DNA of 64,000 nucleotides. Origin: Macrostomum lignano. Taxonomy: Eukaryota. The position numbers and the translations under genes are program-made. Shown here piece after piece: positions 1-64,000 of the stretch. Where the stretch lies: assembly GCA_002269645.1 (NCBI GenBank), contig NIVC01000733.1, positions 1 through 64,000 on the forward strand, read 5' to 3'. Position 1 is the stretch's first letter. Each line of letters starts with the position of its first letter. The notes under the pieces are model-generated. The model did not search any database, was not told the origin of the DNA, and saw only the letters and a list, made by a program, of their open reading frames with translations.

Positions 1-1032
1 TGTGTGTAGTAGACTTTATCTCTGCTCTGTTATAGATGCTTTCCAATAGTTTGGAGAGTAGATAAATGTCATCACGATCCAGATCAGCTAAAAAACACAT
101 TTCTCAGGTTCTGTATGTCGCTTATTCCGTGCTTATTTCTTTTGACGGCAAAACATGAAATGATGCTCCTGCTGTTTCTCGTTCATTTCATGAACCTATT
201 TGTTATAATAACTGTGCTGTTAATAACCATAAAACTTATGAGTTGTGTTATGCTGCTAGTTGCAATTAAGCTAAACTACCTTCTGAGTATCAGAACGGAA
301 AACGCAGCAGCAAATTTATTCTTCTAAGACCCTCTGCAGGCGTAAATGCTATAAAAGTTCTGAAGTAGATAAAGGCCTCATTTTTTGTTTACGAACTAGC
401 TAATCGAAAAAAGGAACTTCAGTTTTATAAGTGCAGTAATCTGAAAGAGAACTTCAGCTTTGATGTACGCAGGCTCGCGTTCTTGTCTTCCTCGCTGTTT
501 CGGAGGCCGCCCTGCAGCCAAGTCACGTGCTTAGAGGTACATAGCCGGGGTAAGCAGAAAAATGGACAGGCACGCAAACCCTGTAAAACTGACCCAAAGC
601 TGTATCAGTCCAAAAAGTTAGATTTGCATATATTTTTCACTAGGAACGAACATGTTTTTGTGCGTCGTGTTAGAAGGTACCAACATTTTCCAAGTACATG
701 TACTTAAATACAACTTGATGAAAACATTTAGAAACATGCCTGCCACTTGAGGCATTTTTCTTCGTTTTTATTTAATCTGCAAATCCTAAAAGCTGAAATA
801 AGTTCTTGTACGAGTGATTGTAAGCCCAAAAGTAAGTTTTTTGTATTTTCTATCATTTATGGTTTTACTGGCAATAAAAGCACCAACGATCTAAGCAGTT
901 TATCAACGCCTTCAGCATTCTAGCAGTGTTTTCAAAAGTTTAGAAATAGTTACATTGAAGACAACTACGAGAGCAATACCTTCCAAGTTAATCTATGTTA
1001 TCTACAGTATTTTAGTAGCTTTAGTTCAAAAG

Positions 1033-2606
1033 TATAGCATTTTCCAAGCCAATTGAGCCTACTAGCAAGCAATTTAATCCTTAGTGGGAAAATCAAGCTA
1101 TTGAAGACTTGTTTTTCATTGTCTATGGCCCAAAAGAAGGGTCTGTGGAGCAACCAATTTGAGAATATGGGCGCGCAATTAATCCTTTTCACAGTGCTCG
1201 TATATCTTTCACGAATAACTTCACTGAAATAAGGTCTGCAAATAGATAACATATCAGAAAACGATTGACAGTAGCACTTTGATTTCAGAGAAACCAATCA
1301 AAACAGGCCCGTGATTTCATAGCGACGCCTGATAGAATACACAGCTTTTCTCTTTACGTCCCGCCATGGCGAAATGTGCTCAGCACTATCACCTCTCTCG
1401 ATGGCAGCGACAATCAGGTCGTACTTTTCGTTGCTTATCTTGCGATAAGGGTTCTCGCCCTGTAGGATTCTGCTCATCCACTGCATCTTTGGCTGTAGCA
1501 AAATATACCAATATTGATGGGCTGCAGAGGGCAGAAACGATCTATAACGCCGAGGCGCGTAGCGCCGATCGGAGTGTGTCATGCCGTGAATTTGGCATAA
1601 AGAAACTCAAGGTTTATTTTAACTAGCAAGTAGCTTATTAAATAATGACACGAGCAGGGGCTGAGAGAACACCGAAATAAAGTCACGTGATGATAAATAA
1701 CTACGTACAAGTACATGGCGGCTTAGGGGATGGCCAGTCAGAGCGAAGGGAGAGGAAAGAATGGTGTGCACGTACGATGCACGTACATAGCATAAGTTAG
1801 TTGGTTAGCCAGTGCCTAGAGCTCAGCGCTCCGGCACCACAGAGTGTTAGCTCATTTCTGCCCGATGCGACCCATCCATATTAGTGTTATAGTTAGCGGG
1901 CGTGAAACCGCGTTACACGGGCCGCTGAGACTGTCTATGGTAAAATCCCATTTACTCCAATGCATTCAGTTGGTTTCACGGCCCGCTGAAAATGTCGAAG
2001 GCAAAGTCAGAAGAAAGCGGAGTCAAGGGGGCGCTGAGCCCCCTTGTGAGGGTGGGGGCGGAGCCCCCACATTAGCACACCAGCACACAAGACAAAGAAA
2101 GAAATAATGAAATCCAAAAATTGCCTAAGGCTAAAACTCCTTATTTTGCGAATTGAAAAAATAGTAGCTGATACTAAGAATTATTAAGCAGCGCTAAGCT
2201 TTACTTTTAAAATATACAAGTTGAAGAAACATTAACTAGATACTTATATGCATACGAGATTTTTTACTTATTGAAGTTGGCCATAGATTATTGCAGCGGA
2301 CGGGATGCCGTGCGTTTCACCCCGTTTCAACACGCCTAGGCTAACTATAACTTTCGTCACTGCTCTGCTCGCTAAATTCTTCGTCTGCCATATCTATGTT
2401 TGTCTAATTAAATCTGTTTTCTATGGTCTAAGGCTTGCACAACTGTGGAAAGGATTAATAGCGCGCCCAAATTCCCAAATTGGTTGCTTCATAGACCCCC
2501 CTTTCGGGCCATTGACAATGAAAAGCAAGTCTTCAATATAGCTTGATTTTCCCACTAAGGATAAAATTTCTTGCTCCTAGGCTCAATTGGCTTGAAAAAT
2601 GCTATA
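1033..2606. mobile_element. Putative non-autonomous TIR element: ~165-bp inverted arms (1033-1195 / 2442-2606) around ~1.25 kb of internal sequence
   Basis: The reverse complement of 1033-1195 aligns by eye with 2442-2606 (e.g. GGATTAATxGCGCGCCCAxATT, CTTGATTTTCCCACTAAGGAT, GGCTCAATTGGCTTGxAAAATGCTATA). The outer ends read TA-TAGCATTTT...AAAATGCTA-TA, a possible TA duplication. Superfamily not determined. Confidence 0.55.
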
Positions 2607-4139
2607 TTATATTATCTGAATTTTTGCCATACATATTTTGTGAATCAAGCCTTAGAATATATTCAGTGGTTTAGCAGTTCAGCAGTTATTCGAAGTAATT
2701 GTGTAGAAAGCTTATAAGGAGGGTGGAGAGCAGCTTTATAATAATTGCGTCTTAAGCATTGACTTTCTCCCCAATGAGTCTGGGCACCACAACATTCGTC
2801 ATTGATAACTTGCATGTCTAACATGCCCCCAGGGACTACTAAAACACTGTTCATGGATCGGTAGTAAACAGCTGCAAATATTAATTTGTTTAAATAGATG
2901 TTTTTAGAAGCAAAGTTGCATTGTTAAAGTCTGCTTTAGCTGATAGCACCGATTCCTTAACAGCGCTTGTTTATCAGTTATTGAACTAATCCCTCAGTAT
3001 ATGGCCGCTAATCTGTAAGAGTTCTGTAGTAGTCTCTAAGCAGTTTTTTCACCTATTATTTTGACATAAAACAACTTCAAAAGGTTTTATTTCTAACAAT
3101 TGTGACAGGTCTCTACGTCTTTTCCTAACGATGCCACCAATTTGTTGTAGGGGTCTTTCCTTTCCTAAGAAATTATTCCACAGCTATCACCAAATAGTGA
3201 CAGCTAGGTGTTCTGGTTCTCTCTTTATAATCCCTCAGTTGATATCAATTTGTTATTGGACCGGTGGGGGGGGTTCTTAGCCTTAGGATTGTGGGAAAGA
3301 ATTCTATTTCTAATCTGATTCGAGTGTACTTTATTGATACTCTAGTAGCGTTTATTACAGAATGTCTTACAGGGAGGCAGCACGCCTGATAGACTGGGAG
3401 TCTAGGGGATAGGCAAAACGCCTGGTAGACAGTAAGTTTAGGGAGATAGGCCGAACGCTTAATGGACAGTACGTCTAAAAACTACGCCTAAATCGGACAA
3501 TACGCCCTTGAGGTTGGAAGAAGGCAGAATGCCTGTACTGGGCACTGGGCAGCACGCTCTTGGGGAAGAGAGAGAGAGAGAGACAACACGCCTCTATTGA
3601 ACAGCACTGTTGTACCTTGGGAGAAAGAGGCAAAATCTTCCCAAGTAAGTGATAATGACAAATATGCTATTTTTAGAACAAAAATATCAGACACTCGGAT
3701 CGAGGCAAGTATTAGGCAAGAGCCCAGGAGCAAGAAGTTGGTCTTTCACTTGTGTTTTTCGTCGGTATATTTAATAAGAAAATGAAGATGGCGGTTTCTT
3801 TAAAACAAACTACAGTATTTATACGTGTCTTTTAAATACAATAGGTGCAAAATATCAGTTTTTATCAGTGCGCTAATAAAATATGGTTAGAAAATATATT
3901 TTTTCAAGGAGATAGAAAATAATGCTAACCACCTATATAATCACCTAATCACCTAGTAATCATAGTAATCACCAGAGATCCAAAGCCACTCTGAGTCTAA
4001 GGACCTCGATGACAACATGTACTTTTAAAATTTCACCGATGTTTAGCCGACGTAAAATGACGTTATCCGTCGATGTAACGTGAGAGTGCATATTTTATAC
4101 TCTCGGATTGTTTACAGTCTAGTCGGATTGCTGTACGGG

Positions 4140-4948
4140 TGTGACGTTGCTAGTTTAAAGTGGTCCCGCAAAAGGGCCGTTGGACTACAAATTTCCTTAC
4201 AATTTCTCATTTAATATTCTCCAATCCTGTATTCTCACGTTTACTTGTAGTAGCGCCCAACGAATCTGTATCAATTGCTAAATCACTCCGTACTTTGTAA
4301 GCCTTGTGTACGGCTGTAGGGTCTCGCGCGATCGATAATTTCTGTTTCTTGTTTTTTCCTCGACAGCCAATGATAACTCTCCGCATATATTATGTTAACC
4401 CTCCTGCGCTCCTTTATTAACCCCGCCTAGCGGCGGGCTGGGGTTTTTTTCACTCCCTTCGCCACTTTCGCTCTTTCGCTCTCTCGTTCTCTCGTCCTCG
4501 TGCCTCCTTATCTCTCGCCACGGCTCCACTCCGTCTGGGCCAGACTGTCTACGCACTCTTGCTACACTGTGTACTGCCACGGGCCGACGCCCAATCTCGC
4601 CGCTTTGTTTGTTTGCCTACTTGTTACTCACAGCCATCACTTGCTACTCGGCTCCATCCCAATTATCATCATCTACTCAACTTCCATCTATACGACTAGA
4701 TTACATCAACCCATTGTTGCAGCCGCCAGTGCCCCATAACGTCATAAGCTTCTGTATTAATATTAAACATTGATAATTATAAACCAGTTGGCGTCTTTTG
4801 TTATCTACCGCCATTGCCAAGTGCTACCGCTACAAAATCTACTCTGCCATTGTTGAGTTCACCATCCTTTTTGGGACTAATAACGTCAGCACTCTCGTCA
4901 AACGGCCCTTTTGAGGGCTATAGCCACTACTACGCCAATAACGTGACA
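4140..4948 (+). mobile_element. 809-bp TG..CA element with 4-bp TSD (CGGG); solo Ty3/Gypsy-type LTR or non-autonomous Ginger-like element, copy 1
   Basis: Begins TGTGACGTT and ends AACGTGACA. CGGG flanks both sides (4136-4139, 4949-4952). It has imperfect ~45-bp terminal inverted repeats. A homologous copy lies at 27055-27883, and CCTTTATTAACCCCGCC is conserved in both. Confidence 0.8.
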
Positions 4949-5016
4949 CGGGTATAATGAAATTTGGGATATTGCCTCGCAAAGTAGCGGCCTAACTAAT
5001 TCAGAACAAATGTCAG

Positions 5017-5572
5017 GTATGATCATAGCTATTGGTTTTACTCGGTAGTTCACGCACTTCACGCTCGCACTCGTAATATAGTTTTATGCTTATTTCTCTT
5101 AGATAAGAAGGTGGATAGATCTAAAGATAGTTACCGCGAATTTAAAATAGTTTTACATGTATACGTACAAAAACACCGCTTTTAAGGCTTTGAACTTTCC
5201 GTAACAATGTCCACCAAGCTTGTGTGGTTTTTAATCCGATTCTTCTTATTTTTCTTCCTAGATTCGTCTCCTAAATCCAATGGCATCACATTAATTTCGG
5301 ATTATTCAGTGTTCGAGTGCTGTTGATTGCGACAGTAAAAAAAATTTGTCTGGCTCTCTGACCCTCTTGGTAATCTCTAAATTTGACAAGAGCAAATCTA
5401 ATAATTTGTTATTAGAAATGAGAGCATTTCTCTAAGCACTACGATCGTAGCATAGAACTCAATTTTAAGTACTCGTAATCGACCATTTCCTGAAAAATCT
5501 CAGCACTTGAGACTGTCTAAGTGCTAATAATTAATTCGTGCTAAGTACTTTGAGCTTAATTCTAAATTGCAG
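5017..5572 (+). other. Predicted 5'-UTR intron(s) of the SecA-like gene, with a possible internal UTR exon at 5262-5334
   Basis: Donor CAG|GTATGA at 5017. Strong acceptor TTCTTATTTTTCTTCCTAG ending 5261. Donor ACA|GTAAAA at 5335. Acceptor TTAATTCTAAATTGCAG ending 5572, one base before the ATG at 5574. Confidence 0.5.
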
Positions 5573-5573
5573 A

Positions 5574-8500
5574 ATGGGCAATACTGGAAGCAAACTGAGC
5601 AACAATACTGATGAGCATTGGAGCGTAGCTGCAGAATACAAGGTCGTTGGATGGAGCGCTGGCGATGGCATCATTCATGTGGACCCTTGGAACTCAACAC
5701 ATTATGATTTCAAGGGTTTTCCTGTTAACATCTATTTTAAACACAAGACACACAGTTTATCAGATACGATTAGTGACTCAGATATGAAATCATGGTGCAA
5801 CGGTATCAGAAACAAGGACTGGAAGCTGCATTCACCATCAGAAGGCATCATCCATCTGGAATATAATGGAGGATATGTTGCAAACTACAAATACGAAACC
5901 AGATCGATGTTCGAGGCGAGAATGCACAGAGAACGAGAGCAGAGAATGGAGAGAGAGCGCAGAGGACAAGAGCAGAGAATGGAGAGAGAGCGCCGAGGAC
6001 AAGAGCAGAGAATGGAGAGAGAGCGCAGAGGACAAGAGCAGAGAATGGAGAGAGAGCGCAGAGAAAAAGAGCAGAGAATGGAGAGAGAGCGCAGAGAAAA
6101 AGAGCAGAGAATGGAGAGAGAGCGCCGAGAAAAAGAGCAGAGAATGGAGAGAGAGCGCAGAGAAAAAGTTCAGAGAATGCAAGGGGCGCTACAGCAGCTG
6201 AAGCAGGGTGACAGAGAGCAGTCACTTTTTGATCAAAGGAGGGCGGAACAGCAGATGGCTCGACAAAGTGCGATGCAAACTGAAAACATACAAAAGTGGA
6301 AAAGCTTGAATGCTGAGCGAGACAGGGCTTTGGTGAACTTCAACCATAAAACTAAAGATTTCAGCAGAAGATGCGAGGCGACGAGGCAAGAGAGATCGGC
6401 CAAACACGAGGCGAGTAAAAGGCAAACTGAGAAAGATCGAGCAGAACACTTTGCCAGACTGCAGAAGCAGGCAAGAGACAGAACAGAAAGCGAACAGCTA
6501 TCTTTGGCTGATGAACAGGAGCAGGCAAATGCTATTCGCAAACAGAGACACGATGAGTTTCATCGTCAAAAATTAAAAGTCACCTCAGAAACTAGCGAAA
6601 AATTTAGCAGTCTCAACCAGGAAGCTCAGGAAACAAGAGCTCGTTTGAGAGCTCAGTTTGAAGAGAGAAAAAGTACTTTTCAGGAACAGATGAAGCGAAA
6701 GAAGGAGGAGATGCAGCAGCAAAGCTCGGAGATGCAAGACAGGCTGCAGTTGCAGAAAAATCAGCTGGAAATTGGCAAAGAAGAACTTCACCGCGAAATG
6801 GCTGAAAGGGAGGCTGAGATTGCCCGAAAAATAGAAGAGCAGCGGCGGCATCGAGCGGAGAAGCAACGGGAGTCTGAGAACCTGAAGAAAACAGAGCAGT
6901 TCAAGCGACAAATATTGATAGAGCTGGAGAGAGAGAGAGCCAAAGCTATGCGCAGACAATTTAAGAGTGTTAGCTACTCCATTCAGCACGTTCGTGGGAA
7001 GAGCGCCAAAGGCTATTCTAACCCTGCAGTAAGCGAAGCATCCGAAGTGATGCTCAGAGACCAGCTTGAAGAAAATGTTGAAGATGCTTTGACGAAATTT
7101 CTAGGCAGTCTGTCAGGTGCTATCGAGGATGATTCCAATCAGGAACTGTCAGTAGCAGCTAATGTCAAAACAATTTCTGCAAAGGACGCTTTAGATTTAT
7201 TTAAGCGTGTCTGGAAATCAGAAGGTCATCCATTTGGAAAGCAGCCAACATCTAGCCAATTGTCTCTCCTACAACTATTGGATGAAAAATTCGCTCAACA
7301 GTGTTTAGATGCGGCTAACAAAGTTTTCCGAGAGATCTGCTTTCCGAGTTTAGAACTCGACTTGGTCAGCTATGGTCTGCTGGTTTTTGTCCTGCACAGC
7401 GAAAAATCCCAAGATATCAAGCACGAAGAAGACTTCAGTGCTCTCCGTCAGCAACTCAGCGACACAAGAATTGCACTGGCGCATATGAGAAAGCTCACTA
7501 GTGAAACAGCCTATAATGAGCTCAGTCCTGTCACTGAAAGGCTGCTCCAGCTGCTAGTTGTGGCTGAAGATGTTGTGCGACTTTGGCCGATTCAACAAGA
7601 CCCTGCTGCTGGCTTAAAGAGGCTCAGAGTCGTACTGGCAACGATGCTGAGGCATGCTGGTGTGTCGCAGTATTTGGATGAAAAATCCAACACCGAATGT
7701 GTCGTAGAGCTCATAACATCGATGCAGCATTGGGACCCTGTTAGCATGCTCAAGCTGATGGAATTTATACATACAAGTTGCACTGAGCCCGATCAGGTGA
7801 GAGAATTCGTGAAGATGATGGTGTTGAGCCGCGGCGACCCCAGATCTCTTCCGAGTCCTCGCGAGGCGATTACGGAAACTTATATTGCGAGCCTAAAAAA
7901 AGATCAAGCATCACAGAAAACACTTGACCAGCTTCTCGATGAACTGAAGAAGACAGGGCAGTTCGACGAGGGTCAACTTTCAGAACTTGCTGACGTAGTA
8001 AGAAAAGTTTTCACATATTTTGATTCGTCTGGGTTCGATAAAGCATTGCAGAAACTGAAAATATGGAAACGTGGTAAGGAATCGCCACTGCACAAAATTC
8101 TGATTGATCTCTGTAAGGCAGTGCTGAAATGCAAGGGATATCTCCCAAGACATACACAAGTATTCAGTACTGCAGCCCTCCTAAACGCTTTTAAAAACAA
8201 AACAAGTGGGCAAGTATTACAGATCCTGACTGGTGAAGGTAAATCCTGCATTGTCGCAATGTCTGCTGTAGGATTGGTGCGTCTTGGACAAAAGTCTGTT
8301 GATGTCGTGGCTCCGTCAGAAGTTTTGGCTGCGAGAGACTGTAAGGAATGGAAAGATTTCTATAAAATATGCGATGTTCGAGTTGACTGCAACATTGAGC
8401 ACGAAAATCCTAAAAAATGCTATGAATCGTGCATAGTGTATGGCACAGTCTCTTCTTTCGCGGGCGACACATTGCGGCATGAGTTCCAGTTCAAAGACAT

Positions 8501-11500
8501 CCGCGGCTCACGAGGCTTTGATTCAATAATCGTGGATGAAGTTGACTCTCTGCTGCTGGACCAAGGTGTGCAGCTGACATATCTGGCTCAGGACGCAGGT
8601 GACATGAAAATGCTGGATCCAATTTTCGCTACTATCTTTAGAGCCACTATGGGCTGCCACGTTCTCAACACAGCGCACGGAGGTGAGATGGTGGCAGAGC
8701 AACAAATGACTTTTCTCTACCTCATAAAAGAGTTCGTCTCGTCGGATGAAGAGTTCAGCACTTTGGTCGAGCAACTTGATCTCAAACAGTTAATTAGTTC
8801 AGAGGAGAAACAGAGCTTCTTGGCTCAAAATGCCGAACCAGTGGATTTGTCAAACTTTGATATTAAAAGGACGATTCAGGTTCTTGAAGTTTCTGGAGAA
8901 GTTTTGCAAAATTTTCCATCGTATACAATTTATGCATTTAGAAATGCTGAAATCGAACCAGTGCGGCTTTGCCAAGATAGCTCATTGGATCTTTTAGTCC
9001 AAGATGGTGGAGTCTGCAATTTGCTTTTTGAAAATATCGATGACTTCAAAACACGAAAGAAGGAAGATATCTGGTCGAGAATAGACTACAGTACAACAAT
9101 ACTAGACCCGAAAGACGACACCAAAAAGAAACATGAAGAGGCCCAGCTGCCCATTCCATCGCATTTAAAGCAGTTCATAGATGACATGCTGGATGTCTGG
9201 ATCAACAGTGCCCTCACTGCAGGAGCTCTGCAACCCGGTAGAGACTACCTGCTTCAGGGTGGGGACGCTGTTCCAGTAGACTACAAGCACACAGGAGTGG
9301 TGCAGGAGAACATGAGATGGAGCGATGGGCTGCAGCAGTTTCTGCAGTTAAAACACAGCCTGCAAATGCGGCCTCTAGGATTGGAAACAAACTTCCTGTC
9401 AAACTTGGCCTTCTTCCGTCGATATGGCAAATCCATGTTCGGTGTGTCTGGAACTCTCGGAGAAGAGCATGAGAAAAAGTTCATGCGGGAAACTTACAAA
9501 GTGCAACTGAACTACATTCCTCCGTACAGGGAGCGCCGGCTTGTGGAGAACCCGGGCATTGTGGCAGAAACCAAGTCAGAGTGCATCACGAAAATTTGCC
9601 AACTAGTTACACAGGAGAGAAATCGGCCCAGCTTGATCGTGTGCGAGGATATCAACAGTGCCGACCTCATTTTCGAAGAGGTGGCTCGCCGTTGTCAAGG
9701 AGTCAAGACAAAAAAGTACGTCAAGAATGAGGACACAAAAGATGAACTTCAGGTGGGTCCCGGTGATGTTATTGTGGCCACGAATCTGGCAGGCAGGGGC
9801 ACGGATGTGAAAGTGAGTGACGACGCGGAGACAGCGGGAGGTCTACACGTTCTCGTCACATTCCTGCCCCTGAATCAGCGCGTTGAGGAGCAAGTGTTCG
9901 GCCGCAGTGGTCGCAAGGGCCAGCGGGGTTCAGCGACTTTGCTGCTAAGCAGAGAGGGCCTCAGTGCCTGCTTTTCAGACTGTGACTCTGTCGAAGAAAT
10001 GAAGCAGGTGAGACGAGAGGCCAGCTTGCAGGAACTGAAGAATCATGAGGAGTTCGCGCTGCCGGAAGTTGAGTTCAAGGAGAATCTTTTCAAGTGTATC
10101 AGTCATTTGCTATCGGAGTATTATCATCAGATAAAGAAACCTCCCAGCACTGGTACAGAGCTAGAAAAGCGTTGGTCAGAGACGGACCTAAAATTAAAAA
10201 TGGATCATTTAAAAGAGATTTGGGGCATGCATCTCAAAAAAACACTCTGTCACATTACTGATTTCAGTATAGAGAGAACAGCTCAGTGCATTGGAGAAGT
10301 TGAGAAAATGTTCCAGGAAGCAAAATCTAATGTCGAATCCGAGTGTTCATTGAGTCCTTTTCAGGCACTGAAGTTCGCAGAGAAAAGTGTAAGGCACGAA
10401 GATTTCGAACGAGCCATTGATCTTTACACAAAAGCTATAAATATGAACAGCTCATGGTCGTCTATCGCGTACTACAACAGAGCATACGCAAAAATAATGA
10501 AAGGCAACTGTGATATCAGAGAAGTGATGGATGACTTGGAAGATGCAAAAGCTCGGATTGCAGAAACCTGGCTGGCCCATGCCACGTGGACGGAGCTGTA
10601 CTCTGGCGCAAGAATCCAGCAGGAAAATGCAAGCGATAATGACTGTGAGGAGGAGGCTAAGAAGGAAACACCCAAAGACCAAGCGAATAAACAAGTTAAG
10701 GAAGAAGCCAGCCAAGATGTTCGAAGTGAAACTGCAAACCCTCAGTTCCGTCAATGCATGGCTCGAATAAGGATAATCAGCAATTATAAAACCCAAATAG
10801 AAAAATGCCTGGAAAAGCTGGAAGAGCACAGAAGAGCTGGTGATGAAATCATTGCTGTCAGCACTTGCATTAAGGAGATTGAGAAGGAACCAGACAGCAT
10901 TACACTTGACGAGCTCAAGTCTCTGTACCATCTGGGTCATGTAAGATTTTTTGATGTACAAAAGAAGCCTTCGTATGCGTTAGCAATTTTTGTGGCAATT
11001 TTCGGTGCCTTTGAGATTGCGCTTGGCACTGTGCTGTGTCTTGTTGGCGTGGAGAATGTTGGAATTCATTTTATCAATGAGGGCATTGGTGATATAATGG
11101 CAGGTTTCGTGGGGATGATTCAGGGTGATTTTGATCTAAAATCCTGGCTAAAAAATAAAGCCAAGAATATTGGTGTCAGCCTACTGACTTTTGGATTTGG
11201 AAAAGTCGTCAGCTATCTAAAATCTTCGCAGAAATTCGAAGCTGTTGCGCAAAACGTTAATGCAGCTGGGAGTAAATTCTACACGAAAACCGCGGCAGTA
11301 CTGAACAAAGTGACTGGACAAAAAGCTGTTAAGTTTATTAAGAACATAATGAGCAATCCAATTGTACAGAAAGTGACCGATTACGCGATAAGTGCAGCTC
11401 AAAGGAAACTGCTTGATAAGTTAATTGAAAAGTTAAAGCAAGGCGTCCAAGACGACGTTAAAGAGAAGTGTTCCTCTGAGGCTGAAAGTGGAAAACTTCA

Positions 11501-14500
11501 TGACATTGTTCTCCGACTGACTGCTCCTCTCTGCTTAGTAAAGGACCAGGAGACGAGTAAAATCGATATACATGATTTTTCCACTCTAACTCATTCTCAA
11601 ACCAATAATATTTTACAGGCTCTTACCGCTATAGCACACGAAGCAACAGATGAATTAATGTCTGATGTAGAAAATACGGCCAAATTAATCGAAGCAATAA
11701 GGTCACGATTGGCCGTTCTCAAAGACGAGTTTGCAGAACTCTTCAAGGGTATTCTGTCTTTCGTAAGACTGGCTTCGGTGGCAGTGGACTCGGCAGCAAT
11801 AGCAAAGCATTCTCAAACATTACACAGCCTAGTTGGCAGTACTGTCGAGTGCATGGACAAACGATTGCTCACCAGAGAATGGAAAATAAAATTTGACCAA
11901 ACCATTGACATCCGAAGCGAAAAGCTGCAGAGAAAAGAATGCATCAAACCACTCTGTGAAGCAATTCGAAAAGTGCTGGAGCAGCGCATCATTGAATGCG
12001 TCATTGTAATACTGGAAGAGCACATCCGTAAAAACCTAGATGGCATTGTGGAAAACAGCATTGCACAAGCAAAAAAGTTCGTTGGAAAAACATTTAAAAC
12101 CGCACATAAAGAAAATATATCTAACAAAAACATACCATCCATCAAAAATAAAAATATTGAAAAATCCGAAAAACCTGGAACCAAGAAATTCCTAAAGAAA
12201 ACTAAACTCACTGCTACAGACTCCGGTGTGGAGCTAACTAATGCAGACAAAAAACTAGCGGTCAAGGCTGGCGACTCTGGAGTGAGTGTGGAAACAGCAC
12301 AAAGACATGGCTCTCGGCGTGTCTCACGGATCGGACGGTTCTACAGAAGTGGCCGCGAGCAAGGGCGACAGCAAACTAGCGGTCAAGGCTGGCGACTCTG
12401 GAGTGAGTGTGGCCGCTCAGCACAAAGACATGGCTCTCGGCGTGTCTCACGGATCGGACGGTTCTACAGAAGTGGCCGCGAGCAAGGGCGACAGCAAACT
12501 AGCGGTCAAGGCTGGCGACTCTGGAGTGAGTGTGGCCGCTCAGCACAAAGACATGGCTCTCGGCGTGTCTCACGGATCGGACGGTTCTACAGAAGTGGCC
12601 GCGAGCAAGGGCGACAGCAAACTAGCGGTCAAGGCTGGCGACTCTGGAGTGAGTGTGGCCGCTCAGCACAAAGACATGGCTCTCGGCGTGTCTCACGGAT
12701 CGGACGGTTCTACAGAAGTGGCCGCGAGCAAGGGCGACAGCAAACTAGCGGTCAAGGCTGGCGACTCTGGAGTGAGTGTGGCCGCTCAGCACAAAGACAT
12801 GGCTCTCGGCGTGTCTCACGGATCGGACGGTTCTACAGAAGTGGCCGCGAGCAAGGGCGACAGCAAACTAGCGGTCAAGGCTGGCGACTCTGGAGTGAGT
12901 GTGGCCGCTCAGCACAAAGACATGGCTCTCGGCGTGTCTCACGGATCGGACGGTTCTACAGAAGTGGCCGCGAGCAAGGGCGACAGCAAACTAGCGGTCA
13001 AGGCTGGCGACTCTGGAGTGAGTGTGGCCGCTCAGCACAAAGACATGGCTCTCGGCGTGTCTCACGGATCGGACGGTTCTACAGAAGTGGCCGCGAGCAA
13101 GGGCGACAGCAAACTAGCGGTCAAGGCTGGCGACTCTGGAGTGAGTGTGGCCGCTCAGCACAAAGACATGGCTCTCGGCGTGTCTCACGGATCGGACGGT
13201 TCTACAGAAGTGGCCGCGAGCAAGGGCGACAGCAAACTAGCGGTCAAGGCTGGCGACTCTGGAGTGAGTGTGGCCGCTCAGCACAAAGACATGGCTCTCG
13301 GCGTGTCTCACGGATCGGACGGTTCTACAGAAGTGGCCGCGAGCAAGGGCGACAGCAAACTAGCGGTCAAGGCTGGCGACTCTGGAGTGAGTGTGGCCGC
13401 TCAGCACAAAGACATGGCTCTCGGCGTGTCTCACGGATCGGACGGTTCTACAGAAGTGGCCGCGAGCAAGGGCGACAGCAAACTAGCGGTCAAGGCTGGC
13501 GACTCTGGAGTGAGTGTGGCCGCTCAGCACAAAGACATGGCTCTCGGCGTGTCTCACGGATCGGACGGTTCTACAGAAGTGGCCGCGAGCAAGGGCGACA
13601 GCAAACTAGCGGTCAAGGCTGGCGACTCTGGAGTGAGTGTGGCCGCTCAGCACAAAGACATGGCTCTCGGCGTGTCTCACGGATCGGACGGTTCTACAGA
13701 AGTGGCCGCGAGCAAGGGCGACAGCAAACTAGCGGTCAAGGCTGGCGACTCTGGAGTGAGTGTGGCCGCTCAGCACAAAGACATGGCTCTCGGCGTGTCT
13801 CACGGATCGGACGGTTCTACAGAAGTGGCCGCGAGCAAGGGCGACAGCAAACTAGCGGTCAAGGCTGGCGACTCTGGAGTGAGTGTGGCCGCTCAGCACA
13901 AAGACATGGCTCTCGGCGTGTCTCACGGATCGGACGGTTCTACAGAAGTGGCCGCGAGCAAGGGCGACAGCAAACTAGCGGTCAAGGCTGGCGACTCTGG
14001 AGTGAGTGTGGCCGCTCAGCACAAAGACATGGCTCTCGGCGTGTCTCACGGATCGGACGGTTCTACAGAAGTGGCCGCGAGCAAGGGCGACAGCAAACTA
14101 GCGGTCAAGGCTGGCGACTCTGGAGTGAGTGTGGCCGCTCAGCACAAAGACATGGCTCTCGGCGTGTCTCACGGATCGGACGGTTCTACAGAAGTGGCCG
14201 CGAGCAAGGGCGACAGCAAACTAGCGGTCAAGGCTGGCGACTCTGGAGTGAGTGTGGCCGCTCAGCACAAAGACATGGCTCTCGGCGTGTCTCACGGATC
14301 GGACGGTTCTACAGAAGTGGCCGCGAGCAAGGGCGACAGCAAACTAGCGGTCAAGGCTGGCGACTCTGGAGTGAGTGTGGCCGCTCAGCACAAAGACATG
14401 GCTCTCGGCGTGTCTCACGGATCGGACGGTTCTACAGAAGTGGCCGCGAGCAAGGGCGACAGCAAACTAGCGGTCAAGGCTGGCGACTCTGGAGTGAGTG

Positions 14501-17500
14501 TGGCCGCTCAGCACAAAGACATGGCTCTCGGCGTGTCTCACGGATCGGACGGTTCTACAGAAGTGGCCGCGAGCAAGGGCGACAGCAAACTAGCGGTCAA
14601 GGCTGGCGACTCTGGAGTGAGTGTGGCCGCTCAGCACAAAGACATGGCTCTCGGCGTGTCTCACGGATCGGACGGTTCTACAGAAGTGGCCGCGAGCAAG
14701 GGCGACAGCAAACTAGCGGTCAAGGCTGGCGACTCTGGAGTGAGTGTGGCCGCTCAGCACAAAGACATGGCTCTCGGCGTGTCTCACGGATCGGACGGTT
14801 CTACAGAAGTGGCCGCGAGCAAGGGCGACAGCAAACTAGCGGTCAAGGCTGGCGACTCTGGAGTGAGTGTGGCCGCTCAGCACAAAGACATGGCTCTCGG
14901 CGTGTCTCACGGATCGGACGGTTCTACAGAAGTGGCCGCGAGCAAGGGCGACAGCAAACTAGCGGTCAAGGCTGGCGACTCTGGAGTGAGTGTGGCCGCT
15001 CAGCACAAAGACATGGCTCTCGGCGTGTCTCACGGATCGGACGGTTCTACAGAAGTGGCCGCGAGCAAGGGCGACAGCAAACTAGCGGTCAAGGCTGGCG
15101 ACTCTGGAGTGAGTGTGGCCGCTCAGCACAAAGACATGGCTCTCGGCGTGTCTCACGGATCGGACGGTTCTACAGAAGTGGCCGCGAGCAAGGGCGACAG
15201 CAAACTAGCGGTCAAGGCTGGCGACTCTGGAGTGAGTGTGGCCGCTCAGCACAAAGACATGGCTCTCGGCGTGTCTCACGGATCGGACGGTTCTACAGAA
15301 GTGGCCGCGAGCAAGGGCGACAGCAAACTAGCGGTCAAGGCTGGCGACTCTGGAGTGAGTGTGGCCGCTCAGCACAAAGACATGGCTCTCGGCGTGTCTC
15401 ACGGATCGGACGGTTCTACAGAAGTGGCCGCGAGCAAGGGCGACAGCAAACTAGCGGTCAAGGCTGGCGACTCTGGAGTGAGTGTGGCCGCTCAGCACAA
15501 AGACATGGCTCTCGGCGTGTCTCACGGATCGGACGGTTCTACAGAAGTGGCCGCGAGCAAGGGCGACAGCAAACTAGCGGTCAAGGCTGGCGACTCTGGA
15601 GTGAGTGTGGCCGCTCAGCACAAAGACATGGCTCTCGGCGTGTCTCACGGATCGGACGGTTCTACAGAAGTGGCCGCGAGCAAGGGCGACAGCAAACTAG
15701 CGGTCAAGGCTGGCGACTCTGGAGTGAGTGTGGCCGCTCAGCACAAAGACATGGCTCTCGGCGTGTCTCACGGATCGGACGGTTCTACAGAAGTGGCCGC
15801 GAGCAAGGGCGACAGCAAACTAGCGGTCAAGGCTGGCGACTCTGGAGTGAGTGTGGCCGCTCAGCACAAAGACATGGCTCTCGGCGTGTCTCACGGATCG
15901 GACGGTTCTACAGAAGTGGCCGCGAGCAAGGGCGACAGCAAACTAGCGGTCAAGGCTGGCGACTCTGGAGTGAGTGTGGCCGCTCAGCACAAAGACATGG
16001 CTCTCGGCGTGTCTCACGGATCGGACGGTTCTACAGAAGTGGCCGCGAGCAAGGGCGACAGCAAACTAGCGGTCAAGGCTGGCGACTCTGGAGTGAGTGT
16101 GGCCGCTCAGCACAAAGACATGGCTCTCGGCGTGTCTCACGGATCGGACGGTTCTACAGAAGTGGCCGCGAGCAAGGGCGACAGCAAACTAGCGGTCAAG
16201 GCTGGCGACTCTGGAGTGAGTGTGGCCGCTCAGCACAAAGACATGGCTCTCGGCGTGTCTCACGGATCGGACGGTTCTACAGAAGTGGCCGCGAGCAAGG
16301 GCGACAGCAAACTAGCGGTCAAGGCTGGCGACTCTGGAGTGAGTGTGGCCGCTCAGCACAAAGACATGGCTCTCGGCGTGTCTCACGGATCGGACGGTTC
16401 TACAGAAGTGGCCGCGAGCAAGGGCGACAGCAAACTAGCGGTCAAGGCTGGCGACTCTGGAGTGAGTGTGGCCGCTCAGCACAAAGACATGGCTCTCGGC
16501 GTGTCTCACGGATCGGACGGTTCTACAGAAGTGGCCGCGAGCAAGGGCGACAGCAAACTAGCGGTCAAGGCTGGCGACTCTGGAGTGAGTGTGGCCGCTC
16601 AGCACAAAGACATGGCTCTCGGCGTGTCTCACGGATCGGACGGTTCTACAGAAGTGGCCGCGAGCAAGGGCGACAGCAAACTAGCGGTCAAGGCTGGCGA
16701 CTCTGGAGTGAGTGTGGCCGCTCAGCACAAAGACATGGCTCTCGGCGTGTCTCACGGATCGGACGGTTCTACAGAAGTGGCCGCGAGCAAGGGCGACAGC
16801 AAACTAGCGGTCAAGGCTGGCGACTCTGGAGTGAGTGTGGCCGCTCAGCACAAAGACATGGCTCTCGGCGTGTCTCACGGATCGGACGGTTCTACAGAAG
16901 TGGCCGCGAGCAAGGGCGACAGCAAACTAGCGGTCAAGGCTGGCGACTCTGGAGTGAGTGTGGCCGCTCAGCACAAAGACATGGCTCTCGGCGTGTCTCA
17001 CGGATCGGACGGTTCTACAGAAGTGGCCGCGAGCAAGGGCGACAGCAAACTAGCGGTCAAGGCTGGCGACTCTGGAGTGAGTGTGGCCGCTCAGCACAAA
17101 GACATGGCTCTCGGCGTGTCTCACGGATCGGACGGTTCTACAGAAGTGGCCGCGAGCAAGGGCGACAGCAAACTAGCGGTCAAGGCTGGCGACTCTGGAG
17201 TGAGTGTGGCCGCTCAGCACAAAGACATGGCTCTCGGCGTGTCTCACGGATCGGACGGTTCTACAGAAGTGGCCGCGAGCAAGGGCGACAGCAAACTAGC
17301 GGTCAAGGCTGGCGACTCTGGAGTGAGTGTGGCCGCTCAGCACAAAGACATGGCTCTCGGCGTGTCTCACGGATCGGACGGTTCTACAGAAGTGGCCGCG
17401 AGCAAGGGCGACAGCAAACTAGCGGTCAAGGCTGGCGACTCTGGAGTGAGTGTGGCCGCTCAGCACAAAGACATGGCTCTCGGCGTGTCTCACGGATCGG

Positions 17501-20500
17501 ACGGTTCTACAGAAGTGGCCGCGAGCAAGGGCGACAGCAAACTAGCGGTCAAGGCTGGCGACTCTGGAGTGAGTGTGGCCGCTCAGCACAAAGACATGGC
17601 TCTCGGCGTGTCTCACGGATCGGACGGTTCTACAGAAGTGGCCGCGAGCAAGGGCGACAGCAAACTAGCGGTCAAGGCTGGCGACTCTGGAGTGAGTGTG
17701 GCCGCTCAGCACAAAGACATGGCTCTCGGCGTGTCTCACGGATCGGACGGTTCTACAGAAGTGGCCGCGAGCAAGGGCGACAGCAAACTAGCGGTCAAGG
17801 CTGGCGACTCTGGAGTGAGTGTGGCCGCTCAGCACAAAGACATGGCTCTCGGCGTGTCTCACGGATCGGACGGTTCTACAGAAGTGGCCGCGAGCAAGGG
17901 CGACAGCAAACTAGCGGTCAAGGCTGGCGACTCTGGAGTGAGTGTGGCCGCTCAGCACAAAGACATGGCTCTCGGCGTGTCTCACGGATCGGACGGTTCT
18001 ACAGAAGTGGCCGCGAGCAAGGGCGACAGCAAACTAGCGGTCAAGGCTGGCGACTCTGGAGTGAGTGTGGCCGCTCAGCACAAAGACATGGCTCTCGGCG
18101 TGTCTCACGGATCGGACGGTTCTACAGAAGTGGCCGCGAGCAAGGGCGACAGCAAACTAGCGGTCAAGGCTGGCGACTCTGGAGTGAGTGTGGCCGCTCA
18201 GCACAAAGACATGGCTCTCGGCGTGTCTCACGGATCGGACGGTTCTACAGAAGTGGCCGCGAGCAAGGGCGACAGCAAACTAGCGGTCAAGGCTGGCGAC
18301 TCTGGAGTGAGTGTGGCCGCTCAGCACAAAGACATGGCTCTCGGCGTGTCTCACGGATCGGACGGTTCTACAGAAGTGGCCGCGAGCAAGGGCGACAGCA
18401 AACTAGCGGTCAAGGCTGGCGACTCTGGAGTGAGTGTGGCCGCTCAGCACAAAGACATGGCTCTCGGCGTGTCTCACGGATCGGACGGTTCTACAGAAGT
18501 GGCCGCGAGCAAGGGCGACAGCAAACTAGCGGTCAAGGCTGGCGACTCTGGAGTGAGTGTGGCCGCTCAGCACAAAGACATGGCTCTGGGCGTGTCTCTC
18601 GGCGTGTCTCACGGATCGGACGGTTCTACAGAAGTGGCCGCGAGCAAGGGCGACAGCAAACTAGCGGTCAAGGCTGGCGACTCTGGAGTGAGTGTGGCCG
18701 CTCAGCACAAAGACATGGCTCTCGGCGTGTCTCACGGATCGGACGGTTCTACAGAAGTGGCCGCGAGCAAGGGCGACAGCAAACTAGCGGTCAAGGCTGG
18801 CGACTCTGGAGTGAGTGTGGCCGCTCAGCACAAAGACATGGCTCTCGGCGTGTCTCACGGATCGGACGGTTCTACAGAAGTGGCCGCGAGCAAGGGCGAC
18901 AGCAAACTAGCGGTCAAGGCTGGCGACTCTGGAGTGAGTGTGGCCGCTCAGCACAAAGACATGGCTCTCGGCGTGTCTCACGGATCGGACGGTTCTACAG
19001 AAGTGGCCGCGAGCAAGGGCGACAGCAAACTAGCGGTCAAGGCTGGCGACTCTGGAGTGAGTGTGGCCGCTCAGCACAAAGACATGGCTCTCGGCGTGTC
19101 TCACGGATCGGACGGTTCTACAGAAGTGGCCGCGAGCAAGGGCGACAGCAAACTAGCGGTCAAGGCTGGCGACTCTGGAGTGAGTGTGGCCGCTCAGCAC
19201 AAAGACATGGCTCTCGGCGTGTCTCACGGATCGGACGGTTCTACAGAAGTGGCCGCGAGCAAGGGCGACAGCAAACTAGCGGTCAAGGCTGGCGACTCTG
19301 GAGTGAGTGTGGCCGCTCAGCACAAAGACATGGCTCTCGGCGTGTCTCACGGATCGGACGGTTCTACAGAAGTGGCCGCGAGCAAGGGCGACAGCAAACT
19401 AGCGGTCAAGGCTGGCGACTCTGGAGTGAGTGTGGCCGCTCAGCACAAAGACATGGCTCTCGGCGTGTCTCACGGATCGGACGGTTCTACAGAAGTGGCC
19501 GCGAGCAAGGGCGACAGCAAACTAGCGGTCAAGGCTGGCGACTCTGGAGTGAGTGTGGCCGCTCAGCACAAAGACATGGCTCTCGGCGTGTCTCACGGAT
19601 CGGACGGTTCTACAGAAGTGGCCGCGAGCAAGGGCGACAGCAAACTAGCGGTCAAGGCTGGCGACTCTGGAGTGAGTGTGGCCGCTCAGCACAAAGACAT
19701 GGCTCTCGGCGTGTCTCACGGATCGGACGGTTCTACAGAAGTGGCCGCGAGCAAGGGCGACAGCAAACTAGCGGTCAAGGCTGGCGACTCTGGAGTGAGT
19801 GTGGCCGCTCAGCACAAAGACATGGCTCTCGGCGTGTCTCACGGATCGGACGGTTCTACAGAAGTGGCCGCGAGCAAGGGCGACAGCAAACTAGCGGTCA
19901 AGGCTGGCGACTCTGGAGTGAGTGTGGCCGCTCAGCACAAAGACATGGCTCTCGGCGTGTCTCACGGATCGGACGGTTCTACAGAAGTGGCCGCGAGCAA
20001 GGGCGACAGCAAACTAGCGGTCAAGGCTGGCGACTCTGGAGTGAGTGTGGCCGCTCAGCACAAAGACATGGCTCTCGGCGTGTCTCACGGATCGGACGGT
20101 TCTACAGAAGTGGCCGCGAGCAAGGGCGACAGCAAACTAGCGGTCAAGGCTGGCGACTCTGGAGTGAGTGTGGCCGCTCAGCACAAAGACATGGCTCTCG
20201 GCGTGTCTCACGGATCGGACGGTTCTACAGAAGTAGCCGCGAGCAAGGGCGACAGCAAACTAGCGGTCAAGGCTGGCGACTCTGGAGTGAGTGTGGCCGC
20301 TCAGCACAAAGACATGGCTCTCGGCGTGTCTCACGGATCGGACGGTTCTACAGAAGTAGCCGCGAGCAAGGGCGACAGCAAACTAGCGGTCAAGGCTGGC
20401 GACTCTGGAGTGAGTGTGGCCGCTCAGCACAAAGACATGGCTCTCGGCGTGTCTCACGGATCGGACGGTTCTACAGAAGTAGCCGCGAGCAAGGGCGACA

Positions 20501-22868
20501 GCAAACTAGCGGTCAAGGCTGGCGACTCTGGAGTGAGTGTGGCCGCTCAGCACAAAGACATGGCTCTCGGCGTGTCTCACGGATCGGACGGTTCTACAGA
20601 AGTGGCCGCGAGCAAGGGCGACAGCAAACTAGCGGTCAAGGCTGGCGACTCTGGAGTGAGTGTGGCCGCTCAGCACAAAGACATGGCTCTCGGCGTGTCT
20701 CACGGATCGGACGGTTCTACAGAAGTGGCCGCGAGCAAGGGCGACAGCAAACTAGCGGTCAAGGCTGGCGACTCTGGAGTGAGTGTGGCCGCTCAGCACA
20801 AAGACATGGCTCTCGGCGTGTCTCACGGATCGGACGGTTCTACAGAAGTAGCCGCGAGCAAGGGCGACAGCAAACTAGCGGTCAAGGCTGGCGACTCTGG
20901 AGTGAGTGTGGCCGCTCAGCACAAAGACATGGCTCTCGGCGTGTCTCACGGATCGGACGGTTCTACAGAAGTAGCCGCGAGCAAGGGCGACAGCAAACTA
21001 GCGGTCAAGGCTGGCGACTCTGGAGTGAGTGTGGCCGCTCAGCACAAAGACATGGCTCTCGGCGTGTCTCACGGATCGGACGGTTCTACAGAAGTAGCCG
21101 CGAGCAAGGGCGACAGCAAACTAGCGGTCAAGGCTGGCGACTCTGGAGTGAGTGTGGCCGCTCAGCACAAAGACATGGCTCTCGGCGTGTCTCACGGATC
21201 GGACGGTTCTACAGAAGTGGCCGCGAGCAAGGGCGACAGCAAACTAGCGGTCAAGGCTGGCGACTCTGGAGTGAGTGTGGCCGCTCAGCACAAAGACATG
21301 GCTCTCGGCGTGTCTCACGGATCGGACGGTTCTACAGAAGTAGCCGCGAGCAAGGGCGACAGCAAACTAGCGGTCAAGGCTGGCGACTCTGGAGTGAGTG
21401 TGGCCGCTCAGCACAAAGACATGGCTCTCGGCGTGTCTCACGGATCGGACGGTTCTACAGAAGTAGCCGCGAGCAAGGGCGACAGCAAACTAGCGGTCAA
21501 GGCTGGCGACTCTGGAGTGAGTGTGGCCGCTCAGCACAAAGACATGGCTCTCGGCGTGTCTCACGGATCGGACGGTTCTACAGAAGTAGCCGCGAGCAAG
21601 GGCGACAGCAAACTAGCGGTCAAGGCTGGCGACTCTGGAGTGAGTGTGGCCGCTCAGCACAAAGACATGGCTCTCGGCGTGTCTCACGGATCGGACGGTT
21701 CTACAGAAGTGGCCGCGAGCAAGGGCGACAGCAAACTAGCGGTCAAGGCTGGCGACTCTGGAGTGAGTGTGGCCGCTCAGCACAAAGACATGGCTCTCGG
21801 CGTGTCTCACGGATCGGACGGTTCTACAGAAGTGGCCGCGAGCAAGGGCGACAGCAAACTAGCGGTCAAGGCTGGCGACTCTGGAGTGAGTGTGGCCGCT
21901 CAGCACAAAGACATGGCTCTCGGCGTGTCTCACGGATCGGACGGTTCTACAGAAGTGGCCGCGAGCAAGGGCGACAGCAAACTAGCGGTCAAGGCTGGCG
22001 ACTCTGGAGTGAGTGTGGCCGCTCAGCACAAAGACATGGCTCTCGGCGTGTCTCACGGATCGGACGGTTCTACAGAAGTGGCCGCGAGCAAGGGCGACAG
22101 CAAACTAGCGGTCAAGGCTGGCGACTCTGGAGTGAGTGTGGCCGCTCAGCACAAAGACATGGCTCTCGGCGTGTCTCACGGATCGGACGGTTCTACAGAA
22201 GTGGCCGCGAGCAAGGGCGACAGCAAACTAGCGGTCAAGGCTGGCGACTCTGGAGTGAGTGTGGCCGCTCAGCACAAAGACATGGCTCTCGGCGTGTCTC
22301 ACGGATCGGACGGTTCTACAGAAGTAGCCGCGAGCAAGGGCGACAGCAAACTAGCGGTCAAGGCTGGCGACTCTGGAGTGAGTGTGGCCGCTCAGCACAA
22401 AGACATGGCTCTCGGCGTGTCTCACGGATCGGACGGTTCTACAGAAGTAGCCGCGAGCAAGGGCGACAGCAAACTAGCGGTCAAGGCTGGCGACTCTGGA
22501 GTGAGTGTGGCCGCTCAGCACAAAGACATGGCTCTCGGCGTGTCTCACGGATCGGACGGTTCTACAGAAGTAGCCGCGAGCAAGGGCGACAGCAAACTAG
22601 CGGTCAAGGCTGGCGACTCTGGAGTGAGTGTGGCCGCTCAGCACAAAGACATGGCTCTCGGCGTGTCTCACGGATCGGACGGTTCTACAGAAGTAGCCGC
22701 GAGCAAGGGCGACAGCAAACTAGCGGTCAAGGCTGGCGACTCTGGAGTGAGTGTGGCCGCTCAGCACAAAGACATGGCTCTCGGCGTGTCTCACGGATCG
22801 GACGGTTCTACAGAAGTGGCCGCGAGCAAGGGCGACAGCAAACTAGCGGTCAAGGCTGGCGACTCTGA
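5574..22868 (+). CDS. Giant eukaryotic SecA-like DEAD ATPase with coiled-coil N-terminus, TPR-like segment, hydrophobic hairpin and tandem-repeat tail (5764 aa as assembled; ~2240 aa unique part ends ~12290)
   Basis: SecA motifs occur in order: QILTGEGKS (Walker A, cf. TGEGKT), YGTVSSFAGDTLR, IIVDEVDSLLLD, RWSDGLQQFL, GVSGTL, VATNLAGRGTD, GGLHV and EQVFGRSGRKGQRGS (cf. QLRGRSGRQGDxGS). TPR-like AIDLYTKAINMNSSWSSIAYYNRAYA at ~10410-10490. Hydrophobic segment YALAIFVAIFGAFEIALGTVLCLVGV at ~10975-11055. ATG 5574 (MGNTGS) is preferred over the track's GTG 5538 because an acceptor ends at 5572. Confidence 0.9.
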   Translation: MGNTGSKLSNNTDEHWSVAAEYKVVGWSAGDGIIHVDPWNSTHYDFKGFPVNIYFKHKTHSLSDTISDSDMKSWCNGIRNKDWKLHSPSEGIIHLEYNGGYVANYKYETRSMFEARMHREREQRMERERRGQEQRMERERRGQEQRMERERRGQEQRMERERREKEQRMERERREKEQRMERERREKEQRMERERREKVQRMQGALQQLKQGDREQSLFDQRRAEQQMARQSAMQTENIQKWKSLNAERDRALVNFNHKTKDFSRRCEATRQERSAKHEASKRQTEKDRAEHFARLQKQARDRTESEQLSLADEQEQANAIRKQRHDEFHRQKLKVTSETSEKFSSLNQEAQETRARLRAQFEERKSTFQEQMKRKKEEMQQQSSEMQDRLQLQKNQLEIGKEELHREMAEREAEIARKIEEQRRHRAEKQRESENLKKTEQFKRQILIELERERAKAMRRQFKSVSYSIQHVRGKSAKGYSNPAVSEASEVMLRDQLEENVEDALTKFLGSLSGAIEDDSNQELSVAANVKTISAKDALDLFKRVWKSEGHPFGKQPTSSQLSLLQLLDEKFAQQCLDAANKVFREICFPSLELDLVSYGLLVFVLHSEKSQDIKHEEDFSALRQQLSDTRIALAHMRKLTSETAYNELSPVTERLLQLLVVAEDVVRLWPIQQDPAAGLKRLRVVLATMLRHAGVSQYLDEKSNTECVVELITSMQHWDPVSMLKLMEFIHTSCTEPDQVREFVKMMVLSRGDPRSLPSPREAITETYIASLKKDQASQKTLDQLLDELKKTGQFDEGQLSELADVVRKVFTYFDSSGFDKALQKLKIWKRGKESPLHKILIDLCKAVLKCKGYLPRHTQVFSTAALLNAFKNKTSGQVLQILTGEGKSCIVAMSAVGLVRLGQKSVDVVAPSEVLAARDCKEWKDFYKICDVRVDCNIEHENPKKCYESCIVYGTVSSFAGDTLRHEFQFKDIRGSRGFDSIIVDEVDSLLLDQGVQLTYLAQDAGDMKMLDPIFATIFRATMGCHVLNTAHGGEMVAEQQMTFLYLIKEFVSSDEEFSTLVEQLDLKQLISSEEKQSFLAQNAEPVDLSNFDIKRTIQVLEVSGEVLQNFPSYTIYAFRNAEIEPVRLCQDSSLDLLVQDGGVCNLLFENIDDFKTRKKEDIWSRIDYSTTILDPKDDTKKKHEEAQLPIPSHLKQFIDDMLDVWINSALTAGALQPGRDYLLQGGDAVPVDYKHTGVVQENMRWSDGLQQFLQLKHSLQMRPLGLETNFLSNLAFFRRYGKSMFGVSGTLGEEHEKKFMRETYKVQLNYIPPYRERRLVENPGIVAETKSECITKICQLVTQERNRPSLIVCEDINSADLIFEEVARRCQGVKTKKYVKNEDTKDELQVGPGDVIVATNLAGRGTDVKVSDDAETAGGLHVLVTFLPLNQRVEEQVFGRSGRKGQRGSATLLLSREGLSACFSDCDSVEEMKQVRREASLQELKNHEEFALPEVEFKENLFKCISHLLSEYYHQIKKPPSTGTELEKRWSETDLKLKMDHLKEIWGMHLKKTLCHITDFSIERTAQCIGEVEKMFQEAKSNVESECSLSPFQALKFAEKSVRHEDFERAIDLYTKAINMNSSWSSIAYYNRAYAKIMKGNCDIREVMDDLEDAKARIAETWLAHATWTELYSGARIQQENASDNDCEEEAKKETPKDQANKQVKEEASQDVRSETANPQFRQCMARIRIISNYKTQIEKCLEKLEEHRRAGDEIIAVSTCIKEIEKEPDSITLDELKSLYHLGHVRFFDVQKKPSYALAIFVAIFGAFEIALGTVLCLVGVENVGIHFINEGIGDIMAGFVGMIQGDFDLKSWLKNKAKNIGVSLLTFGFGKVVSYLKSSQKFEAVAQNVNAAGSKFYTKTAAVLNKVTGQKAVKFIKNIMSNPIVQKVTDYAISAAQRKLLDKLIEKLKQGVQDDVKEKCSSEAESGKLHDIVLRLTAPLCLVKDQETSKIDIHDFSTLTHSQTNNILQALTAIAHEATDELMSDVENTAKLIEAIRSRLAVLKDEFAELFKGILSFVRLASVAVDSAAIAKHSQTLHSLVGSTVECMDKRLLTREWKIKFDQTIDIRSEKLQRKECIKPLCEAIRKVLEQRIIECVIVILEEHIRKNLDGIVENSIAQAKKFVGKTFKTAHKENISNKNIPSIKNKNIEKSEKPGTKKFLKKTKLTATDSGVELTNADKKLAVKAGDSGVSVETAQRHGSRRVSRIGRFYRSGREQGRQQTSGQGWRLWSECGRSAQRHGSRRVSRIGRFYRSGREQGRQQTSGQGWRLWSECGRSAQRHGSRRVSRIGRFYRSGREQGRQQTSGQGWRLWSECGRSAQRHGSRRVSRIGRFYRSGREQGRQQTSGQGWRLWSECGRSAQRHGSRRVSRIGRFYRSGREQGRQQTSGQGWRLWSECGRSAQRHGSRRVSRIGRFYRSGREQGRQQTSGQGWRLWSECGRSAQRHGSRRVSRIGRFYRSGREQGRQQTSGQGWRLWSECGRSAQRHGSRRVSRIGRFYRSGREQGRQQTSGQGWRLWSECGRSAQRHGSRRVSRIGRFYRSGREQGRQQTSGQGWRLWSECGRSAQRHGSRRVSRIGRFYRSGREQGRQQTSGQGWRLWSECGRSAQRHGSRRVSRIGRFYRSGREQGRQQTSGQGWRLWSECGRSAQRHGSRRVSRIGRFYRSGREQGRQQTSGQGWRLWSECGRSAQRHGSRRVSRIGRFYRSGREQGRQQTSGQGWRLWSECGRSAQRHGSRRVSRIGRFYRSGREQGRQQTSGQGWRLWSECGRSAQRHGSRRVSRIGRFYRSGREQGRQQTSGQGWRLWSECGRSAQRHGSRRVSRIGRFYRSGREQGRQQTSGQGWRLWSECGRSAQRHGSRRVSRIGRFYRSGREQGRQQTSGQGWRLWSECGRSAQRHGSRRVSRIGRFYRSGREQGRQQTSGQGWRLWSECGRSAQRHGSRRVSRIGRFYRSGREQGRQQTSGQGWRLWSECGRSAQRHGSRRVSRIGRFYRSGREQGRQQTSGQGWRLWSECGRSAQRHGSRRVSRIGRFYRSGREQGRQQTSGQGWRLWSECGRSAQRHGSRRVSRIGRFYRSGREQGRQQTSGQGWRLWSECGRSAQRHGSRRVSRIGRFYRSGREQGRQQTSGQGWRLWSECGRSAQRHGSRRVSRIGRFYRSGREQGRQQTSGQGWRLWSECGRSAQRHGSRRVSRIGRFYRSGREQGRQQTSGQGWRLWSECGRSAQRHGSRRVSRIGRFYRSGREQGRQQTSGQGWRLWSECGRSAQRHGSRRVSRIGRFYRSGREQGRQQTSGQGWRLWSECGRSAQRHGSRRVSRIGRFYRSGREQGRQQTSGQGWRLWSECGRSAQRHGSRRVSRIGRFYRSGREQGRQQTSGQGWRLWSECGRSAQRHGSRRVSRIGRFYRSGREQGRQQTSGQGWRLWSECGRSAQRHGSRRVSRIGRFYRSGREQGRQQTSGQGWRLWSECGRSAQRHGSRRVSRIGRFYRSGREQGRQQTSGQGWRLWSECGRSAQRHGSRRVSRIGRFYRSGREQGRQQTSGQGWRLWSECGRSAQRHGSRRVSRIGRFYRSGREQGRQQTSGQGWRLWSECGRSAQRHGSRRVSRIGRFYRSGREQGRQQTSGQGWRLWSECGRSAQRHGSRRVSRIGRFYRSGREQGRQQTSGQGWRLWSECGRSAQRHGSRRVSRIGRFYRSGREQGRQQTSGQGWRLWSECGRSAQRHGSRRVSRIGRFYRSGREQGRQQTSGQGWRLWSECGRSAQRHGSRRVSRIGRFYRSGREQGRQQTSGQGWRLWSECGRSAQRHGSRRVSRIGRFYRSGREQGRQQTSGQGWRLWSECGRSAQRHGSRRVSRIGRFYRSGREQGRQQTSGQGWRLWSECGRSAQRHGSRRVSRIGRFYRSGREQGRQQTSGQGWRLWSECGRSAQRHGSRRVSRIGRFYRSGREQGRQQTSGQGWRLWSECGRSAQRHGSRRVSRIGRFYRSGREQGRQQTSGQGWRLWSECGRSAQRHGSRRVSRIGRFYRSGREQGRQQTSGQGWRLWSECGRSAQRHGSRRVSRIGRFYRSGREQGRQQTSGQGWRLWSECGRSAQRHGSRRVSRIGRFYRSGREQGRQQTSGQGWRLWSECGRSAQRHGSRRVSRIGRFYRSGREQGRQQTSGQGWRLWSECGRSAQRHGSRRVSRIGRFYRSGREQGRQQTSGQGWRLWSECGRSAQRHGSRRVSRIGRFYRSGREQGRQQTSGQGWRLWSECGRSAQRHGSRRVSRIGRFYRSGREQGRQQTSGQGWRLWSECGRSAQRHGSGRVSRRVSRIGRFYRSGREQGRQQTSGQGWRLWSECGRSAQRHGSRRVSRIGRFYRSGREQGRQQTSGQGWRLWSECGRSAQRHGSRRVSRIGRFYRSGREQGRQQTSGQGWRLWSECGRSAQRHGSRRVSRIGRFYRSGREQGRQQTSGQGWRLWSECGRSAQRHGSRRVSRIGRFYRSGREQGRQQTSGQGWRLWSECGRSAQRHGSRRVSRIGRFYRSGREQGRQQTSGQGWRLWSECGRSAQRHGSRRVSRIGRFYRSGREQGRQQTSGQGWRLWSECGRSAQRHGSRRVSRIGRFYRSGREQGRQQTSGQGWRLWSECGRSAQRHGSRRVSRIGRFYRSGREQGRQQTSGQGWRLWSECGRSAQRHGSRRVSRIGRFYRSGREQGRQQTSGQGWRLWSECGRSAQRHGSRRVSRIGRFYRSGREQGRQQTSGQGWRLWSECGRSAQRHGSRRVSRIGRFYRSGREQGRQQTSGQGWRLWSECGRSAQRHGSRRVSRIGRFYRSGREQGRQQTSGQGWRLWSECGRSAQRHGSRRVSRIGRFYRSSREQGRQQTSGQGWRLWSECGRSAQRHGSRRVSRIGRFYRSSREQGRQQTSGQGWRLWSECGRSAQRHGSRRVSRIGRFYRSSREQGRQQTSGQGWRLWSECGRSAQRHGSRRVSRIGRFYRSGREQGRQQTSGQGWRLWSECGRSAQRHGSRRVSRIGRFYRSGREQGRQQTSGQGWRLWSECGRSAQRHGSRRVSRIGRFYRSSREQGRQQTSGQGWRLWSECGRSAQRHGSRRVSRIGRFYRSSREQGRQQTSGQGWRLWSECGRSAQRHGSRRVSRIGRFYRSSREQGRQQTSGQGWRLWSECGRSAQRHGSRRVSRIGRFYRSGREQGRQQTSGQGWRLWSECGRSAQRHGSRRVSRIGRFYRSSREQGRQQTSGQGWRLWSECGRSAQRHGSRRVSRIGRFYRSSREQGRQQTSGQGWRLWSECGRSAQRHGSRRVSRIGRFYRSSREQGRQQTSGQGWRLWSECGRSAQRHGSRRVSRIGRFYRSGREQGRQQTSGQGWRLWSECGRSAQRHGSRRVSRIGRFYRSGREQGRQQTSGQGWRLWSECGRSAQRHGSRRVSRIGRFYRSGREQGRQQTSGQGWRLWSECGRSAQRHGSRRVSRIGRFYRSGREQGRQQTSGQGWRLWSECGRSAQRHGSRRVSRIGRFYRSGREQGRQQTSGQGWRLWSECGRSAQRHGSRRVSRIGRFYRSSREQGRQQTSGQGWRLWSECGRSAQRHGSRRVSRIGRFYRSSREQGRQQTSGQGWRLWSECGRSAQRHGSRRVSRIGRFYRSSREQGRQQTSGQGWRLWSECGRSAQRHGSRRVSRIGRFYRSSREQGRQQTSGQGWRLWSECGRSAQRHGSRRVSRIGRFYRSGREQGRQQTSGQGWRL
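5937..6179 (+). repeat. Coding 33-bp tandem repeat, 7 copies plus a partial (EQRMERERRGQ x3, EQRMERERREK x4)
   Basis: Direct reading of GAGCAGAGAATGGAGAGAGAGCGCAGAGGACAA-type units, in frame. Confidence 0.95.
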
Positions 22869-23971
22869 GTGAGTGTGGCCGCTCAGCACAAAGACATGGC
22901 TCTCGGCGTGTCTCACGGATCGGACGGTTCTACAGAAGTGGCCGCGAGCAAGGGCGACAGCAAACTAGCGGTCAAGGCTGGCGACTCTGGAGTGAGTGTG
23001 GCCGCTCAGCACAAAGACATGGCTCTCGGCGTGTCTCACGGATCGGACGGTTCTACAGAAGTGGCCGCGAGCAAGGGCGACAGCAAACTAGCGGTCAAGG
23101 CTGGCGACTCTGGAGTGAGTGTGGCCGCTCAGCACAAAGACATGGCTCTCGGCGTGTCTCACGGATCGGACGGTTCTACAGAAGTAGCCGCGAGCAAGGG
23201 CGACAGCAAACTAGCGGTCAAGGCTGGCGACTCTGGAGTGAGTGTGGCCGCTCAGCACAAAGACATGGCTCTCGGCGTGTCTCACGGATCGGACGGTTCT
23301 ACAGAAGTGGCCGCGAGCAAGGGCGACAGCAAACTAGCGGTCAAGGCTGGCGACTCTGGAGTGAGTGTGGCCGCTCAGCACAAAGACATGGCTCTCGGCG
23401 TGTCTCACGGATCGGACGGTTCTACAGAAGTAGCCGCGAGCAAGGGCGACAGCAAACTAGCGGTCAAGGCTGGCGACTCTGGAGTGAGTGTGGCCGCTCA
23501 GCACAAAGACATGGCTCTCGGCGTGTCTCACGGATCGGACGGTTCTACAGAAGTAGCCGCGAGCAAGGGCGACAGCAAACTAGCGGTCAAGGCTGGCGAC
23601 TCTGGAGTGAGTGTGGCCGCTCAGCACAAAGACATGGCTCTCGGCGTGTCTCACGGATCGGACGGTTCTACAGAAGTGGCCGCGAGCAAGGGCGACAGCA
23701 AACTAGCGGTCAAGGCTGGCGACTCTGAGTGAGTGTGGCCGCTCAGCACAAAGACATGGCTCTCGGCGTGTCTCACGGATCGGACGGTTCTACAGAAGTG
23801 GCCGCGAGCAAGGGCGACAGCAAACTAGCGGTCAAGGCTGGCGACTCTGGAGTGAGTGTGGCCGCTCAGCACAAAGACATGGCTCTCGGCGTGTCTCACG
23901 GATCGGACGGTTCTACAGAAGTAGCCGCGAGCAAGGGCGACAGCAAACTAGCGGTCAAGGCTGGCGACTCT
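12252..23971 (+). repeat. 123-bp tandem array, ~95 copies, almost invariant, open in two + frames
   Basis: The 123-nt period was verified (e.g. 12304 to 12427). The only deviations seen are a 2-nt-shorter first junction (12292-12294), a 12-bp duplication at 18586-18609, a recurrent G>A (first at 20235, 17 units) and 1-bp deletions at ~22867 and ~23727. Confidence 0.98.
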
Positions 23972-23977
23972 CTATAG
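12286..23977 (+). CDS. Alternative, probably ancestral, reading frame of the repeat tail: (KLAVKAGDSGVSVAAQHKDMALGVSHGSDGSTEVAASKGDS)n ending GDSL-stop; broken by two 1-bp deletions
   Basis: ORF track 12286-22872, 22869-23732 and 23729-23977. The SecA ORF itself reads KKLAVKAGDSGVSV before the junction. The array ends GAC TCT CTA TAG in this frame. Both substitutions (GTG>GTA, CTC>CTG) are synonymous only here. Confidence 0.6.
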
Positions 23978-25297
23978 CTAAGGACTACCATTTTGACGTG
24001 TAATGACGGTAGTATTTCGGCTAAACGATTTAATCGAAAAGGACATTTTTCAGTGTCGTCCTTTGACTTCTGTGTGGTTGAATACTTTTGCAGACTTCAG
24101 TCTAAGCGTTCGTTTGAAATGCAGTGTAGTAAAAAAGTGTTGAAATTAGTATTTATAGTTTCTAGTATAGCAAGTAAATCATTTAGGTCATTTTATCCAC
24201 CTACATGTACTTGTATCGTTTGAGTGAAAAACTTTTACAAGAATACAAGTACCCACTAAATTGATGCAACTTCGTTTAGGAGTTATTTGGCATTGATTTG
24301 GGGCTACTAGTTTTTATTTTATTTATAAAATAATATTAACTATTCGCATTGTAATCGTGTAATTCGTGGTTTTTCTATGGGTAAATTATGGATTTTCTAT
24401 GGGTAAATTACCTTTTGAAGGAATGCAGCGACAGGTACATGTCGCTAACTTTTTATGCTATCTGCTAATAACATTTTGAGCTAAAGCTTTCCCTAAATTG
24501 CCTGACGTCAAAGTATGCAAATGAGTAAGCTTAATGATCTATAGTTAGTGGAGCGAATAATTGTGAGCGAAAACAAGAACCCTGAGCCCTTTTCGGCTAA
24601 ATTTTAAAATTATTATGATCATTGTATTGTTGGACAAATTTTAGTGAAAGCACTTCTGCTCATTTTGCATGTACATATATGTGAATGTACGACTCATATC
24701 GCACATATCCAGAGAATTTGGAATATTGCTAATGGTGAGTAATTCAGTTGAAGATAATGAACTGCTTTGCCTATTTCTTTACTATTTCTGGTTTAACATT
24801 GTTAATTTTTTAAATGGCTTTAAAATCATTTGATTTTAAACACACTACTACATGTATATGTTACTGTACCTTCGTAGCTTTTTTGTCGAACGTATATCGA
24901 ACGCACCAAAAGCCGAATTACAATCTTTATTTTATTTTAAGAGGAGTATATAGCTCGTATGTATTAAATAAGTTATCGGAAAAAGTCTGAGATATGATGT
25001 GAACAGCAAATTTACTGATGATTATGTACATAGCCGCTATAGGCTACACTCGGCGACTTAAAATAAAGGCTCATTCCCATTGCAATCAAATTCAACCAAC
25101 CAAATAGTACGATCAATGTACAAATGAACCAAATTTGATGTACAAGTCGCGTTATCAAACGAAATTGGACCAGATTAGATGGTGTTTTGAATGAACGAAG
25201 TTAGGGCCGCGCTGGACACTCCTGTGTGAGTTTGGCCTGCTGTGCATATGGCTGCCGTACGTATCCGAGCGCTTGCATGTGTGCCTGGTCGGGGGGT

Positions 25298-25301
<4 letters not shown>

Positions 25302-25359
<58 letters not shown>

Positions 25360-25381
25360 CTAGCGTCTGTCTGTCTGTCTG
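25302..25381. repeat. (TCTG)n microsatellite
   Basis: Direct reading. Confidence 0.95.
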
Positions 25382-25892
25382 CAAACTGCAGCCCTCCTAC
25401 TTCTAAGTCCAATCCATTACTCTGATGGATCTAGTACACGCACATGAGGGTACATGCGTTAGATGTAAAAATACAAATCAAAGCAATGCAAGCGCATGAA
25501 CTTCAAGAACACGGCCGGAAATTTTCTTGCGTACTTTTTAAACAAGAATCAAGTCGCCAGCCCTCCAGACCGTCGAGATACTCGACGATTCAGCGAAGGT
25601 AGGATTTTTCCCATACGAGCTATATTTTATATAGTGTGTTCAAAAATTAATTACACCCCTGTTCGCCAATCAGCACTGCACTGAACCGATCAGTACTCAT
25701 GCAGCCTTGCCTGCTAGCCTCGAAATTTCATTAATTAGCACGTCGAAGATGCAGTGTCTGCATCAACTCGGACTTCGTCGGTCTCTGGCTTTCACCCAAA
25801 GACGGAGCTTCTGGACTTTCAACAGGTGGCACCAGGTGACTATGGACACCCTGTTGCGAATTTCCGGTCTACTTTCGCTGATTAAGCCTCTC

Positions 25893-26135
25893 GACAGTGG
25901 GCAAGCCTCAACTGCTGGACATCCTGGGTCGATCGCTATAGTCTCTCATGCATTCAGTCATCATCCAGACGTCGTCGTCTACTGATCAACTGAGATGACC
26001 TGGTGATGAGGATCCATATAGTCTGAACCTGCCACCTGGTGTCATCTATTAAATGCCGATGACGACGTCTGGGTGATGACTGAATGCTTGAGAGACTTAG
26101 CTGAGAATTTCCAGCTGTTGAGGTTTGCCCTCTCT
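25893..26135. mobile_element. ~240-bp nested foldback (MITE-like or hairpin RNA)
   Basis: Arms 25941-25979 / 26058-26096 match at 36 of 39 positions. Outer arms 25899-25918 / 26111-26130 match at 18 of 20. A shorter inner arm pair lies at ~25993-26005 / 26032-26047. The outer arm recurs at 26905-26930. Confidence 0.6.
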
Positions 26136-26621
26136 CGGGGGATTCCCCTTTGTTATAGTTGTATTGTACTTTTAGTGCATATAAAAAATACTTAATCGAC
26201 CAGGACCAAACGGCCTTTATCGACTAGACTGTTCATGATCTTACGACGTAAAGGCCGCTGCAGCGCTGTACATGTACATGTATATATGTATATCTGTGCA
26301 ACATAGACGTCTCTGCCAAATGAATATTTTACGTTAAGCCGACAGATAAAATTTTGCATGTACGTACTTATGTATTTGCCTTGTCGCATCGATGATAATT
26401 AAACTTTGCAAGGAAATTTCTGCCGACGTTGTCTCAAGGTGCTTGCGTTAATTTTCTGCATGTACTTCAATTTGCTGACATGTACATATGTCGCTCAGTG
26501 TGTGCGTGCTTGTAAAAAGGCATCAGTGTACATACATGTTAATGTAACTACAGCTGTAACTTTAAAAAGTATAGCCTACCTTCAACAGGTAGCATCAGGA
26601 GCATAAGTTTTCATAAAAATA

Positions 26622-26884
26622 GGCTAGATTTCATAAAAAAGCTAGCCGTAAGCCGTAAGCTGCTGCTCGTTAAGCTGCAACTTTCAGCAGTTGTTTAAAA
26701 AAGCGTTTTATAAACGATTGCTAAAAAGCCGTACTAAAACACTATGATGTCCCTGCTGCCTCAACGGCTTTTACCATAGACATCAAGCTGTGGCTTGATA
26801 GCTATGCGTTTATGAAACCCAGTCATAGAAAAGCAGTCAAAGCCGCAGCTAAAAGGCCGTTAGCTGTATTTTATGAAATCAGCC
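26622..26884. mobile_element. MITE with imperfect TIRs GGCT(A)GATTTCATAAAA, PIF/Harbinger-like appearance
   Basis: Left end GGCTAGATTTCATAAAAAAGCTAGCCG versus right-end reverse complement GGCTGATTTCATAAAATACAGCTAACGG. No clear TSD. Confidence 0.5.
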
Positions 26885-27054
26885 CCAGCTGTTGCTACTA
26901 CACTGACAGTGGGCAGACCTCAACTACTGGGCATTTTCGTTTTGTTTTTTAAACTAGAAGAATGGCAATTAGTATTCCTACTGTTGATTGATTAGACTTC
27001 AATAGGCCACTACTGCACTGCACCGAGCTTAAATGTCCTTCTGCCAGTGTACTT

Positions 27055-27883
27055 TGTCACGTTATTGCGTAGTGGCTAGGACCCTTAAAAGGGCCGTTTG
27101 ACGAGAATCGTCGTAAGTCGTTGTAGTCCCAAAATGAATCGGAGTCAATTCTTGCAAAACAGATTGTGTAGCGGAGCACTTGGCGTATAAGGGCAGGAAA
27201 CTGCCGTAGTTAATTTATTGTTGAGATCAATATTAGAACTGGTTTAATGTCAATACATAACTTATTGCGCTTTGGGACACTGGCGGCTGCAACAATAGTT
27301 TTGAAGGTAATTTAGAATGATAAAGTCGAGTAGCAGACGAAGGATACAATGGTGACGCAACGTGGTGGGTGATGGCGATGAGCACAGTGGAAGCAGTGAG
27401 TAGCAAGTAGACGGGCAGATAAGTAGCGGCGAGAATGGCGTTAGCCGTGGCAGTACACAGTGGAGTAACGGTGTGTAAACAGGCGGGCCCAGACAGAGGA
27501 GCCGTGGCGATCGAGATAAGGAGGCTCGAGGCAGCCAGGCGAGAGAAGGAAAACGAGACGAAAACACAAGGGCCGCAAGAGAAGACCCCCCCCCAGGCCG
27601 CCGCCCGGCGGGGGTTAATAAAGGGGCGCAGAAGGGTTAGCATAAAACACGGAGAGTTTTCATTGGCTGGCGGGAGAACTTGAAATTATCGATCGTGCTA
27701 GATTTTACAGACGAACGCAAGGTTTACCAAATACACAGTGAATTAGCAATTGATACAGATTAGTTGCACGCTACTACAAGTAAACGTTAAAATAAACTAT
27801 TGGAGAAATTTAAGTGAGAAATTGCAAGGGAAACTACAGTCCAACGGCCCTTTTGCGGGACCACTTTTAACAGCAACGTCACA
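27055..27883 (-). mobile_element. 829-bp TG..CA element with 4-bp TSD (ACTT); copy 2 of the 4140-4948 family, opposite orientation
   Basis: TGTCACGTT...AACGTCACA flanked by ACTT (27051-27054, 27884-27887). The reverse complement aligns with copy 1 along most of its length, diverged (roughly 75-80% by eye in the first 200 bp). Confidence 0.8.
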
Positions 27884-28265
27884 ACTTGATAATCTCGTAG
27901 TATTTGGTATTATTAAGTAGTGGTGGTAACTAATCATTCTTTAAAGCATCGCATTTCATAAAAAAATCACATATTTGCTAAAAAATTGCGCACTTCAAAA
28001 ACTACGACTATATTTGTTCGAACTGCTATAGCAACGATATCATACGAAGAAATCTCATTCAATTGAACGTAGCATGTGTGTGTAGCACTTGGTCGGATTC
28101 TCGCCTTTAACAATTTTCAAGTTTACAAAATAAAAACCGCTCGAGTCGAGCAAATCTTAATTTTATTAATTTGCTATTCAATTAAAATCTATTTTGGCCC
28201 AAGATTTGACTTTCTTGCTTTTTGATTCTTGTATAGCTTAAGCTAGGGGGGCCCTAATAAAAATC

Positions 28266-28356
28266 ATGGAAAACTCAACAAAGTCAAAACAAATCTCCTC
28301 TGAAGCCGAAGGTGCCGAAAAGGATATTTTCAGAGACACTTGGGTTCGATATTTAG
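28266..28356 (+). CDS. MTFP1: Mitochondrial fission process protein 1 (MTP18), exon 1
   Basis: MENSTKSKQISSEAEGAEKDIFRDTWVRYL(G) matches the MTFP1 motif D[LI][YF]RDTWVRYLG. Donor AG|GTAAGT, phase 1. Confidence 0.93.
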
Positions 28357-28679
28357 GTAAGTTATCCATAAAAGTCTTACAGCCATTTTTATTGTTTAGG
28401 CCTACTATTTACTGAAGCAATGTCTAGGTCTAGGCTAGGGTCTATTATTCTAATTGTTGTAATTTTCTAGACAACCAAACAAGCAAAAATCAGTAACTCA
28501 CAACAATTATTGAAAATATCAAAATAAATACTGGTAGCTGTGTAATTAATAATTAGCTATATATGAATAAGTTATTTAGACCCTACTTTTTAAGGATTCT
28601 AATATTTTTTATTTATTTTCAAGTGCAAGATATGGGCTTATTGAACTTTATAGGTTTATAAGTTATATATAGGCCTATA

Positions 28680-28900
28680 TAACTTTGGCCAATTGGTTTT
28701 TACTGATGTTAAAACTGATGTTAAATGTACATAATGGGAGTGGGGTGGCTGTATACTAGACAACAAATTATGGGGTAGGGCCTAGCTGACCAAATGGGTA
28801 AGACTAAGAGATAAATGAGTCATCATGCGGAATCATGCACATGTCTATGTACATTTTAACATCAGTTTTAACATCTGTAAAAACTGATCAACCAAAGTTA
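28680..28900. mobile_element. ~220-bp MITE-like foldback in MTFP1 intron 1 (53-bp inverted arms, possible TA TSD)
   Basis: 28680-28732 TAACTTTGG...TTAAATGTACAT mirrors 28847-28900 ATGTACATTTTAAC...CCAAAGTTA. Confidence 0.6.
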
Positions 28901-30629
28901 TTTTCATTAAATTAGTTGCAGTTTTGATAATATTTATAGATAATCCATAGTCAGGAAGTGGCATGTGCATGCCAAAATTAAATTTGGGAAAAAGTCCTTA
29001 TGTGTACCCTATAGTCCCAAGTATGCACTGTGTATGCAAGAATTTTTTGCTTTGTAAGCTGCATGTGGGAGGGTTTAATGAATTTGATCCAATAGTTAAG
29101 CTATCAAAGTTGTTGCAGGTCTCTAAATAGTAATTATATATATGTTTTTTCATAATCTCATTTTGATGTAATTATTGTGCATTTCTAATAATTGTTCTTA
29201 ATCTTGTAACATTATATTTAGTTCTAGTAGCATTTTGATATAGTTTGCCTAAGCAGTCTTATGTAGGCTTATTCTAGTAATGGGTAGTGGTCTAATGTAA
29301 TTGCCTAAGTGGTCTAATGTATTCTTTCTAGTCCGTCAGGCATTATCTAGATTAGAGGGTCATGGCATGTCTTTCTAAATTTCCTTTGATGGCATATTAT
29401 AATTCTCCAATCTATTCTCTTAGACTTAGTAAGTTTCTTAGCACTTCAAATTTCTTAGTATAAAATACTAATTTAATATAATTCCTTCAAAGGTTTATTT
29501 AAACAACATTTAAAAGGTATGAGAATAAAAATTCAAATTTGTAGATAAGATTAGAATATATTTATTTCTAAAGAAATCAGCTCATAACAAAAATAATAAT
29601 CATAATTATTTCATGCATTTAAACAAATTTGAAATTATTCTTTAGTTTTCATGCAAATTTAAATTAATGGCTATTAGTAACTATTTTTCATGTAAAAACC
29701 TACAAGAATAGACAAATAAGAGTACATTGTTACAATAATTTATCTCTACATATCTGCTATGACTAGACTATATATAAGCTATATAAACAAAAATGACTAT
29801 TCTTAGTATACAAACTTCTATTTAGGCCTATACATTTGTTAGCAAAGAAATAAACAGAAGCTTATATAGCTTAAGGGTTCTGAACAATATAATATTTGTG
29901 TTATATTGCTTTCTTAGCATACTTTTTTGCGTCTTTTTATGCATGATACCATTTTTAAACTAGCATATTTTTTCTGATTTCAAGCTAATAAAATTTTGCA
30001 ATTCATTTGTGCTAACACAGAAATGTATCCCATTTATTGTATAAAAAATTATGAGGTATTCTTGAGGGCATTGGGAAGCATACATGCCCAACACCTATCT
30101 AACCCATCCGAACTAGATGGGTGAAATGGCCACTGGCCAAGGTAAGTTGCAAAATCAAAAAAGCAAAAAAAAACAAAAAAATTGGGAATTGAAAATAAAG
30201 AAAGGAGAGGAAGAGAAAAGGAAAAGAAAGAAGGGAGAAGAGAGTGACGGGAAAGAAGAGAGAGAAAGAGAAAGAGAAAAAGGCAAGAAAAGTCATATAC
30301 AAAGTGAAAATTAAGTTGCAATCAAGAGGAACTAAGTCACAAATCTGGACAAAACAAAGTCACACTAGATTGGTGAAACTTTGAGGTTGGGCATATATGT
30401 TGGGAAGGGGGTTTTGGGGGTAAGAAAAATGGTATTCTTTGGTTTATCATTTTTTCACCTATATTCCATGTAATTTTCTATTTCCGTGATCTTGGCTTGC
30501 ACAAAAGAAACAAAAATGGTTAAACTGGGCTTATTCTTTCAATAGAAAAACTAAATAGAATAGCCAGCCTATAGTTTCTCCTATGGCATGGCAATGATGA
30601 GGATCCTAAACATCTACCTCAGTCTATGA

Positions 30630-31157
30630 TCATTAAAATAGTAGAAATACATTTAAATGATTGTGAAGTGAAGGTAAGGGAGTTGTAGTGATTTTATATT
30701 CCAAAACTGTTCAATGAAGATGATCCTATATATCCACTTGGTTTACAATCATTTCAATGGCAGAAATACATGTAATTTGATTACAAACTGAAGGTAAGGG
30801 GGGTTTAGTGTATCATGATGCTGTCTCATTGACTTCTAAACCATTTGCATATGGTGCAACAATAGTTTAACCACTGGATTGTAGCTTTAGACTCAACTCT
30901 ATACATTATCTGCAGAGTTCTGTGGAAAAAAGACAAATAAATTAATATACTACATATGTCTTCACTACCCCTCTCAGCTTTAGTTTATAATCATTTAAAT
31001 TGAAGAAATACGAGCTACATGTAAATGATTATAAACCAAAGGTAGCTTGTGTATTTAGATAGCCATCAATTTTAGTTACTTACACCAAACCCCCTTACCT
31101 TCAGCTCACAATCATTTAAATGTATTCTGCTATTTAAATGATTGTAAACCAAAGTGG
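30630..31157. repeat. Degenerate inverted/direct ~75-bp repeats (old foldback) in MTFP1 intron 1
   Basis: CCACTTGGTTTACAATCATTT...TGAAGGTAAGGGGGTTT (~30733-30810) is mirrored at ~31080-31157, with a further partial copy at ~30640-30690. Confidence 0.45.
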
Positions 31158-31569
31158 ACATATAAGATCTTTTTTGTCAAACACTAGCACACATTTGAAC
31201 ATCTCTTCTATAACCATATGCATAGTTATTTATAGGAATAAGAATAACTATATTTATTCAAGTATTATACATATACCTACTTTATTTTTATTCAAAGCTT
31301 TTTATTTTGTATTCAACTTGTCAGTGAAATTCACTATTATAATTGATACAACAAATTATATATTTAATAACCTAGTGTTAAACCAAGAAATCATTGACAT
31401 ACTTAGCGTTTTATTGAAACAATTCCAGTTTTTGCAAAACTATTGCATTTTGGCATAGCTGTTAGACAGTATGATGCTAATGAATTTCAAAATCAAAATG
31501 TTAGCATTACAGTAAACAAAAATGCTACTATTCAAATAGAAATACACTTTTGTTTTATCTTACTTGTAG

Positions 31570-31697
31570 GTTATGCCAATGAAGTTGGTGAAGCATTTCG
31601 GATTCAAGTCCATGTGAACTGGGTTCGCTTCTCCTATGTGGTTGCATCGGGCTATGTGGCTGCTGACACTGCACACAAAACTCAGCTTGAGTATCAG
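31570..31697 (+). CDS. MTFP1: MTFP1 exon 2
   Basis: (G)YANEVGEAFRIQVHVNWVRFSYVVASGYVAADTAHKTQLEYQ contains the conserved YANEVGEAFR. Acceptor TTGTAG, donor CAG|GTAATA, phases 1 to 0. Confidence 0.95.
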
Positions 31698-31809
31698 GTA
31701 ATAATACTTAAAGAGCTAATAGTTAATCTACTTTGAAGCTAAACTTTATAAATCCCCATGATAATTAAAAATCATTCCTTATTTCCTGTGATTCCAGTCC
31801 CAATTTCAC

Positions 31810-33190
31810 GATCCTCAACCCTTAATCCAAAGAATTCTCAACCCTTAATCCCCATGATCATCAACCCTTAATCCCCATGGTTCTCAACCCTTAATCCCCA
31901 TGACCCTCAACTCAACTCTTAATCCCCATGATAATCAACCATTAATCCCCATGATAATCAACCCTTAATCCCCATGATCATCAACCCTTAATCCCCATGG
32001 TTCTCAACCCTTAATCCCCATGACCCTCAACTCAACTCTTAATCCCCATGATAATCAACCATTAATCCCCATGATAATCAACCATTAATCCCAATGATAA
32101 TCAACCCTTGATCCCCATGATCCTCAAACCCTTAATCCCATGATAATCAACCCTTAATCACCATGATCCTCAACCCTTAATCTTCATGACCCTCAACCCT
32201 TAATCCCCATGATCCTCAACCCTTAATCCTCATGACCCTCAACCATTAATCCCCATGATAATCAACCATTAATCCCCATGATAATCAACCATTAATCCCC
32301 ATGATAATCAACCATTAATCCCCATGATAATCAACCCTTGATCCCCATGATCCTCAAACCCTTAATCCCATGATAATCAACCCTTAATCCCCATGACCCT
32401 CAACCCTTAATCCTCATGACCCTCAACCCTTAATCCCCATGACCCTCAACCCTTAATCCCCATGATCCTCAACCCTTAATCCCCATGATCTTCAACTCTT
32501 AATCCCCATGACCCTCAACCCTTAATCCCCATGATCCTCAACCCTTAATCCTCATGACCCTCAACCATTAATCCCCATGATCATCAACCATTAATCCCCA
32601 TGATAATCAACCATTAATCCCCATGATAATCAACCATTAATCCCCATGATCCTCAACCCTTAATCCCCATGATCTTCAACTCTTAATCCCCATGACCCTC
32701 AACCCTTAATCCCCATGATCCTCAACCCTTAATCCTCATGACCCTCAACCCTTAATCTCCATGATCTTCAACCCTTAATCCCCATGATCCTCAACCCTTA
32801 ATCCTCATGACCCTCAACCCTTAATCCCCATGACCCTCAACCCTTAATCCCCATGATCCTCAACCCTTAATCCTCATGACCCTCAACCCTTAATCCCCAT
32901 GATCCTCAACCCTTAATCCCCATGATCCTCAACCCTTAATCCTCATGACCCTCAACCCTTAATCTCCATGATCTTCAACCCTTAATCCCCATGACCCTCA
33001 ACCCTTAATCCCCATGATCCTCAACCCTTAATCCCCATGATCCTCAACCCTTAATCCCCATGACCCTCAGCCCTTAATCCCCATGATCCTCAACCCTTAA
33101 TCCCCATGACCCTCAACCCTTAATCCCCATGACCCTCAACCCTTAATCCCCATGACCCTCAACTCCTAATCCCCAAGGTCCTCAACCCTT
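31810..33190. repeat. 23-bp minisatellite (AACCCTTAATCCCCATGATCCTC)n, ~60 copies, filling MTFP1 intron 2
   Basis: Direct reading. Confidence 0.95.
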
Positions 33191-33260
33191 CCCCTATTCT
33201 TTTTTTTTCTCACCAAACCGTGCGTCTTATTGATCCAAACCCAACCCAACCCACTCGCAG

Positions 33261-33590
33261 GCCTCAGGTAATCGCTGGAATTCCCGAGTCGCTTTTGCCT
33301 GCTTAGACTCGCTAGTCTGGCAAAGCCTGGCGTCAGTAATTGTACCCGGCCTTACAATCAACAGAATCTGCTGGGCAGCCAATTTAACAATTAATAAGCT
33401 AATTAGAACGCGCACACTGACTACGGTTGGGCCGTTAACAACTCGTTGGTTAGTAACTGGCATTGGGCTGGGCAGCATACCCTTCATCGTTGGGCCCATA
33501 GACAGGACTGTGCACTCCGCCATGGACGGCAGTTTGAGGCGTTTTGCTCCGAAAACTGAGCAGCCAACTTCTACTAAAGGAGACGACTAA
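33261..33590 (+). CDS. MTFP1: MTFP1 exon 3 (terminal); full protein 182 aa
   Basis: ASGNRWNSRVAFACLDSLVWQSLASVIVPGLTINRICWAA...GIGLGSIPFIVGPIDRTVHSAMDGSLRRF...KGDD* matches MTFP1 D[ST]xxWQxLASVxIPGxTINR and PIDR motifs. Acceptor CTCGCAG, phase 0. Exons sum to 549 nt. Confidence 0.95.
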   Translation, partial: ASGNRWNSRVAFACLDSLVWQSLASVIVPGLTINRICWAANLTINKLIRTRTLTTVGPLTTRWLVTGIGLGSIPFIVGPIDRTVHSAMDGSLRRFAPKTEQPTSTKGDD

Positions 33591-34222
33591 AGTTCTGCGT
33601 TTGCAGTCTTTTGTTTAACTGGAAGTTAGTTTAAATTTTATTAAACACTGTTGCTCATTTATTTTAAGCGAGTTTCTAACCTAAAATCAATCTCCCATCT
33701 ATTCAATCAATCTTGTATTATTAGCATTTAAATCTTACAAAACAAAGATTGTCTTTATTTTTTTAGATTTTTAGTTTTCGTTGTTAGAAATCTGATCATG
33801 CTGTTTGATCGGTCTTCCCTTGAACAAAAAATGGACTATTTCTAATAATATTACACTAGTTTAGTTTAGTTCAAGGAAAAACTTTGATATTTTTGAAGGC
33901 CGATTTTCTAGAAAAGGTTATTCCAGGAAATTTGCCTCCAAAAACTACACGGTCTCTGAGTCTTACGTCCTGTTACAATATGCTACAGTAGTCCTTGGTT
34001 TAGTTGGCTATTAGTTGCAAAGTAGTTTTTAGCTTATGATTGCTTTTATTGAAAAATATATAGACAATTAACTTGCAAGTAATTTTATTATTTTATTCAA
34101 AAATTAAATGCTGGTCACGTTTGTTTAGCTTCCTTAGATTTAATATGCAAAATGTCTACTTTTCTACTTAGTTAGTAGCTTAAACGGATAATTTCGCCTA
34201 GGGCTGCATATAAATCAATGCT

Positions 34223-37200
34223 TTAAAGGTATTTTTCAGTGGCACCAGCGTTAGTGCGGTTGGGGTTTGCTAAAATTGGTAACTTCACTAACAAAACCCG
34301 CTCCCGTCTGTCAGTGGCTTGCTTTAAAAATGAAGATTTAAAAGTACAAAAGAAACTAACGGCCTTCAAGCCTTGGCCGCTGGCTATCTGTATGTGGGGC
34401 CGTGATTTCCAGTGTAGAGGAATAACTTGGGCTTCTGGAAAAAGGAAAGTTTTTGGCGTGTTTACACCGAGCCAGGCCGTCATTGATGCTTTAGCAAACT
34501 GTATACACAGCTTTCGGGTGACATGATGGAAAGGTTTGTGCTTGTGTGGCGTGTGTACACTGATTGTCTGTCCTTTGTACTTACGATAAGCCTTTATCGG
34601 ATTTTTGGCACTACCTGTCTTGGGATATCGGATTCTACATACCTGTCTCGGGATATTGGATTCTACATACCTGTCTCGGGATATTGGGTTCTACATACCT
34701 GTCTCGGGATATCGGATTCTACATACCTGTCTCGGGATATTGGGTTCTACATACCTGTCTCGGGATATCGGATTCTACATACCTGTCTCGGGATATCGGA
34801 TTCTACATACCTGTCTCGGGATATTGGGTTCTACATACCTGTCTCGGGATATTGGATTCTACATACCTGTCTCGGGATATCGGATTCTACATACCTGTCT
34901 CGGGATATCGGATTCTACATACCTGTCTCGGGATATCGGATTCTACATACCTGTCTCGGGATATCGGATTCTACATACCTGTCTCGGGATATCGGATTCT
35001 ACATACCTGTCTCGGGATATCGGATTCTACATACCTGTCTCGGGATATTGGATTCTACATACCTGTTTCGGGATATTGGATTCTACATACCTGTCTCGGG
35101 ATATTGGGTTCTACATACCTGTCTCGGGATATTGGATTCTACATACCTGTCTCGGGATATTGGATTCTACCTGTCTTGGGATATCGGATTCTACATGCCT
35201 GTCTCGGGATATCGGATTCTACATACCTGTCTTGGTATATCGGATTCTACATACCTGTCTCGGGATATCAGATTCTACATACCTGTCTCGGGATATTGTT
35301 GGGTTCTGCATACCTGTCTCGGGATATCGGATTCTACATACCTGTCTCGGGATATTGTTGGGTTCTGCATACCTGTCTCGGGATATCGGATTCTACATAC
35401 CTGTCTCGGGATATCGGATTCTACATACCTGTCTCGGGATATCGGATTCTACATACCTGTCTCGGGATATTGGGTTCTACATACCTGTCTCGGGATATTG
35501 GGTTCTACATACCTGTCTCGGGATATTGGGTTCTACATACCTGTCTCGGGATATCGGATTCTACATACCTGTCTCGGGATATCGGATTCTACATACCTGT
35601 CTCGGGATATTGGGTTCTACATACCTGTCTCGGGATATCGGATTCTACATGCCTGTCTCGGGATATCGGATTCTACATACCTGTCTCGGGATATTGGATT
35701 CTACATACCTGTCTCGGGATATCGGATTCTACATACCTGTCTCGGGATATCGGATTCTACATACCTGTCTCGGGATATCGGATTCTACATACCTGTCTCG
35801 GGATATCGGATTCTACATACCTGTCTCGGGATATTGGATTCTACATACCTGTCTCGGGATATTGGATTCTACATACCTGTCTCGGGATATTGGATTCTAC
35901 ATACCTGTCTCGGGATATTGGGTTCTACATACCTGTCTCGGGATATTGGGTTCTACATACCTGTCTCGGGATATCGGATTCTACATACCTGTCTTGGGAT
36001 ATCGGATTCTACATACCTGTCTCGGGATATCGGATTCTACATACCTGTCTCGGGATATTGGATTCTACATACCTGTCTCGGGATATCGGATTCTACATAC
36101 CTGTCTCGGGATATCGGATTCTACATACCTGTCTTGGTATATCGGATTCTACATACCTGTCTCGGGATATCAGATTCTACATACCTGTCTCGGGATATTG
36201 GATTCTACATACCTGTCTTGGTATATCGGATTCTACATACCTGTCTCGGGATATCAGATTCTACATACCTGTCTCGGGATATTGGATTCTACCTGTCTCG
36301 GGATATCGGATTCTACATACCTGTCTCGGGATATTGTTGGGTTCTGCATACCTGTCTCGGGATATCGTATTCTACATACCTGTCTCGGGATATCGGATTC
36401 TACATGCCTGTCTCGGGATATTGGATTCTACATACCTGTCTCGGGATATTGTTGAGTTCTACATACCTGTCTTGGTGATATTGTTGAGTTCTACATACCT
36501 GTCTTGGTGATATTGTTGAGTTCTACATACGTGTCCTGGGACATTGTTGAGTTCTACATACCTGTCTTGGGACATTGTTGAGTTCTACATACCTGTCTTG
36601 GGACATTGTTGAGTTCTACATACCTGTCCTGGGACATTGTTGGGTTCTACATACGTGTAATCCTGGATGGAGAAAAGACAGCACAGAACAGCCAGCATCG
36701 CTTCCTTTGCTATCTCGACTCGTGTCTGTCTCGTGGCGGGACTAATGAGCCCCCATGCTAAGCAGGCTTTTCCTTGACAAACAATTGTTTTTTCGGGTGT
36801 CCCAGTCGGTCGCTATAATTAATTTGAGTCGCAAAAGTACAGATACAGTAGCTAGACTTTAGACATTTAGTATTAGTATATATAGGTGGATATATGCCTG
36901 ATACCTTTATTACATGACGGTCTCTGCTCACACATCTTAGCATCAAGGAATGGAATCGATGTTAGTGATTACTTGGTTGTGTCACATGTATAATGTAGCT
37001 CATTTTAAACTATGCCCCCCCGGTTTCGTTGCTCACGAGATGTCAGTTTCAAGATTCTTTTTATATACTGTACAGTGCTGTTATAATTAGAGACTTTTTC
37101 TTGGCAAATTAAAATTTTTAGTAAAATAAACTTGAAGCGTATGAATTGTATCGAGTAAAATAGTCTAGTTTGAGAACCTGAAGTACAGGATAAGTGTGTA

Positions 37201-38592
37201 GCTTCAGAACCTGAAGGAGAGAACGATAATCGTGTAGCTTCAGAACCTGAAGGATAGGATATAAGAGTGTAGCTTCAGAACCCGAAGGATAGGATATAAC
37301 AGTGTAGCTTCAGGACCTGAAGGAGAGAACGATAATCGTGTAGCTTCAGAACCTGAAGGATAGGATATAAGAGTGTAGCTTCAGCACCTGAAGGGTAGGA
37401 TATAAGAGTGTAGCTTCAGCACCTGAAGGATAGGATATAAGAGTGTAGCTTTAGAACCTGAAGGATAGGATATAAGAGTGTAGCTTCAGCACCTGAAGGG
37501 TAGGATATAAGAGTGTAGCTTTAGAACCTGAAGGATAGGATATAAGAGTGTAGCTTCAGCACCTGAAGGATAGGATATAAGAGTGTAGCTTCAGCACCTG
37601 AAGGATAGGATATACGGTAAGAGTGTAGCTTTAGAACCTGAAGGATAGGATATAAGAGTGTAGCTTCAGCACCTGAAGGGTAGGATATAAGAGTGTAGCT
37701 TTAGAACCTGAAGGATAGGATATAAGAGTGTAGCTTTAGAACCTGAAGGATAGGATATAAGAGTGTAGCTTCAGCACCTGAAGGATAGGATATAAGAGTG
37801 TAGCTTCAGCACCTGAAGGATAGGATATAAGAGTGTAGCTTCAGCACCTGAAGGGTAGGATATAAGAGTGTAGCTTTAGAACCTGAAGGATAGGATATAA
37901 GAGTGTAGCTTCAGCACCTGAAGGATAGGATATAAGAGTGTAGCTTCAGGACCTGAAGGAGAGAACGATCTGTCCTCTCCCTCTCTCTTCTCCTCTAACT
38001 CTCCTCTCCTCTACTTATCCCCTCCTCCTCTCCTTCTCCTGCTCTCCCTCTCCCCTCTTCTTCCTCTCTTCTCTCTTCTCTCTCTCGAATCTCCCCCTTT
38101 CTTATCTCTCATCTCATCTACTTCTACCTCTCCTCTCCCATATCATCTCCCTCTCATATCATCTGCCTCTCTCATCTCTCATCTCATCTCCATCTCCGAT
38201 CCCATCACTTCCTCTCCCTGCTCTTTTCCAGAACTAAGAATTGCTGCGTTTGAAAAAAGACAATGTCACTAACAGTTTAATCCTTGACCTCAGAACTTTT
38301 TTCTACGGTAGAACATAAGTGCGTTTTACTGCACGGAAACTGCAGTGTTGTTACCTTTGTTACCTTTTCCGTTTCAAAGGTGCAACAGCTGTTCTTACCT
38401 TGTCAAACTGCTAAATGGTCTCCTTGGACCGGTTTGGCTGTTGTTGCAAAACTAGAAAATATTTCGTCTTTTACGTTAAAGCAGATTTATAGATACATGC
38501 AGTTCAACAAGAAATACCTGCAAGCTTCTACTTAGGGTATTTTGACTATGTTCTTCAAGATTAACAAATCTCAATGTCAAAACAGGAGGCGA
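34223..38592 (-). CDS. Unidentified spliced gene (tentative): exons 38518-38592, 38399-38451, 38289-38328, 36624/36655-36812, 34585-34614 and a terminal exon ending 34223
   Basis: Four successive GT-AG-bounded open segments have compatible phases (SPPVLTLRFVNLEEHSQNTLSRSLQ / FCNNSQTGPRRPFSSLTS / KTHLCSTVEKSSE / RPTGTPEKTIVCQGKACLAWGLISPATRQTRVEIAKEAMLAVLCCLFSIQDY). Two short introns of 66 and 70 nt. No family recognised, no ATG exon found, and the 3' exon phase is unresolved. Confidence 0.35.
34615..36654 (-). repeat. 28/31-bp minisatellite, ~70 copies; minus-strand unit GTATGTAGAATCCGATATCCCGAGACAG
   Basis: The 28-nt period was verified (34691 to 34719). The 31-bp variant is concentrated at the 36450-36654 end. 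Confidence 0.95.
37174..37969. repeat. 35-bp minisatellite (GTGTAGCTTCAGCACCTGAAGGATAGGATATAAGA)n, ~22 copies, each with a 6-bp inverted repeat
   Basis: The 35-nt period was verified (37441 to 37476). Each unit contains CTTCAG-NAC-CTGAAG. Confidence 0.93.
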
Positions 38593-38749
38593 CTAGAGGG
38601 AAAGAGATAGCATAAGAAAGGAAGTGGATGAGGAGAAGAGATGTGTTGAGTAGAGGGGATGTGAGGGTAGAGAAAATATGCGAGGGATATAGGGCATGAT
38701 CGAGGGGTAGAGAAGAGAAGGGAGAGAGAAGAGGTAGAGAAGGGATTTG

Positions 38750-39375
38750 AGGGGTAGAGAGGGGATGTGAGAGGTAGAGAAGGGGATGTGAGGGGACTTA
38801 AGGGGTAGAGAGGGGATTTGAGGGGTAGAGAGGGGATTTGAGGGGTAGAGAGGGGATTTAAGGGGTAGAGAGGGGATTTAAGGGGTAGAGAGGGGATTTG
38901 AGGGGTAGAGAGGGGATTTAAGGGGTAGAGAGGGGATTTGAGGGGTAGAGAGGGGATTTAAGAGGTAGAGAGGGGATTTAAGAGGTAGAGAGGGGATTTG
39001 AGGGTTAGAGAGGGGATTTAAGGGGTAGAGAGGGGATTTAAGGGGTAGAGAGGGGATTTAAGGGGTAGAGAGGGGATTTGAGGGGTAGAGAGGGGATTTA
39101 AGGGGTAGAGAGGGGATTTGAGGGTAGAGAGGGGATTTAAGAGGTAGAGAGGGGATTTAAGAGGTAGAGAGGGGATTTGAGGGTTAGAGAGGGGATTTAA
39201 GGAGTAGAGAGGGGATTTAAGGGGTAGAGAGGGGATTTAAGGGGTAGAGAGGGGATTTGAGGGGTAGAGAGGGGATTTGAGGGGTAGAGAGGGGTGTGAG
39301 GGGTAGAGAGGGATTTTTAGGGGTAGAGAGGGGATTTTTAGGGGTAGAGGGGGTGTGAGGGGTAGAGAGGGGATG
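38750..39375. repeat. 20-bp G-rich minisatellite (GAGGGGTAGAGAGGGGATTT)n
   Basis: Direct reading. Confidence 0.93.
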
Positions 39376-39469
39376 AGTAGATGAGGGGAAAAGCGGTTAT
39401 AGAAAGTTCAACAAAATCACCAAAAGATGCAATCGTGAAAGTTTAGAAGGACAATTGCAGAGTCCAATG

Positions 39470-40960
39470 ACAGATAGTACAAGTTACAGTTTATTTGAAT
39501 AATTTTATTGCAAGCTTACCAATTGTATATAATATAATACAATATATCAGTATATGTATATAGCATATTTGGAGTCGATATAACAGGCAGAATTGTATTT
39601 TAAACGAACTCAGTTGAATAAAGGAATTTAGATATATATAATATTGGGATTAAGATAATCCAGTGCTTAAGCAGGTCTGTTAAAGCTTTAGCAAACAAAA
39701 AAATGAATTATTTTTGCTGATAAATCATGACAAATAATTATAAATAAGAGTTTGTTTAAATGATATTTCACGATGGGAAAAAACACGTTTACACAAATCA
39801 AGCTCCAGCTATAATGTACTGTAATATCACCCGCGATACAATGGGATATAACAATTAAAAAGAATAATATAGTAGCAAGTAATATTCGAGCGTTAATGTA
39901 GACATATGCATAGTTATTATCAAGATATGATCAGCATTTATTGCGTTATATTGTTAATTAAAAAGAGCCTTATTAATTATATGTAAGTTAGCTATCAGTT
40001 ACAACAGAATGTTTCATTGTAAAACAGAAAAAGCTCATAGCAGTGGGAATATATATAAATAATATTATATATATGATATGACATATATATATTTATGTTC
40101 CCAAACAATTTTGAGCAGTGCAAAAGAAGCCACATATGTTTACTATATAGTAGTTAAACAATAAATAAACAAATAAACAGTTCAGTAGATGATTTATTAT
40201 TTTTTTAAAAACCATTCGCGCCATCAATTGACTGGATTTACAACCTGTTGATTAAGTGGAAACTGATTGACTGACATATAAAAGTGGGCAAAATTCAAAA
40301 TGTCCAATATACAGGAATGTGCTTCACGTAGCTAGTGCTTGAGAAAGTGTTTCGTTTTTCTAATTTCCTCACCTTAAAAACTCCAAAATAGGCGAAGCAG
40401 AGGAAATTAAAAAAATAGATTACAATATAAATTCATGGGTCAGGGAGATCACTTCCAAAGCACAGGTCCGGGGGTGGCTATACCTGTGTATAGGTGAGCA
40501 ATAATATGGGATTAATTAAGCAAGTTAATTAATTACCGATAAGCAGTTTGATTAATAATATAGTAGATTAATTCAAATTTACCGACAAAGTTGCATAATA
40601 TAAATAAATATATATGTTAAAACAGTTCAATGTTTGTATAAACATTTGTGTTGAAACTTCATCAGAACACACAACGCCTCAGTAGGCAAATAAGATAAAC
40701 AAATAATAATAAGTTGCTTTGAGAATAAGCAAGTGCTCGGAGGTGACAAACGCATATAGATAAAATGCTTTTTCATACTCACAGAAATTGAAGTGTTAAA
40801 TCTTGCATGTGACAGAATGTGTAAGACAAAATGGGGACATTGGGGCTTCTTTATCAACTCGTTACTCAATTAGTCAAATTTTGTTTTAATGCGAAAAAAT
40901 CCAAATCAGACGCGGCGGTGAAATATTCTAGGAATTGCTGAGCAGTGGCGGAGCGAACAG
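39470..40960 (-). other. msi: Predicted non-coding terminal exon (long AU-rich 3' UTR) of Musashi
   Basis: Acceptor CTGTCACTTGTCAATTTCAG (exon start 40960). AT-rich ~1.5 kb. AATAAA on the minus strand at 39490-39495 and 39504-39509. Pairs with the GTAAGT donor at 41958. Confidence 0.5.
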
Positions 40961-40977
40961 CTGAAATTGACAAGTGA

Positions 40978-41750
40978 CAGGACTCTCATCCTGACTCTCA
41001 GCCTGACTCTCAGCCTGACTCTCAGTCTGACTATCAGCCAGACTCTCAGTCTGACTCTCTCAGCCTGATTCTTAGTCTTGATCTAACCCTGACTCTAACC
41101 CTCACTCTTATTCATCCAGACTCTGATCTCAGTCTGACTCTCAGTCTGAATCTCAGCCAGACTCTCAGTCTGACTCTCATCCAGACTCTCAGTCTGACTC
41201 TCATCCAGACTCTCAGTCTGACTCTCATCCAGACTCTCAGTCTGACTCTCATCCAGACTCTCAGCCTGACTCTCAGTCTGACTCTCATCCAGACTCTCAG
41301 TCTGACTCTCATCCAGACTCTCAGCCTAATTCTCATACAGACTCTCAGTCTGACTCTCATCCAGACTCTCAGCCTGACTCTCATCCAGACTCTCAGCCTG
41401 ACTCTCATACAGACTCTCAGTCTGACTCTCATCCAGACTCTCAGCCTGACTCTCATCCAGACTCTCAGTCTGACTCTCATCCAGACTCTCAGCCTGACTC
41501 TCATCCAGACTCTCAGCCTGACTCTCATCCAGACTCTCAGCCTGACTCTCATCCAGACTCTCAGCCTGACTCTCATCCAGACTCTCAGCCTGACTCTCAT
41601 CCAGACTCTCAGCCTGACTCTCATCAAGACTCTCAGCCTGACTCTCATCCAGACTCTCAGCCTGACTTTCACCCAGACCATCATCCAGACTTTCATAGAA
41701 CTTCAGTATGACTCTCGTCTAGACTCTCATCCAGACTCTCAGCCTGACAT
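40978..41750. repeat. 24-bp (2x12) minisatellite (GACTCTCATCCAGACTCTCAGCCT)n
   Basis: Direct reading; source of the spurious RVWMRVRL ORF. Confidence 0.93.
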
Positions 41751-42030
41751 TCATTTAAACTCTGACCCTCTCCCTAACTCTAAACCACTAGCACAATTAG
41801 ACTCTTTATTCTGATTCTCTGTCTGACGCTTAGTCTGACTCTTATCTTGGTTCGGGTTGGTTAACTACCTCTGATTCACTCTATTATCATATTATCAAAA
41901 ACCTGGATCTGGATCAACCGACTCTAAGAGAAAATACAATAGTTATCGCGGCACTTACAAAAATATCAGCAGGTCAGAAGAGAGGTCGAACTGAAGTCGC
42001 CTATCAGTGTCCTCGTTGCAGCTCGGCAGC

Positions 42031-42069
42031 TTAGTGGTAGCCATTTTGAAAGTGCGGGATGAGAGTGCC
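42031..42069 (-). CDS. msi: Musashi last coding exon (exon continues as UTR to 41959)
   Basis: GTLIPHFQNGYH* matches the Musashi C-terminus GPLIATAFTNGYH. Acceptor TTCCTCAG, phase 0. Confidence 0.85.
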   Translation of the reverse strand, partial: GTLIPHFQNGYH

Positions 42070-42284
42070 CTGAGGAATTTAAGAGGTCTCTTATTGACTG
42101 GTTCATAAAGGTAGTATGATATTAGAAATATCGATTTTGTAAATGCAGGGGCGCGTCAGCGCGTCCGAGGTATGCGGAGCAGTTTGATAGTTTAAATATG
42201 ATGGAGTTAAACCAGTATAAATATAGAAGGACGTATAGAGATTGCTAGCTAAGATGGACTGAGACAGAACAAACAGGCAGATAG

Positions 42285-42308
42285 TGAGAAATAAACAGAC
42301 AGACAGGC

Positions 42309-42351
<43 letters not shown>

Positions 42352-42378
42352 TAGACAGACAGATAGACAGACAGACAG

Positions 42379-42427
<49 letters not shown>

Positions 42428-42584
42428 TAGACAGACAGACAGACAGATAGACAGACAGACAGACAGACGGACAGACAGACAGGCAGACAGACAGACAGAC
42501 AGACAGACAGATAGACAGACAGATAGACAGACAGACAGACAGATAGACAGACAGACAGACAGACAGACGGACAGACAGACAGGC

Positions 42585-42665
<81 letters not shown>

Positions 42666-42715
42666 GGCAGACAGACAGACAGACAGACAGAGACAGACAG
42701 ACAGACACGCAGACA
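42285..42715. repeat. (GACA)n microsatellite
   Basis: Direct reading. Confidence 0.95.
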
Positions 42716-43142
42716 GCAAAAACAAGCATATAAAGAGCTGCACGCAGATTGCCGAAGCAACAGGATTGAAGAGAAATATAAACTTAATTTTCAATTTTAG
42801 AAGACAAACAGGGGAACCATCCGAGATTGCAAGACAAGAATTGAAGTTTTGGTATTTCTAAAAGTCATCTATATACTACTAATGTTGTTATAATTCAACG
42901 ATTTGCTTTATTAAAAACACAAAACGCCAAAACCGCTACAATGGAACAGTTGGTGCGCCAACGGAAGGTTTAAATCTATTTACAACCCAAACACCAGCGA
43001 GCAGGCAGACAGACAATGTAAAAGCGCATTAGTGTCCAGCTATTAATAAATAAAATTATTGCATAAATATTGTGATCCAAATTTGGTGCGTTTGCGGTAT
43101 GAGTAACTAAATAAGAGTAGATGGGTAAAGCGATAAAATAGA

Positions 43143-43625
43143 CCTGCTGTAACCCTGTCTGTAAGACCGTTCTGTAAGCCTGCCTGTAACCCTGTCTGTA
43201 AGACCGTTCTGTAAGCCTGCCTGTAACCCTGTCTGTAAGACCGTTCTGTAAGCCTCTCTGTAACCCTGTCTGTAGGACCGTTCTGTAAGCCTCTCTGTAA
43301 CCCTGTCTGTAAGACCGTTCTGTAAGCCTGCCTGTAACCCTGTCTGTAAGACCGTTCTGTAAGCCTGCCTGTAACCCTGTCTGTAGGACCGTTCTGTAAG
43401 CCTGCCTGTAAACCTGTCTGTAGGACCGTTCTGTAAGCCTGCCTGTAAACCTGTCTGTAGGACCGTTCTGTAAGCCTGCCTGTAACCCTGTCTGTAAGAC
43501 CGTTCTGTAAGCCTGTCTGTAAGACCGTTCTGTAAACCTGTCTGTAAACTCTTCTGTAGACCCATCTGTAAACCTGTCTGTAAAATATCTGTAAACCGTT
43601 GTGCTGTAAACTTGTTTGTAAGCAC
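43143..43625. repeat. 37-bp CTGTAA-based minisatellite
   Basis: Unit CCTGTCTGTAAGACCGTTCTGTAAGCCTGCCTGTAAC; period 37 (43151 to 43188). Confidence 0.9.
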
Positions 43626-44599
43626 TCTATAGGCATGCCTACATAATCTATCGGTGTAAGCACTAAAATTTAAGACTAATTACCAAGTAATCAGCCTGCA
43701 GCAGTGTTGGTAGTAGCTATCTAGTAGTATACGCAGGCTTGGATAAACGACTGTCATCACTTATATAAAGATAAGATGTCAAATTGATAGATTGGTTTCA
43801 ACCAAGAGGAGACGGCTCTTACTAAAGGTTCCATCAAGGCATGCTATAATCAATTATTTACAAGTTTCTTATTAGTTTTGTTAATAACAATTTTTTGTCA
43901 ACAAAACAATATGAAACTTAATATAATTAAATACATATAATTATATATGAGGCTAAAATGTATGCTACAATATTAATTACCACACTGCAGGCACCGCAAT
44001 GAAAACAATAAATACGCTAAATTAAGTAAGTGTCTGTCTCAATGTAAATTACCTTTTAGAATTTGATTAATAATTTGTCGAATTTGCCTATTAGCAATGA
44101 TAATGATGAGGCAGTGGCAATGACGCAACCTAAATCAATGCAGACTGGGTTGCCATTAAGGCACGGCCAGGGTTAGATTATAATGAGGCGCTTTATTCGG
44201 GAGGAGTATCTCTCGATCACAGGATGAGATTTGGATCGGGAATACGCAGAACCTGCCCCCCGCCCCCGCGATGTCTGTTACTGTTGTCAAGGCGTAGGTA
44301 TTTACATATAATTATGAGCTAATTTGTATAAAAAGATTATTAATTATAAGCCAGACTTTTACAATGCACTTTTATTGTCCGTTGCATGCTCCTGGCATAT
44401 TGGATATCTGAGATGATTAATATATACTGAATCAAGCGCAATATATTACACAGAGCAAATGTATAGAATTATAGGCTTTTCTTCCATTGGAATACAGGTA
44501 GTTAAGGAGAGAAATTAAAAAAAATAACTGTCCTAGTATAGACAGTTAGAGGCAGGAATGAAGTTTAACTGAGCTGATGAATCTGTGCGTTAACATCTG

Positions 44600-44830
44600 T
44601 AAGTGATCTGTCTGTAACTTGTCTGTAATTTTACTGTGATCTGTCTGTAACTTGTCTGTAATTTTACTGTGATCATGTCTGTAACTTGTCTGCAATTTTA
44701 CTGTGATCATGTCTGTAACTTGTCTGTAATTTTACTGTGATCATGTCTGTAACTTGTCTGTAATTTTACTGTGATCATGTCTGTAACTTGTCTGTAATTT
44801 TACTGTGATCATGTCTGTAACTTGTCTGTA
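44600..44830. repeat. 34-bp CTGTAA-based minisatellite, ~6 copies
   Basis: Unit TGTCTGTAACTTGTCTGTAATTTTACTGTGATCA. Confidence 0.9.
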
Positions 44831-45120
44831 GTTCAACTCTAACCCATTGTACAACCCCTGTCTGTAAAGAGGTCTGTAGTTTATCCGTAGCCGTCTGTAA
44901 ACTTTCTGTCATATCATACGTCTCCGATTCGACTGTAATCTTGTCTGTAATTTGTCTGTAATACTGTTTCTCTTAAAGAACTTGTCAGCAAAGTCTTCTC
45001 CTCAAATTCTGTCTGTAAATCAATGAAGTTTGCTGATAAAAAGAAATGATTGGCAAAAAATCCAAAAGAACAACTTTATTGTAGTTATAAGTGAATGAAC
45101 TTCCCGAATTTCTCTAAAGG

Positions 45121-45220
<100 letters not shown>

Positions 45221-45384
45221 GGGTAATTGAGGCTGTGTGTGGCGACCCCCCAGTCCTTGGACTGAACAGCCGTACGCAGCCTTCAGATGCGCCGCGCGAT
45301 AGCTGCGGCTGAGCTGTCGTTGCAAATCAATAATAAATTTTTCTTATTATTAAACACTAAAAATGTACACTCAGGCATGTACAC

Positions 45385-45453
45385 TCGCTGTGTTTTTGGG
45401 GGGCTGGCCCTCATGGCTGTGAAGGGGGTCACGTGGCACTCCAGACGTTCATT
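45385..45453 (-). CDS. msi: Candidate Musashi exon (NERLECHVTPFTAMRASPPKTQR)
   Basis: Acceptor TTTTATTGACAG, weak donor CGA|GTGTAC, phase 0 to 0, fitting its neighbours. ASP recalls the SAASP of Musashi. Confidence 0.35.
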
Positions 45454-45567
45454 CTGTCAATAAAATCTCATGGTCTCAGCTCTCAGCCTCCCCTACAGAA
45501 TCCCTACAGAATCCCATCTCATCATCTGCATCGGCGACACATCCTCCCGAATTTCGTAGCCTCTCAC

Positions 45568-45694
45568 CTGGCCGTACAGCTTAGCTGGCAGCACGGATGC
45601 TGCATTGGTCAGGTCGCAGCCGGGTCGCTTGACACCGGCTGTGCAGGCACCGGCCGCTGCTGCTGAGCCAGCACTCACCGCTGCAAGAGCTGCC

Positions 45695-45732
<38 letters not shown>

Positions 45733-45929
45733 CTGCTGGATGCTTCCAGAAGCGGCTGCAGCCGCAGCAGCCTGCTGAAGCAGAGCGGCGAAGTCCTGAC
45801 CGTAGATGTCGGCTGGGTTGGCGCCGGTGGCTGACAGAGCGGCGGCACTGCTGGTCGGCACGAGGGCCCGGCTGGAGGAGGTCACCAGCTGGCCCGTGGC
45901 GCCGGGAGCGCCGTACATCATCGGCGGAG
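45568..45929 (-). CDS. msi: Musashi low-complexity exon (APPMMYGAPG...polyA/polyQ...PAKLYGQ)
   Basis: Acceptor CCCCCGACAG, donor CAG|GTGAGA, open frame, phase 1 to 0. Confidence 0.8.
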
Positions 45930-46789
45930 CTGTCGGGGGATGCGAGAGTTCGAATTGGCTGGGTTGGGGTTTGGGTTGCAAGGCAACGCGAGAGGAAGAG
46001 GAAGAAGGGAGGAGATGAAGGGAGAGGACGAAAGGAGAGAAAACGAAGGAGGGGAGACGAAGGGAGAGGAAATAAAGAGAGGGGAGATGAAAAAAGAGAG
46101 GAGGAGAAGAGATGAAGGGAAAACAGATAAATGAAAGGGAGATGAAAGGAGTGGATATGAATTAAGTGAAGACGAGGGAGAGAATATGAAGGGAGAACAG
46201 ATGAAAGGAGGGGAGATGAAGGGAGGGCAAAAATGAAGGAGAACAGGTAAAGGTAGGGGAGATAAAGGGAAGGGAGATGAAGGGTGGGGAGAAGAAGGGA
46301 GAACAGATAAAGGAAGAGAGATGAAGAGGGAAGCTCAGAGATTGGACAAAAATCAATAAAATAATACTACTATTACCGATATGAGCCATTTTTGTTAAAG
46401 GCTAAAACGAATACTAACTCTAAAAATGTTTTATCGCAGTCATTAATGAAAACCAAATTTTTGCTTAATGCAGATCTGCACAAAACAAAGACAGTCCGTT
46501 TCAGAGAAGAAATTCCGTTTCCTTCTTAATAATTAACTAAGGCAAAATTGTGTCGAAAATACAAGCAAACTGGGTATCAATATTTGCAGGGATCGGATTT
46601 CAATTATACTGGAAAACTGATAAACAGCAAGAGTCTGAGCGAATCTTAGGTGACAGGAAATTGAAATGAGATCGTGTTCTACTTTATTTTGTCTTTGTCG
46701 TTAACTTTGGCTTTGATAAACCATGCTAAATAGATGCAGTTAGATGTTGGCTGGTGATTCCATTTCCGTCAAGATTTCCATGTAGATTC

Positions 46790-47335
46790 TCTGGGAGAGT
46801 TTCTGTGAGATTTCCAGAGAGGCTTCTAATGAGATTTCCAGAGAGGCTTCTAGTAAGATTTCCAGAGAGGCTTCTAGTGAGATTTCCAGAGAGGCTTCTA
46901 GTGGGATTCCCAGAGAGGCTTCTAGTGAGATTTCCAGAGAGACTTCTAGTGAGATTTCCAGAGAGGCTTCTAGTGAGATTTCCAGAGAGGCTTCCTGTGA
47001 GATTTCCAGAGAGGCTTCTAGTGAGATTTCCAGAGAGGCTTCTAGTGGGATTCCCAGAGAGGCTTCTAGTGAGATTTCCAGACAGGCTTCTAGTGAGATT
47101 TCCAGAGAGGCTTCTAGTGAGATTTCCAGAGAGGCTTCTAGTGAGATTTCCAGAGAGGCTTCTAGTGGGATTCCAGAGAGACTTCCTCTGAGATTTCCAG
47201 AGAGGCTTCTAGTGAGATTTCCAGAGAGGCTTCTAGTGAGATTTCCAGAGATGCTTCTAGTGCGATTCCAGAGAGGCTTCCTCTGAGATTTCCAGAGAGG
47301 CTTCCTGCGAGATTTCCAGAGAGTTTCCCATGAGA
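46790..47335. repeat. 24-bp minisatellite (GTGAGATTTCCAGAGAGGCTTCTA)n
   Basis: Direct reading. Confidence 0.93.
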
Positions 47336-47814
47336 TTCGTTTCCTTTAACGTATTTGTTTGTTATTGTTCACACTGAGTATTTAGGGACAAAGAAGAAGA
47401 CAATAGTTGCATATCTGCCTTACTTGACTTGACTTAGCTGCAGGGGGCTCATATCTTAGCTGCTTAGCTGCATAGCTGCCGATATGTTGTGTAGTTCACT
47501 TTGCGTTTGAAAAGTAAAAAAAATCGAATATTTTATACGCACTGAAACTTTGAGAGTTGAAGATGCAGTTTAACAAATAAACCGATTATCAGTATTCTCA
47601 AAAGTCTGCTTCCGATAAGATTATTTTAATTACACGTACATGCAACCACAACTACAGGTATGCTAATACTAAAATCTACATCCAATTTTTGATATTTGCA
47701 AAATTACAAATTTCCATTTTTTGACATAGCATATTTTAATATTTTTGGCTAAATGTAAGTGCATTAGGTTAAGCCCTTTAATGGTAATAGTGCAAGTTGT
47801 GTGTCGTGAGCAGG

Positions 47815-48125
47815 TTTGGGATCTAGGTGAAGGAATTAGGGATCTAGGTGAGGGGATTAATGATCTAGGTGATGGGATTAGGGATCTAGGTGATAGGATA
47901 AGAGATCTAGGTGAGCGGATTAGGGATCTGGGTGATGGGATTAGGGATCTAGGTAAGGGGATTAGGGATCTAGGTGAGGGGATTAGAGATCTAGGTGAGG
48001 GTATTAGGGTCCAGGGATCTGGGTGATGGGATAAGAGATCTGGGTGATGGGATTAGATATCTATGTGAGTTGATTATGGATCTGTGAGGATAGTAGGGAT
48101 CTGGGTGAGGGGATTAGGGATCTTT
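47815..48125. repeat. 21-bp G-rich minisatellite containing TTAGGG (GGGGATTAGGGATCTAGGTGA)n
   Basis: Direct reading. Confidence 0.9.
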
Positions 48126-48336
48126 ATAAAATGAATAAGGATTTGGGATAAACGTATTGGGATTAAGAAAATTAGAATAGACACGCCCGGAACGCTCTAT
48201 CAGCGTAAAACTACATCAGGTGGCTAATAAACAAATAATTTCAGTCTAATTAAGCAACTGCAACTACTAAGACTAACTAACAGCTAAAACTAATGCTAGC
48301 TAATTAGATACAAGACTACTATCACTACTACAGTAC

Positions 48337-48492
48337 CTGGTCTAGCAATCTGCAGACTGTAAGACGCCTGCGGCGATTTAACGTGCAACGCAATCGCGCT
48401 GCCGCCAACGCCGCCGAAATCCAGGGAGGAGCAGAGGCTGCTCGCGGGGTCTTGGGAGATGGCGGGGAAGCAGGAATAGGCGCCGCCTCCCG
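48337..48492 (-). CDS. msi: Musashi exon (AGGGAYSCFPAISQDPASSLCSSLDFGG...LQIARP)
   Basis: Acceptor CCACCATTCTCAG, donor CAG|GTACTG, 156-nt open frame, phase 1 to 1. Confidence 0.75.
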
Positions 48493-48520
48493 CTGAGAAT
48501 GGTGGGATGGCGAACCGAAT

Positions 48521-48597
48521 AGATTGATTGATTGATTGATGAATTGATGGATTGATTTATTGATTGATTGCTTGATGGATTGATGGATTGGTTGATG

Positions 48598-48632
<35 letters not shown>

Positions 48633-48653
48633 GAATTGATGGATTGGTTGATG

Positions 48654-48686
<33 letters not shown>

Positions 48687-48722
48687 ATTGATGGATTGAG
48701 TGATGGATGAATTGATGGATGA

Positions 48723-48756
<34 letters not shown>

Positions 48757-49022
48757 GAATTGATGGATGGATTGATTGATTGATTGGTTGATTGATTGAT
48801 TGATTGATTGATGAATTGATGAATTGATTGATTGATTGATTGATGGGTTGATTGGTGGATTGATTGATTGATTGATTAATTAATTGATGTATTTATGGAT
48901 TAAGTGCTTGATGGTTGATTGATTGATTGATGGTTGATTGATTGATTGATGGTTGATTTATTGATTGATGGTTGATTGATTGATTGATGGTTGATTGATT
49001 CAATTATTGATGAATTGATTGG
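48521..49022. repeat. (ATTG)n degenerate microsatellite
   Basis: Direct reading. Confidence 0.93.
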
Positions 49023-49254
49023 AATAGCGTGTCCAATGTTTTACTAACAGCAGTAGTAGCTATTTCTAAAGTTTACTAGGCTTTTTATAATTCCGCAACA
49101 GCTGTATATGTTAATATGGAAACGAATTTACACGTATTACAATCGATTACCAAATTTTCATATAGCAAAATCGGACAAAAGAAATGTGAGATTAGCTAGA
49201 TGTTGATTAGATGAGATGCGGTTTTATTGAGATTGGATCGTAAATCCAAAAATA

Positions 49255-50215
49255 CTAGATCTAGATCCATGGAGACTAAATCGATCATATTTAATTGAGA
49301 ATGGATTTAGATCTACTTAAGATTAGATCTGCAATCCTTGAGACTAGATGTACATTCCTTGAGATTAAATCTACATCCCTCGAGACTAGACTAGATCCCT
49401 TGAGTTTATATCTAATCCCTTGAGATCAGATTTACATCCCTTGAGATTAGACCTACATCTCTTGAGAGTAGATCTACATGTACATCCCTTGATATTTAAT
49501 CTAAGTGCCTTGAGATTAAATCTACATTTCTTGAGATTAGATCTAAATCCCCTGAGATCCTTTGAGATTAGATCTATATCTCCTACGATCTCTAGATCTC
49601 TTGAAATTAGACATACATCCCTTGAGATTAGATCTACATTTCTTGAGATTAGATCTAAATCCCTTGAGGCTAGATCTATATCCCTTAAGTTTAGATCTAA
49701 TCCCTTGAGATAAGATTTACATCCCTTGAGATCAGATCTACATCCCTTGAGATTTGAGATTTGATCTACATCTCTTGAGAGTAGATCTACATCCCTTGAT
49801 AGTTGATTTAAGTGCCTTGAGATTAAATCTACATTTCTTGAGACTAGATCTACATCTCTTAAGATTAGATCTACATCTCCTAAGATTAGATCTACATCTC
49901 TTGAAATTAGATCTACATCTTTTGAGATCAAACTGCATCCATTAAGATTAGATCTACATTTCTTGAGGGTAGATCTACATCCCTTGAGACTAGATCTATA
50001 TCCCTTAAGTTTAGATCTAATCCCTTGAGATCAGATTTACATCCCTTGAGATCAGATCTACATCCCTTGAGATTTGAGATTAGATCTACATCTCTTAAGA
50101 TTAGATCTACATCTCCTAAGATTAGATCTACCTCTCCTGAAATTAGATCCAAATCTTTTGAGATCATATCTACATTCATTGAGATTAGATCTAGCTCCAA
50201 AGAGATCCAAAAAAT
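49255..50215. repeat. Degenerate 21-bp AGATCT-rich minisatellite with a higher-order duplicated block
   Basis: Unit like GAGATTAGATCTACATCCCTT; blocks at ~49670-49790 and ~49990-50100 are near copies. Confidence 0.88.
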
Positions 50216-51237
50216 CTACTGAAATTTTGTAGCACTTATTAAAAAACGGCAAATTGAAAATTACAGTAACTGTCAACACAATTTGACAATTTCAATTTGT
50301 CAATTAGAGGAAATACCTCATCTAAGAGCGTATAATTACAAAAATAATCAATTCGAAATGTTTCCAATCTAACAGTAACTAAGGCCTGTCTACTCTATGC
50401 TGATCGCACCGCAAAATGTGCTTATAATTTTACGACGCATTGGCAGATTAAATGTGTACAATTTAAACTAATTCACAATTGCAATTTGCAAGCCGCGAAA
50501 TCTATGCTAAAAATCAATTCTAATTAGTCGCCTATTACGATTAATATAAAATACAGGGGCCTTAAGAACCTCCCATACAATAATCATCTTGCTATACAAA
50601 AAACAGACAGTCTCTACACAGATGAGTAATAATTGAAAATATTTAATAAATCTACCACATTATATGTAAAATATAAAAATATTAGATTACTAAAAAACGA
50701 ACAAATTTCGCAACTATTATATAATTTACTATTAGTAGCATAAGCTACTGTAAAATCTATTTGATTGCATTTATACTCGAGAACTAATTGCAGTGAAACG
50801 TGGGGAGTGTTCCGATTCCGCACGCTAAATTGCTGAATCAGTGTCTGATTGAGATCAGGAAAAGTCTACGAGGGAGTCAATTAAACTAAATTCTTCATCA
50901 TTCTGAAGAGTGAGGGCTCAGAGAACCAGAGAAGATCTAGGCAGAGAGCTAAGCTTTACTTGCAACTTCCAACGAAAAATCTTTCTTACCAACAATACCA
51001 AATTTAGCGTCCACGATTCACTCACGGGGGCAATTTTCTTTTACAAAAATTGCACTTTGTTTAATTCGTAAAATAATTTGTGAAGAAAATGGGGAGAGAA
51101 GAAGAAATAAGTTTTAGCTATATAAATTTATTATTGCATATTGTAGTCATAAAAGTTGTAAGGCATTTCACGAAGTTCATTTATCTCAAATTTTATTCTG
51201 GACGTTACCAGTGACAGCAAGCAAACGAAACACAGGC

Positions 51238-51575
51238 GTATTGCTATTAGACCATGTGAGTGTCACGTGATCAGCTCTCGCCCAATGGCAATGCAGACGT
51301 ATCGCTATTGGACAAGATAATTGTCACGTGACCGACTCTAGACCAATAGCAATGCAAGCGTATTGCTATTGGACAAGACAATTGTCACGTGACCGACTCT
51401 AGACCAATAGCAATGCAAGCGTATTGCTATTGGACAAGACAATTATCACGTGACCGACTCTAGACCAATAGCAATGCAAGCGTATTGCTATTGGACAAGA
51501 TAATTGTCACGTGACGTTCTCTTGACCAATAGTAACACATGCGTATCACTATTGGATGGCGCAATTATCATGTGA
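51238..51575. repeat. 61-bp palindromic tandem repeat, ~5.5 copies, ATTGG-N13-CACGTG-N12-CCAAT
   Basis: The 61-nt period was verified (51299 to 51360). Five CACGTG and one CATGTG. Confidence 0.9.
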
Positions 51576-51715
51576 CTAACAGATACTTTCGCATAAAAAT
51601 TTATTAATAAATTAATCACGGTAGAAAACCTTGGTCAGTATATTCTATGTCTTAGGCTTGGGCAACATCAACCAATTATCAGTAAAAAACTGAAAGCGCA
51701 ACAGCGGCGGCTCAC

Positions 51716-51940
51716 CTGCGGGCAGGTAGTACCCGGGCAGACTGTAGTAGCCTGTAGCGGCTGGAGACTGCGGCACTGCGGCTGCTGCAGCTGCAGCGGC
51801 AGCTGCCGCTTGCTGACGAGCTGAAGCGGCCGCGGCGGCTGCGGCGGCTGCGGCAGCGGCTGCGTTGGGGTTCGCCAGGCCTGCGGCGGCTGAACCAGCA
51901 GTGAGCGCGTAGGACACTGGTAGCTGGCCAGGGAGGTACA
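51716..51940 (-). CDS. msi: Musashi exon (YLPGQLPVSYALTAG...polyA...GYYSLPGYYLPA)
   Basis: Acceptor CAACCCCCCTGCAG, donor CAG|GTGAGC, 225 nt, phase 1 to 1. Ala/Tyr-rich low complexity is typical of Musashi C-terminal regions. Confidence 0.8.
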
Positions 51941-51985
51941 CTGCAGGGGGGTTGAGTGGATATTGCGATTGTTGGATGCTAAGCT

Positions 51986-53100
51986 TGCCACATCTTCTCT
52001 GATTCCATATCTTCTCTGATGCCACATCTTCTCTGATTCCATATCTTCTCTGATCCCACATATTTGATTCCACATCTTCTCTGATCGCATATCTTCTCTG
52101 ATCCCATATCTTCTCTGATCCCATATCTTCTCTGATCCCACATCTTCTCTGATCCCACATCTTCTCTGATCCCACATCTTCTCTGATCCCACATCTTCTC
52201 TGATTCCACATCTTCTCTGATCCCACATCTTCTCTGATCCCACATCTTCTCTGATTCCACATCTTCTCTGATTCCACATCTTCTCTGATCCCACATCTCT
52301 GATTCCACATTTTCTCTGATTCCACATCTTCTCTGATCCCACATCTTCTCTGATTCCACATCTTCTCTGATTCCACATCTTCTCTGATCCCACATCTTCT
52401 CTGATCCCACATCTTCTCTGATCCCACATCTTCTCTGATCCCACATCTTCTCTGATTCCACATTTTCTCTGATTCCACATCTTCTCTGATCCCACATCTT
52501 CTCTGATTCCACATCTTCTCTGATTCCACATCTTCTCTGATCCCACATCTTCTCTGATCCCACATCTTCTCTGATCCCACATCTTCTCTGATCCCACATC
52601 TTCTCTGATTCCACATCTTCTCTGATCCCACATCTTCTCTGATCCCACATCTTCTCTGATTCAACATCTTCTCTGATCCCACATCTCTGATTCCACATCT
52701 TCTCTGATCCCACATCTCTGATTCCACATCTCTGATTTCACATTTTCTCTGATCCCACATCTCTGATTCCACATCTTCTCTGATCCCACTTCTCTGATTC
52801 CACATCTCTGATTCCACATTTTCTCTGATTCCACATCTTCTCTGATCCCACATCTTCTCTGATCCCACATCTTCTCTGATCCCACATCTTCTCTGATCCC
52901 ACATCTTCTCTGATTCCACATCTTCTCTGATTCCACATCTTCTCTGATTCCACATCTTCTCTGATTCCACATCTTCTCTGATTCCACATCTTCTCTGATT
53001 CCACATCTTCTCTGATTCCACATCTCTGATTCCACATCTTCTCTGATACCACATCTTCTCTGATCCCACATCTTCTCGGATACCACATCTCTGATCCCAA
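51986..53100. repeat. 17-bp minisatellite (CACATCTTCTCTGATCC)n, ~65 copies
   Basis: Direct reading; 17-aa periodicity in the ORF track. Confidence 0.95.
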
Positions 53101-53302
53101 ATCAATTTTATCCCAATAATTGTATCCCATTTTCCTGAAGTTTATTCGGCAAATAAGAGTCCCTTTTATCCCAAATCATTGAAATATTCTTCTTCATCGT
53201 CTTGATTTTCAAAACCGCTCAAGTCAATAAATCTTTAACTACTCATAAATCTTCTAATCGCAGTCTTTCTCACATTCTATAAACATTTCAATCTCAGTTC
53301 TA

Positions 53303-53926
<624 letters not shown>

Positions 53927-54772
53927 TCACATTTACATACATAAATAGGCTTCATCCAGAGGCAGCTGGCAAGCAAGCCGGTAGCAAGCGAGCTTGCAGA
54001 AACACAGATCCGATACAGCGCAACAAACACAGAAACAGTCACAGGAAAACTTAGAGCGGCAGAAACTTTATCTTTTGGTCTCATGGTTTCCATCAACTTA
54101 GATGCGCAATAAGAATAGCATTAGATTACTGTATGTATAGATTTTGATTATTATTTCGCTAAACAACCACTGGTACAGTAAACGCTATGCATAGGATGTA
54201 AAAAACATCTTTCTAAACGGTCCTAAGAATTTCTTTCCTTCTTGGAAAATTGGTTGCAATTTTGCTAACTACAGTCAAACTGTTTGCAAATCATTTACAA
54301 TCCAATAGGACTTGCGATCTTCCTGTACTATTCTAGGAAACATCCTTAGAAATAGAGGTGTACTTGGGCTCAGTGTGGTAAGTCTTAAACCGGTTTACCT
54401 AAAATGCTGGGACTCTGGGACTAATTTACAGTTTTTCATGGATTTGTTAAGCCCTTGTATAGCATTGCAGGGAAGAGGGAGAGAGAGAGCTGACTGCGGT
54501 CGTGCCTGTCAATGCCGCCCATCCATCCGTCTTTGTCACCCTCTACAGCGTTGAAACACAGTCGCTCCAGTATGTGGGATAGTTAGGGGGTGTAAAATTT
54601 CTGTATTTCGCATTAGTTTTCTCTTAACTGTGGGGCATTCCTTTTTCTGCAGACCAAGATGCTGCTGCTGTTGCTGCTGCTGCTGTAATATACTTTTTGG
54701 GCTTGCGCCTGCAGCTTGTTATAAGAGTGGATCTTGTTAGCAGGGTGATGGGTCATTAGATATGGATGTACA

Positions 54773-55192
<420 letters not shown>

Positions 55193-55226
55193 TTATATTT
55201 AGATAGATCTATAAACGAAGAATTAC

Positions 55227-55275
55227 CTCTATGTCTATTAGTAGTCTTGTCCATCATCAGTTCGCAGCTTTCAAT
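55227..55275 (-). CDS. msi: Musashi RRM2 middle exon (IESCELMMDKTTNRHR-G)
   Basis: Matches VEDAMLMFDKTTNRHRG. Acceptor TTCGTTTTCAG, donor AG|GTAATT, 49 nt, phase 0 to 1. Confidence 0.93.
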
Positions 55276-55936
55276 CTGAAAACGAATTACCGGGTTTAGA
55301 AATAGTTAATCTAATAAATTATTAGAATTTAAAAAAAAACAGATTACGTCATTTTAGCATTTCAAATACAAAATTAATATCTCAATCTGAGTAGTACATA
55401 AGAAGTCCTTCGGAACAATGAAACAATATCGCTGATTGAAATAATTGCCCTAAAGCATTTCGCATGTCTCAGAGCTTTCACAAACTAACAGAAACTTCAC
55501 AAACTAATAGCAACTTCACAAACTAATTGACAATTCACAAACTTATAGTAACTTCACAAATTTATAAAGTAGCTCCCTGTCTATCAGCATGGCAGATGCA
55601 CCACTTAACAAGGCTAATAACTTTATACACAGGTCAGGTAAAAAAAATTCTAGAAAAACAGGTGCGTCTTTCTGTGTGCGTGAACATCCGCTTACATAGG
55701 AAAATGTGTTCTATCATTAAGCTTACTCTGTACACATAGCACTGGGTTCTAGAAATGAATTAACTGATATTATACGCAGAGCTCAGCTCGTGCCAAGGCC
55801 TCAAGTTAGACATTGGCAACACGCGGACGCAGAGTGGGACTGGGTGAGAAAGCTTTATAATGGGATGCTGGAGTTGGCGTTGCTAATGTCAACCTTGCGC
55901 GTGACCACGACAGGAAATGGATGCAGGCACTGGGAT

Positions 55937-56051
<115 letters not shown>

Positions 56052-56254
56052 TTAAGTTAAAGTCGTCGACTGACTGACTTGAGTGACGCGGGCAACTTAA
56101 CGAAGAGAAGAGTGTAGGACTCTTTAAGGAGTTTCTCTAGGACTCGGAGGAAGTTCGGAAAGGTTGCAAAGAGTATAAAATTTAGTAAGATTCTGCTTCA
56201 GCTAACAGGCGGGTGTGATAGAGGATCGAGTGAATTTTACGGAGTGAAAAGACG

Positions 56255-57450
56255 GACAGATGGAACAAGGGAGAGTGACAGATGGAACGGGGGAGAGTGA
56301 CAGATGGAACGGGGAGAGTGACATATGGAATGGGGTAGTGACAGATAGAACGGGGGAGAGGGACATGTTATGGGAGAGAGTGACAGATAGAACGGGGAGA
56401 GTGACATATGGAATGGGGGAGAGTGACAAATGGAATGGGGAGTGACATATGGAATGGGGGAGAGTGACATATGGAATGGGGGAGAGTGACGTATGGAACG
56501 GGGGAGAGTGACAGATGGAATGGGGGAGAGTGACAGATGGAATGGGGGAGAGTGACATATGGAATGGGGGAGAGTGACAGATGGAATGGGGGAGAGTGAC
56601 AGATGGAATGGGGGAGAGTGACATATGGAATGGGGGAGAGTGACAGATGGAATGGGGGAGAGTGACAGATGGAATGGGGGAGAGTGACAGATGGAATGGG
56701 GGAGAGTGACAGATGGAATGGGGGAGAGTGACAGATGGAATGGGGGAGAGTGACATATGGAATGGGGGAGAGTGACAGATGGAATGGGGGAGAGTGACAG
56801 ATGGAATGGGGGAGAGTGACAGATGGAATGGGGGAGAGTGACATATGGAATGGGGAGAGTGACAGATGGAATGGGGGAGAGTGACAGATGGAATGGGGGA
56901 GAGTGACAGATGGAATGGGGAGAGTGACAGATGGAATGGGGAGAGTGACATATGGAATGGGGGAGAGTGACATATGGAATGGGGGAGAGTGACAGATGGA
57001 ATGGGGGAGAGTGACAGATGGAATGGGGGAGAGTGACAGATGGAATGGGGGAGAGTGACAGATGGAATGGGGAGAGTGACATATGGAATGGGGAGAGTGA
57101 CATATGGAATGGGGGAGAGTGATAGATGGAATGGGGGAGAGTGACAGATGGAATGGGGGAGAGTGACAGATGGAATGGGGGAGAGTGACATATGGAATGG
57201 GGGAGAGTGACAGATGGAATGGGGGAGAGTGACAGATGGAATGGGGGAGAGTGATAGATGGAATGGGGGAGAGTGACAGATGGAATGGGGGAGAGTGATA
57301 GATGGAATGGGGGAGAGTGACAGATGGAATGGGGGAGAGTGACAGATGGAATGGGGAGAGTGACAGATGGAATGGGGAGAGTGACAGATGGAATGGGGAG
57401 AGTGACAGGTGGAACGGGAAGTGACAGAAAAAATGGGAAAGAGTGACAGA
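56255..57450. repeat. 22-bp purine-rich minisatellite (GAGAGTGACAGATGGAATGGGG)n, ~50 copies
   Basis: Direct reading. Confidence 0.95.
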
Positions 57451-58463
57451 TAAAAGGTATTAGAAAGTTAGGAGTGAAAGGAGAGTGAGAGATTAATAGT
57501 AAAGAAATGTAACGAACTTATGCCAGAATAAATTAACGTCAATGTAAACGAGAAGCGAACGCCTCAACACACACTAAGCATCTTATTTTTCTCGCGACTT
57601 TCGTCTGCTTTTTCGTGCTTTTCTTTTCTTTCTGCACAGTTTAAAATTTCTTAAATTAAACGAACTCAGTAAACTTGAACTCATAGCTAATGGATATGTC
57701 AAAGCCATTATAGCTACCCTTCTAACTCAGTCTTCTAATGCGAATTAATGAATTTATTGCAACTCTTTCTTGACTAGTGCAAGCTACCGCACAATGACTA
57801 AAGCAGAAATTTTTTTGACACTTTATGCCCGTACAATGTTAGGCTGCCGCTATGCGAGCTAAAAATTGCCATTACTGTATGAAGGCATTTAATAATAAGC
57901 TTGAAATTTTACATTGTTAAAAGACAGAATCTATCCCAAGCTCGAATCTTAAAACGAATTCGACTATGTAAAAGTTTTCGAACTTGCAAAAGCGATCCTG
58001 GCTGAGCAACCAACATGTGATGTACGAGCGTAAAACAAGTCTCAGACTTGAAAACTTTTCAACGCGAGAGATGCCAAATTAAAGGCCAGCCCCCGCCGAG
58101 ACTAAATTAAAATTAATAAAATAAAGATCGTGCTAAAGTGGCTATTATGTGGCCCCACAGACCGACTAAGGTAATTGCAATAAGTTTAACAAATTATTCA
58201 AGGGCCTGCATGCAGAAAAGAGCAGCGAAATGAACGTAGATAAGCGGCGGGGGCCATTTAGCTAGCTAACGGTTGAATTCAATTGAATGCGTGGAGTTCG
58301 CGATTTATTTAATTTTAATCGTTTCGTCGTGTTTAATCGATTTAGACAAAAAGAGGCAATTCGATATCACCGTTAGTACAACGATATTGTTGTTAATTGG
58401 AAATAAAAAGCTATGTTAAGCAATAAAACGTTTTGTAGAAAAAGTAAAACAAGCGGAACTCAC

Positions 58464-58559
58464 CTTGCCAAACTTGCAGAAATGCTCCTTCAATTCGTCC
58501 GCAGTCGTGCTGTTGCTTATACCGCCAACGAATACTTTCTTGGTCTTCTGCAGTTGCTG
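58464..58559 (-). CDS. msi: Musashi RRM2 N-terminal exon
   Basis: [32 protein letters not shown] matches TKKIFVGGLS (RNP2). NAGNAG acceptor (start 58559 or 58556), donor AAG|GTGAGT, phase 0. Confidence 0.93.
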
Positions 58560-60843
58560 CTGTTGCGTTAGAGACAAATTGTTAGATATTAATGACGGAT
58601 TTGGTAGGCTTAGACTTGGCGCTATTGATGTGTACATTTTATAACGCTTTTCTTTGTAGCAAGGATTTGGGACAATAGAAGCTGGGTGACCAAGTCTGTG
58701 CTCGTACTTTCCTCTGTTTTCAGCTCAATTTCTACTTAAATTAATAAGATCGATAAGAGAAAGTGGGTGAAAGGCGACACCCTATATATTGAGACTGAGT
58801 AAAACCTTGATAATGCTTAGATAATAATTAGGCAGTCACTTCCTTCGCTTTTCTGTTCTAAACAAGGCTAAGGGCAACAAAACCAAAATACGAGCCGAAC
58901 GCCGCCGGACCAGCAGGAGATCCGAAGTGTGAAAATTTTATCAGAAAATTGGGGCTGGGTTCAACCCGAGAGGAGGCGGTCAGGGTCGGGACTGGGGTGC
59001 TGTTTTAATTGGCTGGCTGGGGGGTCTGAAGCGGGTCGGGGGTAGGGGTTGGCTCAACCCTTTGGGCCTGTGTTGGGGGTTTTTCTCTTGATAGCTTTTT
59101 ACTGAAACTAAATACTAAATATTCGGTAGTCAGTATATTATTAGTAGTAGTGTTAAAAACTAATGTTGACGTTGACTTAGAACGAGTTCTAAGTTCTAGT
59201 AAAATAATTTAAGCGCTAGCCCTTTTAATATTCTGATGATGAGCAAACAGTACAGTTAAAGAAGATTGGAACCTGAATATTATGTGTCCTCCTAATCTAA
59301 ATCTACAGTTAAATGCAAGCTAGAGAAGGCCGTGTGTGTGTGTGTGTGTGTGTCTTCTTTGACGGACAGGCAAGTGGCGTTGTTTGGGGTGGATGGATTC
59401 GGGAGGGGGGTTAGCTGACAGGCACTGCTAAGCAAATGCTTCTGCAACCAGCCTGGAGTGTTTGTGTGTGGTGTGGAGTACCCTAGTGTGAAGAGCTGCA
59501 GGGGCTGAGCAACTGAGCAACTGAGCAACTGAGTAGATTGTGGGGTGCCTAAAGCCTAACAGTGCCTAATACCGCACAGAGAGAGAGAGAGATTGTCTTG
59601 AGCTGATTGCTGCTGCTGCTGCTAAGACCAAGATTGCTTTATAATAGAAGAGTATAAAACTGAGCTTATAGGCTCTAAGGAGGGGTGTGAGAGCGGAGGT
59701 GGAGGGGAATTTCGGCAGGCAGTGTCGACCAGGCGCTTGTCTGCGCGCGCTCGGTGTGCTGGTCCTCTTCTTTTTCTCTTTTGCTGACGTCTCTCTCGGT
59801 TAAACAAATTTTGCTGCTCTTCAAATTTCTTCTTCTGGCTATGGCTCAATACTGCTTGATTATTATATCTCTTTATAAGTTATTAGAGACTTCGATTAGT
59901 TAGGGTTCGCAACTGCAGACTTGCGCCTCGGTCTGCTGAACTATGTGAAATTTCGTAGCCTTTTTCGACCAAATCTTCCTACTTGCTTCCTTCGTCCCAC
60001 TAGCCAGCTCCCTGCTTTTATATCATTTTCCCAATGAAAAAAACCTCATTCTCTCTTCTCTTTCTAGCTCTGCCTCTGCCCTGCTTCACTCCTCTCGACT
60101 CTCGCTCCTCAATTCAGAACCAATTGTTGTAGAAAATTAGGCCCAAGGCCATATACAGACAGACCCGCGGTCAAGTCGAGAGAGAACTTCAAGGCAGGAG
60201 AGTGTCGGTCGGTCGGTCGGGCACACAGACAGGAGGGGAACTCAATTTGAGCTAGGCGGGGCATGACTGCGCTTTTCGAAAATGGTTCGGCATATATAAG
60301 AAGCAGAAATAAAAAAAAGAATTTTCCTCCCTCCCTCCTAAGAGAGAAAAAGCAACTGGCACCGCGGGGATGGACCTTGCTGGCTTGCCCCGAAAAAAAG
60401 CATCAATCAGAGGCAAGGACTTTCTTTTCTCGACTAGCCAGAGAGCTTCCAACAGAAAATACAATCACTTAGATCAATAAGGAGGAAGCTGATTGTATTA
60501 GTGGATACGCCTGGAACTGCCAAACTTGGGGTGTGCCGTGGGACTGGGAGTCCAACAGGCTAGTTAGTTAGCTTGGTATAAAGAGGATTTCGAGGGAAAA
60601 GGGAAAAGAAACGATCCTACCGTCTTTAAATCTACTTCCGATAGAGAAAATCGTATAAAAGTTAAATCGAACTTGTTGTTTAAAATCCGATTAAATTGGC
60701 GGCGTTTTACTACTTACTAGTAGGACATTTTGGAATTTCGATGGCACCAATTCGTAGGAATTAAGTGTTGTGAATCTTTTAAGGGAATTTTTTATTAAAC
60801 TTAAGTTTACAAGTCAGATAAAGAAAAATCAGGAAGGAAATCT

Positions 60844-61256
60844 AAGTAGGTCATCAAGGAAGGGCCAAGTAGGTCAGGAAGGAAGGCCAAGTAGGTCAGG
60901 AAGGAAGGCCAAGTAGGTCAGGAAGGAAGGCCAAGTAGGTCAGGAAGGAAGGCCAAGTAGGTCAGGAAGGAAGGCCAAGTAGGTCAGGAAGGAAGGCCAA
61001 GTAGGTCAGGAAGGAAGGAAGGCCAAATAGGTCAGGAAGGAAGGCCAAGTAGGTCAGGAAGGAAGACCAAGTAGGTCAGGAAAGAAAGCCAAGTAGGTCA
61101 GGAAGGAAGACCAAGTAGGTCAGGAAAGAAAGCCAAGTAGGTCAGGAAAGAAAGCCAAGCAGGTCAGGAAAGAAAGCCAAGTGGGTCAGGAAAGAAAGCC
61201 AAGTAGGTCAGGAAAGAAAGCCAAGTGGGTCAGGAAGAAAGCCAAGTTGGTCAGGA
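60844..61256. repeat. 22-bp minisatellite (GGAAGGAAGGCCAAGTAGGTCA)n, 19 copies
   Basis: Units counted directly. Confidence 0.93.
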
Positions 61257-61536
61257 GAAACAATTAACTGTGTTGTGTTTAACGCTACAGCTTGAAACTC
61301 AGGGTCTGTAACTTTATTTGAATAAAAATATTTTCAATTCTCAAGCTCAATGACATATAGCAGCAGCAGCAGGTTCAGTTGAAGCGCCAAGGTATTGAAG
61401 GTACTCAGATACTGCCATATCTAATCAGAAAATTTCGGCGGTACAAGATCAAAGGTTCCAAATGAGAGGTCACGCAGATTCGAATAAGAAAGAAACGATA
61501 GCTTCAAAATAAATCTCAACACTGCTACATACTTAC

Positions 61537-61559
61537 CAATGAGTCCGAGCTCTTGACAG
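61537..61559 (-). CDS. msi: Candidate 23-nt Musashi microexon in the RRM1-RRM2 linker (xVKSSDSL); RRM1 exons presumably lie beyond the window
   Basis: TGTCCTCTACAG|CTGTCAAGAGCTCGGACTCATTG|GTAAGT; ends in phase 0 as the next exon requires. Confidence 0.45.
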
Positions 61560-63544
61560 CTGTAGAGGACAACATTTTATTTCCTCAGAAATGTGTTGGT
61601 TGGTCTTTGCTTGAACAACTTTGGTCGGTAATAAAAAGCGTTAGAAAATCGCCTATATAGCAATCAATGCCTTTCTGATCTAAAGTGAATATATATGGGC
61701 CTATATAGTTGTGACGTAATTTGTACAGTTGATGTACACCTGCACTTTGATGCGTGCCGGGCGCGTACACAACACCTCGCTATAGGCTTGTTGGGAATCG
61801 ATTCAAATAGATATAGACTTTTTGGAGGAATGCAGTGTGCGGACAACAGCAAGCCTATAGCTATAGCCAGCTGAGAGAGGACTGACAGGTCTTCAAATCT
61901 ATGCAAACCTAACAACTATCCTAATAAATCATGGAGCTGCAGTGCGCGTACTGAGTGGGGGTCTTGGCTATGCTTATACTGCTATATATCTTAGCTGCCT
62001 GCCTCTTTAGACTAGTTCGTTGGGCTACAAGGAGGCCCCCGGGGTCCTTCCTTTTTAACACAAAAAGACCACGGGAGGGGTTGCGTGGGCCTTTGGAGTG
62101 TTAGGAAGAGAGCGACAGAGAGAGAGAGAGGGGGGGGGTGGAGGAAGAGAGAAGTGAAGGAGGAAAATGGGCAAGGGAAAGAATTGAAGGGAGGGTCCCA
62201 ACCCCGCGTGGAAAGACGGCGATTGTTGTGTGTGTACCGGGCCCACCGGAGTCTGTGGTGAACAAGTCTGGAGGAACTCTCTGAGGTGGGTAAAATCAAG
62301 GAGAGAAGGCCAAGTGGTTGGGAAGAGAGAGAGAGGAGAAAAGGTCGGGAGGTTGTGGTTGCCCGGAGCTTGGAAACGAAAAGCCGGCCACCTTCTTCAA
62401 CCAATGCGCCACTGCCTCATCCTGTTACCCCCTCGTCTACCCCCCAAAAAGACGGAACGCCTGCTTGCTCTCATTGAAGAGAAGAGCGCCCAAGACTCCT
62501 CAGACCAGCCTTACCCTAACTAGAGCTTGCTAACCCCCGCCCACCTAAAGTCACGGTCACATCCATGCTTTCGGAGATGCAAGGTAGACAGACAGGCAGA
62601 CAGACAGTCGAGGCATTGGGTTGGGACACACTTTTTTAAAATAAGGTGAACCAAAGAGGGCGATCGACGGGGGTGGGGAGGGAGAAGAAAGGTTGAGACA
62701 GGAAGGCATAGGCTTGAGAAGTTGGAGCAAAAGTTAGTTAGTGGCTAAGAGCGCGATTCTCCTCACTGCGCTAAGCCTCTTTGCCATCAATTGGAGGAGA
62801 AAAAGTGAAGGAGAGATCGAGAGGGAAGCGGTTGGGATGCAGCGCGCAGGCAAGCTGGTTGTAGGCAGAGAGGCAGAGAGACGTGAGCAGAATAGTCTCA
62901 AGGCTTCTAGTTGCGGGGAAAATTAAAAAAAGAAACGTCCCACACCTTTGGCCAAATGCCCACCGCGGCTCTAAAGTCACATCGCCCACACAGAAAAAAA
63001 ACTGCAGGCAGGAAAGCCGCTAGCCAACAGCGACCGGTCAAGCTCCAAGCGTTTCCCAGATTCCTATATAAAACGCTTCCCCCTATAGAGAAAAAGAAGT
63101 TTGTTCTTGGATCGGGTGCAGTGTTTGGATCGATTTTTGAGGAAAATAGAATGTCAACAATTCCCGCGTCTGCACAAGTGAGGCCTGAGGGGCACGCATC
63201 GATGAGGGTGATGGCTGAGAAAGACTCCCCAGTATTGAGACCGCACTTCTGGGAGATGCAGACTCTGCAACCACGGCTTCTTGATCGATTTCCGGACAAT
63301 TTTTTTGCCCGCTGCTGCAAGCAAGCAAAACACAGCAGCAAGAGGAGAGAGAGCGAGAAAGAAAGTAGGCTTAATGGAATGCAGTTTGCACCAGCCAATG
63401 AAGATTAAGATTTGTTTACGATGGAATTTCGCCTTGTTCAAACTGTTCAACTAAGCGCCCCGATCTCCAAGTCTCGCATTTCTGCGTCTTGTAGACTTCA
63501 GAGTGCAGAGCTGGTGCAGCCTGAGTACCAAAACTGCATGATTC

Positions 63545-64000
63545 ACGAACCGACTCTCTTCTCTGACAATCGACTCTCGTCTCTGACAACAGACTCTCGT
63601 ATCTGACAACAGACTCTCTTCTCTGACAACAGACTCTCTTCTCTGACAACCGACTCTCTTCTCTGAAAACCGACTTTCTTCTCTGACAACCGACTTTCTT
63701 CTCTAACAACCGAATCTCTTCTCTGACATTCTTCTCTAACAACCGAATCTCTTCTCTGACAACCGACTCTCTTCTCTGACAACCGACTCTCTTCTCTGAC
63801 AACCCGGCTCTCTTCTCTGACAACCGACTCTCGTCTCTGACAACCGACTCTCGTCTCTGACAACCGACTCTCTTCTCTGACAACCCGACTCTCTTCTCTG
63901 ACAACCGACTTTCTTCTCTGACAACCGAATCTCTTCTCTGACAACCGACTCTCGTATCTGACAACCGACTCTCGTCTCTGACAACCGACTCTCATATCTG
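63545..64000. repeat. 20-bp minisatellite (CTGACAACCGACTCTCTTCT)n, runs off the window end
   Basis: Direct reading. Confidence 0.93.

Follow-up and report, generated by a model that had tools for sequence, protein, structure and literature searches.

The window analysed here, 64,000 nt of Macrostomum lignano contig NIVC01000733.1, contains a + strand open reading frame spanning 5538..22868, whose first ATG lies at 5574 and opens the sequence MGNTGSK (5574..5594). From this ATG to position 12290 the frame is uninterrupted and encodes 2,239 amino acids; all features of this gene described below lie on the + strand. The stretch described in an earlier note ends at position 12290. There is no stop codon there, and the frame stays open until 22868 through a tandem array of 95.2 copies of a 123-nt unit (12252-23971; copies 99% identical). 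Two of the three forward frames are open in the array, into which the gene frame passes out of phase, 2 nt having been lost at ~12290. A paralogue, L001, carries a 7-nt deletion at aa 2091 and is followed by the same array in 57 copies. It is doubtful that the 41-aa repeat array is translated in the Macrostomum copy.

Two genes interrupted by introns, as had been noted, lie in the same window: MTP18/MTFP1 at 31.4-33.6 kb (+ strand, at least two exons) and a Musashi-type RRM gene (- strand, exons at 53.3 and 58.4 kb). A second, independent M. lignano assembly holds the other copy, which is 96% identical and shares flanks and array with this one. Because its neighbours MTFP1 and Musashi are split by introns and it recurs in an independent assembly, the SecA-like gene is genuinely animal, and the chimeric contaminant raised as a possibility earlier is very improbable. 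We conclude that 5574-12290 forms, in one exon, the body of a nuclear gene of Macrostomum whose protein has 2,239 aa or more; the lack of introns in this body is indicated by the continuous reading frame, by collinear alignments to homologues and by the single-exon gene model of the paralogue.

Comparison of the two Macrostomum copies gave a dN/dS of 0.33 overall, 0.24 in the motor, 0.34 in the hairpin, and 0.36 (aa 1886-2090) and 0.65 (aa 2094-2239) in the tail, establishing at the level of sequence that the gene is under purifying selection. The diversification anticipated for the hairpin was not borne out, as the hairpin too is under purifying selection between the two copies. Positive selection on the hairpin was considered and rejected, its extra copy-to-copy divergence corresponding to older divergence (dS 0.39).

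Domain architecture of the predicted protein

An MGxxxS start is the consensus for N-myristoylation, and MGNTGSK fits it at Gly2, Ser6 and Lys7. An MG start is also present in 9 of 29 listed relatives, each of the nine a long form (e.g. MGNSPS, MGGGYS, MGLWYS, MGGSCS), and this, together with the MGxxxS start and the conserved hydrophobic hairpin described below, makes membrane association of the Macrostomum protein plausible. The N-terminal domain (aa 1-125; 5574..5948) is found in Macrostomum only: it was matched by P0001 alone among 179 family proteins and had no match in a Pfam scan. It is followed by a highly charged, E/R/Q/K-rich helical rod (aa 126-470; 5949..6983), whose 345 residues are 48% charged and include no proline. 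An in-frame repeat of 7.7 copies of a 33-nt unit lies in the rod region (5927-6179), from which L001 lacks 231 nt (7 units). The rod had been described as a coiled coil of ~350 aa; because heptad, 3.5-residue hydrophobic periodicity was sought in aa 126-470 and is absent, it looks closer to an ER/K single alpha-helix. The pre-motor helical region (aa 471-780; 6984..7913) shows partial family conservation (W720, K782, E790).

The SecA-type ATPase motor (aa 781-1470; 7914..9983) comprises NBD1, an insert at the PPXD position (aa ~1029-1189; 8658-9140) and NBD2. All of its ATPase motifs are intact and, as had been reported from the intron-free coding stretch, stand in order: TGEGKS (8229-8246), DEVDS (8535-8549), SGTLG (9447-9461), TNLAGRGTD (9780-9806) and QVFGRSGRKG (9891-9920). 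A Pfam scan of the 5574-12290 translation recovered SecA_DEAD (E=1.4e-23, aa 814-1299), with further matches to P-loop_SecA, DEAD and Helicase_C, a sequence search of the PDB with the motor returned SecA (E=1.7e-32), and hhalign aligned it to canonical SecA with a probability of 100% (E=4e-59, 554 columns, SecA residues 96-671). Using an AlphaFold 2 model of the motor (pLDDT 79) as a Foldseek query against the PDB, all 36 best matches were to SecA/SecA2, with E down to 8e-26; UvrB, DinG, MDA5 and XPD ranked next, and the SecA similarity exceeded that to any helicase by ~20 orders of magnitude. SecA_PP_bind was not recognised by Pfam in the Macrostomum PPXD-position insert and was recognised in just 12 of 40 scanned relatives. 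The post-motor region (aa 1471-1590; 9984..10343), at the position of the SecA scaffold, is modelled as a 48-residue helix plus two others. Since no sequence homology links these post-NBD2 helices with the scaffold, wing or two-helix finger of SecA, polypeptide threading is assumed from the fold.

A TPR domain of approximately three repeats (aa ~1595-1680; 10356..10613; core AYYNRAYAK at 10467-10493) follows, in agreement with the TPR-like unit proposed earlier. It is indicated by sequence, by the AlphaFold 2 model (pLDDT 85-94) and by Foldseek, which gave local matches to the TPRs of CHIP, p67phox and RPAP3. The Pfam match is weak (aa 1599-1657), as are sequence matches to PP5, TOM70, STIP1, SGT and Hip (E 0.004 or worse). 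Y1634, N1635 and A1637 are almost invariant in the family, and the GN of the family consensus in the first repeat is altered in Macrostomum. A small alpha/beta subdomain (aa ~1730-1797; 10761..10964; pLDDT 82-92), conserved in family alignments and ending in ELKSLYHLGHVRFFDVQKKP, directly precedes the hairpin.

The Gly-rich hydrophobic hairpin module (aa 1798-1885; 10965..11228) is conserved and consists of helix 1 (aa 1801-1825; 10974-11048), helix 2 (aa 1829-1851; 11058-11126), which holds the invariant E/G/D, and a third Gly-rich segment (11166-11210); the two helices coincide with the double segment that had been seen at ~10975-11130. Residues 1798-1835 form the sole strongly hydrophobic stretch in the protein (Kyte-Doolittle 2.35). 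The hairpin region was matched by 152 cluster representatives, most of which also possess the motor. Because E, G, D, W and K are invariant in the alignment from bacteria to vertebrates, we infer that the hairpin does more than anchor passively. The AlphaFold 2 model is poor here (pLDDT ~55), and in a Foldseek search with this low-confidence model no solved pore former was matched significantly. Downstream lies a helical, partly Lys-rich tail (aa 1886-2226; 11229..12251) in which no known domain was found; the tail and the repeat peptide had no matching protein in the database.

A cassette common to animals and intracellular bacteria

The main new result of this analysis is a collinear match between the motor-TPR-hairpin cassette and giant proteins of bacteria that live inside cells, whether obligately or facultatively. 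Sequence comparisons place the predicted protein firmly within an unnamed family defined by a cassette of ~1,100 aa, in which a SecA-type ATPase is followed by scaffold-like helices, a three-repeat TPR, the alpha/beta subdomain and the hairpin; no study of its function was found in the literature. Bacterial carriers, of 1,000-3,900 aa, come from Rickettsiaceae, Wolbachia, Orientia, Coxiellaceae, Legionellales, Chlamydiae and Bacteroidetes symbionts, and fish (eel), frog, ant and rotifer proteins share the cassette collinearly. The hairpin was detected at E<1e-5 in 36 of the 61 motor-bearing bacterial ORFs (Bacteroidetes MAG 6e-42, Rickettsiaceae 1.5e-33, Wolbachia 8e-20, Orientia chuto 1e-11). 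One Rickettsiaceae protein has SecA_DEAD, PP_bind, NBD2, TPR and hairpin with order and spacing unchanged, and one BLASTP alignment to a bacterial relative covers aa 1194-1939 (28.6% identity, E=6e-75). The eel protein (P0010) is alignable over aa 837-2171, with the cassette contained in a single 5.4-kb exon. Short forms of ~1,000-1,350 aa in teleosts and Legionella possess the motor and lack the hairpin, implying that the motor can work without it.

In a phylogenetic tree, the Macrostomum protein grouped with vertebrate proteins (95% bootstrap), and no sampled bacterium fell in this group. Because obligate intracellular bacteria have giant proteins with the whole cassette, the sequences lend strong support, at the level of the family, to a link through horizontal transfer; this part of the earlier suggestion of a horizontally acquired or retroposed gene stands, and retroposition is unnecessary as an explanation. 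Beyond the hairpin, relatives carry a deaminase motif (P0018 and P0030), a Scabin-like ADP-ribosyltransferase (P0161) or an OTU-like motif (20 of 102 long members), and one relative has an ApoL domain. The deaminase and ADP-ribosyltransferase domains hint at a conflict or effector context. Taken as a whole, the earlier note's interpretation is partly supported. No such head can be recognised in the Macrostomum copy.

Proposed mechanism and alternatives

We tentatively propose, at somewhat short of an even chance, that the protein is a self-contained, SecYEG-independent delivery or insertion chassis at a membrane, driven by the SecA-like motor and used in host-microbe conflict. The protein would lie on the cytosolic face, attached through a myristoyl group at its N-terminus and through the hairpin; given the hairpin's very short turn, its two flanks would emerge on one side of the membrane. 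The motor would spend ATP to grip and thread polypeptide in the fashion of SecA, the substrate most likely being the protein's own C-terminal part or a client passed via the TPR, and the hairpin would be the site where the polypeptide enters or crosses the membrane. The cassette would originally have come from effector or toxin proteins of intracellular bacteria, and animals would have received it by horizontal transfer, with host-microbe conflict its probable use; in the Macrostomum copy the enzymatic C-terminal head of relatives may have been swapped for the helical tail and 41-aa repeat array. Against this proposal, a hairpin of two helices would have to oligomerise before it could conduct polypeptide; the deaminase, ADP-ribosyltransferase and OTU-like heads could work in the cytosol without translocation; the post-NBD2 helices lack homology to the SecA scaffold, and the Macrostomum copy lacks a head; and the PPXD-position insert, unrecognised by SecA_PP_bind in the Macrostomum protein, is much shorter in some bacterial relatives.

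The protein may instead be a membrane-tethered ATPase that remodels other proteins, although we consider this unlikely. Hairpin and myristate would then serve as anchors only, nothing would cross the membrane, and the motor would unfold, extract or hand over clients at an organelle surface, with the TPR recruiting Hsp70/Hsp90 or the client. The chaperone-binding TPRs of PP5, TOM70, STIP1, SGT, Hip and CHIP are the best sequence and fold matches, and the hairpin-less teleost and Legionella forms fit this reading, but the TPR matches are weak, the first-repeat GN is changed in Macrostomum, and hairpin conservation, including its invariant acidic residues, goes far beyond what a passive anchor needs. 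That invariant E/D in a conserved amphipathic or hydrophobic hairpin would suit an ATP-regulated pore former, an immune or toxin effector in which the motor would control hairpin insertion or oligomerisation and so permeabilise a target membrane. The sharing of the family with intracellular bacteria, the ApoL domain and weak, scattered matches to two-TM effector/toxin families (DUF4225 in 7 of 15 animal modules; SLATT_fungal, E 0.0013) point the same way; the Foldseek result at low model confidence, the lack of DUF4225 in ten bacterial modules, and hairpin selection that is purifying rather than diversifying make it improbable, and the pore-forming role suggested by the earlier note is left neither supported nor excluded.

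Quite improbable, in our view, is a membrane-associated nucleic-acid helicase or sensor whose SF2-type motor would unwind RNA or DNA, for example viral or bacterial, and in some relatives would pass it to a fused AID/APOBEC-like deaminase. SecA NBDs do have the DEAD/helicase fold, helicases follow SecA in the Foldseek ranking and two relatives carry the C-terminal deaminase, but SecA outranks every helicase by ~20 orders of magnitude in that search, SecA-specific motifs and the PPXD-position insert are present, and the ADP-ribosyltransferase and OTU-like heads target proteins. Frame faults near the 3' end of both copies and a tail and repeat peptide matched by no database protein could speak for an artefact or dead relic (bacterial contaminant, chimeric assembly or decaying, functionless transferred gene). 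This is very improbable given the intron-containing animal neighbours, the same locus structure in an independent assembly, the intact 2,239-aa frame with conserved ATPase motifs under purifying selection, and the grouping with vertebrate rather than bacterial proteins.

Comparison with known systems

Canonical SecA and SecA2 are bacterial and plastid protein-translocation ATPases. The Macrostomum protein shares their NBD1-NBD2 DEAD-type motor, with TGEGK, DEVDS, TN(L/M)AGRGTD and GR(S/T)GR.G, an insert precisely at the PPXD position, and a long helix after NBD2. However, profile-level identity is just 23%, the first ~95 SecA residues, the wing domain and the SEC-C zinc tail are missing, and Pfam SecA_SW was found in none of the 40 relatives scanned. 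Because wing domain and zinc tail are missing, the predicted protein is not a canonical SecA, as the earlier note had also held. It adds a myristoylation signal, ER/K rod, TPR, hydrophobic hairpin and long tail, and its gene resides in an animal nucleus; we know of no SecYEG partner in animals.

DUF4225 (PF13988) is an antibacterial T6SS toxin domain whose action in the periplasm brings about lysis (PMC9765294). Its best match in the animal hairpin modules reaches only E 0.0026, and there is none in the Macrostomum module; as every match is well under the Pfam threshold, this identity was rejected, and the signal is probably compositional resemblance. Alike in theme are the giants of Omnitrophota and Actinobacteria, in which divergent SecA_DEAD and SecA_PP_bind lie beside transmembrane segments (bioRxiv 10.1101/2023.11.21.568195), and actinobacterial giant toxins with a SecA-like ATPase (PMC8195603). 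They likewise hold a SecA motor without wing or scaffold in cis with membrane segments and effector domains, but some exceed 30,000 aa (the largest 85,804 aa), with many transmembrane segments, and their bacteria are free-living or predatory. SecA-like modules have been proposed to export their own giant carrier proteins (PMC8195603, PMC3482391, bioRxiv 10.1101/2023.11.21.568195).

Animal proteins annotated as 'protein translocase subunit SecA-like' or LOC entries (teleosts including Danio rerio, Anguilla, sturgeon, Rhinoderma, Brienomyrus, Harpegnathos, Didymodactylos) belong to the same family. Many have an MG start, and the long forms (eel, frog, Brienomyrus) share motor, TPR, hairpin and post-hairpin helical region with Macrostomum, although identity is just 27-33%. 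The hairpin is absent from the short teleost forms (~1,190 aa), and many long animal forms possess an OTU-like Cys motif ~320 aa after it that Macrostomum lacks; the N-terminal domain, ER/K rod and 123-nt array are Macrostomum's own. The giant SecA-like proteins of intracellular bacteria (Rickettsiaceae/Tisiphia, Orientia chuto, Wolbachia wCon, Midichloriaceae, Holosporaceae, Coxiellaceae, Legionellales, Parachlamydiales, Cardinium-type Bacteroidetes) differ in being encoded on a bacterial chromosome, in their N-terminal regions and tails, and in a PPXD-position insert that is often shorter. Amoebophilus effectors with 'SecA-like helicase-related domains' have been described by Zhang et al. 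2012 (PMC3482391). The giant bacterial proteins nevertheless carry the whole cassette in equal order and spacing, with 33-43% identity over the 631-aa motor, equal to the closeness among animal relatives.

The SecA-type motor

The gene occupies a single open frame on the + strand (5538-22868), with an in-frame stop upstream of 5538 and a first ATG at 5574, from which residues are numbered here. Five ATPase motifs occur in order along this frame and are invariant across relatives: TGEGKS (aa 886-891), DEVDS (aa 988-992), SGTLG (aa 1292-1296), TNLAGRGTD (aa 1403-1411) and QVFGRSGRKG (aa 1440-1449). Pfam analysis of the 2,239-aa translation of 5574-12290 identified SecA_DEAD at aa 814-1299 (E=1.4e-23, with a large internal insert), together with P-loop_SecA, DEAD and Helicase_C, and a weak TPR at aa 1599-1657. 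The motif positions and the SecA_DEAD match thus bear out the claim of an earlier note, made from the sequence, that the SecA motifs are present in order. When the PDB was searched by sequence, SecA and SecA2 were the only matches (best E=1.7e-32). A structural model of aa 690-1720 generated using AlphaFold2 (pLDDT 79, pTM 0.72) gave the same answer in Foldseek, where the top 36 matches were all SecA or SecA2 (E 8e-26 to 1e-13, ~950 aligned columns), followed by UvrB, DinG, MDA5 and XPD at E~4e-7 or worse. Profile-profile alignment with canonical SecA using hhalign reached a probability of 100% (E=4e-59) over 554 columns, covering SecA residues 96-671.

In both the AlphaFold2 model and the profile alignment, a ~161-aa alpha/beta insert of the family lies at the exact site of the SecA preprotein cross-linking domain. 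Pfam did not detect SecA_PP_bind in the insert of the window protein; the domain was recognised in 12 of the 40 relatives scanned (9/26 and 3/14), and also in two bacterial relatives. The second nucleotide-binding domain (NBD2) is followed in the model by a 48-residue helix and two further helices; past NBD2, where the profile-profile alignment ends, there was no sequence homology to the SecA scaffold or wing. The SecA_SW wing (PF07516) and the SEC-C zinc tail (PF02810), both present in the canonical SecAs found by identical searches, are absent from the window protein and from 40 of 40 relatives scanned, so that two defining traits of the canonical translocase are missing. The motor fold is of bacterial type, animals possess Sec61 and not SecYEG, and animals are generally regarded as lacking SecA. 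We conclude that the window protein has a SecA-type motor, but that it belongs to a distinct SecA-like cassette family and not to SecA proper.

A cassette common to intracellular bacteria and animals

Against a profile of the family motor, the window protein scores 839 bits, bacterial relatives 290-700 bits and canonical SecA ~190-240 bits. The same profile picks up teleost proteins by the dozen, among them ones from Danio rerio, that carry the label 'protein translocase subunit SecA-like'. It also matches a Cardinium protein at 340 bits, against about 220-240 bits for canonical SecA in that search; on its bacterial contig, the gene for this protein adjoins the operon for ATP synthase. A scan of one genome per prokaryotic species yielded 64 loci with identities of 24-43%, in most cases 31-43%; the majority align over nearly all of the 631-aa motor, and most come from intracellular lineages. 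Motor loci were found in Francisellaceae, in Tisiphia, Rickettsia and other Rickettsiaceae, in Orientia chuto, Midichloriaceae and Wolbachia wCon, and in Holosporaceae, Coxiellaceae, Legionella and Legionellales, Parachlamydiales and Chlamydiae.

The relationship extends to the rest of the cassette. Of 61 motor-bearing ORFs (1,000-3,900 aa), 36 matched an HMM of the hydrophobic hairpin downstream of the motor at E<1e-5, with E-values of 6e-42 in a Bacteroidetes MAG, 1.5e-33 in Rickettsiaceae, 8e-20 in Wolbachia and 1e-11 in Orientia. Earlier, two peptide patterns of the hairpin had been scanned against 185,579 prokaryotic genomes and had returned no relative, which the 36 HMM-positive ORFs identify as a false negative of that method. 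One Rickettsiaceae protein carries SecA_DEAD, PP_bind, NBD2, TPR and hairpin in the order and spacing seen in Macrostomum; a single BLASTP alignment with Rickettsiaceae spans aa 1194-1939, and the TPR and hairpin lie downstream of the motor in collinear alignments with both eel and Rickettsiaceae. True Legionella species and short teleost forms have the motor without the hairpin. In three members (P0002, P0006 and P0122) the main motor is preceded by a further, incomplete NBD1-like segment.

A number of candidate members were set aside. A Cardinium protein discussed by Penz et al. (PMC3486910) as a 'DEAD box RNA helicase' seems to be a plain helicase outside this family. Four family members lie on short contigs assigned to unlikely organisms: P0258 (Thiodiazotropha MAG), L022 (Stappiaceae MAG), L015 (Methanobrevibacter MAG) and L025 (Saccharibacteria). 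The first, a fragment, clusters with the frog and eel proteins (100%), and L022 falls together with an unnamed ENA sequence (P0017) within the clade of named animal sequences; all four are probably mis-binned eukaryotic or symbiont DNA.

Neighbour-joining trees place the family apart from canonical SecA and unite Macrostomum with proteins of fish and frog (95% bootstrap); backbone supports are 5-45%. An ant protein (P0148, Harpegnathos saltator LOC112588266) is 41% identical over 3,770 aa to a Wolbachia wCon ORF (L031:3-11531), with 98% bootstrap; the ant gene represents either an acquisition separate from that of the flatworm/vertebrate lineage or symbiont-derived sequence in the ant assembly. 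In the eel, aa 214-2010 are encoded by one 5.4-kb exon of a 22.7-kb gene, indicating that a giant core exon is a trait of the family. Taken together, the cassette common to bacteria and animals, the trees and the gene structure support the view that intracellular bacteria and animals have exchanged the cassette horizontally on at least two occasions, whichever the direction. The horizontal link suggested in the earlier note therefore finds support at the level of the family, through the motor-TPR-hairpin cassette common to intracellular bacteria.

An animal locus with a repetitive 3' end

The closest database protein is M. lignano BOX15_Mlig033771g1 (94% identity), a paralogue encoded by a single-exon model at a locus (L001; GCA_002269645.1, called an independent assembly) with 96% DNA identity to the window. 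L001 has upstream and downstream flanks in common with the window, and its gene is followed by the same 123-nt array in 57 copies. No second copy of the gene was found within the window itself, where, as the earlier note had observed, the neighbouring genes are interrupted: MTP18/MTFP1 exons lie at 31407-33587 on the + strand and Musashi-type RRM exons at 53303-58724 on the - strand, one RRM being split at 53.3 and 58.4 kb by a ~5-kb intron. Comparison of the two Macrostomum copies gives a dN/dS of 0.33 over the whole frame, with lower values of 0.24 for the motor and 0.17 for the scaffold/TPR part; the frame is thus under purifying selection. The gene is an animal gene and not a contaminant.

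The divergence of the two copies is uneven, with a dS of 0.39 in the hairpin core (window 10965-11228 against L001), 0.21 after the hairpin and 0.06 in the motor, and similar dN/dS (~0.3). On this comparison, the mosaic suggests either that the motor has undergone gene conversion or that a more distantly related copy has taken part in recombination. The deposited paralogue protein (P0001) ends at 2,019 aa owing to a 7-nt deletion at L001 ~16040 (window 11843; aa 2091), which is either real or an assembly error. The gene and its array are bracketed by inverted copies of a dispersed element at 4140-4948 and 27055-27883 (72% identity, ~810-860 nt). We considered these as the ends of a transposon that mobilised the gene and rejected the idea: the upstream arm is missing at the paralogous site in L001, and is therefore a separate insertion of a dispersed ~810-bp element that does not belong to the gene.

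At its N terminus, the predicted protein begins MGNTGSK, a Met-Gly start with Ser/Thr at position 6 that fits the N-myristoylation consensus, as the earlier note had proposed from the sequence. An MG start is present in 9 of the 29 relatives listed, every one of them a long form and several with Ser at position 6, a pattern consistent with conserved myristoylation across long forms. The charged stretch that follows (aa 126-470) had been taken for a coiled coil. This region is 48% charged, proline-free and 5% Leu, and lacks the expected heptad: no 3.5-residue hydrophobic periodicity was found (Fourier power 0.05, the second lowest among six periods tested). The rod looks more like an ER/K-type single helix. 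Within it, an in-frame 33-nt repeat of 7.7 units (5927-6179) encodes EQRMERERR(G/E)(Q/K); the paralogue is without 231 nt (7 units) of this repeat, and so the length of the rod differs between copies.

The position given in the earlier note as the end of the coding part, 12290, has no stop; the frame runs on into a tandem array of 95.2 copies of a 123-nt unit (12252-23971; units 99% identical, ~61% GC). Two of the three forward frames, A and B, can be read through a unit without meeting a stop, and the 17-kb open frame is thus a mechanical result of the repeat. Units are 123 nt long except for the first (121), one at 18523 (135) and two at 22840 and 23700 (122), which shift the frame again; frame A reaches a stop two codons beyond the array. 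Every unit contains the splice-donor-like GGA|GTGAGT. The unique part of the protein closes with ..KKLAVKAGDSGVSV, which already looks like the end of a unit read in frame A (AAQHKDMALGVSHGSDGSTEVAASKGDSKLAVKAGDSGVSV). At the junction, L001 is in phase with frame A, and the window loses 2 nt at ~12290 and enters the Arg-rich frame B. For the tail (aa 2094-2239), dN/dS is 0.65, the value that one constrained and one released copy would give. No protein in the database searched matched the tail or the frame-A repeat peptide, leaving translation of the array without independent support; the array may be coding sequence, 3' UTR or satellite. Other long tandem-repeat blocks in the window (~34.5-36.5, 47.7-50.3, 51.6-53.2 and 63.4-64.0 kb) contain spurious long ORFs in several frames, and a (TGTC)n microsatellite occurs in three places (25297-25381, ~42.3-42.7 kb and ~54.8-55.2 kb).

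The hairpin, the variable heads and a possible machine

For aa 1560-2239, AlphaFold2 gave a model of mixed confidence (mean pLDDT 59). The TPR (aa ~1595-1680) and a small alpha/beta subdomain (aa ~1730-1797) are confident, two helices at pLDDT ~55 make up the hairpin, and the remaining C-terminal part is helical at low confidence. Significant Foldseek matches of this model to the PDB were limited to local TPR matches (CHIP, p67phox and RPAP3). By sequence, the best solved relatives of the TPR, all marginal at E 0.004 or worse, are PP5, TOM70, STIP1, SGT and Hip, all of which bind chaperones. Of the traits of chaperone-binding (carboxylate-clamp) TPRs, whose clamp residues bind EEVD tails, the window TPR shows the fold and the NRA motif; in Macrostomum EK replaces the first-repeat GN of the family consensus.

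Hydropathy analysis identifies one strongly hydrophobic region (aa 1798-1835), corresponding to helices at aa 1801-1825 and 1829-1851 with a three-residue turn between them, and there is a third Gly-rich segment at aa 1865-1879. Hydropathy and model thus agree with the coordinates of the Gly-rich double segment in the earlier note. Across the family, the hairpin follows the consensus KKPKF.W.AL.VF.LG..QV.AG..L.....G....GMGLISEGVSD.I.G..GMITG.F.W..WAISKA.SIG.SL.T.G.GK, or in a shorter pattern KKP.F...LG..Q...G...G.GLI.EG.SD.I.G..GM..G.F.W..W...K; its positions G, I, E, G, D, G, W and K do not vary, and a Lys/Ala/Ser/Thr-rich stretch comes after it. A HMMER search with aa 1721-2239 over 1.84 billion cluster representatives returned 152 matches, mostly motor-bearing, the others being mostly fragments. 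The conserved hairpin and the MG starts together lend family-level support to the membrane association proposed earlier, as a prediction from sequence.

The suggestion that the hairpin forms a pore was checked against known folds, and no significant sequence or fold match was found for it: among pore formers and 2-TM modules (DUF4225, SLATT, ApoL) there was no Pfam match at threshold, the hairpin profile matched no PDB sequence, and the best Foldseek match to PDB folds had an E of 0.02, with a C-terminal model of low confidence. The hydrophobic double segment stands, and a pore-forming role for it is hypothetical. Weak DUF4225/SLATT similarity in 7 of 15 animal modules was rejected as kinship; it is missing from the window module and from ten bacterial modules, and the resemblance is taken as compositional. 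The hairpin is accordingly not demonstrably related to the DUF4225 toxin (PMC9765294).

What follows the hairpin varies among relatives: an AID/APOBEC-like deaminase in P0018 and P0030, a Scabin-like ADP-ribosyltransferase in P0161 and, in 20 of the 102 long members (P0017, P0031, P0035, P0055, P0066 and others), the motif GH[YF]..DG..NC[LM][FY].A at a distance of ~320 aa from the hairpin, which looks like the catalytic Cys motif found in proteases of the OTU type and has no Pfam OTU match. ApoL, ankyrin, HEAT and ILEI domains were found in single members each, and the Macrostomum protein has none of the deaminase, ADP-ribosyltransferase or OTU-like heads. This layout, in which the chassis stays constant and the C-terminal enzyme changes, is similar to that of polymorphic toxins and effectors, and SecA-like modules of giant bacterial toxins and proteins have been proposed to export their own carrier (PMC8195603, PMC3482391, bioRxiv 10.1101/2023.11.21.568195). 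From this layout and these proposals, we favour a mechanism in which the protein would be a membrane-anchored, ATP-driven device that handles a polypeptide at its own hairpin; only the intact SecA-type ATPase and the conserved hydrophobic hairpin linked to it are established, and the rest is what we infer. A fuller reading has, as a whole, only a slim chance of being correct: that the protein is an autonomous translocator, free of SecYEG and Sec61, in which an oligomer of hairpins serves as the conduit for cargo carried in cis; that the device arose in effectors of intracellular bacteria; that animals captured it repeatedly, in a flatworm-vertebrate lineage and a Wolbachia-like-to-ant lineage; and that they would use it to push deaminase, ADP-ribosyltransferase and protease-like heads across membranes in host-microbe conflict.

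Searches of the literature for animal SecA-like function, Mlig033771 and SecA_DEAD yielded no functional study, and no paper on the animal family was found in the literature searched. SecA-like domains are mentioned in passing for actinobacterial toxins (PMC8195603) and Amoebophilus effectors (PMC3482391), are carried by giant Omnitrophota proteins (bioRxiv 10.1101/2023.11.21.568195), and secondary SecA_DEAD proteins have been reported near type I secretion genes. The SecA-like cassette family described here is distinct and undescribed. It places a SecA-type motor among the conserved nuclear genes, under selection, of flatworms, fish, frogs and ants, against the view that animals lack SecA, and joins it in one cassette to a TPR and a hairpin conserved from Rickettsiales and Chlamydiae to vertebrates. 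This pattern points to an unstudied common machine at the intracellular host-microbe interface and to recurrent gene exchange between symbiont and host. If the motor does move a polypeptide at its own hairpin, it would represent a principle of translocation that does not rely on Sec channels, and zebrafish and M. lignano offer family members in experimentally tractable animals. Even conservatively, the dozens of 'protein translocase subunit SecA-like' entries gain a name, an architecture and an origin. Compared with canonical SecA, the window protein has the same two DEAD-type nucleotide-binding domains with SecA-specific motifs, but is built without the helical wing and the zinc-binding SEC-C domain that canonical SecA carries.

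Follow-up and report, generated by a model that had tools for sequence, protein, structure and literature searches.

The window analysed here is a stretch of 64,000 nucleotides from Macrostomum lignano (GCA_002269645.1, NIVC01000733.1:1-64000). It contains a gene for a giant SecA-like ATPase, immediately followed by a long minisatellite array. The features of the unique part of the gene are listed below.

5574..12251, + strand: unique, intronless part of the giant SecA-like ATPase gene (2226 codons, starting MGNTGSK), identified by Pfam and homologues
5927..6179, + strand: E/R-rich small coding repeat REQRMERERR in the same gene (33 bp x 7.7 copies); one copy in the paralog protein P0001
8013..9956, + strand: SecA-like DEAD motor (SecA_DEAD at aa 814-1299, P-loop_SecA at aa 1418-1461)
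8226-8246, 8526-8549 and 9777-9806, + strand: motor motifs LTGEGKS, IIVDEVDS and ATNLAGRGTD, respectively
10968..11075, + strand: sole strongly hydrophobic, Gly-rich segment (aa 1799-1834; Kyte-Doolittle scan), conserved in fish and bacterial relatives

The 2226-residue product matched the Pfam families SecA_DEAD (E=1.4e-23) and P-loop_SecA (E=3.6e-07). PF07517 scored 84.1 bits (cut-off 24.6) and PF21090 30.5 bits (cut-off 27), which places the protein among the SecA_DEAD-domain ATPases; the GEGKS, DEVD and AGRGTD motifs were found in the motor. The protein is 92% identical to BOX15_Mlig033771g1 of M. lignano, and relatives from fish, amphibians and bacteria were also matched. The canonical SecA domains PF01043 (preprotein cross-linking) and PF07516 (helical wing/scaffold) were both found in the distant bacterial matches P0025 and P0026; neither was found at E<=0.01 in the 2226-residue protein. 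A canonical SecA preprotein translocase was rejected on the absence of these two domains, and the 'SecA ORF' of the initial annotation is referred to here as a SecA-like motor. The hydrophobic segment at aa 1799-1834 may associate with the membrane. To our knowledge, no function has been assigned to the animal members of this group. The 2226 unique codons contain no frameshift, and a repeat-array tail was not seen in any of the relatives found outside Macrostomum.

The array at 12252-23977 was resolved by anchoring into 96 units, the last a partial unit of 33 bp; Tandem Repeats Finder reported a 123-bp period with 95.2 copies, 99% matches and a score of 23164 at 12252-23971. The array of about 95 copies described in the initial annotation is therefore real and goes far beyond what chance would produce. 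Seventy-four of the 96 units are identical. The window and the genome are dense in minisatellites. The three plus-strand reading phases of the unit are called A, B and C, and the features of the array are as follows.

12252..12372, + strand: unit 1, 121 bp; AAA (12292-12294) in place of CCGCT, net -2, moving the upstream ORF from phase A to phase B
12373..22839, + strand: units 2-86; phase A is window frame 0 (ORF 12286..22872), and the upstream ORF (frame 2) reads phase B
18523..18657, + strand: unit 52, 135 bp; 12-bp in-frame duplication (LGVS repeated), including C>G at 18588
20134..23944, + strand: distal array, holding the 17 GTG>GTA units in a higher-order pattern
22840..22961, + strand: unit 87, 122 bp; 1-bp deletion GG>G (CTGGAG>CTGAG), with a TGA at 22866-22868 that ends the 5764-codon ORF as assembled
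23700..23821, + strand: unit 94, 122 bp; 1-bp deletion identical to that of unit 87, with a TGA at 23730-23732 that ends the phase-A ORF 22869..23732
23945..23977, + strand: terminal partial unit and native phase-A stop, AVKAGDSL-TAG (stop 23975-23977), window frame 1

In the consensus unit, phases A and B are open; phase C and all three minus-strand phases are closed. Phase A encodes a unit of 41 residues (41 codons), KLAVKAGDSGVSVAAQHKDMALGVSHGSDGSTEVAASKGDS, which lacks Arg, Cys, Phe, Trp and Tyr and whose net charge is -1; phase B carries 10 Arg and 2 Glu per unit, with a net charge of +8. These compositions agree with the earlier description. The two open frames that it had also proposed hold for the consensus unit but not over the whole array, where TGA codons occur in units 87 and 94. 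These 1-bp deletions had been overlooked, as had the 12-bp duplication in unit 52. Of the substitutions once described as silent only in phase A, GTG>GTA (17 units) is indeed so; CTC>CTG at 18588, however, belongs to the duplication.

Translation confirmed that the SecA-like ORF from upstream is in phase A where it reaches unit 1, reading KLAVKAGDSGVSV, and that the AAA for CCGCT replacement shifts it by a net -2. From the ATG at 5574 the ORF reads phase A and then, after the unit-1 lesion, the Arg-rich phase B; it stops at 22866-22868 because the deletion in unit 87 creates a TGA. As assembled, the allele thus has an ORF of 5764 codons that would encode a very long polycationic tail, as had been suggested. 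The long ORFs extend over 5538..22868 and 12286..22872, with both frames closing before the end of the array. The terminal GDSL stop is present as reported, but its frame differs both from that of the upstream ORF (frame 2) and from that of the long phase-A ORF (frame 0), and no single frame reaches it from the upstream gene. A return to phase A at the unit-1 junction would take a +1 shift; no recoding motif was recognised by inspection at the junction (GTG GAA ACA GCA). Database searches found no protein spanning the junction or carrying either repeat from M. lignano. The two phases could be told apart by the peptides AGDSGVSVAAQHK and DMALGVSHGSDGSTEVAASK (phase A) and QQTSGQGWR and LWSECGR (phase B).

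A paralogous locus (L001, NIVC01002610.1) has an array of about 57-58 units with the same 123-bp unit. Inspection of its junction showed that the first unit (GCCGTTCAG) has its full length and joins the upstream tail ORF in phase A. Unit 1 of the window is thus, as proposed earlier, a diverged edge copy with a frame-breaking lesion; the first unit is the most diverged in both arrays. The paralogous array ends as AVKAGESL-TAA in phase A, compared with AVKAGDSL-TAG in the window, and the two consensus units differ at unit positions 60 and 88. Eight indels were counted in its 58 units, although the Mlig_3_7 sequence is a PacBio CLR assembly made with Canu plus Pilon, in which indels within repeats are unreliable. 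Together the eight indels amount to -15, which leaves the array in phase A at both ends. The dN/dS against the paralog is 0.33 for the unique part of the gene; between the paralogs it is 0.69 in the tail versus 0.17-0.27 in the motor. Head-to-tail units, a length that is a multiple of 3, near-identity, fixed array-specific differences between the paralogs, diverged edge units and higher-order variant blocks recurring in both arrays characterise the repeat as a coding minisatellite (VNTR) that evolves by unequal crossing-over.

The coding signature distinguishes the two open phases. A codon model trained on the gene's own unique part gave +12.1 bits for phase A, -4.9 for phase B and -19.6 for phase C, and G occupies the first codon position in 23 of the 41 phase-A codons. 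Among the substitution variants of both arrays, which offer 12 sites only, 5/12 are synonymous in phase A versus 2/12 in phase B. The amino-acid changes in phase A are conservative (M/I, G/S, K/R, A/T, A/V); those in phase B are radical and include one nonsense change (TGG>TAG) from a variant of the paralog. The codon model, the variants and a paralog that starts and ends in phase A support the earlier view that phase A is the native, ancestral coding frame. The second open frame is within chance. At least one alternative frame was open with a probability of 0.09 when the codons of the unit were shuffled, and of 0.11 when they were replaced by random synonymous ones, or roughly 10% for a 41-codon unit. 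For phase B specifically the probabilities were 0.04 and 0.02, which is mildly unusual taken alone.

Structure prediction points in the same direction with less weight. Six units modelled with AlphaFold2 gave a mean pLDDT of 94.0 and an all-beta structure with four strands per unit for phase A, against 48.7 for phase B. AlphaFold2 is known to assign confident beta structures to 41% of random perfect repeats (PMC11795689), so that the pLDDT of 94 is only weak evidence. The phase-A model is an open meander like the OspA single-layer sheet and has no closed propeller; its best Foldseek matches are of the OspA type (probability 1.00, E ~4e-4, TM 0.2-0.5). A phmmer search with phase A returned 558 matches with WD40 proteins at the top, including PDB 2YMU (E=1e-16) and P0028 (1e-40), values that are inflated by periodicity. 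Phase-A units and the 41-residue blades of WD40 proteins align in register (QH for GH, SDGST for SPDGST, AAS, KL). The alignment score against a WD40 target was 198 for phase A and 24 for phase B, and all 200 shuffled-unit controls stayed below the phase-A score, with a target picked after the search. The Pfam WD40 family (PF00400) did not match phase A even at E<=10; the unit contains no Trp. The phase-A unit is predicted to form four short beta-strands with tight Gly/Asp/Ser turns, as a WD40-blade-like or beta-meander repeat.

A dual-coding region is not supported, given the codon score of -4.9 bits, the 2/12 synonymous sites, the nonsense variant, the pLDDT of 49 and the openness within chance of phase B. 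The repeat-encoded dual-coding switch suggested in the initial annotation also lacks support because the other frame-breaking units, in the window and in the paralog, give no clean alternation between A and B: they either introduce stops or shift the reading into the closed phase C.

On balance, the array is probably a coding minisatellite at the 3' end of the SecA-like ATPase gene, and what the assembly presents is presumably the frameshifted tail of a redundant paralog in which phase B is no evolved frame. This explanation starts from direct observations (the array anatomy, the gene identity, the intact junction in the paralog, and the coding signature for A but not B). Unequal crossing-over would keep the units almost identical. 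The phase-A tail would have been severed from the motor by the -2 at the edge unit 1 and the identical -1 in units 87 and 94; these three small deletions are likely to be real lesions rather than assembly errors. Provided that the gene is expressed and the assembled sequence is right, ribosomes would read 85 units in phase B and stop at the first TGA created by a 1-bp deletion. Phase B is probably stop-free by accident, its Arg-rich tail would be aberrant, and it presumably has no function. Overall, the tail may be regarded as frameshifted, decaying or mis-assembled, comparable to the MUC1 VNTR frameshift alleles.

The main alternative, possible although rather unlikely, is an assembly or consensus artefact, in which case the true locus would be one phase-A ORF through about 96 units to the GDSL stop. 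Just three corrections (+2, +1 and +1) would restore a single frame from the ATG at 5574 to the TAG at 23975. Short reads cannot polish arrays of identical units, the Canu plus Pilon assembly of the paralogous array carries the eight indels mentioned above, and the density of indels is much higher in the arrays than in the unique coding sequence, whose 6.7 kb are free of them. However, the unit-1 lesion is a complex 5-to-3-bp replacement (CCGCT/CCGTT>AAA) and not a simple homopolymer slip; it adjoins unique sequence, and there, at the array edge, it forms a unique k-mer where polishing works. The two units with the 1-bp deletion lie seven units apart, each within an identical three-unit pattern (a. 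d), as would be expected had a real variant unit been duplicated. Moreover, the paralog has a -7 frameshift in unique sequence, about 130 codons upstream of its array.

It is improbable that the array is untranslated in any copy, with an mRNA that ends or is spliced before or inside it, or with a GC-rich minisatellite that merely adjoins the gene. G+C content is 61% in the array but 42-47% in the gene; an AATAAA lies about 100 bp upstream of it, and every unit contains a donor-like GTGAGT and acceptor-like CAG motifs. The crowding of minisatellites, the lesions separating the array from the motor ORF in both paralogs, and the lack of the tail in the relatives outside Macrostomum would also fit. 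Nevertheless, the tail ORF of both paralogs continues into unit 1 in phase A with no intervening stop, and both arrays end within two codons of a phase-A stop. The phase-A signature is clear in the codon model, the first-position G, the conservative variants and the in-frame 12-bp duplication, and the Mlig_3_7 annotation places a gene model inside the paralogous array.

A reading in which the lesions are real, the gene is expressed and the SecA-like motor carries a polycation of about 3500 residues with 24% Arg is very unlikely, as is one in which the gain and loss of indel units switches the tail among a WD40-like beta-repeat, a polycation and a truncated version. If true, a coding minisatellite would serve as a eukaryotic contingency locus in a free-living flatworm. 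Functional frame switching, with the indel units as a contingency or dual-coding device for these tails, is most unlikely. In its favour, phase B is open (p ~0.02-0.04 taken alone), frame-shifting variants recur in both paralogs (3/96 units here, 8/58 in L001) and the -15 total lets the paralogous array begin and end in phase A. Against it, phase B lacks a coding signature, structure and conservation, the paralog has a variant that places TAG in phase B, its successive -2 units shift the reading into the closed phase C, indels add up to 0 modulo 3 with a chance of 1/3, and inspection of the junction revealed neither a known slippery site nor a recoding signal.

The frameshifted coding minisatellite favoured here resembles several known systems. 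As passages on ADTKD-MUC1 describe it, the MUC1 VNTR is likewise a G+C-rich coding minisatellite in which a small indel in one unit moves translation into an alternative frame, open through all later units, and yields a long aberrant repeat protein. According to two reports (PMC5843638, PMC12458345), standard sequencing misses or mis-calls lesions of this kind, and long reads are needed. The unit here is 123 bp, whereas that of MUC1 is 60 bp, and about 96 units are nearly identical; the native frame is a predicted beta-repeat instead of a mucin, and the host is a cytosolic-type SecA-like ATPase.

The phase-A model also resembles the OspA single-layer sheet and its engineered 'peptide self-assembly mimic' extensions, with consecutive beta-hairpins in an extended antiparallel sheet; however, the sequences are unrelated, and the model is a single-sequence AlphaFold2 prediction on a perfect repeat, an over-confident class (PMC11795689). 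The fungal and cyanobacterial STAND/NLR NTPases (HET-E/HET-D/NWD; the Nostoc propeller 2YMU) similarly combine an NTPase with C-terminal four-strand units of 41-42 residues, and phase A matches their WD40 blades in register at H, GV, DG-T, AS and KL. The DNA copies of these WD40 repeats are nearly identical, vary in number and are hard to assemble (PMC4986451, PMC1805685, PMC12222747). In contrast, the motor here is SecA/DEAD-like rather than of the NACHT or NB-ARC type, Trp and all other aromatic residues are absent from the unit, the array counts 96 units against about 7-20, the Pfam WD40 profile gives no match, and an open meander is predicted instead of a propeller.

The giant SecA-like ATPases, which include bacterial polymorphic toxin-related proteins and members from fish and amphibians, share the SecA_DEAD and P-loop_SecA core followed by the hydrophobic Gly-rich segment; the fish relatives also share the N-terminal MG start and the E/R-rich coiled-coil repeat. 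Giant secreted toxins with SecA-like ATPase domains have been noted (PMC8195603, PMC3482391). The C-terminal module varies among the relatives, being a WHH/colicin-DNase in the bacterial protein P0024 and another module in fish; in the Macrostomum copies, the array of 41-residue repeats replaces the enzymatic C-terminal module.

The tandem array forms the 3' end of a SecA-like ATPase gene that starts at ATG 5574. The unique part of this gene (5574-12251) has 2226 codons without a frameshift or intron-like interruption, and the encoded N-terminus is MGNTGSK. The protein has the following features:

5927-6179, forward strand: E/R-rich coding repeat, 33 bp x 7.7 copies, unit REQRMERERR(G/E)(Q/K)E
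SecA DEAD-like motor: PF07517 (E=1.4e-23) plus PF21090, with the motifs GEGKS, DEVD and AGRGTD
Weak TPR-like stretch in the unique part
Residues 1799-1834: hydrophobic Gly-rich segment, the sole strong one
Lys/Asn/Ile-rich helical tail in the unique part

PF01043 and PF07516, the domains defining the true SecA translocase, were absent from the protein. The best database match is BOX15_Mlig033771g1 of Macrostomum lignano (92% identity); no publication turned up in a literature search for the locus tag Mlig033771. Next in the ranking come uncharacterised proteins of fishes and one newt (2000-3100 residues, 27-30% identity over about half of the length) and a bacterial protein with terminal WHH/colicin-DNase toxin domains (P0024). 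Kaur et al. 2021 (PMC8195603) and Zhang et al. 2012 (PMC3482391) both mention giant bacterial proteins of the toxin type with SecA-like ATPase modules. What the animal and bacterial relatives (P0003-P0005, P0009 and P0024) have in common is the motor plus the hydrophobic Gly-rich segment, whereas the C-terminal modules differ; a region of the fish and newt homologues carries an NCLYHA (Cys-protease-like) motif. The family has the look of a conflict-type protein whose cassettes are swapped. The annotated protein of a paralogous locus (P0001) has a single copy of the 33-bp E/R repeat against 7.7 in the window, so the paralogs differ by an in-frame copy-number change; long E/R-rich repeats are also found at the equivalent position in the fish homologues.

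Tandem Repeats Finder placed the array at 12252-23971 (period 123, 95.2 copies, 99% matches, score 23164). Anchoring on the unit start gave 96 units, 74 of which are the exact consensus. The variant GTG>GTA at unit position 102 is present in 17 units, all within units 65-95. The other departures, all on the forward strand, are:

12252-12372: unit 1, 121 bp because AAA (12292-12294) replaces CCGCT
18523-18657: unit 52, lengthened to 135 bp by an in-frame duplication of 12 bp
22840-22961 and 23700-23821: units 87 and 94, 122 bp each, one G missing from CTGGAG
Last unit: 33-bp stub ending ...GGC GAC TCT CTA TAG

A degenerate extra unit directly upstream of the array (KTKLTATDSGVELTNADK vs KLAVKAGDSGVSVAAQHK) was also sought. 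The comparison was not significant and the candidate was dropped, since both scores were at shuffle level (DNA 21 vs a shuffle mean of 18 +/- 2.2; protein 27 vs 27 +/- 4.5).

Two forward phases of the consensus unit are open; the third forward phase (C) and all three minus-strand phases are closed. As the initial annotation had described, the upstream ORF reads into unit 1 in phase A (…TNADKKLAVKAGDSGVSV), and the -2 in that unit shifts it to phase B (…ETAQRHGSRRVSRIGRFYRSGREQGRQQTS…), where each unit encodes 10 Arg and 2 Glu. Arg, Cys, Phe, Trp and Tyr are all missing from phase A; the array ends in this phase as GDSL-stop, and GTG>GTA is silent in it only, again in agreement with the earlier description. 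A further substitution had been reported as CTC>CTG at 18588; a change does occur there, but it is part of the 12-bp duplication in unit 52. The two frames had also been taken to be open over the whole array, and this is incorrect: no frame is open throughout, because two 1-bp deletions were missed. Each deletion creates a TGA, so that the as-assembled ORF from ATG 5574 (5764 codons) stops at 22866-22868. The long phase-A ORF (window frame 0) stops at 22872, a second phase-A ORF of 287 codons runs from 22869 to 23732, and the terminal GDSL* is in window frame 1. Three corrections (+2, +1, +1) are required between the ATG and GDSL*. Splicing from GTGAGT in unit 1 to a CAG|CAC acceptor in a later unit was considered as a remedy and set aside; it would remove the -2 and keep phase A, but the 1-bp deletions would remain. 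The peptides predicted to distinguish the frames are AGDSGVSVAAQHK and DMALGVSHGSDGSTEVAASK for phase A, and QQTSGQGWR and LWSECGR for phase B.

Several comparisons point to phase A as the coding frame. With codon usage modelled on the unique parts of both paralogs, phase A scored +12.1 bits, phase B -4.9 and phase C -19.6, and G is at the first position in 23 of the 41 phase-A codons, like the gene's own bias. Among the 12 substitution variants over both arrays, five are synonymous in phase A and the others are conservative; in phase B only two are synonymous, with R>W, R>C, G>D and a nonsense change (TGG>TAG) among the rest. This 12-site contrast supports phase A without settling the frame. 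AlphaFold2 models of six units, made without an alignment, had a mean pLDDT of 94.0 for phase A vs 48.7 for phase B. The phase-A model has four predicted strands of about 8 residues per unit, and resembles the single-layer β-sheet of OspA and its engineered extensions. The value of 94 was at first taken as strong evidence and then downgraded, as AlphaFold2 gives confident β-solenoids for 41% of random perfect repeats (PMC11795689); the structural evidence is therefore weak support for phase A, retained because of the phase-B control (pLDDT 49). When the phase-A codons were shuffled in order, or synonymous codons were drawn at random for the phase-A peptide, one or more of the alternative frames was free of stops in 9-11% of trials; for phase B itself the figure was 2-4%. 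The openness of one unit is inherited by the whole array upon amplification. The second open frame is no evidence of design, and the dual-coding switch proposed in the initial annotation is not supported.

The phase-A repeat also resembles a WD40 blade. Ten phase-A units, used as the query of an exhaustive HMMER search, matched 558 proteins at E<=0.001, with highly repetitive cyanobacterial-type WD40 proteins at the top, and a PDB sequence search gave the Nostoc WD40 protein 2YMU as the best match (E=1e-16), followed by designed WD40 repeats; these E-values are inflated because query and targets are both periodic. None of 200 shuffled-unit tandem arrays reached the observed score, against a target picked after the search, and phase B scored 24 vs 198 for phase A against the same target. 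Phase A is in register with the 41-residue blade (QH/GH, GV/GV, SHGSDGST/FSPDGQT, AAS/ASAS, KL/KL), whereas the blade Trp is replaced by Ala/Val. The Pfam WD40 model did not match the phase-A repeat. Pfam matches to BRX_N, Luciferase and Cadherin_2 (phase A) and to Yae1_N and DUF6363 (phase B) were rejected as repeat-inflated noise with no individually significant stretch. By its sequence resemblance the repeat is WD40-blade-like, a candidate rather than an assigned family member.

The gene of P0001 lies on NIVC01002610.1 (assembly Mlig_3_7; locus L001), with flanks like those of the window and a 57-copy array of the same 123-bp unit. Unit 1 of that array is complete (…GTGTGGCCGTTCAGCAC…) at the point where the window reads …GTGTGG--AAACAGCAC…, and thus the -2 junction is specific to the window's copy. 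The L001 tail ORF runs on in phase A into the array, which ends AVKAGESL-TAA in phase A. A -7 frameshift is present in the unique sequence of L001, about 130 codons before the array (L001 16030-16050; window about 11850-11870), and because of this 7-bp deletion the annotated P0001 ends ...NTRWTNYC. The two copies thus have different lesions, each of which uncouples motor and array. dN/dS between the window and L001 was 0.33 overall, 0.17-0.27 in the motor and 0.69 in the 139 tail codons beside the array.

Within the L001 array, seven units have an identical 2-bp deletion and one has a 1-bp deletion. Most copies of the 2-bp deletion (unit positions 114-115, array 16441-23469) are linked to 88G, and inside a 5-unit higher-order block the deletion and a GG>AA variant are allelic; either a genuine variant or a systematic consensus error at an AAAA run may lie behind it. 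These in-array indels are untrustworthy because the assembly is PacBio CLR/Canu, polished with Pilon. The L001 indels sum to -15 (0 modulo 3), but frame restoration was rejected, because chance alone gives such a sum with p = 1/3 and the stretches in between run into closed phase C. Divergence between the copies (window 5574-24460) is a mosaic, with synonymous divergence of about 0.22 at residues 1800-2090 and about 0.06 in the SecA core; the 3' flanks are 97% identical. This mosaic pattern suggests gene conversion between the two copies. About 900 bp downstream of the array, at L001 24379-24412, is an interstitial telomere-type hexamer, TTAGGG x 5.7.

On balance, the frameshifted tail in the window is probably genuine and in decay, its gene being a redundant paralog. 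Unit 1 shows a complex replacement adjoining unique sequence, the unique 6.7 kb has no frameshift, the -7 in the unique sequence of the paralog is independent, and constraint is relaxed in the tail. Both units with a 1-bp deletion are in an equal three-unit context (GTA, consensus, deletion), seven units apart, as expected from block duplication. All of these argue against an assembly artefact over an intact phase-A gene, which seems rather unlikely even though indels are concentrated in the arrays of both assemblies and consensus and polishing fail at near-identical repeats. That the array is untranslated altogether is improbable, and functional frame switching is very improbable. Junction queries (tail + 3 units A + 3 units B; tail + one unit of each frame) found no predicted protein spanning the tail/array junction or with either repeat frame in a 5.8-billion-protein collection.

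Under the decaying-tail reading, the ancestral motor protein would have had a minisatellite-encoded C-terminal phase-A β-repeat domain. The array would grow, shrink and homogenise through unequal exchange; this is supported by the array-specific fixed differences of the paralogs at unit positions 60 and 88, by the edge units being the most diverged, and by variants in higher-order blocks. In the window copy, the edge-unit lesion would move translation to a frame that by chance has no stops, and the predicted product would continue for about 3500 Arg-rich residues, until the TGA of the second lesion.

The remainder of the window (24000-64000) has nearly continuous mini- and microsatellite arrays (>25, periods 4-61 bp), and its long 'ORFs' are repeat artefacts. 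Examples are:

31810-33190: minisatellite, 23 bp x 60
34612-36628: minisatellite, 28 bp x 71
51988-53090: minisatellite, 17 bp x 66
56255-57451: minisatellite, 22 bp x 55

At 51236-51556 is a 61-bp unit in 5.3 copies, and within each unit an inverted repeat (ATTGCTATTGG ... CCAATAGCAAT) surrounds the palindrome GTCACGTGAC (CACGTG core). From the database matches of its gene the window is flatworm DNA, and its wall-to-wall minisatellites are consistent with this and with the tandem-repeat content of 15% reported for the M. lignano genome (PMC5730564).

Whether or not the lesions are real, the gene belongs to an uncharacterised animal family of giant SecA-like ATPases, kin to bacterial toxin-type proteins, in whose flatworm members a WD40-like repeat of extreme homogeneity has replaced the C-terminal module; this repeat tail, possibly WD40-derived, is specific to Macrostomum. 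The locus is a caution for annotation, as near-perfect coding arrays in long-read assemblies produce spurious giant ORFs in the wrong frame. As a coding minisatellite with a frameshift allele, the array is a new and extreme case. Its nearest known parallel is the frameshift of the MUC1 VNTR, which yields a long aberrant repeat protein and is notoriously difficult to sequence (PMC5843638, PMC12458345). If the lesions are real, the window would hold a natural, very large counterpart, in which one small indel turns about 3500 residues of neutral β-repeat into an Arg-rich polypeptide. Such an allele would be tolerated by a highly redundant genome, and would be useful for studying coding-minisatellite decay and the cellular handling of such products. 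The architecture of NTPase plus repeat also recalls immune sensors of that type. For example, the fungal and cyanobacterial STAND/NLR proteins likewise combine an NTPase with highly internally conserved WD40-like repeats (PMC4986451, PMC1805685, PMC12222747); whereas the window protein differs from them in its motor and in its aromatic-free unit.
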